DNA of 64,000 nt from Caecitellus pseudoparvulus (GCA_965644315.1 CBFFRQ010000088.1:179834-243833); one strand, 5' to 3'; positions 1 to 64,000 are shown, numbered from the stretch's first letter. Numbers and translations: made by a program. The notes: generated by a model not told the origin, from the letters alone.

Positions 1-3000
1 CTTCATGTGGGCGACCTGCTGCCCAACCCGACCACCCAGCGGGGAGCGGCAGGGGAACACACTCGAGCCCTGAACAGTGTCCTCATGAAGTGGAACTCAC
101 ACCTGCGCCGACTGTATGCGGCGTACACCCAGGTGAACTCCCGCACCGGCCAGGCGCTGGCAGCCGCCCAGGGCGTGTTGCCGGGCACTGGGCACGCGTT
201 GCTGGGTCTGCCTGGGGCGGGGGGGGACGCAGTCCTGCACCCGCAGTGCATGCAGCTGGGAGATCTGTGGACGCTGGTGTTGGACGCGGGGCTGGTGCGG
301 CCGCCCCTCACGCTGGCCTTTGTGGACACGGTCCTGCACCTGGTGCGCATGCGGCACGCAGTGTGCCTGGCGGGGGGGGCGGCAGAGGTGCAGAAGGGGA
401 GGGCGGCACGAGCGGCGCGAGGTGTCTCCACGCCACCCACCAGCCCTGCCGTGCGCCTGAGCGGCACCCTGTCGGCGGTATCCCCTGGCGGTACACGGGC
501 GTCAGTGGGTCACAGGGGGGGGGATGTCGTGGACGGCAAGCGGGTGGTGGATGGGGCCCCCGTGTCCCCCCTGCCTGTGGGACCGGGGGATGAGAGCAAG
601 GGGGAGGAGGGGGGCTGGGGCACGGCGCCAGTGCAGCGGACGGGGTGGGCCACGTCATCTGACAGCTCTGACGTCAGCGACGACGAGACCTGGGACGCAG
701 CCGCCGCTGCCGCCCCGCGTGCGGCAGCACCCACTCCAGCCCTTCGCCCAACATCTGCTGCACGCCTGCGGCAGACTGCGGCTGAGGCACGTCGGCACCG
801 CCCTCTTATTGCGGAGGAGGCAGCCCAGGCGGGGTCGCGTCGAGACGCCTTTGCCACACTGCTCTCCTGCCGCCGACATGATCCGGCCGAGCCAGTGCTG
901 TTCCGGGAGTTCGTGGAGGTGCTGGTGCGCCTGGCAGCCTTGACGGCAGGGGGCGTCGGCGGTGCCGCCTTTGCTTTGCTGGCTGACGAGGCGGGCACTG
1001 CACTTGGGGACGACGCCGGTGACACCCCCCGAGCAGGCACTACAGAGGGCCCAGCGGCAGGTACAGAGGGGCCAGAGCATGCAGCGGGGGCACCTGAAGG
1101 CGACGCCCTGCCGCCCATGCCCTCCATGCTGGCTAGCACGTGGGGCGGTGGCAGCAGTCTCGCGGCAGGGGACGGGCTGGGCGTCGGCTCGGTGTCCGTG
1201 TCGCTGTCCCAGCGGGCGGCAGGGGCTGGTGGCCACGCCAGCAGCCTGCAGTACCCCGGCGCTGGGGGATGGGGCGCCACGGGGCAGGGCTTGTCCCTGG
1301 CTCGATTTGGGCTGTCTGCAGGGCAGGCGTCGACGACCCTGCGCCAGGGCTCCACCCTGCGGCAGCCACCCGAGGCGGCCCTGCCCCCTCCACTGGGCAG
1401 CCAGCACCTGACTGGCTCCCAGGCCTCTGCTGCGGCACTGTCCCAGCGTGGCGGGGGGGGCGACGTGGTGCCTGCCATCCGTTCGCACTTTGACGCCCTG
1501 GCGCCAGGCACCACATCCCTCGCCGACGCAGTGGACCGCTTCATGCTGGCCCTGGGCGAGCCCCTGCTTGAGGCGGAGGCGGCGAGGGCAGCGGCACGTG
1601 AGGCATCCGTGTCGCACGGTGTAGCCCCCACTGCCCCAGCCTCGCCAGCCTCGCCTGCCTCAGCTCGGGATGGGCGTGTCCACGGTACCAGTGCCGCCCC
1701 ACACAGCCCCCTTCGAAGCCGGGCACTGAGCGCTCCCCCCGGTGGCCTACCAGGCTCGCCGGGCGTGCCAGGCAGCCCCTGGCGCGAGGCAGGCGCCCAA
1801 GGTGCAGGCGTGGGCGGCGAGGTGGGGCGGTGGGATGGACCCCGCCCCCACCAGGCCACCGGTCTGCGCCTGCACTTGCGCCAGCCAGCCGTGGTGGCGG
1901 TGCACGCGGGGCTGTGTGCGCAGCTGCAGGCGCTGCTCCTCAAGTACGCCACGCCGGACGCCACCCTGCCCCTCATGCCAGGCAGTGCCGACGCTGATGC
2001 GGCTCTGCTGGGCAGCATTGGGGCGGGGTCGGGTGCCGAGGGAGAGGTCCCGGCGCCCCCCCCTGCGGCCGGCAGCTGCACCGTGACTGCCTGGGACGTC
2101 GCTCGGTGTCTCGCGGACGCCAGGTTGCTGGATACGCACTTCTCAGCGGCCCATGTCGCGTGGCTGTGTGCTGCTGCGGCCTTCGGGGAAGGCGCCGTGG
2201 CGGAGGCGCAGCCCCTGCCTGGCGCTGACCTGTGGACGGACCCGCAGTCTGGCGCCGGCCGCCCCGCCTCGCCTGGGTCCTTTGTCGGTGCACTGCCGTT
2301 GGATGACTTGGCCGAGGGTGGCGGCAGTGAGGGGGGTGAGGAGGAGGAGGAGGAAGAGGGGGATGCTGGCCCTGATGACACCGTCACTGGGCTGTCAGAG
2401 GGCAAGGCTGACGAGACACAGCTGGGTGGCGGTGCAGGTGCTGGCCCAGACAGCGGGCGGTCTGAGGACCACACCGCCTTGGTGGTGGACACGGAGTCAC
2501 TGGGGGCGCTGGATGACCTGGGTGTCGGCCTGCCTGTGGCCGAGGTGTTAGCGCAGTCTGACGAAGAGGACGAGCGGGGTGCCTCCAGCGAGGCCAGTGG
2601 GCTGGCCAACGCAGTGGGGGACACAGCCCTGGCGCGCAAGCCGCCCACCACGGCGCCTGGTGGTTGGGCCGGCCTGGGGCTACCCCTCGTCTTCCCGCAG
2701 TTCCTGGAGGCCCTCGCGCGGGTGTGTCTGGCGCAGTACGCAGTCGCGCCGCTGCGACAGGCCGATGCGGCGGCACTGGCTGAGCACCACCAAGCACTGG
2801 CCTCGGCACGGCAGGCGGCAGAGGCGGCGGCCGCTGCCGCTGAAGCTGCCGCTGCTGCCGCTGCTGCGGCGCCCAAGAAAGGGGCAGGTAAGAAGAAGAA
2901 GTCCGCCGCCGTGCTGGCGGCGGAGGAAGAGGCTGCTTCTGCTGCGGCCAGCCTGGATACGGCAGCCCAGCGTGGTCCGCCGCCGACACCGCCGGCCGCT

Positions 3001-3162
3001 GTGGAGCTGCTGCCGCCACAGGCGCCCCTGGCGGCGAAGTTGGAGCACTTCCTCCTGCACACACTGCTGCGGAGGCACAAGATCGGCGGGCATGACGAGG
3101 CCTCCGAGAGCGTCTCTGTGCGTGTGGAGGCGACTGTGGATTCCCACGCCCGCCCAGGGTGA
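1..3162 (+). CDS. Radial spoke head 10 homolog B-like protein, 3' part (5' end lies outside the window)
   Basis: Open frame from the window start. Motifs 'VLMKWNSHLRRLYAAY', 'LWTLVLDAG...LTLAFVDTVL', 'HDPAEPVLFREFVEVLVRLA' and 'LVFPQFLEALARV' resemble the post-MORN region of RSPH10B, separated by long low-complexity inserts. Confidence 0.65.
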   Translation, partial: LHVGDLLPNPTTQRGAAGEHTRALNSVLMKWNSHLRRLYAAYTQVNSRTGQALAAAQGVLPGTGHALLGLPGAGGDAVLHPQCMQLGDLWTLVLDAGLVRPPLTLAFVDTVLHLVRMRHAVCLAGGAAEVQKGRAARAARGVSTPPTSPAVRLSGTLSAVSPGGTRASVGHRGGDVVDGKRVVDGAPVSPLPVGPGDESKGEEGGWGTAPVQRTGWATSSDSSDVSDDETWDAAAAAAPRAAAPTPALRPTSAARLRQTAAEARRHRPLIAEEAAQAGSRRDAFATLLSCRRHDPAEPVLFREFVEVLVRLAALTAGGVGGAAFALLADEAGTALGDDAGDTPRAGTTEGPAAGTEGPEHAAGAPEGDALPPMPSMLASTWGGGSSLAAGDGLGVGSVSVSLSQRAAGAGGHASSLQYPGAGGWGATGQGLSLARFGLSAGQASTTLRQGSTLRQPPEAALPPPLGSQHLTGSQASAAALSQRGGGGDVVPAIRSHFDALAPGTTSLADAVDRFMLALGEPLLEAEAARAAAREASVSHGVAPTAPASPASPASARDGRVHGTSAAPHSPLRSRALSAPPGGLPGSPGVPGSPWREAGAQGAGVGGEVGRWDGPRPHQATGLRLHLRQPAVVAVHAGLCAQLQALLLKYATPDATLPLMPGSADADAALLGSIGAGSGAEGEVPAPPPAAGSCTVTAWDVARCLADARLLDTHFSAAHVAWLCAAAAFGEGAVAEAQPLPGADLWTDPQSGAGRPASPGSFVGALPLDDLAEGGGSEGGEEEEEEEGDAGPDDTVTGLSEGKADETQLGGGAGAGPDSGRSEDHTALVVDTESLGALDDLGVGLPVAEVLAQSDEEDERGASSEASGLANAVGDTALARKPPTTAPGGWAGLGLPLVFPQFLEALARVCLAQYAVAPLRQADAAALAEHHQALASARQAAEAAAAAAEAAAAAAAAAPKKGAGKKKKSAAVLAAEEEAASAAASLDTAAQRGPPPTPPAAVELLPPQAPLAAKLEHFLLHTLLRRHKIGGHDEASESVSVRVEATVDSHARPG

Positions 3163-3317
3163 GGGGGGTGCCCCCGCAGAACACGTCTCTGCTGCAATGC
3201 AGGCGCTGCCAAGCATGCGCACCACCAACACATTGCACATTGCCACCTGCGACCCCGCGCCACCGCCCTCCCTTGCGCGTCCAACTCCTCGCCTTCCCTG
3301 CCACGCTGCTTCGCACC

Positions 3318-4259
3318 ATGGCCAGTGACACAGTGTCGGTCGCAGCCGCCTTTGAGGCCGCGGCAGCCGAGGGCCGAGCAGCCTTTGTGCCGTACATCAC
3401 GACGGGCTTCCCCACAGCCGAGTCCACGGTGGAGCTGCTGCAGGCGCTGGAGGCTGGCGGCGCAGACATCATCGAGGTGCGGAAATCGAGAGCGACAGGG
3501 AATGCCGCAACCCTGGCACCGCGCCACACGGCCGCCACCTTGCCTGCACTGCGCATCCCGCCCCCCGCACAGCTAGGAGTGCCTTTTTCAGACCCCCTGG
3601 CAGACGGGCCCACCATCCAGGCCGCCAACCAGCGTGCTCTCATGGGCGGCGCGTCCGTGCACACTGCGCTGGAGGCAGTCGCGGCTGCCCGCGCCGCAGG
3701 GGTCAAGGTGCCCATCATCCTCATGGGGTACTTGAACCCCTTCCTTTCCCACAACGCCGAGGGTGACGTGGCGCAGTTTGTGGCGGCAGCTGCGGCCGCT
3801 GGTGCCCAAGGCTTCATCGTGGTGGACTTGCCGCCCGATGAGCCCCCAGCCAAGGCGTGGTTGAGCGCCTGCGCCGAGCACAAGCTCTGCTTCGTGCCAC
3901 TGGTAGCGCCCACCACGACAGACGCACGTCTGGGCGAGGTGGCTGCAGCTGTCGGCGACGCAGCGGCGTACGTGTACTGCGTCAGCATCGCTGGCGTGAC
4001 CGGCGCTCGCACCGACCTGCCTGACCACCTGCCTGCTTTCATCAGCCGTGTGGCCAGCGCCTTCCCCAGCAGTCCCCTGGTGGTGGGCTTCGGCATCAGC
4101 ACGCCGGAACACGTGCAGCAGGTGTTCAAGAAGGTCGGCGCGGCAGGGGCAGTCGTGGGCAGCGCAGTGGTCAAGGCTGCCGACAAGGCGCATGCGGAGG
4201 GTGGGGACGCAGGGAAGGCAGTCAAGGAGCTCGTGCAGCACTTGACCTCCTTGAAGTGA
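3318..4259 (+). CDS. trpA: Tryptophan synthase alpha subunit, stand-alone; one intron at 3477-3572
   Basis: AFVPYITTGFP, GADIIE|LGVPFSDPLADGPTIQ (catalytic Glu and Asp present), LMGYLNP, VDLPP, GVTGAR, VGFGIS, VVGSA. A 96-nt GT..AG in-frame intron splits IIE/LG. Confidence 0.95.
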   Translation: MASDTVSVAAAFEAAAAEGRAAFVPYITTGFPTAESTVELLQALEAGGADIIEVRKSRATGNAATLAPRHTAATLPALRIPPPAQLGVPFSDPLADGPTIQAANQRALMGGASVHTALEAVAAARAAGVKVPIILMGYLNPFLSHNAEGDVAQFVAAAAAAGAQGFIVVDLPPDEPPAKAWLSACAEHKLCFVPLVAPTTTDARLGEVAAAVGDAAAYVYCVSIAGVTGARTDLPDHLPAFISRVASAFPSSPLVVGFGISTPEHVQQVFKKVGAAGAVVGSAVVKAADKAHAEGGDAGKAVKELVQHLTSLK

Positions 4260-4508
4260 GGCTCGATCTGCCCCGCCTCCGAGGAACTGCTGCATCCGGC
4301 CGGCGCTGCTGCTCGAGGATGAAGAGTGTCCCCCCCTTGATAAAGGGGTGCAGCCAGGCCGCACTTCAGGCTGCAGGCACGGCACATGGCCCTGTGCCAC
4401 ACAATGCAACATTCGCGTGAAATATGCAAAGAGGCATTGCCGTGCTGCTTCAAGGCCCCGCTCGGGCGCACAGGTCGTGGACGTGTTGAGGCATTCGATT
4501 TCCGCAGC

Positions 4509-5870
4509 ATGGCAGCGCAGTTGAGCGCTGAAGAGGCGGCAGTGTACGACCGGCAGATTCGCCTGTGGGGCGTGGACGCACAAGCCCGCATGCAGAGCAG
4601 CAGGGTTGTCTTGGCAGGGCGTGTGGACGGGGCTCTCGCCGAGGTGCGTCGGGCGTGGTATTTGAACCGCCTGGTGCGGCGGCACCTCGCGCCCTCCTGT
4701 GCGCACCGCAGATCGCAAAGAACTTGGTGCTGGCCGGCGTGAAGCTCACTCTCAGCGACGACACTCCCGTGCAAGAGGCTGACCTGTGCACGAACTTCTT
4801 CCTGCGGGCGGCAGACGTTGGCCGGCCTGTGAGTGCGTCGTGAGCACGCTGACATTCACTCCGCACTCTGTTCACCCCCCTGTCCACCGCAGACAGCGGA
4901 AGCATGTGCGCCACGCATGCGGGAACTAAACCCACTGTCTGCAGTGGATGTGCTGGACACACCCCTGGCCTCAGCGGACGACGCAGCCCTCGCTTCCGCC
5001 CTCGCCTCAGCCACAGTCCTGGTGCTCGGTGGTCCGCCCAGCTCCAGCAAGGTGAGCAGTCCAGCCACACCGCCGCAGCACCACTGTCTTGCACCCCTTG
5101 CCATCTCTCCATGCGCAGGATCGCTTGAGCGATGCGGCTCGGGCGGCGGGGGTGGCCGTGGTGCAAGTGCATGTGTGTGGTCCTTTCAGCCTGGCTTGGC
5201 TAGACTGGGGGGCCAGCTACACCTTCTCACAGTGCGTGCTGAGCCCAGTGCTCGGTGCACTACACGCCACACACACTCATTTCGCCTTTCCAGGGAGTCC
5301 AAAGCCGCTGATCCCACAGCTGCTGCCGTGAAGCAGGGCTTCTCTGTCAGTTACCCATCCTGCACTGAGGCCCGAGCACTGCGCCCGGCGGCAGGGCGCA
5401 AGGTGCGGCGGGCTGCCGACAAGTTCGCCGTGCTGTGCTGCATGTGGGCGCTGGAGGTGGAGGCGCTGCGTGGCAGCAGTCCAGGCGAAGCGGATCTGAG
5501 CGCCACCGCCGCTGCCCTCGCCACCGCCTGTGGCCTGCCGTCTGACACTGCCTCGCCTGCCGTGGCTGCGGAGGTGGTGCGATGCAGGGGCACGCAAGAC
5601 CCCTCCACATGCGCCCTGGTGGGGGGCTTGCTCGCCGTGGAGGTGACCAAGGTCCTGCAGCGCAAGGGCATGCCCGCCTTCCACCTCGTCGTGTTTGACG
5701 GCCGCAGCGGGGAGAGCAGGGCGGTGGACCTCACCTCGCCACTGGCACGGTACGACCCGCCCTTTGTGAAGGATGCAGGCAGCTCCACGGCTGATCAGGC
5801 GCCTAGCGGGGCAGAGCCCGACGGCGGCGCAGAGGTGTTGGACGACGACGATGTTGTGCTGGAGGGGTGA
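4509..5870 (+). CDS. SAE1: SUMO-activating enzyme subunit 1 (AOS1/SAE1), multi-exon
   Basis: 'EAAVYDRQIRLWGVDAQARM', 'IAKNLVLAGV', 'NFFL', 'ELNP' and 'CALVGGLLAVEVTKVL...FDG' lie in different frames joined by short GT-AG introns. Confidence 0.9.
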
Positions 5871-6108
5871 GGGGTGCCGCAGGGCAGGGCTGGCGAGCTT
5901 TCGTTGCATGCCAAATTCTTGTCCTCCTAGTCATTTCTCAGCAGGCTTTCCAATTTGGCTGCACCAGCCGTCTACTTCCCTGGGTTGCTCTCGGCAGCGC
6001 CGGTGCTGAGTCGAACGGCGCAGGCTGACACGCCAGCCGGCAAGCACGTCTCCAGTTTCGCTCCCCTCGCCGGTCTTGACCAGCGGCAGCTTGAATGCAC
6101 AGCTAGGC

Positions 6109-7439
6109 ATGGATTCTATAGCCTCTTTTTGTTTCCACGCGGCCACGTGAGCCCTGGCGAGGCGTTTGAGCGCAGGCGTTACCTCCACGTTTCGCACCCT
6201 CCTTCACAGCATCGGCGGCTTTTCCATTGCTTCCTGGCGAAGCATCAAGGCGCTCCTGCAGCAGGAACGCGATGCAGCCCAGAAGTCTAACATGTCACCG
6301 GACGAGTCTGCCCATGCGTGGTCTCCAGACGTCATGCTGCAGTTCTGGTGTGTGGTGGCAGCGCACGAGTTCTCGAGGCAGCTCAACACCCACCCGCACC
6401 TGCGCTCGGCACAGGGTCACGTCTGGTCTCCTGCACTACCTGGCCACCTTGCACCTGTGAGTTGCCATGCCGCCCGTCCTCCTGCGTGACAAAGCCCCAC
6501 CCCCACTTTTTCTCTGTCGCAGACCGTACGCTGCTGAGTTGCGCACTCTGCTTCTCCTGGTGTGCATCGCGCCGGGGCTGGGCATCACGGCCTCCACATC
6601 CATCTACCAGCATGCCACCAAGCCACTCGTGGACGCTGTGGCGCCCACCGTCGTTCCACGTGTCCTGCGCCTGAAGCGCTCCAGCCAGAAGGCGGCCGTG
6701 GCGGCGTTGCAGCCCATGCTGACGATGGCCACGGAGTCACTGCTGCCGTACGCAGCGCCAGAGGGTGTGTGGTGCCACATTGTGCCGTCATCATCGCAAC
6801 ATGCAGACACTCTCCCCCCCCCCCCCCCTTTCCTCAGACCTGGACCGCGCCCAGGAGGCCATGGAGCGTCTGCGGGCCCAAGTGACCAAGCGGCGACGGG
6901 AGCTCGAGATCCGGGGCCTGGCCAGGCCACTCATGGGCAGCCCCACCGCCAGCGTCCTGGGCCAGGCCGCCGCCAACGTGATGGAGTCGGTGCAGGGCGC
7001 AGTGCAGGCGGATGACCAGGCGCCGCCGCCGTCGTCAGACCGCAGCAGCATGGAGGCTGCCGCACAGGGCGCCTGGTCCATGGTGTCTGGCCTCGTGCGC
7101 ATGCTGCCGGCGGCTCAGGGGGCCACCTCGCCTCGCCACAGCTCTGCGGCCGGAACCGTGGCCAGTGCCACCAGCGGCGGCAGCGGCGCCAGCGGGGTGG
7201 TCAGCGAAGATGCCCAGCGGACATGGGAGGCGGGGCTGGAGGACATGGACGCCGTGCTGGATGACGACCAGGTGCCGCTGGCGTTCGTGGATGAGGACTC
7301 CTCACCGCCCCCTGTGCGGGGCCGGCACACTATGGCTGGGCCGGGGGCGGCGAAGGGTCAGCGGCAGCCACGCACCCGGGCATCAGACGGCTACACCATG
7401 CGCAAGCGCAGTGGCGGGACTCGCGGGGCAATGCATTGA
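6109..7439 (+). CDS. TB2/DP1/HVA22 (REEP)-like membrane protein, multi-exon; exon boundaries approximate
   Basis: Segments 'IASWRSIKAL', 'VMLQFW' and 'PYAAELRTLLLLVCIAPGLG...SIYQHATKPLV' follow the REEP/HVA22 pattern, followed by a coiled and disordered tail. Confidence 0.5.
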
Positions 7440-7452
7440 GTGGTGGCGGCAC

Positions 7453-8718
7453 TCACACCGCCTCGCCCACTGCCGCGGCATATCGCTCCACTACCACCTT
7501 GGAGGGCGGGTGGGCCGTCGCCACCTGTTGCAGCAGTGCCCCAGCCGCCTTGGCTACAGCGTGGCTGGGCACTGGGACGAGAGGCTTCAGGGTGCTGGCT
7601 GTCTGCCCTGCCTCCAGTCGGGCTGCATCCAGCAACACCAGCGCTGCCTCTGTCATGCGCACACAGTGCTGTGCTCCCAGTGCTTCCAGCGCAGCGGGGC
7701 GGGCGACGATGTGTGCCAGAGCGGTGATGGCACGTGCCAGCGTCTCTTGGCTGACGCAGCTGGGTGTGAAGACCGACGCCTCCCCTGCGCCCGTACCTGC
7801 CCCAGCTCCTGCCGTGGCAGTGGTCGGCGTCGTGCGTTTCGGCAGCATGTCCACCAGCAGCACACCACCCCTCGCCACCTTCTCAACTTCAGACGCCTCA
7901 ACCGCCAGATTGCTCAGCACGCCCACCCCTGCATCCACCAGCGCACTCGTGCCACGCCCCTGCTGCATCGCCTGCTGCACCGCTGCAGTGACACTCGCCA
8001 GCACAGCTGGGTTCTGCGTCACGGCAGGCAAGGACTGCCCATGTGCACACAGGTTCTTCAGCACACGCAGAGCAGGCACGGCTGCCTCTAGCACGGCAGC
8101 TGGCGCGTCACTCGCTGCAGCGGCCTCCACCGCCCTGTGGGCATGTGCCACCAGCGCACTGGTGGCGTACCCCCCCCTCACCCCCATGGACGGGAAGTTG
8201 TCAGGGACGGTGGCGAAGTTGACCAGGCTACCGAAAGCCGCAGCAGTCACGGCTGGGGGCTGCGCCTGGGGGTCTGTCAGGCGCAGCAGGCGGCCCAGGA
8301 TGCCGCTGCTGCGGTACGCCGTGTGCAGCCCGTAGAAGCCCGACTGCCGCCGAGCCAGGTCCAGTGCGGCAAGCAGCTGAGCCTCGTCATCTGGCTCTTG
8401 CAGCACTGCCAGGACCTCCTCGATGGGCGTGCGCAGGTCCATGGGAGGGTGCGGCTTGGGGGCTTGCGTAGGTGCTGGCTTGGGTGCCTGCGGCCTTGGC
8501 TCCTGTGTCGCCTCGGGCGTTGCAGCTGTGCGAGGCGGTTCATCCGCCTTGACGTCGCTGCTTGGTGAGGGGAGCTTGGCTTTGCCGGCAGGCGGCTCCT
8601 CTGCATGCGCACTGCGTCGCGTATAGTACACGTAGGCAAGACCAGCTGCTGCTGCGGCCGCCACGGTCAGACCCAGCCGCATGCGCTGCGAAGACAGCCA
8701 TGTTTTGTCGTCGGCCAT
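7453..8718 (-). CDS. Armadillo-repeat protein with N-terminal signal-anchor helix
   Basis: ATG at 8718. 'LGLTVAAAAAAGLAYVYYTRR' is a TM helix with a basic flank, then a Pro-rich linker and ARM-like helices ('ALRVLKNLC', 'GVGVLSNLA', 'AITALAHI'). Confidence 0.6.
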   Translation of the reverse strand: MADDKTWLSSQRMRLGLTVAAAAAAGLAYVYYTRRSAHAEEPPAGKAKLPSPSSDVKADEPPRTAATPEATQEPRPQAPKPAPTQAPKPHPPMDLRTPIEEVLAVLQEPDDEAQLLAALDLARRQSGFYGLHTAYRSSGILGRLLRLTDPQAQPPAVTAAAFGSLVNFATVPDNFPSMGVRGGYATSALVAHAHRAVEAAAASDAPAAVLEAAVPALRVLKNLCAHGQSLPAVTQNPAVLASVTAAVQQAMQQGRGTSALVDAGVGVLSNLAVEASEVEKVARGGVLLVDMLPKRTTPTTATAGAGAGTGAGEASVFTPSCVSQETLARAITALAHIVARPAALEALGAQHCVRMTEAALVLLDAARLEAGQTASTLKPLVPVPSHAVAKAAGALLQQVATAHPPSKVVVERYAAAVGEAV

Positions 8719-9166
8719 GGCTCGCTTGCGGAAATTGGTTCCGCAACACGCAGAAAGAAGCCGACCGCAGCGTCCTGGGGGAAGCGTGGCTGTAGCTGGC
8801 ACAGAAGAAATACACTGTTTGAATCAAAGTTTCGAAGCCCTGCGCTCGCTTCGCACAATTTCGGGATTTGTTGAGGGTGAGAAGGCCGACAGCTCGCTGC
8901 TCGTCTCCCGCACCAGCACACAAAGAGAACTTGCGTGCATAAAAAATCCCCCCTAAATAGCTTTGGACAGGTCTCGTTGTTGTGCTGCCGTGGCGGCCAG
9001 GGTGCTCCCTCCCCTCTGGCGCAGCACTCCGCTCGCTCTGGAACTCTCTCGTGCACGGGTCAGCTGTCGAGCACGCCGTGGCTGCCCCTGCGTGGAGCTG
9101 AGGGCGGCACGGGCCACAAGGCAACAGGAGCGTTGAAGAAGGCCTTACCTGCTCCAGGCTTCAACG

Positions 9167-10381
9167 ATGCAGACGACGGCGCTGCCATGGCCGACGCTGC
9201 TCGCTATTCAGGGTGAGTGATGGCACCTTGAAACTCCGCAGGTGCACGCGCAGCCCTGCAGCACCCCCAAGCCCCGCCCTTGCGCAGTTTGGGTGATCAT
9301 CCTTGGGTGGGTGGCGACAGCACAGGCTGGTGTCAACGTGGCACTGGCAAGTAGTCTGGGGGGCGCGTCCCTGCTCGCAGCAGCGGTGTCTGTGAGCAGC
9401 ACCGCGGTGCTGTGTGGCTTGTGGGCCGGCGGGCAGGAGATGGCAGAGCGGTCCCAGGACAAGGCGGCCGCCCCACGGCGGTGGCCTGAGTGGTGGAAGT
9501 TCCTGGGCGGCTGCATTGGCTTCCTGTACCTGGGCAGCTCAGTGCTCATCGTACCGCGCCTGGGGTTCAGCCTCACCTACACCCTGCTCGTGTCGGGCAG
9601 CATCACGGCGGGTGTGGCGTACGACCACTACGGCACGCTGGGCATGGTGCGCGCGCCCATTGACCTGTGGAAGATCCTCGCCGTCGCCCTGTGCGTGGCA
9701 GGCGTCTTCTTGAACGTCGTGGCGCAGGTGGAGGCAGACCAGGAAGCGCGGCGGGGGCGTGTTGGGCCTGGGGAGGTGGCCATTGAGAGCCTCGTCACCT
9801 TCGCCATCGGCTGCACGCTGCCTCTGCAGGGCATGCTGAACCGCGCCTTGGGTCAGGCCCTGAAGCGCCCCACGGAGGCGGCCACCGTGCAGTGCGTCGT
9901 GAACGCCCTGTGCTGCGCTGTGGGCTATGGCATCAGCGTGGGGGCTGGGCTATCAGCAACAGGCGGTGTGGCCGAGGGGGCTGCCAGGGCTCCCTGGTGG
10001 ACGTGGCTGGGCGGCGTGGGCGGCCTGCTGCTGGTGTACTCGGGCATGACGTTTATCGCCGTGGTGGGGGTGGGCCCATACTTCATCCTCATCACGCTGG
10101 GGCAGCTGAGCAGCTCACTCGTGTGGGACGCCACTGGCGTGTTCATCCCCCACCGCGTGCCACCCACGTGGCAGCGCCTGGTGGGTGCAGGTGTCGCCAT
10201 GCTGGCGTTCCTGCTGCTGACGCACTCCCGTTCCCTGGCGGCGCTGGAGCGTGCGCGAGACCCCAGCATTGCGGGGGGCCGGGAACGCCTGCTGCAGGGT
10301 GACGAGGAGGAGGGCAGCGGCCAGGTCTCGCCTGCCCTCAGCACCGCCAGCCTGCATGCCGAAATGAAGAGCACTCGTTGA
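9167..10381 (+). CDS. DMT superfamily transporter, YdcZ (DUF606) family; intron at 9213-9287
   Basis: Two internal repeats ('AQAGVNVAL...WWKFLGGCIG...PRLG...YDHYG' and 'LQGMLNRAL...PWWTWLGGVGG...GQLSSSLVWD'), about 10 TM helices. Splicing a 75-nt GT-AG intron gives MQTTALPWPTLLAIQVWVIILG. Confidence 0.8.
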
Positions 10382-10400
10382 GGGCGAGCCGTGCAGCGCG

Positions 10401-12597
10401 TTACTCCACGTGGGCCACGATGCGCCCGAAGAGGTACAGCGCCGAGGCGACGAGGGTGTACAGTTTGGCGATGAGGCCGAAGGAGATGGGCACGCCCAGC
10501 ACCCTGGCCCGCATGTTGGAGGTGGCCACAGTGTTGGCCAGCCCGTCGCACAGCGTCAGCTCCTGCAGCAGCAGCAGGCGGCCACTGTCGGAGCAGGCGG
10601 CGTTGAGCAGTCGCAGCGCGCGCAGCACTCGCAGTCGGCGGAGGTTGTTGGCGTGCAGGAGCAGGTCCGTCATGGACGCGACGAGGGAGGCGCAGACAAG
10701 AATGGCGGGCAGCATGACGAGGAAGTCGACGAGGCTGACAGCCATGATGACGGTGTCCACGCGCCCGTTCACGACCGCCTCGAAGAACGTCACGATGGCT
10801 TCGAAGAAGAGCGTGATGACGGGCAGCGTGGCGGCGATGCCCCACGTCCGGTTCAGGCTCTGGATGCGGCGCAGGATGAGCACCGTGAGCCACGTCGCGT
10901 CGGCGACCTTGCACCGGTTCGCACGCAGGCTGGCGGCCACCCCCGACAGCAGCTCGCACAGCATGATGCAATGCAGACTGTACGCCAGGCTCGTTAGCGT
11001 GGGCAGGCCCGTGAAGGCGAAGGAGGCGAAGGGGTACAACTCCACTGGCAGCGGCGTGTGCACTGCGACCCAGGCCTGCGGCACTGTGCGCATGTCTGTC
11101 GTGACGCGGAAGGTGATGTTGCCGACGGCCAGTACGACCACCACCACACGCATGGCGAGCCAGGTGCTGCGGTTGACGATGGGCCTGCGCAGGGCGGGGT
11201 GGGGAGGGCGGTGAGTGTGAGGGGGGGGCGTAGGGCGGAAGAACATGGCGTACTCACGCCGCTTGGGAGGGGTCCTCCACACTCTGCACGAGGCCGTCAG
11301 GCGTCACGTCTGCGTGGGAAGGCACCGTGCCCAGCTCCAGCTCCACCTCCTCCAGGCCTCTGGACACGGACCGCCGGCGGTCAAGGGAGTCGTACACCGC
11401 CTTGTGGTGGGAATCTGACAAGCCTGACGTCGCCCGCGACAGGGGTGCGTGGCGTGCCTCGGGGGTGGAGGCGCTGGGTCCGCTCTGTACCCGTGAGCGA
11501 AGGGGCGATCCACCCCGCTGTGTCTCGGGTGAAGCTTGCTCCATGTGCCGTGCCAGGGAGGTGCGCAAGGCGTGGTGCTGCGTCATGGAGGGGGTGAGGT
11601 CCCCGGCAAGCGGGTGGCGGGGCGCCAGCGGCCTCGGCTGCAGCAGCGGCGCAGACATGCCCGAGTTGATGCTGCGGGGGGCTGACCGGGCAGAGGGGGA
11701 GTGCTGTCCCACTTGCTGCTGGCTCGCTCGTTGTTCCTCGTCCCCAGACAGCAGGCGCTGGGACGGGACGTCTTGCACCCGCAACCCACAGCACTGGGGC
11801 GTTGTCCACAGCGCAATGGGCGCCACGACAGCGTACAGACGGGCGTACTTGAACTCCTCCATGGCGGCAGCGCCAGAGAAGTGGTGCCAGAGGAAGTACA
11901 GCGCGATGAGCGTGGCGGCAGTGGAGCCGACGAGCAGATCAGCCAGCAGCGCCCCGTGCAGCTTGCTCTTGGTGAAGGGCGTGTGCTGCCAGAAGAAGTA
12001 GAAGACGCTCAGCCACAGGCAGACGACAGACAGCAGCCAGAGGATGGAGACGAGGATGGCCCAGTACGTCAGCTGGTACACGCTGCCTGCCTTGCCGCCC
12101 CGCCCTCTGCCGTGGCGCTCACACGTCGTGCACAGGCCCATCCACGAGGGCAGGTCGGCGGCCTCGTCCGCGTGGCGACTGCGCAGGGCCAGGGCACTTG
12201 CCGACGCATGCCTGGAATCCGCGCCTGCCAGCATGAGCCCCAGAAGCACTTGGGTCTGCACGGCGTAGTCGGCCTCCAGAAACCAAGCTCCGGCGCGCGG
12301 GTGCACGCAGCAGCATGGCGCAAGCACAGATTCCTTGCCTGCTTCCTCAGAATCGTCCCACTGCGCCTCCAGCTCGTCGTCTCGCATGGTCAGGGAAGTG
12401 GCTGCTCGGAGGGAGGGCGCTGCTGCCCGGGCAGGCGAGGGGGCACCCACATCACCTGCCTGTCTCGACGGGCTGTCTGCTGCACTGCCTCGATCCCGGC
12501 TGCCACGCTGGCCTTTGCCCCTTCGCACACCCCAACCGCGTTCAAGGCCGCCATCTCGAGGCCATGAGAGCGTTGGATCACTGGACAACCCTTCCAT
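10401..12597 (-). CDS. Multi-pass membrane protein, candidate insect gustatory/odorant-receptor-like 7TM ion channel (GRL/7TMIC); intron at 11185-11257; start may be ATG 12387
   Basis: A 73-nt GT-AG intron joins ORFs 11254..12597 and 10401..11282 in frame. About seven hydrophobic helices, 'RRIQSLNRTWG' before TM5, and a C-terminal split helix 'RARVLGVPISFGLIAKLYTLVASALYLF' resembling TM7a/7b. Confidence 0.55.
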
Positions 12598-12869
12598 CCA
12601 AGGGTTGGATCTTCTGAAGCGCCCCCACCTGCAGTGCTGAGCTCAAGGTCCTCTGCAGCCCTGCGGAAATTCGTCCACAAGCGACTCAGACCACGCCTTG
12701 ACGAAGTGTGGGCGGGCGCAGTTCCCGAGCTTAAACACCGAAAAGAAGCACAAAAATTACAATCCACCGCCGTGATGTACTCGCGAGGCGTGCATTTTTG
12801 CCATGTGTGGTGTATTTGCGAAAGAAGCCAGGTCTGCGCAGTGAGTTCGCTGGCGAAGCATGTGCCCTG

Positions 12870-15800
12870 ATGGCTGCTGTCCCTGGTGCTGCTGAGGCGT
12901 CCTCTGGAGCGGGAGGCGCGGCCTGTGAAACTGTAGGTGACATCCTGATCAGCTCCAGGGACTGCTGGGACGACCTGGTCTCGTGGTGCATGCGGGCCCC
13001 CTTTAGCTGCACGCCACACCACGTCGGCATCTGGGCGAGCAGCGCACCTGCAGCACAGCAGCTGCGGCATGACATCGCACCAGCCTGCTCAAGCAGCACG
13101 ACTGCAGCTAGAGATGTCAACCAAGGTGTATCCATTTCATTCCACTGCCTTTCTGGCAGTGGCACGTGGGGACAGCCAGTGGTGGAGGTGGTTGCGGAAT
13201 ATGGTGCTGCGACAGACGCGCCGAAGACCTTGGAAGCTGCGCCTGCCCAGAGCGCCCTACGGCCAGCACAACTTGGGAGCGCCCTACCACTTCAGCCAGG
13301 AGTGTCCCAGCCTGACACCTATCGTGTACACCACGTTGCAGTGGAGGTGGAGGACTTGCAAGCCTGTGTCTCTGCGCTGCTGGCTCAGCACGCTGCAGGA
13401 TGCGTCCTGCTCAGACCAGACCCCGCATGGTCGGAGGGTGCACACCACAAGAGGAGCTTCGCCCCTCTCCAGCAGGGCTTCCCCGCAAAGCACTTTGACT
13501 CCATTCCGCTCCCCGCACCGGTGCTGGCCAGCTTCCACTCTCAGCGAGCGAAGGATCCAAGCACCGCCCTTGCGTGCTACGTCGTCTTCCTGCAGGTCCC
13601 GGGCGTGGGCCTGTTGGAGCTAGTGCAGGCCAGCCGAGTCCACACACTGCCTTCACTTCGCATGCCCCCAGCTGAGGCTGTCGACGTCATGCTGCGCAGC
13701 TCTGCGAGTGCACCTTGCAGGCGGATCGTGGCAGGCACGGTGGAGGTGGCCGCCGTTGCGCGGGCCTTGGAGCAGTTGGCGCCCCCACAACACGGAAGCG
13801 TCGTGCACGTGCAAAGTGCATCGACTACCTCCTGGTTTTTGGCTGATGCGCCTGCTGCAGGCAGCTGCTCTGTCGCGCTCGTCTTCACTGACGGCACGCC
13901 GAGGGCAGCCGCGCTAACGCAGGCTGTGCAAGAGTGGACCGCAGCCTCGCGCAGCAGAGGAGCAGCAGCCCATGCCATGCTGGTAGAGTGTGCAGGGCCA
14001 GCTATTGCGAGCTCCGAAGACCCCGGCTTGCACCTGCGCCCCCTCTCAGACGGTGTCAGCCGCACGCACTGGTCTGCCATCGCACACTCTGCCGGCATGC
14101 GCTCAAGCTGTGTCTTCAACCATGACGCGGACACACACACAGCACTTCCATTTTCTCCAGAGTTCAGCCAGACTGCCGCACTGTGGGCCTTGCGCGCCAG
14201 CTCAGCTGTCACGTCTCGCTCTGCCTCGCGGCTGAAGGTGGTGGCAGTGGACGCAGACAACACACTGTGGCAAGGGGCCCTCGCTGACTGCGACGCACCA
14301 GCTTTTTCTGGACTTGCTTTGGCTCCGCAGCATGTGGCCCTTCAGCGAACTCTGCTCAGTTTGCGGGACAGTGGCGTGCTGCTTGTGCTCGTCACGAAGA
14401 ACAACTTGGCCGATGTGAGCGCCTTGTTCGACGCCGTGGGGAAGCCGCACACCTGCCCCCCCAAGCTACAAGGCATGTCTCTGCACCTTGAGCACTTTGT
14501 CTTGATCAAGGCTTCGTGGGCGGACAAGGGCCAGGGGCTGGCGGACGCGCTCGCACAGCTGGGCCAGGCCCCTGCGAACACAGTGTTCATCGATGACTCC
14601 CCTGTTGAAATCGCATCCGTGAATAGCAGCTTACCGGGAGTGTCAAGCGTGCTCTGGCCACAGGACACAGGGACAGCTATGCAAGTGCTGAGCCACTTGT
14701 GGTTCCTGGACTGTCCGCCACCCCTCGGCTCGGATGCGGCCCCGCAGCGTCGGCAAGCTGCGTACGCTGCAGCAGCCCAGCACCGCAAAGAAGTTGGGAA
14801 GGTAATGAAGTCAGGACCGTCTGATGCGGTTCAGACTCGTCTGGCTGCGTTCTTTGTCGCCTTGCAACCACGCGTTCGCGTCTCTGCAGAGGCTAGCAGC
14901 GCGGTCTTGAAGAGGGCAGCGCAACTGTTCAGCAGAGCAAACCAGTTCTTGAGTGACAAACGTCACATTTCTGTGCAGTTTCTTGAGGACAAGATTTCGT
15001 CTGGCTACCGCCTTCATTCCGCGGGGCTTTCGGATCGTTTCGGCGACGTGGGAGAGCACGTTGCCTTTGTGCTGACGGGCCTGCGACTAGGAGGAGTTGC
15101 TGCGGTGGAGCTCTTCGTGCTCTCATGCCGTGCGATGGGGCGAGGAGTGGAGTACGCGCTATTGTCCCACGTAGCACGGTGTTTTGAGACCCACGCGAGC
15201 AAGGTTGTCTTGCATGGGCAGGCCTCTGGCCGGAACGTTCCGTTCTTGGACTTCCTCCGCGCGCTCGCCAGCAGGGTGCCCGCATCGTCGCTCGACGAGC
15301 AGGCCTCGGGGACGCTTGCACTGGAGATGCCTGCCGCAGCACTCGCGGACTTTGTCTACACCGGTGCCATGTATGCGGAAGACATGCAGCAAGGCGTGGG
15401 GCAAGGTAATCAGCTGACTGCAGCGGATGAGTCAGCGCCCAGACCCTCCGCAGCGCACGTCAACCAAGCAGCGATGTCCCTTGCTCCCCGAAAGCACGCG
15501 GCTTATGCAGTCTGCCTGCCGGATGTAGCCTTTTACCTGCGAGGCTCCCACGTCTCACTTGGCAACTGCCTCCCAGTGGAGGTGCTGAATGTGGCAGAGG
15601 CCAGGTTTGTGTGGGCGGAGGTCTGCCGAGCCCCACCACCATCGGCGCTCCATGAAGTGCAGGACGTGCCATACTCTGCTGTGCTTTCCCGCCTCCCTAC
15701 CGGTGCAGTGGTGTGGGATGTGGGAGCCAACATTGGGCTCTTCACCCTAGCCTGCATGGCTGCAAGTGACGCACCCCGAATCACGGCGGTTGAGCCATTG

Positions 15801-18800
15801 CCTGAAGCCTTCCGGGCTCTCCTGCAGAATACCAAGTGCTGGAAGGAGGTGCTTGATTTTCAAGGTGCTTTGACTGTCTTCGAATGCGCAGCACTGTCTC
15901 AGGAGCGAGCGGGCCCCACAGTTTCGCAAGTGTCCTTCGTGAAACAAGCCACCGCAAGCATTCTGAGCCATGTCCAAGGGCATTCCACTGGCGACGAAGC
16001 TGACGTCGCTGCTGAGTGGATGGGGGCCCAGCTTGGGCCAGCTGCTTCACATGACGCCCACGCAGTCGCAGCGCAGTCTCTTGAACGGACGTCGCTGCTT
16101 CAGGTGCCAGCAAGCAGCCTGTCCTTCCTCTGGCACCTGGCCGGTCGCCCTGACCTGACGTTGCTCAAGGTGGACGTGGAAGGGAGTGAAGCGGAAGCAC
16201 TGCGCGGATGTTCGGCAGAGATGCTGGAGCACACGCAGGTGATCATTGTTGAGGTGCACTTTGCAGGTGTTGCGCGTGACGACCGCTTCAAAGCCATCGC
16301 CGCAAATCTTCGAGCGGCAGGCTTTCTGCTTGCTTCAGCTGAACCTCAGCCACCCTTTTCTCGGCGTCTCTGCTGTGTATTTGCAAAGCTTCATGCCGTC
16401 TGGTTGTGGGACCAGCCTCGTGTGTGGCATGCTCACAGTGCGCGCGCTGTGGCTGCCAAGGCTTGCGTATCAAGCAGCGCCCCGCAGAGAGGTACGCCAC
16501 CAAGGCAGCGCGTGCCGGGGAGTCCAAGCGAGCAGCTGATGCTGGAGGCATGGGGGGCCGCCCTTGCAAACTCCCTCTCAGCTTCTCACGCCAGCGACTG
16601 GAGCCGAAGCACCTTCGTTGAGGCGGGTGGTGACAGCTTGTGCTTGGTGCAGCTTTTGAGCGAGGCACGCCTTCGAGGCATGGCGCTGGACATTTCACAT
16701 GACCTCATGCATATGACCCCAGCGCAGATGGTGGCCAGCTGCGGCCAACGCAGTGAGGAAGTCGTGGTTGTGCGACCACCTATGCAGGCGGCTGTGCGCG
16801 AATCTGCACGTGGCGACGCAGCCTGGCGCAGTCGCATTCTTGTGCTTGGACCGTTGGCGCCATACGAACTCCACATGCAGAAATTGGTGCGAGCGAGTGT
16901 GCGCTCTGACGCGTGCCCTCTGATGCAGACAGCCCTTTTGTGTTTCGTGCATGAGCTGTCAAGGCAAACAAGCACAGTGTGCAATCTCGACGAGGGAGCT
17001 CTCCTGCTGCACTTGTGTGGAGGGGATCGTGCACTTCTCCAGCAGCTGGACGGCGTGCTCCAGCATGGTGGACCCCCCCCTGAGCTGGATGCAGCAAGAA
17101 CCATTCCAGAGGGCGTCCGCCTTGGCGCTGTCGTCATGCTGCACCTTCTCGGAGCTGCGCGCCTTGTACACGATAGCCAGGGCGAGATCCGCAGCGTCGG
17201 GCACTGCATCGGCACTTTGACTGAGCTGGCCTTGGAATACTCCAAGACCAACTACAGCTTCACTAGATTTTTAGCAGCTGGCCAGGCGTCCATTGCTGCC
17301 GCAGTGCACTTCGGCGCAGCAATGGACGCTGTGCATGGCGCGCGGAGTGACGGGCTGAGCAGGCACGCGCCGTTGGCGCACACCCCGCTGACGTCTAGCT
17401 GCAGGGTAGGTGACGGTGGTCCTGAGGTCTTTACTCAAAGTGCAGTGCATGCCCAGGGCGCCCACCTAGCCGGCCGCACCGGACCGCTGTCCTTGACCCT
17501 CGTGGCCACCGCTGCGGCCGATGCGTTTCCTTCTGGCGCCGGCCTCCAAGCTCTGCACCACGGCTATCACACGCCAACAAACGTCGGCGTCATGAGGAAG
17601 TATGTGTCAACGTATGCTTTTTCTGGCGCTCAGCACATTCTTCCTGCGGATGCCTTGGAGTGTTGCGTTCGGCGCCTGGCGTACAGCCCGTTTGACTTCA
17701 TGAAACGCCTGCAAGCGACCCTTGACTCTGTGAAGGGAAGCGCACCGATCATCCAAGAAATGGGACCGCTTGACTACGCCTGTTCGCCGATCTTTACACC
17801 AAGCCTGTTGCTTGGATTCTTGCAGGGTCAGGAGTGCACAAGACACGCTTGGGTTCGAGGACCATTCGCCGACGACCAAGAGCAGTCAGTGCTTGTGCCA
17901 GTCGCGATGTGCGCAAGTGTGAAACGTGTCCAAGTGCGATCATCTGCGACCCAGGAGCATGTTAGTGCCGCTGAGGTTGGGCCTCTCGCGCTCACAGTAG
18001 CTGAAGCTGCACTTGAGCTTCTTACAGACGTCTCAGCTGGCTCCACTGTCTCAGCCCCTGCCCAGCTTGAAACCACGCGGCTCCGCACAACTTGGTGGGA
18101 GATGGGCTTTTCATCCCAAGACATGCCTCTGCTTCTTCAGCGCTTGCGCCAGTTGCGAGACATGCCATGCATGCACCAGTTGGCGTTGGGCGACTTGATA
18201 CAGTGGCCCACTCCTGAGCTTCTTGCAAAACACGCACTGGAAGCGAGCCCACCGCCAACAGACTCACCGCTTGTATCTCCCCCCCAGGACATTCGGGCAC
18301 CATCTGTGAGTGGAGTGTCTCTTTCAGGGTGCGGCGTGCGGATCGGGGGCTTGCGGCACCTGAAGGAGCTTTGGTCAGATGCCACCTGGCGAGGAGCTGC
18401 CGCAGCCTTGATTGCACCAGAGGATGTCAAGGGTGTTTTTGGACTGTCTTCTCCGAGCAAGGACTTCATGGACCCTCAGCAGGTCCTAGCCCTTGCTGCT
18501 GTCCAAGATGCGCTGTCCGAGTCCGGGCTATGTGCTCGCGTCGATCCCGAGCGCGTGGGCGTGTGGGTGGGGGTACAAGCGAGTGACTGGAAGCGTGCAC
18601 GGCAGCCCCGAGGGGGTGGCATGCACGGGATCTTGGGAAGCACGCCGTCTGCGATCGCCAGTCGAGTGTGTACGGTGTTCAGCTTCGGTGGCCCCGCAGT
18701 GGCTGTGGATGCTGCGTGTGGAAGCTCCAGTTCGGCGCTAGAAGCAGCCCTGAATGCGATGCACATGAACTGTGTTGACGCTGCTGTCGTCATTGGGACG

Positions 18801-21800
18801 CAGGTCAATTTGGCAGCCGATGCTGAGCGAGAGCTGGCCGAGGTTGGCGTCCTGAGTGCCACGCAAACCACCCCCTTCGCGTTCCTCCAGGATGCCGAAG
18901 GACGCGGCGGCTTCGTCCGTCGACAAGCTGTGGTAGCGCTGGTGCTGGAACGGGGGAAGCGGTCTGTGATCGAATTAGCTTGCGCAGCTTCCGGCTTCGT
19001 CGGCCAAACTGGTGCCATGCACGTCGTGGATGCAGACAGGTACGCTGCGGTTGTGCGCCGAGCTCACCAACGAGCAGGCATTCAAGCGGGCGATGTTGCT
19101 CATGTGGAAGCACATGCAACTGGAACATCTGTTGGCGACGCATCTGAACTTCGGGGGCTGAGTTCCGTTTTCCCTGACGCACGCCCAAGCGTCGCTTCGT
19201 CCAAGGGTCTGTTGGGACACACTGAGGCCTGTTCTGGTGCGCTCAGCCTCGCCTTTGCCAGGGAGTGCATGCTACACGACTTGCCCCCGCACATGGAAGT
19301 GCTAAGGTCCCGTGCTTGGAAGCTTGGTCCCCAGCCGTGTACAACTGCAGCGAGCGGCCCCCCACAAGTCGTCGGCGTCTCCAACGTTGGTTTGACGGGG
19401 ACCATGACACACATCATCCTGAAGCGGCGCACTGCAGCACTTGGCAACGCTGATACAACGGCCCATGTGCTGCCTTTGGGGTGCCCAGCGGGCTGTGCAC
19501 TGGGAGGCGTTTTGCGTCAAGCGCGTGACGTGCTGTGCAGCACGGGGAATGTGCAGCCCTTGACTGAATTGGTAACTGCAGCTTGGCAGCGATGGTGCAC
19601 CACGTGCGCGACAGCCACCTGCATTTTTTCAAGCACCCATGCTCTGACAGTAGACGCAATTGTTTCAGGCTTGGAGGTCGTCATGGATGCGCTGCCTGGG
19701 TCAAGGAGCGGCGCTGCCAAGCAGCAAGGCGTGCAGTGTCTGTGGCGGACACAGGCACCATCACGCGCCATCGTGCACGTTCAGTGGGCCCCTCCACACT
19801 CTGGGCTCCACGTCTCGAACAACTGGAACTCCATCATGCAAGGCGGTGTCTTGGAACTGCTCTCCGCACTTGCTCGAGTGATGTCCAGGCTTGAGAGCGA
19901 CACGCAGGGGGATGCGACCGCTCTGCGGCAGCTCGCTGTGGATTGTGCCACCACCCTCCACGCACATGCCGTCCCACTTACTGAGCTCATCGTCGACCTG
20001 CTCCAGTGCTCATGCAGTGTTCCGTCCAGTCAGTGCCCTTTTGGCCCCGCGTTCCTCGGCGTTGGGCCAGGCGCACGCTCACTGCCGCTACACTTGCATG
20101 CTTCTAGTCGCCTTGCACTGCTCGCTGCGATGTTCGCCGTGGCTCTTGACATGAGCGATTTCCCTCTGTCAAGCCTTGCGGATGCTTTGGTGTGCGAGTT
20201 GCTCGCATCGTTTAGCTCGGGCGAGTCAGTGCGGACTGTAGTGCAAGCCGCGTTGGAGGAGTCTTTGCAAGCCACGCAGGAGGCGTGGATGCAGCCTGAG
20301 AAGTGGCAGCAGCCGGTGACATTCTCATTCAGTCCAAGACAGCAGCAGACGTCACATGATGCATCGGACGCGTGGGAAGAACTTGTTGCGCGTTTGGCAG
20401 CTCAAGGACCCCGAGGGAGGCCATCGGAGCCAGGCCGTGATCTATTGGTGTCCCCTGGGGGTTGGCGGGTTTTCGCAGGTGAAGAAGCAGTCCCTGTCCC
20501 TTTCCCTGCAGCTGCAGCTTGGGTGGGCCTCTGCCCTGCGAGCTGTGCAACGAAAGCAGCGGCCCCAGTGCCCGGGTTTCCACCCGTCCCAGCTTGGCCA
20601 TCTGTTGAGCTTGCGCACCCCGTCCGACCGCTGCACCTTTCGGAGCGCCTCCCTCGGGATACATTGGTCACTAGCTCTGGCATGGACACAACCCTGGCAT
20701 TGCAAGTGGCCAGAGCGGCGTTTATCGGCGTTTGTGGAGGCGGAGCGGACTCGGTAGCAAGGGTCGAGGAGGTGCTGGGTGCGACCCACACTCCATACGT
20801 TGAAGCGCTCGGTTGGGACAGTCTCCAGTGCAGCATGCTCCCAGGAACACTTGAGTTGGAGCAAGACAAGCTAGGGCACATGGCCGCACCCGTACAGGTG
20901 CCCCCCACCATTGCATTTGACGCCCCCACTGTTCATGAGCTGATCATGGTTCTGTCAGGCAGCGCACAGCAGAGCCTTGGCCAGCAGGTGCCAAGGTCCC
21001 TGAGCCCCTCCATAGGCCTGACAGCTGTCGGGATCAGCGGGCTTGCTCTTCGACTTGGTGCAGGCACCAACAAACTGTCTGACTTCGCTTCCCGCATTCG
21101 CAATGGTCAGGCTATTGCTTCATCTGCCACCCTGCCCCAGTGGAAGCTTCGTTGCATGGGACAGGCGGCGGTGGACGGGCTAGTACCTTGCATCTCCTTG
21201 TGTGACAGTGATGTGCAGCCGCTGGTCACATCACAGCCGTTCATAGATCCACACCACAGCATCATGCAGCGTGTCGCGCAGGAGGCATTGGAAGATGGTG
21301 GCTTGTGGAGCGGTGTGTCCGGCTGGTCGCAGGGAGTCGACCCACGCAGAGTCGGCTGCGTGATTGGCTGCACAAACAGCGACTTTGTGCGGACGGCGGT
21401 GGTTCAATCTGATCACTCGGCCCCCCCTTCATTTGCAAGTGGCTCCCAGCGTGCCATGATCGCAGGCAAAGTGCAGCGCGCGTTCGGCTGTGGCGGCCCC
21501 GCCATGGTGGTGGACACAGCGTGCTCCTCTGGATTGGTGGCGCTGTCCCTTGCGCTGCGAATGATTCAGCAGGATGAAGCCGACTTTGTCATAGTGGGCG
21601 CAGTGAACCTTGTCCTAGCAGCCGCTGTCTCTTCTGCGCTTGTGGGCATGCGGGTACTTTCTTCCACTGGTGCCTGCCGAACCTTGGAGGCGGACGCAGA
21701 CGGCTACACACGTGCTGACGGCTGCGTGGCGATGGTTCTCGCACGAGCTGATGCTGGCCCTCAGTATGCGCTGGTAGACTCTGTCCACCTGAATCACAAT

Positions 21801-24800
21801 GGCAGCTCTGCGAGCTTGACGGCGCCAAACGGCTCTGCGCAACGGCGCTTGCTGGAGGCAGCTTGGACTCACGTGCCTGCGCCCGCCCATGTCGAACTGC
21901 ATGGATCTGGTACTAAGCTAGGTGATGCAATTGAAGTCCAGGCGTTAGCTTCAAGCCTTGCAGGTGCACGATCTGTCCTCGGCGCATCCAAGCGTGTGTT
22001 TGGTCACACAGAAGGCGCTGCGGGGTTGGTTGGCGTGCTCAGCTCTATCCTTGCGCTGCACGGCGTCTTTCAAGCTATGCCTCCCCCTGATCGACTTTCT
22101 GAAGACCTCAAGGTTCACATGGGTATCGATGAGGGGACTGGGCACCTCAGTCTGGGTGGAGGTATGGCTGCCAGTGTTGTCCATGCTCAACCAGCAGCTC
22201 ACAGTGGCGTGTCATCATTTGGATTTTCAGGAACCAACGCCCATGCTGTGCTATCATCAGCCCGAGACCCTCGGCAATTGTCATTATCCGTGCAGGACAT
22301 GCCCCAACGTCATGCAGCGCTGCCGGACCCGCCATGTGGCTCACAGACCGTCGATCAGGAGTCACACCAGGAAGCGGCAAGCACCCGTGAGTTTGTCAAG
22401 GTAGCAAGCACAGAGGACGTGCAAGGCACCCTGTTGCTATTGGAGTCGGCGCTGGACGTCATTGAAGTGCCGAGCTTTGAAGGCGGTGCCGATGAAGGTC
22501 ATCGGACTGTCTGTGTGCATGCGGCGAGCGGGAAGGGGGTGTTGGGCCACGTCGCCAGCGCTCTGCTGCAGGCTTTTCCACCACATCGCCTTGATGATGA
22601 GGCCAGCACCCAAGTACATGTGCTTGATTTGGCGGCCTTCAACGCAGATGCACTCGCTGGCCTTGGTTGTGTTCGAGACGCTTTGCGGGCTGCATTGTTG
22701 TCTGGGGCGCAGAGCATCGTGCTTCTGTTTCACCCTGCAGATGCATGTCAGGCTGTCGCTGCCAAGGTTGCCATGCAGCTCTGGCAGTGTGAACGATGTG
22801 GGGCGAGTGAGCTGCTTCCAGCCGTCTGTGTGGAGTTGGGCAGCGGCAGCCCCCTCCCCATTCTCGTCCAGCTACTGGAGGCTGGGGCCCGCAAACTGCG
22901 CCTGGTGCGCGCTGAGGTCTCGCTGCACTTGCGAGGTGGAAGCGTGCGGGCTCCAAGGGTCAGTGGGACCCACGCTCAGCCCTTCAAGAAGCGCCCACGT
23001 TTGGGGCCCTGGGAGGGCAAAGGTTTGGTAGTGGTCGGGGCTGGCGCGATCGCAAACGCAGCAATTTCTGCTGCCGTTCAGCATGGCTGCAAGTTTGTTG
23101 CTGTGCTGAGCCGGCACTCGCACACCGAGGCGCTGCAACAATCCCACCCTGGTTGCACCTTTGAAAGCATTTGTGTCGATGCAAGTGACGCAAGTGCCTT
23201 GTCGTTGGCGCTAGGCACTTGTGCATCGTGGGCCGCGCGGCATGGGGTGCGCCTGCGCTCAGTTGTACATGCCGCAGGCTCTCCACATGCTTCCCCTTTG
23301 GCTGACTCGGACTGGACAGCAGTGTCTTCACACTACGCTCTCAAGTACGAGTGCGTGACAGCCCTGCAGCGCTTCTGCTCGACGCATTGTGTGGACAACC
23401 TCGTGTTGACTTCGTCGTGCTCAACGCTGTGGCCTCTGGCCGGGTACGGTGACTACGCGGCGTCGCACGCAGCCTTAGAGGAAGCTGCTCTGACCAACTC
23501 TTTGAGCACCTACACCGTGTCAGATGATGCCTTCTCTGCGGTGCTGACAGCCCCCCAGGTCGTGTCCTTGCGAACCATTGTCTTGCGACTGGGGGTCGTG
23601 TCACAGGGTGCCGTTGCCGAGCTGGTGGAGCAAGGCTTGTACAAGCGCATGGGCGTAGCAGCGATAGACACTGCCACACTGACAGAAGTTTTCTCATGTG
23701 CCATGCTCGGGGATTCAGAGCCTCTTGTGACTCTTGCTGCGTTTCACGACTGCTCTCTGTTCCGGAATGTGGTTCGACTCGGGCTTAGAGTGCCGAACCT
23801 GCCACTGCTCGGCGGCCTCGAACTCGACGCAGGCGCCCCTTTGCCTGCGAACCCCAGCCCGCAGGTTGAGATTTATGAGCCGAAGGAAGCGCTTGTGGCT
23901 GCGTGTCGAGCCAGTGGCCTTGGGCCCGAAGTTGAGCAGCATGTGGCGGGTTCAAGTGCCGGTGCCAGGTTTGATCCCGCTGAGCTGGGAATCGACTCCC
24001 TCGCTGCGGTGGAGCTCGCCTTCTACATGCAGCAAGAATGCGGGTACCCCATCGCCCCAGATGTATTCTTGGCCCCTTTTACCCTGGACCAGCTTGGTCG
24101 CTCCTTGCCCGTGGTCGCAAGTCAACCCCCAACGCAGCCACCCAAGTCTGCAGCACCCATGTGCGATCCGGCAAACGCAGTGCATATCCATGCTGCTGCT
24201 TGCATCTTGCCGGGAGGTGTCGAGACGCTTCGTGACTTTGCAGTGCGCACATTCTGCCCGGTGCCTGTGTTTTCGCCGGCACCCAGCGAACGCTGCAGCC
24301 ACGCGAGCACGCAGTCTGCACTCCCGCCCTCGGGCTGGCTATCACCTCACCAGATTGCCTGCATTGAAGCTGAGGCCAACAGGTTTCCACCTGCCCAGCG
24401 CTCAGAACTTGATCCACATCACTTGCTGCTGCTCCGCCTGGCCAGCAAAACGTTGGCTGGCGTAGACAGGTCCAACTTCCATCGCATCGGTACGTATGTG
24501 TGCGGAGGTGCGTCTTCCTTCGTGTCAAGTCGAAACTCTCGCCTGCAAGCTACGAAGTATGCGGCCATGGGAACGGCTCCAAACTTTGCAGCCGATCAGA
24601 TCGCTCATACTTTCGGACTGACCGGCCCAACCATGGTGGTCGATTCCGCTTGTGCCAGCGGCATTGCTGCATTGGACATCGCATGTCGGCATCTAAGCAG
24701 CGACATCTCAGACGCAGCTCTGGTGTTGGGTGCCAACCTCCTCCTCGATGCCCGCTCCTTTGAGCAACTTCGGCACCTCGGCGTGTTGGCGAGTGAGTCG

Positions 24801-27800
24801 CTAGGCGACATGAACAGCGGCTCAGCTGGATATTTCCGAAGCGAAGGCGGGGTGGCGTTGTTGCTGACGCGCACAGCAAGCCCCTCGGATGACCTGGGCT
24901 GCATTCAGTCTGTCCGCCTCGGCCACAATCCGCGAAGTGACGCTTCAGCCATCACCACGCCAAGCTTTGCAGGGCAGTCAAGCATCATGGACCACCGCGC
25001 CTATTCGCATGGCAGCATCCTTGTTGAGGCCCATGCTACAGGCACAGTAGCTGGGGATGCCATTGAAGCACAGTCTCTCCTTGCTGCGCAAGGTGGCCGG
25101 CAAGACGGAGCGTTCGTTCATGCTGCCAAGCGAACGTGGGGGCACTTGGAGGGCGGGGCAGGACTACTGGGCTTGCTGTCTGCATGTGTGCAGGGCCTCG
25201 TCGGACTGGCCGCGCCGACCTGGCCTCTGACCTACTCACTGTCTTCAGGCCAAGCTGCTTTGCCCTGTGTTTCGTATGCGCGGAGTCTGGGTCCAGATTG
25301 TGCAGCAGTAGTGAACAGCTTTGGGTTCGGCGGCAGTGTTGCGCAGGCGACGCTCTCGTTTCCACCGTCCCAGCGCCCGGGCCAGGAGGCAAGCGGGGAG
25401 CCCTTCACGATCTTGGTCCTCCCCGGGCAAGGCTCCGTATCGCAAGGCTTCTGCCAACACATGGTCCACAAAAGCGGGTCATTCCACGCGTTCCTCAACG
25501 CCGCTCTGCAAGAGGCTAGTGCTGCAAGTGCTGGGGTATTCTCAGCTGGCCAACTGCAAGATCTGTGCCTTGTGCCGGGTGGGAGGCTGCCTGGCCCGCC
25601 TTCCAGCTGGCTCCGTGCGGCTGCTGTGCAAGTAATGGCGTTGGCCGCGTCCATCGCTACAGGCCAGGCTGCAGTGCAGGCACTGGGGAGGCTTCCCGAC
25701 GTCGTGCTTGGGCACAGCCTTGGCCAGCTGGCTGCAGCGGTCATCGCAGCATCACTGCCCATTGGCGGAGCCTTTAGGCTCTTGTTTCAACGCCTTGGGC
25801 CTGAATCTGCCGACTGCACATTCTGGAGCACTGCCATGATCGCAGTTCGAGCGTCCAGCTCCCATGTCAAGGCGGTGCTAGCCAGCGCAGGGCAACACAG
25901 TGCCCAAGTCGCGTGCATCAATGGGCCGTCCTCATGTACAATAGGGTGCGCTGCCGGGAGTGAGGACGAAGTTGTCAGCGCACTGCAAAGTGCGGGGCTT
26001 CGCCACACAGTGCTGCCAGACGTCGCCGCGTACCACACGGAGCAAGCTGCGAGCTCAGCAGGTAGGGTTTTGCACACATCCTCCACTGGGATCCTCGCAT
26101 GCACACTGGTTACATGTGACGGGGAGCTGCACGCTGCTGGGCAACAGCTGCCCGCCGGAGTTTGGGCACGACTAACCCGTGATGTGGTGAACTTTCCAGC
26201 TCAGCTGCGGGCGGCTCTGTCGTCCTGCCCCCACGGACACGCACTTTTGTTGGATGGTTCGGCTGGAGGCTCTTTCCATGGCCTATGCACGAGCATTCTT
26301 GCTGACTGGGCAGCTGTGCCCGAGAGCACAGGAGCCGCAGCGTCCCGACCCACTCCAACGAGCCAGCCTGAAGTGCGGGTGTTCAGTCTGTGGGCCAAGG
26401 CGCAGCGTGAGGAAGCTGCGACGAAAGCTCCAGCCGTGCCCTCAGCTTGGATCAAAGCCATCGGCCAGTCCAGGTTGGGGCAGGCCGGCATTGCACAGCT
26501 ACCAGCTCCTGCAGCGTCCCCGTTGGAACCCTGCGCTACGTTGCCAGATTGGAGTCGCTGGAAGATCGCGAGGGATGATGTTCGAGAGCACACGAACGCT
26601 TCGGCAGTACCTCTGGTGTATGCTACCTATCAAGAGCTCTCCAGTCAGCTGTCCTTCCTCGATGCAGGCAGTGACCCGTGGGAAGTGCTGGAAGACTTGT
26701 CGAGTCGACTGCTGCGTTGCCTCGCCGCACACATAGGCCCTTCCACTCCCGATCACTTGTCACGGCTGCTACACGACCACGCTCAAGACGGAAGTGCACA
26801 GGAAGCCCCTGCAGACTTGCTGGCGTCCATTGCCGCCCAGAAAGACGTGGTTGGTTCCGTGTGCATGGCCGAGCTGTCGCTTTTGGAGCACGTTTGCCTC
26901 GCTGCTGAGGGCCTGTCCTCAGGGCACATTGCACCCATGGACGTATTGTTCCCATCAGGAAGCCAGGCGTTGGTGGCACCCATATACAGCGCGACGCCAA
27001 GGGCCCGACTCATGAACGCTTTGCTCGTTGAGTCTGCAAGCGCCGCTGTCTCGGAGGCTGCTGCCAGAAGTGGCGGGCCGGTACACGTGCTGGAGCTAGG
27101 AAGCGGGACTGGCAGCTTGAGCGTCCCGCTGTTACACCGCCTGAATACGCTCCCCATCGCCCACCAGGTGCACCTGTGGCTCAGCGACATCAGCCCCTCT
27201 CTGCTCGCAAGACTGAAGGCGCGGCTTGAGGCGCTGTCAGCTGAAGTGCACTTGCACTGCTGCGTGTTGGACGTGAACAAGGCGGCATCTTCGTGTCTTG
27301 ATTTCCCAGCACAGCACATGGTCAGCGTCTTGCTCGCATCCAATACGCTGCATGTAGCTTCGGACGTGCCTTCCGCCTGGCAGCAGCTGCAAACGTTCCT
27401 CGCTCCGAGAGCACGTGTGATTCTGAGGGAAGTGACGCTGGGCACAGCCTTCTTGGACTGCACGTTTGGCCTCCTCCCTGACTGGCAGCTCGCTGCTCAG
27501 GGCCACAGTCCTGGCAGGACATCTGCAGTGCTGTCCTTGTCGGAGTGGCAAGCAGCCCTTCGCGGTGCCGAGTTGCTGGAAGTGCAGCCTCGGGATGCAC
27601 TCCGGGCGCTGGGCGGAAGGTGCGCAGTAGCCCGTCATCTCTCCGACTTTGAATGTGTTCTTGATTTCCTTGTCCTTGCTGAAGGTGTGGGCAGCGTGAA
27701 CGCTGCGGTTCGCACAGATCACGTCGCCCGTCCCGACCGTGCAGAAGGTGCAGCGCTGCAGTCCAGCGCCGCCCTTGCCATTTCTCAGCACGCCTTGGTT

Positions 27801-28643
27801 CCACAAGGGTTCAGCGATGAGACTCCACTGCAACATGTTTCCATTGACTCCATCGGCATGGCAGCTGTTGCGTCGGTGCTGCAAGAGCGCTTCCAATGCT
27901 CCGTGGAGGCTGCCCTCGCTGCTCTCACCAACGCAATGCGCGACGGCCGCGGGGGGCGAGAAGTGGATGCTGCACTTGCGGGGATGCCATCTATGCGCCC
28001 AACTCGCGCTCAATCGAGCAGTCGTCATGTGATAATATTCCCGCCAGCGGGAGTACCTTCCGCTGCCTACCGAGGCTGGCGTGAGAAGGGAGAAACTTAC
28101 GTACGTGTGCTGCCATGCTTCAGCGAGTGGGCCACACGCCACCCCGGCGGCGCCCCTGAAGCATACTTGCAAGATTTACACGCAAGCTTTATCACGTACA
28201 TGGCCATTGCAGGGGGCGGTGGAGCAGTGACGGTGTTCGGGCACTCCCTGGGAGCACTGCTGGCTCACCGGGTCTGGAGCACAGCCAGCCAAGCCTGCGC
28301 ATACACGGCAGTTAACATCATTGTGTCCTGTGCGCCGCCGCCTGCAGGTGCCGCTCATGCTCTTGCCCACATGCCACCGACCAGCAGCTCTCCGTCCATG
28401 AGATGGGTGCGGAGCGATATCGAAGCATTCGTTGCATTGCCCGAAGTCACCTCCAGCGCGCCAGCACCGCCAGCTTCCCTGCACGTTTGGCTGGCCACAA
28501 CAGACGACGTTTTTCCCCACCTTGCAGTTGATGCCCGAAGCACTTGCAAGCGTTGGGCCGCAGCCTTTGGCGTCGCCCAGGCGCCTGGCGTCGTGTGGGT
28601 GCCCTCCCACTCATGGGGCGTGCCGGCCTCCTCGCCTACGTGA
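12870..28643 (+). CDS. Multimodular type I polyketide synthase: VOC-FkbH-FkbM-ACP-(AT*)-ACP-KS-ACP-KS-KR-ACP-KS-AT-MT-ACP-TE
   Basis: Single open frame, first ATG at 12870. Three KS domains with C/H/H triads (DAACGS/AHATGT/GHTE; DTACSS/LHGSGT/GHTE; DSACAS/AHATGT/GHLE). ACP serines GGDSL, GFSSQ, GWDSL, GIDSL, SIDSI. KR GAGAIA..HAAG..YAAS. AT PGQGS..GHSLG..AYHT. MT LELGSGTG. TE GHSLG. FkbH DADNTLW/FIDDS/LSCR. FkbM DVGANIG/KVDVEG. Confidence 0.93.
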   Translation: MAAVPGAAEASSGAGGAACETVGDILISSRDCWDDLVSWCMRAPFSCTPHHVGIWASSAPAAQQLRHDIAPACSSSTTAARDVNQGVSISFHCLSGSGTWGQPVVEVVAEYGAATDAPKTLEAAPAQSALRPAQLGSALPLQPGVSQPDTYRVHHVAVEVEDLQACVSALLAQHAAGCVLLRPDPAWSEGAHHKRSFAPLQQGFPAKHFDSIPLPAPVLASFHSQRAKDPSTALACYVVFLQVPGVGLLELVQASRVHTLPSLRMPPAEAVDVMLRSSASAPCRRIVAGTVEVAAVARALEQLAPPQHGSVVHVQSASTTSWFLADAPAAGSCSVALVFTDGTPRAAALTQAVQEWTAASRSRGAAAHAMLVECAGPAIASSEDPGLHLRPLSDGVSRTHWSAIAHSAGMRSSCVFNHDADTHTALPFSPEFSQTAALWALRASSAVTSRSASRLKVVAVDADNTLWQGALADCDAPAFSGLALAPQHVALQRTLLSLRDSGVLLVLVTKNNLADVSALFDAVGKPHTCPPKLQGMSLHLEHFVLIKASWADKGQGLADALAQLGQAPANTVFIDDSPVEIASVNSSLPGVSSVLWPQDTGTAMQVLSHLWFLDCPPPLGSDAAPQRRQAAYAAAAQHRKEVGKVMKSGPSDAVQTRLAAFFVALQPRVRVSAEASSAVLKRAAQLFSRANQFLSDKRHISVQFLEDKISSGYRLHSAGLSDRFGDVGEHVAFVLTGLRLGGVAAVELFVLSCRAMGRGVEYALLSHVARCFETHASKVVLHGQASGRNVPFLDFLRALASRVPASSLDEQASGTLALEMPAAALADFVYTGAMYAEDMQQGVGQGNQLTAADESAPRPSAAHVNQAAMSLAPRKHAAYAVCLPDVAFYLRGSHVSLGNCLPVEVLNVAEARFVWAEVCRAPPPSALHEVQDVPYSAVLSRLPTGAVVWDVGANIGLFTLACMAASDAPRITAVEPLPEAFRALLQNTKCWKEVLDFQGALTVFECAALSQERAGPTVSQVSFVKQATASILSHVQGHSTGDEADVAAEWMGAQLGPAASHDAHAVAAQSLERTSLLQVPASSLSFLWHLAGRPDLTLLKVDVEGSEAEALRGCSAEMLEHTQVIIVEVHFAGVARDDRFKAIAANLRAAGFLLASAEPQPPFSRRLCCVFAKLHAVWLWDQPRVWHAHSARAVAAKACVSSSAPQRGTPPRQRVPGSPSEQLMLEAWGAALANSLSASHASDWSRSTFVEAGGDSLCLVQLLSEARLRGMALDISHDLMHMTPAQMVASCGQRSEEVVVVRPPMQAAVRESARGDAAWRSRILVLGPLAPYELHMQKLVRASVRSDACPLMQTALLCFVHELSRQTSTVCNLDEGALLLHLCGGDRALLQQLDGVLQHGGPPPELDAARTIPEGVRLGAVVMLHLLGAARLVHDSQGEIRSVGHCIGTLTELALEYSKTNYSFTRFLAAGQASIAAAVHFGAAMDAVHGARSDGLSRHAPLAHTPLTSSCRVGDGGPEVFTQSAVHAQGAHLAGRTGPLSLTLVATAAADAFPSGAGLQALHHGYHTPTNVGVMRKYVSTYAFSGAQHILPADALECCVRRLAYSPFDFMKRLQATLDSVKGSAPIIQEMGPLDYACSPIFTPSLLLGFLQGQECTRHAWVRGPFADDQEQSVLVPVAMCASVKRVQVRSSATQEHVSAAEVGPLALTVAEAALELLTDVSAGSTVSAPAQLETTRLRTTWWEMGFSSQDMPLLLQRLRQLRDMPCMHQLALGDLIQWPTPELLAKHALEASPPPTDSPLVSPPQDIRAPSVSGVSLSGCGVRIGGLRHLKELWSDATWRGAAAALIAPEDVKGVFGLSSPSKDFMDPQQVLALAAVQDALSESGLCARVDPERVGVWVGVQASDWKRARQPRGGGMHGILGSTPSAIASRVCTVFSFGGPAVAVDAACGSSSSALEAALNAMHMNCVDAAVVIGTQVNLAADAERELAEVGVLSATQTTPFAFLQDAEGRGGFVRRQAVVALVLERGKRSVIELACAASGFVGQTGAMHVVDADRYAAVVRRAHQRAGIQAGDVAHVEAHATGTSVGDASELRGLSSVFPDARPSVASSKGLLGHTEACSGALSLAFARECMLHDLPPHMEVLRSRAWKLGPQPCTTAASGPPQVVGVSNVGLTGTMTHIILKRRTAALGNADTTAHVLPLGCPAGCALGGVLRQARDVLCSTGNVQPLTELVTAAWQRWCTTCATATCIFSSTHALTVDAIVSGLEVVMDALPGSRSGAAKQQGVQCLWRTQAPSRAIVHVQWAPPHSGLHVSNNWNSIMQGGVLELLSALARVMSRLESDTQGDATALRQLAVDCATTLHAHAVPLTELIVDLLQCSCSVPSSQCPFGPAFLGVGPGARSLPLHLHASSRLALLAAMFAVALDMSDFPLSSLADALVCELLASFSSGESVRTVVQAALEESLQATQEAWMQPEKWQQPVTFSFSPRQQQTSHDASDAWEELVARLAAQGPRGRPSEPGRDLLVSPGGWRVFAGEEAVPVPFPAAAAWVGLCPASCATKAAAPVPGFPPVPAWPSVELAHPVRPLHLSERLPRDTLVTSSGMDTTLALQVARAAFIGVCGGGADSVARVEEVLGATHTPYVEALGWDSLQCSMLPGTLELEQDKLGHMAAPVQVPPTIAFDAPTVHELIMVLSGSAQQSLGQQVPRSLSPSIGLTAVGISGLALRLGAGTNKLSDFASRIRNGQAIASSATLPQWKLRCMGQAAVDGLVPCISLCDSDVQPLVTSQPFIDPHHSIMQRVAQEALEDGGLWSGVSGWSQGVDPRRVGCVIGCTNSDFVRTAVVQSDHSAPPSFASGSQRAMIAGKVQRAFGCGGPAMVVDTACSSGLVALSLALRMIQQDEADFVIVGAVNLVLAAAVSSALVGMRVLSSTGACRTLEADADGYTRADGCVAMVLARADAGPQYALVDSVHLNHNGSSASLTAPNGSAQRRLLEAAWTHVPAPAHVELHGSGTKLGDAIEVQALASSLAGARSVLGASKRVFGHTEGAAGLVGVLSSILALHGVFQAMPPPDRLSEDLKVHMGIDEGTGHLSLGGGMAASVVHAQPAAHSGVSSFGFSGTNAHAVLSSARDPRQLSLSVQDMPQRHAALPDPPCGSQTVDQESHQEAASTREFVKVASTEDVQGTLLLLESALDVIEVPSFEGGADEGHRTVCVHAASGKGVLGHVASALLQAFPPHRLDDEASTQVHVLDLAAFNADALAGLGCVRDALRAALLSGAQSIVLLFHPADACQAVAAKVAMQLWQCERCGASELLPAVCVELGSGSPLPILVQLLEAGARKLRLVRAEVSLHLRGGSVRAPRVSGTHAQPFKKRPRLGPWEGKGLVVVGAGAIANAAISAAVQHGCKFVAVLSRHSHTEALQQSHPGCTFESICVDASDASALSLALGTCASWAARHGVRLRSVVHAAGSPHASPLADSDWTAVSSHYALKYECVTALQRFCSTHCVDNLVLTSSCSTLWPLAGYGDYAASHAALEEAALTNSLSTYTVSDDAFSAVLTAPQVVSLRTIVLRLGVVSQGAVAELVEQGLYKRMGVAAIDTATLTEVFSCAMLGDSEPLVTLAAFHDCSLFRNVVRLGLRVPNLPLLGGLELDAGAPLPANPSPQVEIYEPKEALVAACRASGLGPEVEQHVAGSSAGARFDPAELGIDSLAAVELAFYMQQECGYPIAPDVFLAPFTLDQLGRSLPVVASQPPTQPPKSAAPMCDPANAVHIHAAACILPGGVETLRDFAVRTFCPVPVFSPAPSERCSHASTQSALPPSGWLSPHQIACIEAEANRFPPAQRSELDPHHLLLLRLASKTLAGVDRSNFHRIGTYVCGGASSFVSSRNSRLQATKYAAMGTAPNFAADQIAHTFGLTGPTMVVDSACASGIAALDIACRHLSSDISDAALVLGANLLLDARSFEQLRHLGVLASESLGDMNSGSAGYFRSEGGVALLLTRTASPSDDLGCIQSVRLGHNPRSDASAITTPSFAGQSSIMDHRAYSHGSILVEAHATGTVAGDAIEAQSLLAAQGGRQDGAFVHAAKRTWGHLEGGAGLLGLLSACVQGLVGLAAPTWPLTYSLSSGQAALPCVSYARSLGPDCAAVVNSFGFGGSVAQATLSFPPSQRPGQEASGEPFTILVLPGQGSVSQGFCQHMVHKSGSFHAFLNAALQEASAASAGVFSAGQLQDLCLVPGGRLPGPPSSWLRAAAVQVMALAASIATGQAAVQALGRLPDVVLGHSLGQLAAAVIAASLPIGGAFRLLFQRLGPESADCTFWSTAMIAVRASSSHVKAVLASAGQHSAQVACINGPSSCTIGCAAGSEDEVVSALQSAGLRHTVLPDVAAYHTEQAASSAGRVLHTSSTGILACTLVTCDGELHAAGQQLPAGVWARLTRDVVNFPAQLRAALSSCPHGHALLLDGSAGGSFHGLCTSILADWAAVPESTGAAASRPTPTSQPEVRVFSLWAKAQREEAATKAPAVPSAWIKAIGQSRLGQAGIAQLPAPAASPLEPCATLPDWSRWKIARDDVREHTNASAVPLVYATYQELSSQLSFLDAGSDPWEVLEDLSSRLLRCLAAHIGPSTPDHLSRLLHDHAQDGSAQEAPADLLASIAAQKDVVGSVCMAELSLLEHVCLAAEGLSSGHIAPMDVLFPSGSQALVAPIYSATPRARLMNALLVESASAAVSEAAARSGGPVHVLELGSGTGSLSVPLLHRLNTLPIAHQVHLWLSDISPSLLARLKARLEALSAEVHLHCCVLDVNKAASSCLDFPAQHMVSVLLASNTLHVASDVPSAWQQLQTFLAPRARVILREVTLGTAFLDCTFGLLPDWQLAAQGHSPGRTSAVLSLSEWQAALRGAELLEVQPRDALRALGGRCAVARHLSDFECVLDFLVLAEGVGSVNAAVRTDHVARPDRAEGAALQSSAALAISQHALVPQGFSDETPLQHVSIDSIGMAAVASVLQERFQCSVEAALAALTNAMRDGRGGREVDAALAGMPSMRPTRAQSSSRHVIIFPPAGVPSAAYRGWREKGETYVRVLPCFSEWATRHPGGAPEAYLQDLHASFITYMAIAGGGGAVTVFGHSLGALLAHRVWSTASQACAYTAVNIIVSCAPPPAGAAHALAHMPPTSSSPSMRWVRSDIEAFVALPEVTSSAPAPPASLHVWLATTDDVFPHLAVDARSTCKRWAAAFGVAQAPGVVWVPSHSWGVPASSPT

Positions 28644-31600
28644 CGATGATGAGGCAGTTGATCGAGAAGATGCTGGAGAAGTCAACTGGGCATCCATCGG
28701 TTCCTCGTCTAGCTTGCGGGATGCAAGCAGGACCAGGCGCTGCCGGGTGCTGAGCAGGTCCCTGGCGGCAAGTCGACTGCGGTGCCGCAGAGCGTTGACT
28801 TGCATGGTGTACGTGCTCAAGCTGCCCGAGCTGTGGCTGACAATGGCCTTCAGGATGTCCCGCACGGCCTGCACGGGCGTGTCGGGTGGAATGCAGTCAA
28901 GCACAGACACGCCGTCGAGGAACTGCACGCGCCCTGCCAGCGCAGCGACCGCCGCTTCCTTACACGTTGCCTTCCATTGAGTAAAGGCAGCCTTGAAGTA
29001 CCGCGCAAGTGGGTCAGAACCTTGTACTTTCGCCAGTAGCGGCGGCTCAGCAAAGAGCTGCTCCAGGAGGGCCGTGTACACTGCTGCTGGGGAAGGGGCC
29101 TCGGCTGTGAGCATAGGCAGTCGCCTGTTCAGCTGTGCAGCGCTCACCGCCATGTCGTCTGCCAGGCGCAGCGCTCCAGCGATGTCCCTTTGCTCTGCAA
29201 GCAAGATGTGGAAGGCTTGGTCAGGCCTGTGCAGTGCCCGTGTGAGAACTGTGCGCTCCTCAACCAGACCATACTCCACACAAGCCAGCGCAAGGCTGTG
29301 CACTGTGTCCAACTCCCCCCCACCGGCGTGCCATGCGTCTTCCACAGCCTGCCGCACTTGGCGCAGCATGCCCTGTACCTGACTGAGAATATTGCTCGCG
29401 TCATACATGGTGGACGTGTTGAGAAAGTGCAGCAGGCGGAGCCGGAGCCGCCGCAGCAAGGGCTGGCTTTCCTCCTGGGCGTGGGGAGGCTGCCACAACG
29501 TGGACAGGACGTCCTGCGCGTCCGAGTCGTCAGTTAGATTCCGCGACGCCAACGCGGGGGCCCTGGCACGCATGAAGGAGGCCCACTCAGCGGGCCGCGC
29601 ACTCAGCAGCGCAGGGCGTAGGCACTCCATGTACAGCCACGCCAGGGCGGCGTGCATGATCGGGGGTGCAGTGTGCTGGGTCACAACATGCTCCAGGAAG
29701 GACATGGCTGCAAGGCGCCCGTCCCAGGCATAGGGCGTGCCGCGCGCGACGCCGCCAGACCCACACATCTCGCGGAATGTGTGGATGCCCACGGAGCACC
29801 ACCAGGGAGCGGGAGATCCTTGCACAGCGAAGCCCAGCTCTCGAGCTGCCGCTGCAATGTCACCCCCCACACGCCCAGTGAGCAGGAAACTCGCGACCCA
29901 GAAGGGATTCAGACAGGTGCCGCGCAGCGCGTGTGCGGCGTGGGTGGGTTCAGATGGCCGTGCGCCGACAGTGCTGCTCAATGCAGAGCTGCGGAAGACG
30001 CTGGAGCGACGGACAGTGGGGGGGGCTTCTGTGCCATCGGGTCCACCTGGGTGCTGCTTAAACCAGTCAGTGTACTCGCCATGGTTGCGCTGGAAGACAG
30101 ACAGGCCAGCTTGGATGCCAGACAGGCCGATTTCTCCCCCCAGCAGTGGCGTGACGGCCCCGAGCACGGTCGGCTCGTGCGGTGAGGGTGTTTGGGCGAG
30201 ACATGCCACGAGCGTGCACAGCACTCGATGGCGGTCTTCACGCGTGCTGCGCAGCGACCGCTGCTGCTTGAGACCCAAGTGGTGCTCGAGGTGCTTTGCA
30301 AGCCCTTGCGGCACTGGCTGCAGCTTGCCCAGCCCAGCAACCGGCTGCTGCTGAGCCTTGATGCGCTGCACACGCAGACTGGCCCGCGCTAGCACTGCGA
30401 AAATCACTCGGGTTGCAGTTTCCTGGTCGCCACGGGAACGGTGGAAGGCCGCCAGGTGCCGCCACTGCCCCGTGCGAGAGAGCTGCCGTGTGGCCTCGGC
30501 TGGCACCACGGCGTTGTCTTGGGCCAACAAGCGGAAGAGAGCGTTGCGGCACTTGCGCAGCTCCTTGCACAAAGACGGCACCGACAGCTCGCTGCTGGCT
30601 GCTCGAGTCGCCTGGCTTTCAGCACTCACTGCGACGGCAAGCAAGCCCCTGGAAGTCACGGCGGGCAGGAATGCCTCCAGCGCGTCGGCTGCAAAGGATG
30701 CTGCGAGCTCCTCGTCGGATGCAAGCTGCTCTGCATCCACGGAGGCCCACAGGCAGTCGGCCCCCGGATCCATGTGCACGTCAAAGAGCGGCAGCCCAAC
30801 GCCAGCAGCCTTTGCATCCACGTCCCCAGCCAGGGCGTCGCTTCGATCCATCGCTCCGGATGGCAGGCGCGCCGCTGGGCCAGCCGGCGTGACTGGGTTG
30901 TCCTCGTCCTGCATGGCATTTGCAAAGGCGAGGCTGTCCAGGGAGTCCCACGACCGAATGCTTGGTTCAGAAAAGGCAGAGCAGTCGCTGCCATCGCTGG
31001 CATCACTGCTGGAAGAGCTCAAGGCTGTGCTCTTGGCGTGGGCCGACCGCCCAGACACGACGCTGAACGACGCACTGACGCTGGGAGCGGCGCTGCCGCC
31101 GTCGCTGTCGTCGTCGCTGAATGCACTCAACGACGCACTCGAGCCCTGGGGTGGGCGGCGCTGGTGTGTGGGGAGTCCAGCTGCCTTGGCGAGGGAGCTG
31201 GCTAGGGCAGACGAGCCCCCACTCACGTGGGCTGAGGCAGCTGCGGAGCCAGACATGATGCTGCGAGCATCAGACGCCGCCTCCCACGCAGATCCAGAAC
31301 TGGACATCCCACCACGACCACGGAGCGTGAGCATGTTGGCGCGTGTCGTGGCAGCGGTGGTGTCTTGGTGTCTGCGCACGCCAGCCGCCCTCATGCGGGC
31401 TTGCAGCACGCCGACCTGGTCAGGCGCCATCTTCCGCACGACGGCCATGGTCGCGGCAGCCTTGGCGGACTGCTCCAGCTCGCAGCGCAGGGAGGCCCAG
31501 CGCCAGGTGAGCGCGACGAGGAGGCAGTTGTCCACGAGGGTGGTCAGGGGCAGGTCGCCGCCAAGCACGACCCCAGGGGGCACAGTGGGCGACAGCAAGG

Positions 31601-34600
31601 CTTTATCTGAGGTGCTGCCTTGCGCGATGCTGGCGATGTGGGCGTGCGTCTCCATGGCAGCGCGGGCGACGTCCTGCCCCACGCGCCCCTTGAGGCTGCC
31701 GGACGCCGCCGCCCCTCCCATGCCCACTGCCAGGCCATGCAGCGCAGAGTCGGGGATGCGCAGGCCGGCGGCGCCGTCCCCCACAGCCCACCGCGTGACG
31801 TCTTGCAGCTCGACGGCGAGGTCCCGGGGCGTGCCGGGCTCGGCATCTTCTGGCTCCTCCTCCCCCTGCACACCCTCCACCTCCCACACGTCTGGGCTGC
31901 CTGAGGCGCCGTCCCCCAGCAACCACTTCCACGTACCCCCTGCCACGGCTCCTTGCGCAGGCTGGCGCACTCGCCCCCCTCGGTGCGCTGCAGCCATCAG
32001 CCTCAGGCGCTGGCGGCGCTGACGGCGGCGCAGTGCTGAGCGCCACCGCCGCAGGTACGGCACGAGGTGCGGGAGGACTTTGGGCACCATGTCGTCCATG
32101 AGCAGCCTGCACGTCATGGCATGGGGCAAGATGCGCCGCAGAGCCACGCCTCGGGGCAGCACTTGGGGGACCAGGGCCAGCACTCGCCGCAAGGGGTGTT
32201 GGCTGCGCCACAGGTGCCGCAGGGCGCTGCCGAATGCGCCAGCTGCAAAGCGCCGGTAGCCGTGTTGCTCCCGCCATTTGCGCACTTGTTGGATGTCCAG
32301 ACCCATTCCCAGCCGCGTGCCGATGAAGGTGTTGCAGATCCACAGGGCTTCTCTGAAGTTCGGCGGGTGCTCTGTCATCAGGTCTGCCACGTGGCTGAGC
32401 GGGTTCGTCACGGCGCACTCCACCAGCGTGCCGCCAGCCACCACGAGCACGCGCTCTGGCTGCTCAGCGAAGACCACATCAGACTTGGACAAGCCAAGGT
32501 CGCGCCTTGCCTGGGCATAGCTCAAGGGTTCCTGCAGCCCACGCTCCACTGCGTCGAATGCGGCCAGCAGCTCGGAGGGGGGCGGCGACGCCGGGCGAGA
32601 AGGGTGCCAGGCAGACACCCCCGTCGCAACCCGCAGGTGTGTCAGCACGCGTGTGGCCAACCGACGCGCCTCCAGTTGACGCTGCTCCCAGTGGGACAGT
32701 GCAGAGCGGACCGCAGCCTCCCGTGGACACTGCAGCACTGCCACTGCGCCTTGCAGGGGCAGGCGCTGCACCATGCGGCTGCGGATGTTGCCGCTGCTGG
32801 GGGTGGGCTCGGGCAAGGCGTGTGGCTGGGAGAGTGACTGCGTGCGGCGAGGAGCTGGGGCTTCTGCCTCGCTCCCAAAGGACCCACCGGGCCGGGGCGG
32901 GGACTGCCGTGGCACTGGCGGCCCTCCTCGTGCACGAGCATGGGGACTGCGTGGTGGCCCCCGCACAGAGCTTGCCGTGGTGGAGACGCTGGCAGCATCT
33001 GACATGCTCTCTGGCTCTGTGCCTGCGAAGAAGAAGTGCGCAGGCTTGTTCAGCCGCGGGCCTCCGTGGCTGCGTCGTGGACGGGGCACTGGTCGGGGCC
33101 GCGAGGCAGCCGCCGCTTCATGGGGGTTCACCAAGCGCAGCATGCGCCCCTCTTCCACCAGCAAGGAAGGACTGGCCGTCTCAGGCTCAGGCTCCAGTCC
33201 GGCAAAGTCGTCCACCTGTGGCGTGCTGACTGGCCACAGCGGGTGCCCCGTGAAGGGGGGGCGGCTGCTGGGCCGTGAGGCTGGCACGCCAAGGCGCTGC
33301 GTCGCGGCTTCCCCCGACGTCGCGATGGTGACTTTGGGGGGAGGGTTCAGGCTGGAGTTGGCAGTGGACGTGGATGGCAGCAGGCGGTGCACCTCCAAAC
33401 CCCCTGCCCCAATGGCCAGAAGCAGGGGCGTGCTGCTGGTACTGACTGTGCTGCGGGGTGGCCCACTCAGCGCCATGTCAGCGTTGGAGTCTGCCGCAGC
33501 GGCGGAGCTGGATGCCGTGCCCCCCTGCTGGTCCAGCACCATGGCTGACAGGGCGGCGCCCTTGCCCAGGCGCTGGCCTTTGAACGATGCGATGATGGCG
33601 GCGGAGGGACGGCCCTTGCCTTCGGCGCTGCCGCCGGCTCCAGGCGCGCTGCTGGAGGGCGGCATGAGTCCTCGGTGGGGGTGTTGCAGCCTGCCACCGC
33701 CTGCACCTTGCCCGGGTTCGCCGGCTGCTCCCAGGGAGCGGGTCTGGCGCAGGCTGGGCATGTGCAGGGCCACAGCTCCCTCCCACTCCCACGGTACCGT
33801 CTGCACAGCCACTGGCACGTTGGTGGGTGGCTGTGCAGACGGCGCCACTGCAGATCCAGCTGGCACACCCATCGTGCGCAAGGCAGCCTTCGCTGCCGCG
33901 ATCAGGCGGCGGGCAGTGTCTGGCGCCAGGCCTTGCCAGGCAGTGGCAGTGTCGCCTTCTTCCCGACCGCCCCGCCCAGCCCCCTCTCGTTTCCTGAGCC
34001 GCACGCCAGTGGGCCCAAAGTACCCTTCGATGAGGATGGCGGACAGGCTGAAGCCGCCCAGCAGACCCTTGGCGTCTTTCTGCCCTGAGGCTTCCGCGGC
34101 GCGCTGGAAGACGCTGTCTGCGACGGCAGCTGCGACCAGCGCCACGGCAGCCGCCAAGGCAGATGGCAACGTCAAATGCCGGGCTGCCAGCCACCGCACT
34201 GCCTCGCCAGCGGCACTGCCTTCCTGCAGTGAGGGCTGCGGCCAGGCTGCCAAGACCGTCGCTCGGGGCGGCGTGAGGGGCATGACTGACGCCTCCCCTG
34301 AGCTTGCAGCACTGCCCAACGGCGCAGGCGGCATGGGCGGTGCGGAAGCAGTGCTGCTGTCGACGGAGGCAGAGTCAGACGCTCGGCCAGGGCGGGGCGC
34401 GCCTGGCAGCTGAGGGCTGGGCGCCGGCCCCGGTTCAGGTGCTGCGGGCAGCCCTGCGAAAGGGATGCGGGAGACGACGACGCCTTCGGCTGGCTGGACG
34501 AGGATGTACTGCTGGTTCGTGCCGATGATGGCCACCTCTGTGTCTGGCAGCGCCGTCAGACGCAGCCCTTCCGTCACAGTCAGCGGCACGCCGGCTGGGC

Positions 34601-35450
34601 CGTCCCCGATGCCTGGCGCCGCCCCCCCCGCAGCCCCTCCATCGCGTGCAGCCGCCGAGGAGGCCAGTGCGGCGCGTGTTTTGGGGGGAACGGCGATGCC
34701 ATGGGCTTCCAGGGCGCCCCACGGCACACTCACGTGACGGGAGTGCAAGTATGGCTGCCAGAAGCCCGGCGCCGAGCAGGCCGTGAGCGTCAGCAGGGGG
34801 CAGTGCAGGTCGTAGCAGCCGACAGGCACGATGTTGCCCCGGCGCACATCTTGCGGGGGCAGCTTGGAACTGCGCGTCTTGGAGCCAGAGTGGCGGCTGG
34901 GCTCGCCGGCGGTGCTGCCTCGCCGCGGGGGCAGGTGTGGCGCTTGCACCGTGGCAGGCACGAGGCGGAACACCCTCAGCATGCTGCCCGTGCCGGCCAC
35001 GATCAGACCAGTGCGGGGAAAGACACACATGCAGGCAGCGTCGTGCGTGTCAGGCAGCAGCGCTTGCATGCGGAGAGTCTGCGAGGCGCAGTGCAGGACC
35101 ACAATGCCCGAGGCGGCGCGGGCCACGAGTGCCGACCAGTCTGGCACTGCAATGAGCTCCCGAATGATCTGGCGATCCCCACACACTCGCTGGAACTCCT
35201 GCACCAGCGCGAAGTACGTCCCCGACGCATCTGCGCAGGGCCGGGCAGGGCTAGATGTGGGCGCTGCTTGCGGAATTCGCAACTGCAGTGCACCAGGTCA
35301 CCCACCGTGCTTGCGCGTGAACAAGTGGATGGACCCCGAGCGGGTGCCGACGAAAACGTCCTGGTCTAATGCGGCATATGAGCAGGCGTTTGGGGGCAGT
35401 GCTACATTCCTCGCATCACGCAGCACTTGCACAATGTCAGCGCCTGCCAT
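28611..35450 (-). CDS. Vps39/Vam6/TGFBRAP1-like protein (CNH + clathrin heavy-chain repeat); intron at 35231-35305
   Basis: Exon 1 (ATG 35450) encodes the CNH-start-like 'VFVGTRSGSIHLF'. C-terminal 'LLHFLNTSTMYD...GLVEERTVL...DQAFHILL...DIAGAL' and 'LDGVSVLDCIPPDTPV' match the Vps39/TRAP1 CHCR region. Confidence 0.7.
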
Positions 35451-35590
35451 GGTGAGGCAAGAGGCGCTGGCTCATGGTGGCCGGGTGGCGCCCGCGCAAG
35501 GCTTGCCGTGCACTGCTGTGGCGGACGCTGCGATGCATTTGACACCTTGCTAAAGATGAAAGGAGACGGGACCCGGGCAGGGAGGGGGGC

Positions 35591-38500
35591 TCAACTGGGC
35601 GTGCGGGGGGGTGACGCCGCCGCTGCACCAGGTGACGCAGCACTTGGAGACGCCGCACCTTGCAGGAGCGTGGTGGCTGCTGCCACGTTCTCCGGGGACA
35701 GCTGGGACACTGCTGCCTGCAGTTGAGACTGCTTGTTGGACTGCAGCAGGCGCAGCGCGAGCTGCAGGCGCTGCTCCAGCAGCGGCGTGCCGAAGCCCGG
35801 GCGCAGCAGAGAGGCCAGCATGAAGTTCAGAGCAGGGCCGAGGTGCGGCCACGCAGCGCCGCCCAGGAAGGCGTCGTCGCCCGCGACAATGCGTTGGCAC
35901 AGCAGGGACACCACCATGCGCACCTCCTCCACATCGTACTGCATGACGGGCAGCAAGCTGAGGCCGGTGCTGATGGCCTGAGCCTGCAGGCGAGACAGGC
36001 TGGCATCCCGCAGCTGGTACACAGCCAGCTTGAAAATGGCAGAGGTGATGTTGTCGGTGACCTGTGAGCCGTGGAACTCCCCAGAGCTGGCCTTGTGCAT
36101 GCCAGCCTGTGCCTCGGCGTGGGTGGGGCTGGCCGCCCCCAGCGCTCGCTCCTTCTCCAGTGCCGTGCCCAGCGCCGCCATGACGCCCTCCAGAGACGCA
36201 GCGTCCATCTGGCTGCAGCAGGCAGCGCCAGCGCCCAGGCCATACGAGGCGCAGTGCCGCAGGGAGGTCGTCTCGCCCTTGGCGCAGGTCTGCAGGAAGG
36301 CGCCGTACTGCCTCCACACCGCGTCGGGTGAGGCGTGGTTCTCCAGCATGTCGTCAATGAGGAAGACGGCCTGGCGCAGGGTGCCTTCCGAGGCGCCAGG
36401 CTGCATGAGCTGCTGCATGAGCGGCAGGACCTTGGCTGACAGCGGCGCGCTGAAGGCGTCTCGGTGCGTCTTCAACATGGACCCCAGCAGGAAGAAGCAC
36501 GACGTCTGCAGGTGCTCCTCAGCGACGATGAGTTCCATCTGCTTGTCGGCCTCCTCCTCATCGTACATGTGCTCGTTCACCTGCAGGGACTGCGCGACGA
36601 CGATGGCGCGCTGGTTCGAGTCGGCGTGCGCCTTGAGCACGACGCCCACCAGGGACTCGCAGTCAGCTTGCCCCAGCAGCGGCCTGTAGAAGGGCCCGAA
36701 CACGACGCCAGGAAGTGGCGAGCTGTCGTACACTGTCACGCCCCCGGCAGAGTGCGCTCGGGGGGGGCGAGTGTCGGGGCCAGGCGGGCTGAGCATGGGG
36801 GAAGGTGACCCTGGGGACGCGGAGCCGGACAGCAGAGCCTCCGCAGTGGAGTCCGGCACCAGGCAGCACACCTCCATGCACACCCGCAGCGCCTCCATGA
36901 TTTCTTTCGCCATCTCGGCGCCTCGCTCCTTGGCCACGGCCTGTGTCAGCTTGGGCAGGGCCTTGGCAAAGGCGCCGGCAGGAGTGGGCGGCGCCATGCC
37001 AGCGGGGACGGGCCCCTCTGAGGCAGCGGCGCCCATGAGTGCGTTCATGACCTTCAGCACGTACGTCTTGACCTGCCCGAAGATGTAGGTGGACAAGTCC
37101 AGCAGAGGCAGGAGCAGGGGCAGGGTGGAGTCCACGAACTGGCGGCAGTGAGCGGGGGACGCCGCCATGAGCGTGGACATGCACCGCAGGCACGCGACGA
37201 GGTCCTCGAAGGACGTCGTCTGCACGCGCACCAGGCGCTCGTCCTCGTTCTCCATGATGACGTACCCGGCGTCGTCGTCGTCTTCGTCCTCCGGGTCAGC
37301 CTGGCGCTGCCGCCTCTCCTCCTCGGGGGACAGCAGCGTGGCGATGTTGGAGACGCTGCAGCCTGCCTGCAGGGTGGGGATGAACACAGGGTAGTACTTG
37401 CCCATGATGTCCCCCCCCACGTGGTTCGTGATCTGCCCCAGGGCCGTCCACAGGTGGTTGCCCAGCGGGTCGTCGTCCTCCCGCGGCGTGGACAGCGCCC
37501 GCTGGAAGATGCCCAGCACCGTGTCCGCGTCCGCTGCGAACTGCGCCGGCGTCATGCACTCCACGAAGGAGGCGATGCAGCCAAAGGCCCGCGCCCGCAC
37601 AGCACGCATGTCCCCCACCGACGGCGTCGCCTTGAGTGCGGCGGGGTCCGTGCCGGCCACGCTCATCACGTCGGGCAGCAGGATGGGCACGTACTTGGCT
37701 GCCTGGGTGGGGCACACCTCCACCACGCAGCCGATGGCGGACATGCACTCCTCCCGGGCAGTGGCGCCGGGGTACGCCAGGTGTGCTTTGAGGGCGGACA
37801 GGAGCGTGTCCAGGTGTGGCGCCACCTGCTCCTCCACGCAGTACTTGACGTAGTTCATGCAGCAGGAGGCGGAGTGTGTCGCCACACGCGGCACGGAGTC
37901 CTGCAGCATGGCGCCCAGCAACGGCAGCACCGTGGCATGGGACATCTCCTGGAAGGCGGGCCCGTTGAAGTGCGCCAGCTGGCCGATGAGGGACAGGGAG
38001 GCATACCGCACTTGGGGCGAGGAGTCGCCCAGGCCCTGGATGGCGTCGTTGGCGACCTTGGACAGGCTCGCCTCGTCCAGACTGTCTGCGGCCTCGATCA
38101 AGTGCACCAGGCCCTGCATGCCGGCATACCGCTGGGGCCAGGCAGACCCCCGCAACAAGCCCGCTGCGATGGTGTACGCGAGCGCCAGGGTGCGCTGGCC
38201 ACCCAGACTGGCGCCCAGGCGCTGCATGAAGGTGGCGGCTGTGCGGGAGGTGCAGTAGGGGTCCTGCTCCACGCTCTCCTGGCGCCTGCCCCACTCCTCG
38301 GCGCTCTCAGAGTGCACCTGCATCAGCAGTTCAAACAGTGTGGGCAGGGTGGCCTGCAGGAACACCCGGTCCGAGCCCCCGTACTTGCGTGCGAGGGCGG
38401 GAGCAGCCTCCGCCCAGGCGAGGGTCACTTCGAAGGCCAGTTCACGGATGTTGCCCTCGACACTGGACTGCCCCGCCAGCTGCAGCAGCACGGGGATGCA

Positions 38501-39515
38501 CTTGCTGGAGATGGGCTCGAACCACGCCGGCTGCAGGGAGCAGACGTCGTTCAGGATGTCCAGGGTCGTGCGCACGCCCTTGGTGTCTCCCGCCTGGATG
38601 AACGAGTTCAGGGCGTGCAGGAAGGACGGCCCCAGCCCCGTGTAGTGGGCGATGAGGCTGGCTTGCGTGGACGCCTCCTGCTCAATGCAGATGAGCTGCG
38701 TACCGGCCGCCCGCAGTGCTGCCATGCGTACCAGGGGTGGGTACGCGCTCTCGATGTTGTGGGCGAAGCGGGCCACGACAGCAGGCAGCTCCCGCACCTT
38801 GGCGTCCAGGATGGTCCAGGACAACTGCTCCATGAGGTACAGCGCCATTTCCCGCTGCAGGGGCGTGGAGGCAGAGGCGTCTGAGTCGGTGGCGGCCAGC
38901 ATCCACCCCCATAGCTCGGGCCAGTCCCCCATGGCGAACTCCCGCCCACCCACGGCGAAGACGCAGTCCGTGATGCTGCGGGTGATGGAGCGGTGCTGCA
39001 TGCTGGACATGGAGGACAGCAGGGCTGCCTTGATGGGGGGCTTGGCTGCGTCCGGCACGGACCACCACAGGCTGCTTTCATCGTCCTTCGACACCTCCTC
39101 GCGGAAGTTCAGCATGGCCAGGTGAGCGACAGCCAGCAGCTGCTTCTGCTGGCTGGAGTGGCTGCCTTCCACTGGGATGCTTGCTGCCTGCTGGGCAATC
39201 TGGGAGACGCAGCGGCGGGCGGCAGCGTGAGCCCAGCGTTTCAGGCGGGGTGAGTGAAACGCCACACTCCGCCGAGCAGAACATGACGCCAGCCGGCAGG
39301 CGCTGCTCCCCAGCGCAACAGGAATAGAAGAGAGGGTGCGAAGTGAACACACTCACCTCGCAGTACAGCGCCAGGCAGTCTGCAGGCTGTGCGACGGCAA
39401 ACTCTTGCAGTTGCCGCCTGGCAGCCATGTTGGTTTGGGCAACGGGGGACATCTGCTGCTGCAGCACCATGCACAGGCGGTTGGCATCCACCCCGCCGGA
39501 ACCTGTTGCAGCCAT
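35591..39515 (-). CDS. IPO5: Importin-5 / karyopherin beta-3 (Kap121/Pse1)-like HEAT-repeat protein, multi-exon at the 5' end
   Basis: 'WPELW', 'IRELAFEV', 'WPQRYAGM', 'DSSPQVRYASLSLIGQL', 'VPRVATHS', an acidic loop 'EDEDDDD', 'RHCASYGLG' and 'VTDNITSAIFK'. Confidence 0.8.
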
Positions 39516-39933
39516 GACTGTTCGGTGCTTAAAGCCCTGCTGCGAAACCTAGCGCAGCCGCCGCTGGCCTCGTCAACCAGGCAGCTGGTTGCCTTGGCCT
39601 GTGGTCAAGTGCGGAACAAGCTGCACAACCCGTGCAGCCAACCGCAGGCACTCCCACCTCCAGCAATGCACGAGGAGGAGCCGCAGCACTACGAGGGGGC
39701 ACGTGACTGGAAAGCCTTCTGGGAAAGGGCAGGCTCGCGTGGCGGGTGTTTTTTGACTCCCGGCAAGCCACCCGATCGTGGGAGCAAAACTCGACGCAAG
39801 CTTCAGGCCTCAGGTGCTCTCCCTCACGCAGAGCCGAAGCCCAGGCCAAACTTGCGTCGCCCAGGCAATGCAGGTCTCGTGTACCACCTTGTTGTTGCGA
39901 ATCGCACCTCCTCCTTCGTGGCCCGGTCCTGCC

Positions 39934-41130
39934 ATGGCTGCGTCCCCTGCTGTCGCGAGAGCTGCCACAGGCGCCGGCGTGGTGGCTGGCGCAGGTGCTG
40001 CAGTGGATGACGCCGCAGCGCGGCACGCCGATGCCGACGTGGGCAGCATCGTGCGCATGCCCTTGCCCAATGAGAAGGGCTCCTTGGGCTGCCGCATGCG
40101 CGCCACCATCGCCACCATGGGCGCCGACGGTGCCAGCGTTGTGACGTGGGACGGCCAGGAATTCAGCGGCCTTCCACCGAGCCTTCTGGAGCCTCTGCAG
40201 CCATTTGAGGTGGAGGGACGCGTACACTGTGACATTGACGGCGTGGCAGGCGCAGAGACTCTTAAATCGCACGCCTCAGTGCTGTTCAAACTCAAAGACT
40301 TCCAGGCTGCCATGGAGGTGTACCTGGCTGCGTTGCGGAAATTGGAGGCTGCCACGCCGCTGCTGTCCATCAGCGTCGGCTCCGCCGTGCTGTGCGGCGT
40401 GCAGGGCGTCAGCGCCGACGCCACCACCCTGCGTGTGCGGCCTGCGACGGTCGCCACGTTCTCCGACTTCTCCGCTGACGTGATGTTCGAGGACGGCATC
40501 GCGTCCCTGCCGGACGAGGAAGACGCCGTCAGCCTGACACGCCTGACAGCCCTGCCAGACCCCTCCACGTACGCAGGCCAGCAAGCCCTGGCCCTGCAGC
40601 GCACGCTGCACATGAACATCGTCCGCTGCATCATCGCCGGCGTGCCCTTCGCCCGAGAAAAGTCCGCCCAGCTGGATGTCGGCCTGCTCTCGGCCGACGC
40701 CGCCATCGCACTGTCTCTGATTCTCAGCGCAGCGCCCCCTGCAGACCCCCCCGCTCCATCGGCAGCGGCTTCTGCAGGGGGCGGCATTGCACCTGCACCT
40801 TCCCCTGCCACACCCCGCAGCCGGGTGGACGACCCCCAAGGCACAGCGTGGTACTTGAGGGCACGCCTGTTCAGCCGCAAGTGCAAGTGGGTGGCAGCTC
40901 GCGCCAGTGCCGACCGGGCCAAGGCCTTGCTGCCCCCTGCCAAGCACGCCACGGTGGACGCCTTCTTGGCGGGCCTGGACCGTCAGAAGGCCCAGGCCCG
41001 CCATGCCGACCGAGCCTTGGCACGCTCCGTGGCGGCATATGTCGCACAGGTGGCGCATGAGCGGCCGGACTTCGGCGTGCCTGGCGCAGACGTGGACGCC
41101 GCCGGCGGTGCAGCAGAAAGCAAGCATTGA
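39934..41130 (+). CDS. TPR-repeat protein with an inserted small beta-domain
   Basis: 'AETLKSHASVLFKLKDFQAAMEVY', 'LHMNIVRC' and 'AWYLRARL' are TPR-like helices. Between them lies a 'VGSAVL...RPATV...ADVMFED...EEDAV' insert. Confidence 0.55.
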   Translation: MAASPAVARAATGAGVVAGAGAAVDDAAARHADADVGSIVRMPLPNEKGSLGCRMRATIATMGADGASVVTWDGQEFSGLPPSLLEPLQPFEVEGRVHCDIDGVAGAETLKSHASVLFKLKDFQAAMEVYLAALRKLEAATPLLSISVGSAVLCGVQGVSADATTLRVRPATVATFSDFSADVMFEDGIASLPDEEDAVSLTRLTALPDPSTYAGQQALALQRTLHMNIVRCIIAGVPFAREKSAQLDVGLLSADAAIALSLILSAAPPADPPAPSAAASAGGGIAPAPSPATPRSRVDDPQGTAWYLRARLFSRKCKWVAARASADRAKALLPPAKHATVDAFLAGLDRQKAQARHADRALARSVAAYVAQVAHERPDFGVPGADVDAAGGAAESKH

Positions 41131-41144
41131 CTTGTATTGCCCCT

Positions 41145-42763
41145 CTACTTCTTGCGGGATTGGGATGATGTGCTGGTGATGCGGCGCTTAGTCCCGCGGC
41201 CACCCGTCGCGCTGCCACCCGCGCCAGCCGCTGCGGGGGCAGCAGCGGCAGCAGCTGCGGTGCTCTTGAGAGGTTCACTTGTGGCTGCAGTGCTCTTGAG
41301 GGGCTTGCTTGCGGCTGCTGCTGCGAAGGGGTCCTTCTTGGCGCCCCCGCCGAAGAACGAGTCCATGCGTTTCTGGTTGCCCACTTTACGGGCCTTCTTG
41401 AGGCGTTTCAAGGCACTGCGCACGCGGTCTTCATTGAAGCCCTTCTCACCCACCAGGAAGTCCACGACCCTGCGATTAGGAAGCGGCGCAGTGTGGGTGA
41501 GCGTGTGGTGCGAGGGTCCTGGGCGCGCTGTGCCACACACCCCTGCTCATCGGCGTCACCCCACTTGGCTTCCACCTCAGTGTGGGGCAGCACCTCGTGG
41601 TGCAAGAACAGCTCACGCGCCTCGCGCCAGTTGAAGTCCTCTGGTGCAGGCAGCTTGTCCGCCGCCACCTTCGCCAGCACACCTTCCATGCTGCCCTCGC
41701 TCTTGACGAGCTTGTGCGCAGTCTTGGGGCCCACGCCGGCGATGGTTTTCTTGGTGTAGTCGCTGCCGCAAAGAATGCACATGTCCACGAACTGCGCCTG
41801 GGTGAGGCCCAGTCCCTTCAGCGCCTCGGCCAGGTTGAAGTGCAGGGGGGCCTGGTTGCGGGACGCTGACGCGGTGATGCGCCGGACGAGGTTGGGCGCC
41901 GCGAAGGTGAGCGTGTCCATGTCTTCCGACGCCACGCCCCACACGACGCCCCCTGCCGCCAGCTCTGCGCACTGGGCTTCTGCTTCGCAGGGAGCCGTGA
42001 CGACGGGCATGCCCATGAGGGCCAGGAGCTTCTTGCAGTCTTCCTGGTGCTGCTTCGTCATCACGATGGTGCGCTTCGAGAACTTCTCAATGTCAGCCAC
42101 CGTTCCAGACTCCACTGCAGTGGCCATGTCCTTCTCGGCAGCTTCGCGCGCCGCGCGGCGCTTGGCGATCTGGGGAAACGCAGCCGAAACGGCACGTGCA
42201 CAGGCAAACGTGCGCGTGAGCGCAACCCGGAGCGCTCCACGCACCTCCTCCTCCTTCATCTTGGGAGGCTTCCCATCAAAGACAAAGAGGGGCTTCACAC
42301 CAGATTCCAACAGCCGAATGGTGCGTGACAGCATGCCTTGAAGGTGACTGAGTATGCGAAGATCGTCGTACTCGGGGGTACGGCTTTTGAACGGTTGCAG
42401 GGCTGCACATGCGCCCAGGCACACACCTTGTCACTTCCCCCGCCTCATTTGTGAGCATTTGCGCTGGCCCGTCGCCATCACTTGCTCTCACCGCCACGAG
42501 GAACTGCGTCAGGCGCCATGGATGCTGGGTGCGGTCTTTCACAGTGGCTGGAGCTCCCGCCTGCCGTACCTGGTAAATGAAGTTCGACGCGTCGATGGCC
42601 AGCTTGCGGCCCATGAGCTGCTTCAAAGGCACTTCCTTGACTGCCTTTGGCGCCATGTCCATCAGCAGCTTCGTCAGACTCTGCGCATTGGGAGGCGGAA
42701 GGCACTTGCCTGGTGGGCAGTCAGGGCAGGGCTCGCACTGCTGCTGCGAACCTTGATGCCCAT
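41145..42763 (-). CDS. FEN1: Flap endonuclease 1, multi-exon
   Basis: MGIK|[24 protein letters not shown]|[49 protein letters not shown], and the PIP box QKRMDSFF. Confidence 0.97.
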
Positions 42764-43212
42764 GGTGAGATGACAGGAGAGGTGGCACGTTCACAACTAT
42801 TGGTGGGATGCACCGCACTTGCTGGGTGGGGCTGGCAGGGCGCTGGCTCTGCACGTTGGTTTGGGTACTGTGCTCAAATGCTCCACGATGTGGGACACAC
42901 CAGTGCACTGCCACGGCCACGAATAATGGGCCACTCGAGGCTGGAAGGGTGGCTGCAGCGTGGTGCACTTCCATTTCATTGTCTCTCTCGGCGCGGCAAG
43001 GGCAGCCCTTGAAGTGCTGCAGGCGGTTGTGGGCAGTTGCCGACTGAGCGCAGCTGAGTGCCACAACCCCCAGAGCCAGGCAGCAGAAAAGCTCTCACAA
43101 ATAAATGCACGCTAAGCTCCTAGGCGACTCCAGTACTGCGTCGTTGAGACCGCTTGACCTTGTCAAGCGTGCCTGCTGTGCAGCCGGAGCACCTCGCCAC
43201 GCCAGCCCAGAC

Positions 43213-43584
43213 ATGGCGGCCGCCGCAGACCATGAGGGAGACTTGGACCTCAGCAAGGCCAGCAAGCAGGAGATGCAGAAAGCACTGACTGAGGGAAAGA
43301 TGCCGCAGATGCGCATCTTGGAGGAGGATGACGAGTTCGAGGAGTTCGAAGAAGGCTGTGCGTACTTGCGTTGCGCTGGCGTTTCGACCCGCGCATGTCA
43401 GCTGTGCGCCGTCGCCTGTGCAGCGTGGACTCCCGCTGACGCGACAAAGGACGACGAGAAGATGTGGCAGGACGATTGGGATGATGATGAGATCGACACA
43501 GGGTTCTGCAACCAGCTGCGAGCCCAGCTCGTTGCCAGTGGTGTGCTGCCCTCCGGCGGCAGTGCTGCCGAGGGCAAAGCCTGA
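43213..43584 (+). CDS. SEM1: 26S proteasome subunit SEM1/DSS1; intron at 43358-43423
   Basis: LEEDDEFEEF and WQDDWDDD...FCNQLRAQL. Confidence 0.93.
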   Translation: MAAAADHEGDLDLSKASKQEMQKALTEGKMPQMRILEEDDEFEEFEEGCAYLRCAGVSTRACQLCAVACAAWTPADATKDDEKMWQDDWDDDEIDTGFCNQLRAQLVASGVLPSGGSAAEGKA

Positions 43585-43590
43585 ATGCAT

Positions 43591-44912
43591 TCACTTCGCG
43601 TCAGTCTCCAGGTTGGCGAACAGCACCCGCCGCATAGCCTGGACACCAGTCTCTCCTGGAGGGGGCTCTGTCGTGGTTTCTGCCGCAGGGCTCGGTTCGG
43701 GGGCTGCCTGTCCACTCTCAAGCCTCCCTCCAACCGACGCGTACATCGCGTAGTGGCGCATCATGATGCTCCACTCCTCCACCTCATCCAGCGGCTCCAG
43801 ACGCTGCAGTCGCTTCCACTCGTCCTTGTCCACCAGGTTGCTCCACAACGCCTCCATGCTGAGTGCGGCGCTGGAGTGAAACCCTGCTGCGGCGCTGCGC
43901 TGCATCAGGGCTGCCTCGTCCGGCACGTCGTGGATGCCGCGAAAGGGGCTGCCCATCGCAGCCAGGTTGTCCACCATGATGCGCCCGAAGGCGTCGTCGG
44001 GGTGCACGGGGTCATACGCCAGCAGCCCCACCAAGTCAAAGGCCCCGTGCAGCGTGGCGAGCAGCCCCTGCACGCAGTCACTGGGCATGTACACCAGGAC
44101 GCACTCAGCTAGCACTAGTGTTGGCAGTCTGCAGCAAGGCGGGCGTGTGTGCTGGCCTGTGCAGAGGCAGTGCCGCCGGCCACGAAGCAGTGCACGCACC
44201 CGGAGTCAAGCCCTGACTCGTCCAACCACGCTGCCACGGCAGCGGTATCCGTGAGGTCGCACGTGGCGAGGGCGTAGTCTGCAGCAACTATGCTGCCCCC
44301 AGTGGCTGCGTCACCAGCCTCAAAATGAACCGCCGGTGCGCCAGGCGGTGCCGTGAGAAGATCTTGCATGGCGCTGGATGCTTGAATCGCCTCTGCCTTG
44401 AAGTGCGTCACGGCTGGCAGGTCCACCTCCACAAACCTCGCAAATCGAATATCTTGCTTCTGCAAGGAATTGGGAATGCTACGAGCGCTTAGAGTGCAAG
44501 CCCCGGCAAAGCAAGTAAAGCACCGTGCTCCTCACCGCCAGATCGAAGTACGTCGTGTCCAGACCACCGCCGAGGGCGATGACCTGGCAGGCGCCATGCA
44601 TGGCAGCATGAAAAGCCTTCAGTGTCTCTCGGAAAGCGCGGTACCGGGCGTAATAACCTGTCCGGAGAGTCGTGTGTGCTGAGCGTGCCGGCGTCTGAGC
44701 AGGGGCAACCAATTTCCGCGAGCCTCACCCCGGTGGATGATGGGGCTCTTGCGCTTCCACTTGATGCCGAACTCGTCGAGGAAGGGGTCTGAGAAGTACC
44801 CCAGCGCATGGCATGCTCCCTTGGCTGCAAGAGCCTCCATGCTTGTCTGCGCCACGCCAGTGGCCCTCAACGGCCGCCGTCTGCGGCTGCGCCCTGGCCC
44901 GGAAGCTGCCAT
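43591..44912 (-). CDS. LCMT1: Leucine carboxyl methyltransferase 1 (PPM1), multi-exon
   Basis: LGYFSDPF, RKSPIIHRG|YYAR, QVIALGGGLDTTYF, EVDLP, PTLVLAECVLVYM, DAFGRIMVDNL, LEPLDEVEEW...HY. Confidence 0.93.
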
Positions 44913-45295
44913 GCCGAAGGGAGGCAGACGGCGTCTGCACGCTTGCCAGTTACAGGTGGGGTGCGTGCAGTATATGAATCAGCACGGCTTCGAGTGCCTG
45001 GAGTGACAATATTTGCCTTGATGCTATACTGTGGAAAGAATATGTAAAGTAGTAGATACTTATTTCGGATAGGGAAATGTAGCGCAAGAGAAAGTCAACG
45101 CTTGCTCGTAACTACACGTGCAACATACACATGGAACCTTAAGACACTACAGGTTTTGGGTTTGCAGTAGTGTCAAAATCTCTAATGCATTCGCTCTGTC
45201 ACTCTACATGCGGTGTATTGCTGCCGACATCCATTTCACCTCTGCGACTCGCTCCAGTGTTCAGCTGACGCGTTGCACAGGCACTCTGCAGCTCG

Positions 45296-47917
45296 CTACG
45301 TGCCGCTCACGGTTGCTGCCTCGGCAGAGGGCACGGCGAGCAGTGGGCAGCGGGCTGGGAAGTGCCCCTGGCCGCGGCAAGAAGGGCAGATGGCGTGCCA
45401 GGACGGCAGCGCCAGCACTGTGTCGTCCACCGTGAAGCCGCCCTGGGACCCACTGGCTGTGTGCACGCCCCGGAACAGACGTGCAGCAGGAGTCAGGACC
45501 AGGGCTTGGGAAGCGAAGCACACGCGTCGCAGCGCCGCGGTGAGTGGGGCAGACCGCGCCACTTCCTCCCACTCTGGGGCGGGGGACTGCTCAGACAGAG
45601 CCCGGCCTGGCGTGCCCTGTGGCAAGGCATCCGCAGATTGCGTGTGCGCCACCCATGAAGCTTGCAGCTGCGAGGCTCTGGCGGCGCTAGGGCCAGTGGC
45701 AGGGTGCTGCAGCGTGCTCCACAAGGCGTGTGCCGTCCACAGCAAACCCTGTGCCGCGCCGAGCACTGGCTCACTGCAGCCCTGCACAGGTTGCAGCCCT
45801 GGCACACAAGATGCACACTCAAGTGCACTCTCTGCGACTGCCCTTCCCCACGCGGCAAGGTCGCCTGCAGGGCCGGAAGATAAGGACACCTGCGCCACCT
45901 CGGCTGCCTCCAGGACGTCAAATGCGTTGACGAGGTGCAGCCCGAAGTCGGCGTCGCAGACGGGAGCGAGGGACGCCAGGTCGGAGGTCACCTTTAGCAC
46001 GCGGGGGTCCAGGAACAGGCGGTGCAGGGGCGCCAGGGGCGTGTCGGTGAGCTCGGCGCCCGGTTCAGCCAGCGGCCCAGTCCAGTCGGTGTAGCGCACC
46101 ACGACAGGGTGCCTGACGTCCCGGGTGTGGTGGCACCGCCACATGGCGCAGACATCGAGAACAGCGAGGTTTGAGGGCGTGACGAGGAGCAAGTGTCCCA
46201 GGCGCTGAGCGCCTGACCGCGTGTTCGCCCTGGCCACCCTCACGCCAGGCGGCACAGGCTCAAACACGGCGTGCAGGCCCAGGAGGCACTTGCCATGCGT
46301 GTGGTCTGCCAGGAACTGCTGGACCCACTTCTGCAGCTGCGGCATGGACGTGATGCGCTGCTGAGGGACGCAGTTCAGTGCAGGCACGGTCGATGGCGTT
46401 GCGCTTGGCCAGGGTGCATCGAGCAGAGCCTCGCACTGTGGCAGCCCCGGGGGCTGCTGGTCTGGACCACTTTGCTCTGACAGAGCCTTGGGGGTCTCTG
46501 TCAGGTCCTCTGCAGCTGCCCCCGCTGCTCTGTGAGCCGCGCCGATGCTGGGCTGCAGCACCGATCCATCCGCAGCCACTGCCTGCAGGGTGGCAGGTGC
46601 TGCATCCTGCGCCTGGGCATGAGGTGCAGAGGCCTGCCCCGTCAAGGGTGCGTGATCTGTGGCTGCCAGTGTGTGGGCGCGGCGAGCCGCTGTGCTGCTG
46701 CGTGCGGCCCTCGCCTGCTCTAGCGCTTCGCTGGTCCGCCGTCCGTCGTGCAGGTCAGTCACCCACGCCTCTCGCTGGCACCGACCCAGGACCTGCTGCA
46801 GGCTCAGGTGCACCTTGTCCCGGTACGCCTCTGTGGCCAGCTTGGACTCGGCGACGGCCCAGCCTGGCACGAGGGGGTTGGCAGGTCCACCCCCAGCAGC
46901 CCGCCGGAACTTGGCCACGCCGGGCAGGGCAGAGCAGTGCAGGAGAGCATCGAGGGTTGGCTGCCGAGGACGCTTCCGACTGCGGGTAGTGAGGGCCTGT
47001 CGAGACAGCTGTGCGTGCAGGGGTTGCAGGCACTGCGTGGCAAGGCAGGGTGGCCACTGGTGTAGGGGCATGGGGGGGGATGTCAGTGCGAGGTCGACGA
47101 AGACCCGCCCAGACCCCTGACTGCCCAAACCCAGCCCCGCAGCCTCTGCGTCCGCGTGGAGCTGCCCTGCAACCCCTGGCGTGCGGGGAGCCACACCAGC
47201 GCTGCTACTCAGTGCCGGTGGCATGCACTTGACAGTTGGTGGGCGTGGCAGGGACAGCAGCAGCGCCAGCAGCAGCGGCGGCGTGGCACCCTCATCCACG
47301 AGGCACGCCGGTAGCATGGCGTGCAGAGCTTGTGCTCGCTGCCATGTGGAGCCTTCCTCTGCGGCAGCCTGAGCTGCGGCGTCAGCTAAAAGGCCCAGGG
47401 CGCTGGGCAGGTGAGGGTGCCGGGGGCAGCACCGGGCACCCGAGCCGCCCAGCTTGTGCACCCTCAGCAGGGGCGAGTGGCGCACGATGCGGATCAAGCG
47501 GTGTGCGTCGAAGGCTGGCAGACGCCCGTCGGGGTCTTGCTCTCGCAGGAGGCGGGCCAGGGCAGCCACGCGCACCTGCCCCTGTCCGTCGGTGTCTGAG
47601 TTCAGGGTGTCCACGGCGTGGTCGTCCTGAGGAGTGGCGAAACACCACAGCACCGCAGCTGTCAGGACAGCCGCATCCACATCGGCTTGTGTGGCAAAGG
47701 CGCTGGGCAGGCGAACGCCGCCTGCGAAACACGCGCCCCCAATGCCACAAGCACACGCTCCCGAGCGCTGCTCGGAGCTGAGAACCCTAAGCATGTGGCC
47801 CGCATGGCAGCGTTTGATGCACTGAGCGCACACCGCCTGCATGCCACAGGACAGGCACGCGGCGATTACTGTGTGTGTCGCCGGGGCGCCCTCATGGAAG
47901 CGGGCGCACACGGCCAT
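45296..47917 (-). CDS. UBR-type zinc finger + La-motif-like + degenerate RNase D/RRP6-like 3'-5' exonuclease + CCHC knuckle protein
   Basis: N-terminal 'CLSCG..AVCAQCIKRCHAGH...CACG'. 'LFLDPRVLKV...DFGLHLVNAFD' resembles RRP6/RNase D. C-terminal 'CPSCRGQGHFPARC'. Confidence 0.65.
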   Translation of the reverse strand: MAVCARFHEGAPATHTVIAACLSCGMQAVCAQCIKRCHAGHMLRVLSSEQRSGACACGIGGACFAGGVRLPSAFATQADVDAAVLTAAVLWCFATPQDDHAVDTLNSDTDGQGQVRVAALARLLREQDPDGRLPAFDAHRLIRIVRHSPLLRVHKLGGSGARCCPRHPHLPSALGLLADAAAQAAAEEGSTWQRAQALHAMLPACLVDEGATPPLLLALLLSLPRPPTVKCMPPALSSSAGVAPRTPGVAGQLHADAEAAGLGLGSQGSGRVFVDLALTSPPMPLHQWPPCLATQCLQPLHAQLSRQALTTRSRKRPRQPTLDALLHCSALPGVAKFRRAAGGGPANPLVPGWAVAESKLATEAYRDKVHLSLQQVLGRCQREAWVTDLHDGRRTSEALEQARAARSSTAARRAHTLAATDHAPLTGQASAPHAQAQDAAPATLQAVAADGSVLQPSIGAAHRAAGAAAEDLTETPKALSEQSGPDQQPPGLPQCEALLDAPWPSATPSTVPALNCVPQQRITSMPQLQKWVQQFLADHTHGKCLLGLHAVFEPVPPGVRVARANTRSGAQRLGHLLLVTPSNLAVLDVCAMWRCHHTRDVRHPVVVRYTDWTGPLAEPGAELTDTPLAPLHRLFLDPRVLKVTSDLASLAPVCDADFGLHLVNAFDVLEAAEVAQVSLSSGPAGDLAAWGRAVAESALECASCVPGLQPVQGCSEPVLGAAQGLLWTAHALWSTLQHPATGPSAARASQLQASWVAHTQSADALPQGTPGRALSEQSPAPEWEEVARSAPLTAALRRVCFASQALVLTPAARLFRGVHTASGSQGGFTVDDTVLALPSWHAICPSCRGQGHFPARCPLLAVPSAEAATVSGT

Positions 47918-48168
47918 GTTGTGCTGTGCTCGAACCAATTTCCGCAGGGCACGCTCACTGCCGCGCTCAAGTGCAGCAAAGCAATGGGCGTCTCTTGGAC
48001 AAACTTCATCCAAGCTCACATTTTAGGGTATGCTTTTGAAATTATTGGCTGGATCATTCGTGCCTGTCTGTCGTAGGCCTTCGCGAAGAAGCGAACGTGA
48101 GCAGTCGTGGCAAAGGCCCCGGCCAAGCAGTCGCTGAGCGACAAGTGGGTCCAGTGCAGTAAGACAGC

Positions 48169-48849
48169 ATGAGTGGCGGCCCATCTGGCACTGCAGTGCG
48201 CCCTGCCCTGCGGGTCGACACGTCCCTGCTCTCAAGCACCGGCCCGGGTCAGCGTCACAGTGATCAAGTCTTCAGCGCTTCGACTGCCGCTGCTGCCGAG
48301 GCGGCTGGTGCATCACAGACCACACTGCCACAAGGGGGTATGCATGACGAGGAGTTGGATCCCTCCCCCGCCCTACTCAGCATGCCGGGCACAGCGTGCT
48401 TCAGGGCTTACTCGGTAGGCTTCCTCGCTGCTCGTCGCTGCGACCCCTGGCCCTCACACATGCCATCCCTCTTGCCTGCTCCACAGCCGCACCCCCACAC
48501 CGGAACGTGGGTGTACATTGAAAATAAGGGGTGGTGCTATCGTGCCCTGTGTATGCCTTCCTCAGCCCCCTCACGACGCGGGGGCAGCGCCCCACAAGCT
48601 TCCTATCGCCTGCGGCACAACCAGGGTTGGGGCGCCTCCATCACCGCTGGCCCTGGAAAGGCTGGGCAGGGAAAGGGGGCACCCCACGGTAGTGCACCCT
48701 CTGGACGCGGCAAGCGGGCCACGCTGAACGTCACTGGGGGACAGCGCCCCCGGCACACCGCAACTGGTCCAGGTAGTCGCCGTGTAGACGAAGACATCCC
48801 ACGGCCGAAAGGGCGCTTGCCCGAGGCCCTCCGCAAGCTGCAGCAGTAG
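48169..48849 (+). CDS. Hypothetical protein, probably with an intron near 48415-48486
   Basis: ATG-initiated 226-codon ORF filling the gap between two genes. No recognisable motif. Confidence 0.35.
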   Translation: MSGGPSGTAVRPALRVDTSLLSSTGPGQRHSDQVFSASTAAAAEAAGASQTTLPQGGMHDEELDPSPALLSMPGTACFRAYSVGFLAARRCDPWPSHMPSLLPAPQPHPHTGTWVYIENKGWCYRALCMPSSAPSRRGGSAPQASYRLRHNQGWGASITAGPGKAGQGKGAPHGSAPSGRGKRATLNVTGGQRPRHTATGPGSRRVDEDIPRPKGRLPEALRKLQQ

Positions 48850-49058
48850 GCGAGGGCATGCCCGTCCCGATCACCGAGCTTCCACCACGCCCGCGCAGCG
48901 ACCGTGGTACTGTCGATGATAGCGGCTACCATCTTCGGAGACAGTCGGCGGCCGCTTTCAAATGCCGCCACACTGGCCCACACGCTGATTTCTCTTTCCA
49001 GGCGTGCATTCACGGGCAGCTGCTGCAGCCCCCCTGCAAGAGCCCGTTGTGGTGCGCC

Positions 49059-50574
49059 ATGGCCTTCAAGGACGCTCTGCCGTGGATCCTGCTGCCGGCA
49101 GCCTGCATCGTCAGTCTGAGCATCGCCACCGCACTCGTGCCAGTCAGCCCAGTGCTTCAGCTGGTTGTGATCTCGCCATGCATCGTTTGGATGGGCGCAG
49201 TGGCCTCGCTGTTCCTGCAGCACGCAGGGGAGGAGGTGAGGCATGCCACGCGGCCGATGTGATTTCCGCACTTCGCCTCCGGCACGGGCAGACGCTCCAC
49301 ACGTGCAGGAAGCGCCGGCTCTGGGCACTGAGGACGCGCTTGGATTCCCCATTAGTGCGGGTATCATGCTGGCAGGGCTGTATGGCGCCTTGAAGTTCTT
49401 GAGCCCAGTTTATGTCAATGCTGTTGTGAACGCATACCTCGCCCTCGCCACGTTTGGCGCTGGGGCTGTCTTGCTGGCGGTGCCGACACAGCTGGCATGC
49501 TGCCGCGGCAAGCCTGTGCGGCAGTACACCCTCCCAGTGGTGGGCGAGGTGTCCAGTGTGCACGTGCCGGGCATGCTGCTGGCCGCGGCTGCGTCTGTGG
49601 CTTGGTGTGTTTGCGGGCACTGGGCAGCCAACAACGCCCTTGCCGTGCTGCTGTGCGTGGCTGCTCTGCAGCAGATCACGGTCGGGCGCGTGCGCACCGC
49701 CTTCTTGCTGCTGTCGCTGCTGTTCGTGTACGATATCGTCATGGTGTTCTACACCCCCCTCATGGTCACGGTGGCCAAGAACATCAACGCCCCCATCAAA
49801 CTCATGTTCCCCGCCTCGCCCTCATCCATGGCGGGCCTGTCCTGGCAAGAGGGCCTGGCCTCCATGGGCAACGCTTCCGCCCCCCTCCTGGCGGGCAACT
49901 GGTCCGCCCTCCTCGCAGCCGGCCACGTTGACTCCAACGGCAGCTTCGCCGAGGCGCCCGTGTCCGGCGGGCTGGACACCTCACCTGCGCCTCGCCGTGA
50001 CACGTCCGCCATGCTGGGGCTCGGAGACATCGTCGTGCCAGGCATCTTCGTCGCCATGATGCTGCGCTTCGACGCTTTCCGCGCGGGGGCGTGGAAGCCC
50101 CACCACTTGAAGGCCGACGCCGCACAGCCCGCGAGCACTGACCTTCTGCCACCAGCTCCCGTGAGCCTGGACTTCCCCAAGCCTTACTTCTGGGCACAAA
50201 TGGTGGCGTACCTAGCCTCACTTGCCGTCACGCTGGGCGTCATGTATGTCTTCAAGCATGCCCAGCCAGCCCTGCTGTACCTCGTGCCGGGAACCATGCT
50301 CACAGCCATAGCGACAGCACTGGTTCGCGGGGAGTGGCAGGAGCTCATGGCGTACTCTGAAGCGCCTGGCGATGTTGACCTCATTGTTGAGCTGCAGAGC
50401 ATGCTGAACTCGCTCCTCGGCAAGCAGGGAGAGCAGGGAGAGCAGGGAGAGCAGGTGGAGGAGGCTGCAGTGCCTGCAGCTGAAGGAAAGTCACAAGCTT
50501 CCACCGGCAGCGCTACGGCTAAGTCTGGGGAAGGCTCCGGAGTTCGTCGGCGCCGAGGGCGTGTTGAGGGGTGA
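49059..50574 (+). CDS. Signal peptide peptidase (A22B aspartyl protease); intron at 49236-49308
   Basis: Catalytic LFVYD and LGLGD motifs, plus QPALLYLVP and APIKL. Confidence 0.93.
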
Positions 50575-50710
50575 TCGTTTCCCTGGCGTTTCATCAGCCT
50601 GCCTTCCCCGACAACCTTGGCGTGTGCAGCTCCAATTCAAACCAGACCCGCTGAATGGATTCGCTGCTGCATGAACCAGGAAGCGTAGGGCTCATCAGTG
50701 CGCCTGAGGG

Positions 50711-52882
50711 ATGCCCAGAAAACGACGCAAGGCGCGGCCGGCAGCGTCCGAGGATGAAGCTACAGCGTGGGACTTGCCTGAGCCAGCCTTGGTCCGCATC
50801 GCGCGCTTTGCCGGCTTGCCTGTTCTGCCATCTCTCTTGGCCACGTGCAAGGGCTTCAGGGCAGGTATTCATGGACACCCCGCAGTGTGGGGCGACTCCC
50901 TGAGGGAGGTGTCGACCCGCACAGCTGGTCCTTGCGCAGCAACTCCCGAGGCACGCTTTCACGGCCTGCCATTGCAAGCAGCAGCCCACGCTGTCGTGCG
51001 GGCACCATCGGCCTGGGCCGCGGGGGCTTTTGCCAGCGACGGCGTGTCCTATCCAATCGCAGGCCACTGCTTTTCTTGCCTTGCTTGGGCAGGCAACTCC
51101 ATGCCAAGCGCCGGAGCAGGCCCTCATGGCAGGTTGCTGCTCGCTGGCGCATCTGACGGCAGTCTCAGCATTCTGCAAGCCTGCACCCACGATGCAGGTA
51201 GGGCTGTCCACACCCCTGACCAGGTTCGCTTGCGCAGTCTCCGGCACTGCCGCCTGGAGCAGCACACGGGCCTGGTCTCGGGAGTCGCATCGTGGCCGGT
51301 GCAGCCTGAGCCAGCGCCTGACGTAGACCACCATCGCCACGGCGCAGCGTGCGCGCTGTCTCAGGATGCACCTCAGTGGAGTGCGGGTGTCCCAGACGGC
51401 GACGCTTTCGTCGCGACGTCCAGCCATGACGGCACAGTGCGGGTGTCCCGGCTGAACGTGACCGCGCTGCGCGAACAGGGCCCACACACAACCGACCCGG
51501 AAGTTCTGCAGCCCCGACACTCATGGGGCGAGCCAGCGTTTGGAGCCAGCGTGAATGGAGTCTCCGCCTGCAGCTATGGTCCTGTGCTGGCCTGCGCCGT
51601 GGACTCTGGCAGTGTGGTCCTCACTGACCCGCACTCCGGCAGCGTGTTGTCCACCTTCGCAGCGCACAAGCGCAGCGTGTCTTGTGTGAGCTTTGCACCG
51701 GAGGCAAGTGTGTTGTCTCCGTCATTGCTGGCCTCTGGCGGCTTTGACACGTGTGCCCGCTTGTGGGACGTGCGGGACGGCGGTCCAGCTGTCATTTCCC
51801 TCCCGCAGCTCCCCGAAGAGGCGTTGAAGCGCACTGGCTGGACAGGAAGCCGAGTGGTTGCCACACCACAAGGCGGGGGAGCAGATGACGAGCAAAGCGA
51901 CGGACAAGACCGCCCACGCGGCATTCACGAGCACCATGTGCCCCTGCCAGGCCACCCGTACAGAGTGTACGATGCCCGCTGGAGCCCGGACGGGCTCCTG
52001 CTCGCCACAACTGGCGGGGACTGTGCCGTACGAGTGTGGGACGTGCGGTACACCAGCGAGCCGTTGTTCACCCACAGGCGCATGAAGCGGTGGGTTGAGA
52101 GTGTTGCATGGCTCAACGGCTCGCGGGCGCTGGCGGGAGCAGGGCAGGACTGGAATCTGCGGGTATGGGGCCACGAGAGGTTCCGTCAACCACACGCTTC
52201 TCCGCTAACGATGCATCCGATGGTAGGTACAGGAGCGGGTGCAATGGGGGACCGATCTGGACAGGCCCAGTGCTCCTCTCGGGGTGGCTCCCCCCTTCGC
52301 CACAGCTTGCCGACAGTTACCTGTCAGCGGGGCATCGTGGACAGGCACACGTCCCTTGTTCTGAGCCTGTGCAGCGACGGGGAAGACACGCTTGTGTCCT
52401 GCTCTGCGGATGGCTGCCTCACCCTCCGCGTCTTACAACCGTTCACGCACCAGCACGTTCCGGCCCTCGCCCAGCGTCCTCACTTCGCAAGCTGGCGCCG
52501 GGGGCGCACGCCTGGCGCTGCAGCCAGGCACGAGCCCCGTGCACGCTCAGGCTCGCCCCGCTCTTCCACAATCTCTGCAGAGTCTGCTGGGGCAGCGCGC
52601 CTCGCAGCCGGCAGTGAGGCAGGGCCTGCTGCCCGCCACCTGTGCCCTCGGCCTCTGCGTTCCGCCGTGGCCCGCGGCGAGGAGGTGCAGCACACGGCGC
52701 TGAAGCCGGCTGCCATGGATGCCATGGCAAAGGCTCTACCGTCCGTGTCCTGGCAGCAGGGTGGATCAGGCACTGCGCACTTGGTGGGCGCGATGGCCAT
52801 GGCGAGGAAGTCCCTCCGGTCAACCCGTGAGAGGTGGGGAAAGCTGCCCCTTCGGCAACCAGGCGCCGCGTACAAAAAATAA
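50711..52882 (+). CDS. F-box-like / WD40-repeat protein
   Basis: 'DLPEPALVRIARF..L..L..TCKGFR' F-box-like start. WD repeats 'LASGGFDTCARLWD', 'LATTGGDCAVRVWD', 'AGQDWNLRVW', 'LVSCSADG'. Confidence 0.85.
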   Translation: MPRKRRKARPAASEDEATAWDLPEPALVRIARFAGLPVLPSLLATCKGFRAGIHGHPAVWGDSLREVSTRTAGPCAATPEARFHGLPLQAAAHAVVRAPSAWAAGAFASDGVSYPIAGHCFSCLAWAGNSMPSAGAGPHGRLLLAGASDGSLSILQACTHDAGRAVHTPDQVRLRSLRHCRLEQHTGLVSGVASWPVQPEPAPDVDHHRHGAACALSQDAPQWSAGVPDGDAFVATSSHDGTVRVSRLNVTALREQGPHTTDPEVLQPRHSWGEPAFGASVNGVSACSYGPVLACAVDSGSVVLTDPHSGSVLSTFAAHKRSVSCVSFAPEASVLSPSLLASGGFDTCARLWDVRDGGPAVISLPQLPEEALKRTGWTGSRVVATPQGGGADDEQSDGQDRPRGIHEHHVPLPGHPYRVYDARWSPDGLLLATTGGDCAVRVWDVRYTSEPLFTHRRMKRWVESVAWLNGSRALAGAGQDWNLRVWGHERFRQPHASPLTMHPMVGTGAGAMGDRSGQAQCSSRGGSPLRHSLPTVTCQRGIVDRHTSLVLSLCSDGEDTLVSCSADGCLTLRVLQPFTHQHVPALAQRPHFASWRRGRTPGAAARHEPRARSGSPRSSTISAESAGAARLAAGSEAGPAARHLCPRPLRSAVARGEEVQHTALKPAAMDAMAKALPSVSWQQGGSGTAHLVGAMAMARKSLRSTRERWGKLPLRQPGAAYKK

Positions 52883-53257
52883 TGCCCGGCCTTGCCCTGA
52901 AAGTCGTTTTTGAAAGCTCCCTGTCGTGGTCCAGCTCGGGGTCCGGCAGCATGGAGTGCACGGCCCCCCTGGAGGCTTCGAATCTTGCGGCAGCCAGACG
53001 CGCACCAGCGCGGTTGAGCCCGCCAGAGCAGTCCTGTGCACAGTTGCAGCCTGCACGCAATTTACAAGCCAAACTGCCTTTTGCAGTTGCTCCTCGTGCA
53101 CAATCTGCTCCACCTTGCTGCAGGATTCCCTGCAAGCAGCCCGTTTCACGCCTGCAGCTGAGTGCGAGTCAGGCAAGGAGCGGCAAGAGCCCAAGCTTTG
53201 TGAAGTGCACCCACGCGGACGTGTTTCTTCCCCACGCCCCCTGCCCCTCTTGACGCC

Positions 53258-56200
53258 ATGGCGAGCCACTCATTCCACGATAGCATCACAGGTGCGATTG
53301 TCAGCGGAGAGCTCTGGTCTGGCAGCGCCGCAGAGGGGTCCATCCAAGCCAAGCGCGCGCCTTCGTCAAGGAGTGCTCTGCCCTCTGGCAGGCTCCGGAG
53401 CGGCACCATCGACATTGCCCGTGCCCTCACAAGCTCCATCGACGCAACAGAGGGCACTGTCGCCCGCGTCCTGAAAGAACTTGGGGTGACGGATGTGAGC
53501 TTCGGGCTGCCCTCTGCTGAGGCGGCCAAGCGCCTGGCAGAGGGCGGGCCCAACGAGCTGGCGGGAGAGGAGGTGTGTCAAGTGCACTGCCCCTGATTGG
53601 CGTTGCATTGCAAGTGTGCACTGTGCCCGCCTTGCGCGTTCTGCAGGCAATGCCGCTGTGGAAGCTCATCCTGCTGCAGTTCTTGAACATCATCATCCTG
53701 CTCCTCGTGGCGGCAGTGAGTGACGGGGCCGCGCCCGGGTGCTGGTTGTGTGGCTTTCCCTGACGTCACACCACCGCCGTGCCTTCCCCACAGTGCATCG
53801 CTTCTTTTGCCCTCGGAGAAGTCATTGAAGGCATCGCAGTGCTCATCATTGTCGTGCTGAACATCAGCATTGCCGTGTACACGGAAAAATCCGCCAACGA
53901 CAGCCTGGCAGCGCTGGCCGAGATGTCGGCACCCACCTGCACGGTGGTGCGCGATGGTGAGGCAACTTCCCTTGACTCCCGTCTGCTGGTCCCCGGAGAC
54001 ATCTTGCGCCTGAGCATGGGCGACGTCGTGCCGGCAGATGTCCGGCTCATTTCCGGCGTGGATGTCAAGACGAACGAGATGCCGCTGACGGGCGAGAGCG
54101 CAGACGTTGCTAAGCGTGCTGTGGACCTGCCCCCCTCGGCAGCCGGCTCAACTACGCTGACCCCCGAGAACAAGCTCTTCAGCGCAACGACCGTCACGTC
54201 TGGATCCGGCGTTGGCGTTGTTGTTGCGACGGGCATGCACACCCGTGTGGGGCAGATTGCTGCGCTGCTGGCTGGCGGCGAGGGACCGGAAGGCCAGGAA
54301 GCGCCCGGCTGCTGCGCCGGCCTGCAGGGGCACGCCCAGCGCACCCCTCTGCAGGAACGCCTGCACCGCCTGGGCATCTACATTTCCATCTGTGCGCTGC
54401 TGGGGTGTGTGCTTGTGTTCCTGATTGGGCTGTGGCGCGGGTACCGCGACCCAGAGCATCCCGGGAACCCCCCTGCTGTGCAGCTGGTCCTGGTGTCCGT
54501 CTCTCTCGCTGTCTCTGCAGTGCCTGAGGGCCTGCCCCTGTGTGTGACGATTACCCTGGCTGTCGGCACGTCTGTGATGGCTCGAGTGCACAACACCCTC
54601 ATCCGACAGCTGCCGGCCGTGGAGTCCCTTGGCTCTGTGCAAGTCGTGTGCTCTGACAAGACTGGCACCCTTACTGAAGGCAAGATGACCGCGGTGAAGG
54701 CTTGGCTGCCCGCTGCCAGCGGTGCTGGGACTGAAGTCAACATTGGGCCGGGTAAGAGCCTGATCAGCGGAGGCGGTTGCAGCTTCACAACGACTCAAGG
54801 CACGACGCTCCTGTCGCGCGACCCCAGCATGCCAGCAGACGCAGCTGAAGCCTCAGCTTCCAAGGCGGCCCAGCTGGTGTCCCTGCTTCGCAGCACGCTG
54901 CTGAACTGCACCGCCCAGCTGGAAGTGCAAGCGGCTGGACAGGAGGAGCCGCACCCCCTTGAGGAGGCTGATGTGCAGGAGCTGGAGCATGAAGTGCACG
55001 CCCCACCGTCCTTCTCTGTGTCTGGCAACGCCACGGAAGCCCCATTGGTCAAGGCCGCGGCCAAGGCCGGGCTCTTCAGCTATGCTGTGGGTGCTGAGTT
55101 CCCACCCTTGCATCCCACCGAGTCCGGCGCGGAAGCCACCGTGGAGGTGCCCTTCACTTCAGCACGCAAGCTCATGATGCAGGTGGTTCGAGTGCCAGAG
55201 GGTGTCACCACTTTCGGAGGGGTCACCTTGCCGGCCGACACTGCCTTCTTGGCCCTCGTCAAGGGCGCACCCAACTACGTCCTGGACTTGGTCACGCACA
55301 CTGCCACAGGGAAGAAGCTTGTGGGGCCAGCTCTGTCTCCCGCCAGCCGCAAGCAAGTGGACGACGCCATTGAAGACTTGTCCTCTCAGGCACTCCGTGT
55401 CATTGCCGTCGCTGCTTGCCCCCTGACAAGCCTCCCCTACACTGACGAGGAACAGGACACCGAAGCCAAGCTCGCGGCGCTGAAAGGCGCTGGGAACTGG
55501 TGCTTGAACGGCCTGCTGGCCAGCATCGACCCTGAGCGCGAGGGCGTGCAGGAGGCCATTGCAACAGCCGCCACGGCTGGTGTTCGCACCGTGATGATCA
55601 CTGGAGACTATCGCGCGACAGCAGTGGCGATCGCGAAGAACATTGGCCTCCTGGCTCCCACCGATGATACTGATGAAGCTGCGACGGACTGCTCGGCGCT
55701 GAGGCCCTTCGAGGACCCCGAGGAATACCTGTCTGCAGTGGACATGGACGAAGTCACGTCTCGCGTCAAGGTGTTCGCGCGCGCTACCCCCCGTGACAAG
55801 CTTGAAATCGTGCGGTCGCTGCAGCGCCAGGGCCTCATGGTGGCCATGACGGGCGACGGCGTGAACGACGCGCCAGCCTTGAACGAGGCAGACATTGGCA
55901 TCGCCATGGGCTTGACAGGCACAGAAGTCGCAAAAGGAGCTGCGGATGTCATCCTCCTGGACGACGCCTTCACCACCATCGTGCAGGCCATCCAGCGAGG
56001 GCGCGTCATCTTCCACAACATCCGTCTCTTCGTCACCTTCCTCCTGGCAGCAAACCTGTCCCAGGTCGTCATCATCCTCACCTGCGTCTCTGCTGGCATC
56101 CCGCTGCCCCTCACTCCCGTGGGCATCCTCTTCTTGAACCTCGCTGTGGGCGGCTGCCCTGCCATGGCAATGTCCATGGAGCCCGCATACGACGGCGTCA

Positions 56201-57114
56201 TGAAGCACCCACCTCGCCCCCGCGCCGAAAGCATGCTCACTCCGCGGGCCCTCACCAAGCTCCTCATCCACACTGCAGCCCTGGTCTGTGCTGCACTCGG
56301 CTCCTTCATCCTTGGTCTGCACCTGTTCGTCGGCAAGTTCACCATCGACGACATCCTCCCAGACTCGGCCGGCGACGCATACCCCGACTGCCTGAAGCTA
56401 GATGACGCAGGGGGCGTGACGTCCTCCCCTGGCACTGAGTCTTGCGCCATTGCCGGCATCCAGCGGGCCCGTGCCCTCTCCTTCCTCGTCATCATGGTGT
56501 CGGAGATCATGCGTGGCATGACCGTGCGCTCAACGCAGCCGTTCTGGGTCGCCCCTCTCCGAAACACCGTCCTGCTCAAGGCTCAGGCGCTGTCCTTGGC
56601 GCTCACGCTCGTGTTCCTCTTCACGCCCCCTCTGCAGAAGGTGGTTGGCGTGCAGCTCATGCCGGGATTTGCATGGGCCATTGCTGCTGCATTCGTCGTG
56701 GGGATCATGTTCGTGGACGAAGTCACCAAGGCGTTCATGCGGGCGGCAGATGCCGCCGAGTCCCGCCACGGCCAGGTCACGGGCGCATTGGGCGACGTCC
56801 TCCTCGAACTCCGCCAGTTGCGGCACCACGTCATGGCCCTGGAAGACAACCTTGGCGTGCGCCAGCACCGCCCTGCCCACTCCCACATCCTCCTCCCCGT
56901 CCCCGAAGGCATTGAAGACGGAGATGACGCCGCGTCCCAAACGGGCGGCTCCGTGGCAGGAGACGGCCATGTCCACGTGGCGCTGGTCAGCACACCACGC
57001 ATCCGTGCCGACGGAGCTGTATCAGGCACTGCATCTTCCCTCCAAACTGTGCTTGATGCTTACCACTCTCGCATGCACAGCGCACCCCCAGGTGGAGTCG
57101 GCACTGCCAAGTGA
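53258..57114 (+). CDS. P2-type ATPase, ATP4/ENA-like; two 5' introns (about 53573-53647 and 53717-53793)
   Basis: GPNEL, LTGES, AVSAVPEGLP, CSDKTGTLTEG, KGAP, MITGD, TGDGVNDAPAL. 'GCPA' in TM6 and 'RALSF...SEIMRGMTVRS' in TM8 resemble the apicomplexan ATP4 clade. Confidence 0.9.
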
Positions 57115-57542
57115 CGCGCTCGTTGGGCGCCGAGAATGCACCACTCCATGGCCCGCAGCCAAACCTTTGGAAGATGGCAAGTAAAGGCGTGCCCCTTGGG
57201 CAATGCCCGCACTTGCATCTTGAGGATGGCCGGTGTGGGCAAGTCCAGGTGTTTCGCCCAATGCGGTGGACGCGAAGGTGGACAAGGTAGCGGACGCAAG
57301 GGAGGGGGGGGGGGTAGAGTGGTAAGCACTGGGAGTTCTGCAGTCCGTATGAAATGCACTTAGGTGAAATAATTTACTCTCTACGATTCGTGAACGCTTG
57401 GTCTTCAGCGAGCGTTCTTCTTTGATTTGCGGCAGCTGGCGGAGGCGTGGGGGAGCGCCAGGAGTTTGCCGCAGCAAGAGCTTGGCATCTTGAATACGTA
57501 GGAAGCTAAGGCAGAAACGCAGTGGAAAGTGGGGCACTAACG

Positions 57543-59616
57543 ATGAACCCATTTGGCGCTGGTGGACTGTTCGGCAGTCTTGGGGGCTGGTTTGGCTCGC
57601 AATCTCAGCCCCAGACCCAGTCTGTCTCACAACCAAATTCCGCAGGCGTGTTTGGCGCTGGCGCAGGCCAGCCGTTGATGGGAATGGGGGCTTCTAGCAG
57701 TCAAGGAATGGGATCTGGCCTGCAAAGCCAATCTACATGGGGCGGCACTGCCACTAGCCTCGGTGATGCGCACGGAACAAGCGGTGGCATCGGTTCTGGA
57801 CTCCAGCCAAGCGGTGGCGGTGGTCAAGGTAGGAGAGGTCGCGGGGGCAGTGGTGGTGGAGGTGGTGGTGGATTGAACCTGTTCAGTGGCGGAGGCAGTG
57901 GGGTGGGCACATCGCCTGGGGTCTCTGGGGGCGGCCGCGGGAGGAGTGGAGGTAAGGGGAAAGGCCGGGGGCATGCGGATGGAGGTGGCGGGAGTGGAGG
58001 GAGTGGGCTGATGGTGGGCGGAGGCGGTGGTGGATTGAACCTGTTCGGGAGTGGGGGTCGGAGCGCTGGAGTGGGCACATCGCCTGGGGCCTCAGGGGGC
58101 GACCGTGGGAGGAGTGGAGGGAAGGGGAAAGGCCGGGGACAGGCGGATGGAGGTGGTGGGAGTGGGCTGATGGTGGGCGGTGGAGGTAGCGGTGGAGGCG
58201 GTGGTGGATTGAACCTGTTCGGGGGCGGAGGCAGTGGGGTGGGCACATCGCCTGGGGTCTCTGGGGGCGGCCGCGGGAGGAGTGGAGGGAAGGGGAAAGG
58301 CCGGGGGCATGCGGATGGAGGTGGTGGGAGTGGAGGGAGTGGGCTGATGGTGGGCGGAGGCGGTGGTGGATTGAACCTGTTCGGGAGTGGGGGTCGGAGC
58401 GCTGGAGTGGGCACATCGCCTGGGGCCTCAGGGGGCGACCGTGGGAGGAGTGGAGGGAAGGGGAAAGGCCGGGGACAGGCGGATGGAGGTGGTGGGAGTG
58501 GGCTGATGGTGGGCGGTGGAGGTAGCGGTGGAGGCGGTGGTGGTTTGAACCTGTTCGGGGGCGGAGGCAGTGGGGTGGGCACATCGCCTGGGGTCTCTGG
58601 GGGCGGCCGCGGGAGGAGTGGAGGGAAGGGGAAAGGCCGGGGGCAGGTGGATGGAGGTGGTGGGAGTGGGCTGATGGTGGGCGGTGGAGGTAGCGGTGGA
58701 GGCGGTGGTGGATTGAACCTGTTCGGGGGCGGAGGCAGTGGGGTGGGCACATCGCCTGGGGTCTCTGGGGGCGGCCGCGGGAGGAGTGGAGGGAAGGGGA
58801 AAGGCCGGGGGCAGGTGGATGGAGGTGGCGGGAGTGGGCTGATGGTGGGCGGTGGCGGAGGCGGTGGTGGAGGTGGTGGTGGATTGAACCTGTTCGGGGG
58901 CGGGGGCGGAGGCAGTGGAGTGGGCACATCGCCTGGGGCCTCTGGATGCAGCCGTGGGAGGAGTGGAGGGAAGGGGAAAGGCCGGGGGCATGCGGATGGA
59001 GGTGGTGGGAGTGGGCTGATGGTGGGCGGTGGAGGTAGCGGTGGAGGCGGTGGTGGATTGAACCTGTTCGGGGGCGGGGGTGGGGGCGCTGGAGGCGGAG
59101 CGGCTGGTTTAGTCAGTGGGAGTGCAGGTTTGTACAGTGCGGATGGGTTTCTTGGTTCAGGCCCGGCTGAAGCCCAGGATCACCCGGCGCAAGTTTCCCA
59201 CTTTGGTGGACCAAACTCGTCTCGACAGCAGAAGTCAGCCAAGCGAGAGAGGCCTTCAGGGGGGGCGTCTCGCAACGAAGAGCATGGTTTTGCTCGCAGC
59301 GTTGGCACGTCGGGAAGGGCTCGTCAAGGTTCTCAGACTCGGGAGCGTGAAGGAAACGAGCTGTTTGTGCGCGGGGTTCCAAAGCAAGCCACCGCGGATA
59401 CCATTGCAGCTGCCTTTGCAACTGCGGGACAAGTAGAACACGTGTGGTGGAGCGCAGCCAAGGGCTTGTCACTGGTGAGGTTCGTCGACCATGCAGGGGC
59501 GGCTGCGGGGCTGAGGAGGGTGAAGAAGGTGTCAGGGAAGGGGGTTAGGGGGTTAGCCAATTCAATGCATTGCAACTTGCCTTCACGCTTGCACGTGGTA
59601 CAGCTTGGGCGTCACG
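57543..59616 (+). CDS. Gly/RGG- and FG-rich repeat protein with an RRM; probably interrupted at about 59615 (frame continues to 59993)
   Basis: ATG 57543 'MNPFGAGGLFG', then the repeat array, then the RRM 'ELFVRGVP...AFATAGQVEHV...KGLSLVRF'. A probable 75-nt intron at 59529-59603 is followed by sequence that no longer looks protein-like. Confidence 0.6.
57860..59080 (+). repeat. Coding minisatellite: 8 copies of the LNLF core, unit length 162-174 nt
   Basis: The g(a/t)ttgaacctgttc core occurs at 57871, 58033, 58207, 58369, 58543, 58711, 58882 and 59056. Spacings are 162, 174, 162, 174, 168, 171 and 174, all multiples of 3. Confidence 0.95.
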
Positions 59617-59960
59617 TGTGGCGCACGCTGCTGTGCACTAGGCACAGCAGGAGCGCCACAGCGGCTCCCACTCTCGTGGGTCTGCAGCCATCACGGACAT
59701 ACGTCCGTTGTATGAGCCGCCGCTTGCTAGGGCGCGCCCGCGCCCGCCCATACGTGTCGAACTGCCCCGCCCGCGCCCTCTCGGCTCAGTCGGCTGAGCC
59801 AGAGAGGGCCGGGCCCACTCCTACTTCGTCCCAGTCCACACTTCGCTTCATAATTCAGAAACCCCCCGCATCTCCTGGCCCTCGCCAGGCACTGCACACG
59901 TGCCTGGGGCCACTGCGCGCTGCCCTGAGCCGCAGTGGCCGCCTTCGGGGTGGCGTTTCA
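59617..59960. other. Cluster of strong inverted repeats; candidate structured 3' end of the adjacent retroelement
   Basis: Paired arms at 59617-24/59653-60, 59628-36/59642-50, 59661-66/59715-20, 59693-98/59703-08, 59775-89/59794-809, 59885-92/59900-07 and 59908-17/59931-40. Confidence 0.6.
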
Positions 59961-60387
59961 CGACGGTGTTGCACTGCACCACGCAGGTGGTAGCAGCGCG
60001 CACCGCCGGAACAACGCCCCCCGCGACCAAGAACACCAAGAACACCTCCCCCTCTTCACAGAACATCCAGCTGATTCATCAATCAAGGCCCTGAGGACCG
60101 GTGCGCCCCGCCTGCGACGTTTCCCCGCGCGCCCGCGTGTTCACCCTGCCAAATTCCGCGCGCCCCGTCACAGGATTTTCACTGGAGCTGCACATGGACC
60201 CCGAGCCATCATGTAAGTATACTGGACACATTCACTTCATCATCTTCCAACTTTCCACAGGTTTCATCATCGATCAAGGACATCGCCTCCATGCGCACCT
60301 GCACTTCGCTCAACCACAACCGTGGTTGTCACCACGCCACGCCGTAAGCTTGCACCGCCTCGCGCCGCGCTCTACACACATCGCCCG

Positions 60388-62481
60388 CTACTCAGAGTCG
60401 GATGGACACTTCAAGGACGACCCAGAGGACGACGCCGAGGATGACATCGACGGTGCCGGAGGTTCATCAGGGACTTCCGGCCGTGCCAGCCCGAAGTCGA
60501 GCAAGGTGGCCTGCCTCGTGAAGGAGCGAGGCGGCCGACGAGGAGACTTGACTGGAAAGTAAGTGCGCTCGAAGCGCCGCGTCTTCACGTCCCGCACATG
60601 CTTCCTCACAGTACTCGGATCAGGAGCCGAGTATCCAGGGAGGGGACACATTCGTCCGTGCGCGGCCCACCAGAGGTACCGGGCGTGCCTCTGGATGTGG
60701 TGGTCGGCACGAGAGGTAAGGCTGAGCATGCACGTCACCACCGCGTCCCACGCAGATACCGCGAGGCCCGTGGCGGCTACCAGGGCCTCGCGCCAGTACT
60801 TGGGGGGGCGGAGTGGACCCGAGGAGCCGCGGAGAGTGACATGAGGGTTACTCAGAACCGCGGCTGCCTCGGGACTCCAAGGCTGCTGTGCTGGGGGCTG
60901 GCCCCACCGATGGGGCCACTGGCCGCACAGCAGCAGTCGCAGCAGCAGCAGGCGACCCGGGCGGCCCAACAAGCGGCCTTCGTCGGCGTGGACAACGGCA
61001 TCCAGCAGTGAGGGGGGTACTTGGAGGAACTGGCAGTTGGCAACCCCCCTCACTGCATCATTGGATCTGGACAGGAAGGTCCGCACCTCGGACAGGGCGG
61101 ACCTTCTCGCAGGGGCCAAGGCGTGGTGGGGGCAGTCCAAGAGGACATGCTCCTGCAGGCTGCACCACGAGACGCTGTGGCACAGGGGGCAGGCGCTGAA
61201 CAGTGTCGGGGTGTCATCCCCGTTGAACACTTGAAGCGTCTGCCACAGGTGCACCTTCACACGTCTCTCCTGATCGCCTTCGTGGACCCAGAAGACTGGG
61301 TTCACAGAGGAAGGGATCGGGTGCAGCCAGGCGAAGAAGCGAGCGCCCACACCGATGTGGTACTCCTTCGGACGCCTGGTGGCCTTCATCTCCCCCGTGG
61401 GAGTGTAGCCAACTGCACCGCACCTGACCGTCTGGGCCACATGAAGGAAGGAGGCAACGACACGCTGCCGAGTGGCCCAGGGGGTGGTGTCCGGGAACTG
61501 GGGGGCCGCAGACAGATCCGAGGACTCCGCCGCAGCGAGTCCAAGCAGCTGGATCTTGGGGGGGGCGGGGTCCATCCCAGCGGTGATGTCGACCCCGTGT
61601 GTGTCTGGGGCCGAGTCAGGCGGCGACTCCAGGCACACAGCCTCCAGGCGTGCGCGGTCAGGGAGGCATCCAAGGAGCCAGAGGTCAAGTAGACCGTGTA
61701 AGGCCCATGGATCTGGGATGCCTCCAGCGCCTGGCCTGTCGAGGCGGACATTGGCCAGGAAGATGCCGGCCATGTCCAAGGGGGAGGGCAGCAGGTCCAG
61801 GGCTTGGCGCAGGCTGATGGACAGCGCCTTGGCCATGGGGGTGGGCACTTGGACATTCTTCAGCAGCTTCATGAAGATGTTGCTGCGGAGTTTCGTCGCC
61901 CGGATGTGTGTTGGCAAGACGCCGCACACAGCAAGCTTCGCATAGTTGTGCATGCGTGCCAGCGAGCTTTGCATCCCCAGCTGGGCCTTGCTGAAGGCGA
62001 TGGCAACTCCACGATCGACGTCCCGCAAAGGCAGCACCGAGTTGCTGACCTGGGACGCCAAGATGTAGTCGGCGGCACTGTTGATGGAAGCAGTGCCGAT
62101 CCGCTGCTTCAGGATCGGACTCAGCCACGCACTACTGAGGAGGGCGCCGCAGCCGAACCCAGCCCGAGTGCAGGACAGAGTGGCCTGCCTCGTGGCAAGC
62201 AGTCGGGTTCGGCTGATAGTTTCAGACAGGGGGACACCCAAGTACGAGTAGGTGCTCGTGCGTTGGATGGGTGTCCCCTTGACCTTCATGGACTGCCCTG
62301 ACCTCAACCAGCGGGATCGCCAGATGAGCTTCCGCCGCTCCGTGGCTGACACCCCATTGACCTGCTGCGCCCCGGTGAGGACCATGACCCCGGACTTGCG
62401 CGGGTTGATGGCCAAGCCCACCCGGCTGCCCAAGGCCTTCACTTCAAGGAACATCCGGTGGAGGGCAGCAGGGGTGGGGGA
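60388..62481 (-). mobile_element. Non-LTR retrotransposon (LINE-like) ORF2 fragment: C-terminal RT, thumb and CCHC zinc finger
   Basis: 'SPTPAALHRMF...VGLAINPRKS' and 'YSYLGVPL' are RT motifs that lie downstream of YADD. 'CPLC...EHVLLDCP' is the CCHC finger. The frame is cut by a stop at the 62481 junction. Confidence 0.8.
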
Positions 62482-62825
62482 CTACATACATAAATGTATG
62501 AGCTGCCGTGCCTCGGATTGCTGACGCAACCTGCGGCTAACACGGACTCAGAAGCGGACATAAATATATATATATCTACTAATCAGCTATAGATTCTATG
62601 AATACATACCCCGCATACAATATATTAATATATATTTATTTATATCAGAATCTATATTTTTAGATATATAATCAAAACAGTTAATGATATTATGCGATAG
62701 CGTAATATTATTAAATCCATATGATAAAGTTATAAAAACTCCCTTCTAATTACTATAAATATTATCAATACACAATATCTGTTATATAATACAGATACTA
62801 TATAAAAAAACTCTAAGAGACACCA

Positions 62826-63098
62826 AAGATACAGAACAACAGGAAAAACAGCTATTTTTTAAGATTTCATATAACCTTTTATCAATATGATATTTTCAGA
62901 TGTTATTTATGTTTTTGTGTAAGATTCATTGCAAATAATATAATACAAATATACTGTTGTAAAATACAGATACATAACAAACAAATTAAACAAGCTAACG
63001 AAGATACAGAACAACAGGAAAAACGGCTATATTTTGAGAATTTAGACAACCTTTAATCAATATGATATTTTCATATGTAATTTGTGTTGTTGTGTAAG
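62826..63098 (+). repeat. Two imperfect ~100-nt direct repeats, 175 nt apart
   Basis: 'aagatacagaacaacaggaaaaac...atcaatatgatattttca...tgtgtaag' begins at 62826 and again at 63001. Confidence 0.9.
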
Positions 63099-63257
63099 CT
63101 TTACATTACGATAAAAAAGAAAGAGAGAGGGACCAAACGAGCGAGACGAAACCATATATAATAATATCAAAAGAATCAGACATAGCGTGGGTGTGTGTGC
63201 GAATATATAATAAAAAACACTCTCTCACATTTTTAAAGGGTTTCAAGAAATATAATA

Positions 63258-63812
63258 ATGTCTAGGTCTATAATGTATATAATGAATTTTAATTTATATC
63301 AAAATATAATAATGTGTAATAATATAGAAGATGATATTTTATTAAATTGTTGTGAAAATATAGAATGCGTAAGAGATAAATTTATTCAAGCTACAAGATT
63401 TAGAGGGGCTGATAATTCAAAAATTACAATTGAAGATATTAAGAATATTAAAAAATCAGGCTTAACCATTGATTTAATAAAAAAGTTTGATGATGGTTAT
63501 TTAAATTTTGAAATATTTCATAAGTTTAAGAATTTTAGTATTGATTGGATTCTTAAATATCCTATGAGAGATTGGGACGCAGAAGGAATAGAAGAGAAAG
63601 AACATTTTTTTTATGATTTAATAGGAATACTTCCACATTTTAAATGGTCTTCTAATACGTTAAAAGAATATATACAAATTCTAAGACATAAAGAAAAACA
63701 CAAAAGGAAATATAAAAATGTTTTAGATGAATTAATAACGGTTGTATTTCATCCAGACAATGCTGAAAAACTAGGAATTTTTAACGAAATATGTAAAGAT
63801 GAATTTTTATAA
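63258..63812 (+). CDS. Hypothetical protein resembling large-DNA-virus W-repeat proteins
   Basis: 184 codons open in very AT-rich DNA. Short repeats 'TIDLIKKF', 'SIDWILKYPMRDWD', 'DLIGILPHFKWS' and a C-terminal 'ELITVVFHPDN'. Confidence 0.7.
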   Translation: MSRSIMYIMNFNLYQNIIMCNNIEDDILLNCCENIECVRDKFIQATRFRGADNSKITIEDIKNIKKSGLTIDLIKKFDDGYLNFEIFHKFKNFSIDWILKYPMRDWDAEGIEEKEHFFYDLIGILPHFKWSSNTLKEYIQILRHKEKHKRKYKNVLDELITVVFHPDNAEKLGIFNEICKDEFL

Positions 63813-64000
63813 GTATTATTTGATAATTAATATTTATAAAAAATGGATATTATGGCTTGATACAACGTTGATTTAGAGCTTTTTAAAAAATTACATCTTG
63901 ATATATTAAAAAGCTCTAGATTATTTTTTTCTTAAAACGAATTTATTTAAATCTAAAAAATAATTTAAAAAATAAATATTCTAAGTATAGCAATACGTAG

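What the first reader, a model, noticed from the sequence alone, without database searches (positions are those of the whole stretch)
13010..16750. PKS loading unit VOC epimerase-FkbH-FkbM-ACP: a possible (epimerised) O-methylglyceryl starter machine in a protist
Seen: the N-terminus has a complete methylmalonyl-CoA-epimerase-like VOC pattern (HHVGI ~13018, QGV, VVEVV, HHVAVEV ~13330, LLELV ~13612). Next come a FkbH-type HAD-IIIC domain with intact DxDxT (DADNTLW ~14250), FIDDS and the LSCR cysteine, an FkbM-type methyltransferase (DVGANIG ~15718, KVDVEG ~16167) and an ACP (GGDSL ~16626). Established: FkbH/OzmB enzymes load glycerate from 1,3-bisphosphoglycerate onto ACPs; FkbM-family proteins are O-methyltransferases; MCE inverts C2 of acyl-thioesters. 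Inference: this unit primes the PKS with a glyceryl group that is C2-epimerised and O-methylated. I do not know of this four-domain fusion in a eukaryotic PKS, but I could not search for it.
Basis: partly seen in the sequence, partly recalled or inferred. Interest (0 to 1): 0.9.

Follow-up and report, generated by a model that had tools for sequence, protein, structure and literature searches.

The report
Protist PKS glycerate-starter loading unit
A marine protist's only giant polyketide synthase starts with four fused domains that should load a glycolysis-derived glyceryl unit, methylate it and rework its C2; bacteria have the same domains in another order, and the role of one of them has not been studied.

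Summary
One uninterrupted ORF (12798/ATG 12870 to 28643, + strand, about 5260 aa) begins with four domains.

- **FkbH:** scores above NCBIfam's curated cut-off. DxDxT, FIDDS and the LSCR cysteine are intact.
- **FkbM methyltransferase:** scores above the Pfam and NCBIfam cut-offs.
- **GGDSL carrier domain:** weak in Pfam, but 96.7% by profile-profile comparison.
- **N-terminal VOC domain:** Pfam only hints at it (18 bits), and sequence search finds no relative beyond near-identical copies (about 97%). A profile comparison with bacterial FkbH-linked VOC domains gives 94% probability (E 1e-7), and the shuffle controls are clean. The H-E-H-E ligand columns are conserved. A model built on that alignment matches glyoxalase I and methylmalonyl-CoA epimerase structures.

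A glycerate-derived, O-methylated starter is the best reading. Epimerisation at C2 is one of at least two plausible outcomes of the VOC domain.

The claim of an unprecedented domain set is wrong. FkbM-FkbH-T and DH-FkbM-FkbH-T cassettes are abundant in bacteria. C-FkbH-VOC-T modules recur in 34 bacterial NRPS/PKS proteins. One Chitinophaga NRPS module has FkbM-FkbH-VOC-T.

Three things look new:
- the setting in a eukaryotic PKS;
- the permuted order VOC-FkbH-FkbM-T;
- a link between FkbH and VOC domains that none of three keyword searches of the open literature turned up.

No RNA evidence was available. Other first-stage notes of this scan also cover this stretch; none had a follow-up report.

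The parts
12870..28643 (+). Whole PKS gene from the first ATG; the open frame itself starts at 12798. Order: VOC-FkbH-FkbM-T0-(AT-like?)-ACP1-KS1-?-KS2-KR-ACP-KS3-AT-cMT-ACP-TE.
   Evidence: It is collinear with P0002 (5246 aa, about 29% identity) from residue 396 to the end. P0001 is a 97% copy.
12990..13700 (+). VOC (glyoxalase I / MCE-like) domain. Ligand positions: His in HHVGI (13017), Glu in VVEVV, His in VHHVAVEV (~13330), Glu in LLELV (~13612). The NQGV glutamine is conserved. Two insertions of about 25 and 60 aa.
13899..14231 (+). N-terminal extension of the FkbH unit, alignable with the stretch that precedes FkbH in bacterial modules.
   Evidence: In the BLASTP alignment with P0007, query residues 344-454 align with P0007 1552-1664. 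The stretch is conserved in P0002.
14232..15272 (+). FkbH domain (HAD-IIIC phosphatase plus glyceryl transferase). DADNT at 14250, FIDDS, Cys of LSCR at 15126-15128.
   Evidence: TIGR01686 149.9 bits, over the cut-off. Whole-genome search 154.4 bits. Alignments.
15708..16328 (+). FkbM-family SAM methyltransferase. DVGANIG at 15717, KVDVEGSE at about 16167.
   Evidence: PF05050 E 6e-15. TIGR01444 65.9 bits, over the cut-off.
16533..16754 (+). Loading carrier domain T0 (PCP-like, GGDSL). The phosphopantetheine serine is at 16635-16637.
   Evidence: Pfam is weak. hhalign gives 96.7%, E 4e-10. GGDSL is conserved in P0002.
16827..17819 (+). Region with no Pfam hit and faint acyltransferase-like features. 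GHCIG stands where an AT has GHSxG. A lead only.
   Evidence: Protein-atlas neighbours are all AT(+ACP), at 0.88. hhalign is weak: E 0.007, probability 5%.
18000..18254 (+). Probable second carrier domain (ACP1, motif MGFSS) just before KS1.
   Evidence: hhalign 70%, E 4e-5. Sequence.
18432..19286 (+). KS1, the first ketosynthase. Active-site Cys (VDAACGSS) and both His motifs are present.

Best explanation
This is the priming cassette of the genome's only modular type I PKS.

1. The FkbH domain takes D-1,3-bisphosphoglycerate from glycolysis, removes the phosphate with its HAD half (DxDxT) and holds the glyceryl group on its cysteine (LSCR). It then passes the group to the phosphopantetheine arm of the GGDSL carrier domain. 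This step is inferred from the family's characterised members.
2. While the unit hangs on that carrier as a 2,3-dihydroxypropanoyl thioester, the FkbM-type domain O-methylates it with SAM (inferred).
3. The N-terminal VOC metallo-domain removes the C2 proton and forms a metal-bound enediolate (inferred). I rate C2 epimerisation, giving an L-configured O-methylglyceryl starter, as the most likely outcome of that step. It is only narrowly ahead of beta-elimination.
4. The finished starter goes to KS1, probably past an intervening degenerate AT-like region and a second carrier. KS1 has a full Cys-His-His set.

What is shown is the domain identities, the intact catalytic motifs and the recurrent FkbH-VOC partnership. 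Substrate, site of methylation and stereochemical outcome are inferred.
For: - FkbH and FkbM score over curated cut-offs and their motifs are intact.
- The carrier domain is confirmed and its serine is aligned.
- The VOC domain is homologous to the VOC domain that follows FkbH in 34 bacterial NRPS/PKS modules, always in the order C-FkbH-VOC-T.
- All four ligand columns are kept in both eukaryotic lineages despite only about 26% identity.
- One bacterial module holds the same four domains (P0150, Chitinophaga japonensis).
- The nearest solved relatives are glyoxalase I and MCE, both proton-transfer enzymes that act next to a thioester or hemithioacetal.
- FkbH plus a methyltransferase making an O-methylated glyceric acid unit has a precedent in the dysinosin NRPS DysB (PMC6520454).
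- The cassette sits at the N-terminus, upstream of a KS with intact catalytic residues.
- Related strains keep the frame open, and about 2.4% nucleotide divergence has produced no frame-breaking indel.
Against: - There is no biochemical or RNA evidence; no RNA run holds the stretch.
- The VOC domain is very divergent. It scores below the Pfam cut-off, carries two long insertions and has lost the Cys that is invariant in the bacterial domains.
- Nothing distinguishes epimerisation from other enediolate outcomes. Comparing the C domains downstream of FkbH modules with and without VOC was uninformative.
- The FkbM domain could methylate O2, O3 or an enol.
- An unexplained region of about 400 aa and a second carrier lie between the cassette and KS1.
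Confidence: 0.55

Rival explanations
1. The VOC domain acts as a dehydratase equivalent. The C2 enediolate expels the 3-hydroxyl, giving an enol-pyruvoyl thioester. FkbM then traps this as a methyl enol ether, so the starter is 2-methoxyacrylyl rather than methylglyceryl. This would mirror the abundant bacterial DH-FkbM-FkbH-T cassettes, with VOC standing in for DH.
For: - DH-FkbM-FkbH-T is the commonest FkbM/FkbH architecture in the sample, at 38 proteins. The eukaryotic cassette lacks a DH but has a VOC.
- The nearest solved relative of the FkbH-linked VOC family is a glyoxalase I (105 bits) rather than an epimerase (48 bits).
- From my own memory, not checked here: a FkbH/DH/O-MT loading module was proposed to make the methyl vinyl ether of phormidolide. 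The paper could not be opened.
Against: - 33 of the 34 bacterial FkbH-VOC modules have no FkbM, so the VOC step does not depend on methylation.
- Some Paenibacillus and Brevibacillus proteins with a FkbH-VOC module also list MaoC-dehydratase and KR families.
- No VOC enzyme is known to me that dehydrates a 2,3-dihydroxyacyl thioester.
Confidence: 0.2
2. The VOC-like region is a decayed or purely structural remnant, for example a dimerisation or docking element. The cassette then simply delivers D-O-methylglyceryl, or plain glyceryl.
For: - It scores below the Pfam cut-off and has no NCBIfam hit.
- phmmer sees no relatives.
- It carries insertions of about 25 and 60 aa, predicted as disordered.
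- The Cys that is invariant in the bacterial domains is Ala here and in P0002. The neighbouring Tyr is His here but is kept in P0002.
Against: - All four metal-ligand columns and the Gln are conserved between two eukaryotic lineages that share only about 26% identity in this region.
- The core folds with pLDDT 70-90.
Confidence: 0.17
3. The cassette makes an extender unit (hydroxymalonyl- or methoxymalonyl-ACP, as in the FkbG-K pathway) rather than a starter.
For: FkbH's classical role is the first step of methoxymalonyl-ACP synthesis. Only one clear AT is present in the synthase.
Against: - Pfam finds no FkbK- or FkbI-type dehydrogenase domain anywhere in the ORF.
- The cassette is at the extreme N-terminus, before the first KS.
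- The methyltransferase is of the FkbM type, not the FkbG type.
Confidence: 0.05
4. The gene is not the protist's own: it comes from bacterial contamination or a chimeric assembly.
For: - The PKS has a lower G+C (0.60-0.62) than its flanks (0.66-0.70).
- It has no introns.
- All recognisable relatives of its domains are bacterial.
Against: - On the same contig it is flanked by importin, WD40 and P-type ATPase genes.
- The same stretch lies in contigs of independent DNA runs and marine metagenomes at 95-99% identity.
- Its FkbH branch is long and sits inside no bacterial clade.
Confidence: 0.03

Closest known systems
FkbH / OzmB-type glyceryl-ACP loading enzymes (FK520, oxazolomycin and tetronate pathways; TIGR01686)
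   Same: The domain scores over the curated cut-off. The HAD DxDxT motif and the transfer cysteine are intact, and a carrier domain follows in cis.
   Different: It is fused into a eukaryotic megasynthase, lies between a VOC and a FkbM domain, and is about 30-35% identical to bacterial members. It sits on a long unplaced branch.
Bacterial FkbM-FkbH-T and DH-FkbM-FkbH-T cassettes, annotated 'FkbH-like protein/FkbM family methyltransferase'; orphan examples appear in sponge-symbiont trans-AT PKS clusters (PMC7196800)
   Same: They have the same three core domains, FkbM, FkbH and a carrier, in one polypeptide.
   Different: In all bacterial cases sampled FkbM precedes FkbH, and here it follows. 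Most also carry a PKS-type DH, which is absent here. None of these was found characterised in the searchable literature.
Bacterial C-FkbH-VOC-T NRPS/PKS modules (for example Lentzea cavernae P0007, Streptomyces prasinus P0137, Brevibacillus P0151, Clostridium tagluense P0155) and the FkbM-FkbH-VOC-T module of Chitinophaga japonensis (P0150)
   Same: The VOC subfamily is homologous, with the same ligand columns, and is tied to FkbH and a carrier. P0150 has all four domains.
   Different: The VOC lies after FkbH in bacteria and before it here. The bacterial modules sit inside NRPS lines behind a C domain. The bacterial VOC has an invariant Cys that is lost here. No function is published in the library searched.
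Methylmalonyl-CoA epimerase (1jc4/1jc5, 3rmu, 6wf6) and Clostridium acetobutylicum Ni-glyoxalase I (3hdp/2qh0)
   Same: They share the paired beta-alpha-beta-beta-beta VOC fold and the His/Glu/His/Glu metal site. The query's NQGVSISF resembles the EHGVSVVF of human MCE.
   Different: The FkbH-linked domain family scores 105 bits to the glyoxalase and about 48 bits to MCE. TIGR03081 gives 52.5 bits for the bacterial domain, below its cut-off of 114.95, and no hit for the query. The substrate would be carrier-bound, not a CoA or glutathione adduct.
DysB of the dysinosin pathway (FkbH plus methyltransferase plus sulfotransferase in one NRPS protein)
   Same: A FkbH-loaded glyceric acid unit is tailored on the assembly line by a fused methyltransferase (PMC6520454).
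   Different: It is a cyanobacterial NRPS with no reported VOC domain. It has a sulfotransferase, and its methyltransferase type was not compared here.

Membership tests
FkbH domain family (TIGR01686 / HAD-IIIC) | Profile score above the curated cut-off | tested here: met
   149.9 bits against 146.65, and HAD-IIIC 43.9 against 35.75. 154.4 bits in the genome search.
FkbH domain family (TIGR01686 / HAD-IIIC) | HAD phosphatase motif DxDxT and the second Asp motif | tested here: met
   VDADNTLW at 14250 and FIDDS align with bacterial FkbH.
FkbH domain family (TIGR01686 / HAD-IIIC) | Conserved cysteine that carries the glyceryl group (SCR motif) | tested here: met
   VLSCRAMGRGVE aligns with LLSCRVLGRTVE of P0007. 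It is also present in P0002.
FkbH domain family (TIGR01686 / HAD-IIIC) | Loads glyceryl from 1,3-bisphosphoglycerate onto a carrier protein | not testable with these tools
   Needs an in vitro assay.
FkbM methyltransferase family (PF05050 / TIGR01444) | Profile score above the curated cut-offs | tested here: met
   PF05050 56.2 bits against 22.7. TIGR01444 65.9 against 37.7.
FkbM methyltransferase family (PF05050 / TIGR01444) | O-methylation of the carrier-bound glyceryl unit | not testable with these tools
   Inferred from fusion with FkbH and T in more than 60 bacterial proteins.
VOC superfamily, MCE/glyoxalase I branch | Pfam or NCBIfam profile score above the cut-off | tested here: not met
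   Glyoxalase_4 18.2 bits against 27. No NCBIfam hit at E up to 10.
VOC superfamily, MCE/glyoxalase I branch | Homology by profile-profile comparison with bona fide VOC domains | tested here: met
   hhalign 94.3%, E 1e-7, 158 columns. Reversed and shuffled controls score at most 14.8 against 53.4. The bacterial domains score 65 bits in Pfam Glyoxalase_4.
VOC superfamily, MCE/glyoxalase I branch | Two beta-alpha-beta-beta-beta modules forming the metal cup | tested here: met
   AF2 model with pTM 0.62 and core pLDDT 70-90. Foldseek top hits are 2qh0/3hdp and MCEs, with TM by target 0.58-0.70. The model used the bacterial domains as its alignment, so it is not independent.
VOC superfamily, MCE/glyoxalase I branch | Four metal-ligand residues | tested here: met
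   The His, Glu, His and Glu columns are invariant in all 30 aligned rows, including the query, P0001 and P0002.
Methylmalonyl-CoA epimerase (TIGR03081 equivalog) | Equivalog score, and epimerase activity on a 2-substituted acyl thioester | tested here: not met
   No hit for the query. 52.5 bits against 114.95 for the bacterial FkbH-linked domain. Activity is not testable here.
Carrier protein (PF00550 PP-binding) | Profile match with the serine attachment site | tested here: met
   Pfam is below the cut-off, at 14.8-15.6 against 20.8. hhalign to T domains gives 96.7%, E 4e-10, with GGDSL on GGhSL.
Methoxymalonyl-ACP pathway (FkbG-K type) | FkbK- and FkbI-type dehydrogenases alongside FkbH | tested here: not met
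   Pfam finds no such domain in the ORF. The rest of the genome was not searched for them.
DH-FkbM-FkbH-T loading cassette | PKS-type dehydratase (PF14765/PF21089) N-terminal of FkbM | tested here: not met
   There is no DH hit in residues 1-1500, and the domain order also differs.

The most novel reading that the evidence does not exclude
The FkbH-linked VOC domain is a previously unrecognised class of on-line tailoring domain that works on carrier-bound glyceryl (alpha-hydroxyacyl) thioesters, either as an epimerase or as an enediolate-driven dehydratase. It is shared by dozens of bacterial NRPS/PKS modules. A marine protist recruited it, with the domain order rearranged, into its single PKS, where with FkbM it makes a methylated C3 starter straight from glycolysis.
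Probability: 0.45. Interest if true: 0.7.

Novelty: new variant of a known kind. Interest (0 to 1): 0.55.

Why it matters
FkbH modules are the known route by which assembly lines take a C3 unit directly from glycolysis. How that unit's stereochemistry and oxidation state are then adjusted on the carrier is understood for only a few pathways.

This case shows that a VOC metallo-domain is a regular partner of FkbH. It occurs in 34 bacterial megasynthases from at least four phyla, and again, rearranged, in a eukaryote. Three keyword searches of the open literature found no paper that links the two.

The protist protein gives a compact test object of about 1300 aa, made up of VOC, FkbH, FkbM and a carrier. 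The bacterial modules offer natural controls with and without VOC or FkbM.

It also adds a rare example of a bacterial-style, glycerate-primed PKS in a marine heterokont-like protist. That is relevant to the unexplained C2/C3 oxygenated starter units of protist polyketides.

Tried and rejected
- **First structure model.** AlphaFold on the first 450 residues with a 4-row alignment failed (mean pLDDT 35.5). It was replaced by a model built on a 30-row alignment.
- **Direct sequence searches for the VOC region.** These were blank or meaningless: phmmer against 1.8 billion representatives, phmmer against PDB and NCBIfam.
- **HMM of the bacterial VOC domains.** It hit the query only in fragments (14.4 bits), so hhalign was needed.
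- **Origin of the FkbH domain.** The FkbH tree puts the four eukaryote-type proteins in one clade (support 100) on a long branch with no supported bacterial sister. The donor is unresolved.
- **Test of the epimerase idea.** I asked whether C domains downstream of FkbH-VOC-T differ in type from those downstream of FkbH-T. None of 25 against 3 of 45 fall next to the 'after E domain' clade. That is too few references and no clear contrast, so the test is inconclusive.
- **Metagenome scan for more eukaryote-type cassettes.** It found only FkbH-only matches at 34% identity or less.
- **RNA evidence.** No RNA run holds the stretch. The contigs that were laid show no joints, and they cannot show expression.
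- **Literature.** Searches for FkbH with glyoxalase or VOC found nothing relevant, and the search with epimerase found no paper on a VOC domain beside FkbH. One search with min_terms=2 was uninformative. The phormidolide paper could not be opened.
- **Organism.** A guess at the organism (Cafeteria) was not supported by any tool result and is dropped. 'Stramenopile' comes only from other notes of this scan.

Full report
**What is there**

The finding lies at the start of a single open frame, 12798..28643 on the + strand (5281 codons; first ATG at 12870). Pfam and NCBIfam scans of the whole frame and of overlapping pieces give this order:
- a weak VOC hit;
- FkbH;
- FkbM;
- a weak carrier;
- about 550 residues with no hit;
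- KS1, then a gap, then KS2, KR, ACP, KS3, AT, C-methyltransferase, ACP and TE.

All three KS domains keep the Cys and both His motifs.

The genome is 30.6 Mb in 215 contigs, and the window lies inside contig C88. This is the only modular PKS found in it. A borderline PPTase hit lies on C57. The flanks encode an importin, a WD40 protein, a P-type ATPase and a YdcZ-type exporter, so the gene sits in eukaryotic chromosomal context. The PKS is about 0.60-0.62 G+C and its flanks are 0.66-0.70.

**Checking the four domains**

*FkbH.* TIGR01686 scores 149.9 bits, just over the curated 146.65, and HAD-IIIC 43.9 against 35.75. The motifs VDADNTLW, FIDDS and VLSCRAMGRGVE align with the same motifs of bacterial FkbH domains.

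*FkbM.* PF05050 gives E 6e-15 and TIGR01444 gives 65.9 bits against 37.7.

*Carrier.* Pfam stays below its cut-off (14.8-15.6 against 20.8). A profile of query, P0001 and P0002 against 60 bacterial T domains gives 96.7%, E 4e-10, with GGDSL laid on GG(H)SL.

*VOC.* This was the doubtful call, and the first tests were weak or blank:
- Pfam Glyoxalase_4 reached 18.2 bits, below its cut-off of 27.
- NCBIfam gave nothing.
- An exhaustive phmmer search found only the 97% copy P0001.
- The first AlphaFold model failed.
- Protein-language-model neighbours were all VOC families, but at a score of only 0.89.

The decisive evidence came from elsewhere. One bacterial hit of the first homology search, a Lentzea NRPS (P0007), has a strong Glyoxalase_4 domain (65 bits) directly after its FkbH domain. 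A search with that FkbH-VOC stretch found 34 megasynthases with the same pair.

A profile of the eukaryotic N-terminus against those 34 VOC domains gives 94.3% probability, E 1e-7, over 158 aligned columns covering both halves of the fold. The reversed alignment scores 12.6 and 22 column shuffles score at most 14.8, against 53.4 for the real alignment.

In the joint alignment the His, Glu, His and Glu ligand columns are invariant in all 30 rows, and the Gln of NQGV is nearly so. The eukaryotic domain has two insertions and lacks the Cys of the bacterial HLCY motif.

A second AlphaFold model on that alignment has a confident core (pLDDT 70-90, pTM 0.62) made of two beta-alpha-beta-beta-beta units, with the insertions disordered. 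Its best Foldseek matches are the Clostridium acetobutylicum glyoxalase I (2qh0/3hdp) and methylmalonyl-CoA epimerases. This model is not independent of the alignment that fed it.

**How common is the architecture**

- *Eukaryote-type relatives.* There are few. P0001 and P0009 are 97% copies from ENA assemblies. P0002 (5246 aa) is collinear with the query from residue 396 to the end at about 29% identity, and also matches weakly in the VOC region.
- *Other samples.* DNA of the same or a close organism occurs in marine metagenomes. Contigs at about 97-98% identity keep the frame open.
- *JGI metagenomes.* A scan found no further collinear FkbH-FkbM loci.
- *FkbM with FkbH in bacteria.* The pairing is abundant. 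In my sample there are 38 DH-FkbM-FkbH-T proteins, about 20 FkbM-FkbH-T(-C) proteins and others. FkbM always comes before FkbH.
- *FkbH with VOC in bacteria.* The pair is always C-FkbH-VOC-T. It occurs in Lentzea, Streptomyces, Brevibacillus, Paenibacillus, Clostridium, a Flexibacter-labelled strain and an Acidobacteriota bin.
- *All four domains.* One Chitinophaga japonensis NRPS holds T-C-FkbM-FkbH-VOC-T-C.

So the domain set is not unique. The order VOC-FkbH-FkbM-T and the eukaryotic PKS host are.

**What it most likely does**

Established knowledge of FkbH and OzmB is that the domain diverts D-1,3-bisphosphoglycerate, dephosphorylates it and transfers glyceryl to a carrier. All catalytic motifs for that are present here.

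FkbM-family enzymes are SAM-dependent O-methyltransferases. Fused methyltransferases acting on FkbH-loaded glyceric acid are reported for dysinosin (PMC6520454).

The FkbH-linked VOC family is nearest to a glyoxalase I (105 bits) and then to methylmalonyl-CoA epimerases (about 48 bits). Both enzymes use the metal to stabilise an ene(di)olate next to a thioester or hemithioacetal. The conservative inference is C2 deprotonation of the carrier-bound glyceryl thioester.

Two outcomes are chemically reasonable:
- loss of the 3-hydroxyl to give enol-pyruvoyl, which FkbM could cap as a methyl enol ether, as the DH-containing bacterial cassettes would.

I could not separate them. A comparison of the C-domain types downstream of FkbH modules with and without VOC was uninformative. 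I give epimerisation a slight edge for two reasons. Thirty-three of the 34 bacterial VOC modules lack FkbM. Some proteins with a FkbH-VOC module also list separate MaoC-dehydratase and KR families.

**Beyond the given coordinates**

Between the loading carrier and KS1 lies a region of about 400 aa whose language-model neighbours are all acyltransferases (0.88). It has GHCIG where an AT has GHSxG, but the profile comparison is weak (E 0.007). After it comes a probable second carrier (70%, E 4e-5). How the starter passes this region is open.

**Literature**

No paper in the searchable library holds FkbH together with glyoxalase or VOC in a relevant sense. FkbH and FkbM domains are drawn together in orphan trans-AT PKS clusters of sponge symbionts (PMC7196800). 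My recollection that the phormidolide loading module combines FkbH, DH and an O-methyltransferase could be confirmed only in outline, from a review (PMC7600079). The original paper is not held.

**Verdict**

This is a new variant of a known kind of loading module. The more general lead is the recurrent FkbH-VOC partnership, whose function has not been studied. 'Stramenopile' rests only on other notes of this scan and was not tested here.

Noticed in passing
window 16827-18254: Between the loading carrier and KS1 lies a stretch with no Pfam hit. Its atlas neighbours are all AT(+ACP) proteins, and it carries GHCIG where an AT has GHSxG (a Cys in place of the Ser). A probable extra carrier domain (MGFSS motif) follows. 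This would give an unusual T-AT*-ACP-KS order.
   Followed up: partly
G000:C29:13346-14452 (-), locus L001: A second, stand-alone FkbH gene in an open frame of about 1064 aa, with intact DCDNT, LDDNP and MSCR motifs and no fused carrier. In the FkbH tree it falls, on a long branch, inside a clade made mostly of bacterial FkbM-linked FkbH domains (support 98).
   Followed up: partly
bacterial proteins P0132, P0138, P0142, P0147, P0148 and others: In about 11 of the bacterial FkbH-VOC modules a second, shorter VOC-like stretch follows the first, before the carrier domain. This looks like a tandem or one-and-a-half VOC arrangement.
   Followed up: no
window 62001-64000: G+C falls abruptly to 0.34, from about 0.64 in the rest of the window.
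   Followed up: no
window 58001-60000: A strong local GC skew (+0.37), far above any other 2-kb bin of the window.
   Followed up: no
window 12870-28643 against its flanks: The PKS gene is about 5-8 points lower in G+C than the neighbouring genes (0.60-0.62 against 0.66-0.70). This fits a comparatively recent foreign origin. The FkbH tree could not name a donor.
   Followed up: partly
window 16502-16506: One related strain (run X9) has a +1 insertion and a -1 deletion four bases apart, just upstream of the carrier domain. The pair compensates and keeps the frame.
   Followed up: no
window 9242-10378: A bacterial-type YdcZ (DMT) exporter gene (PF04657, E 4e-41) lies about 2.5 kb upstream of the PKS on the same strand. 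It is the only nearby gene that could plausibly be pathway-linked.
   Followed up: no
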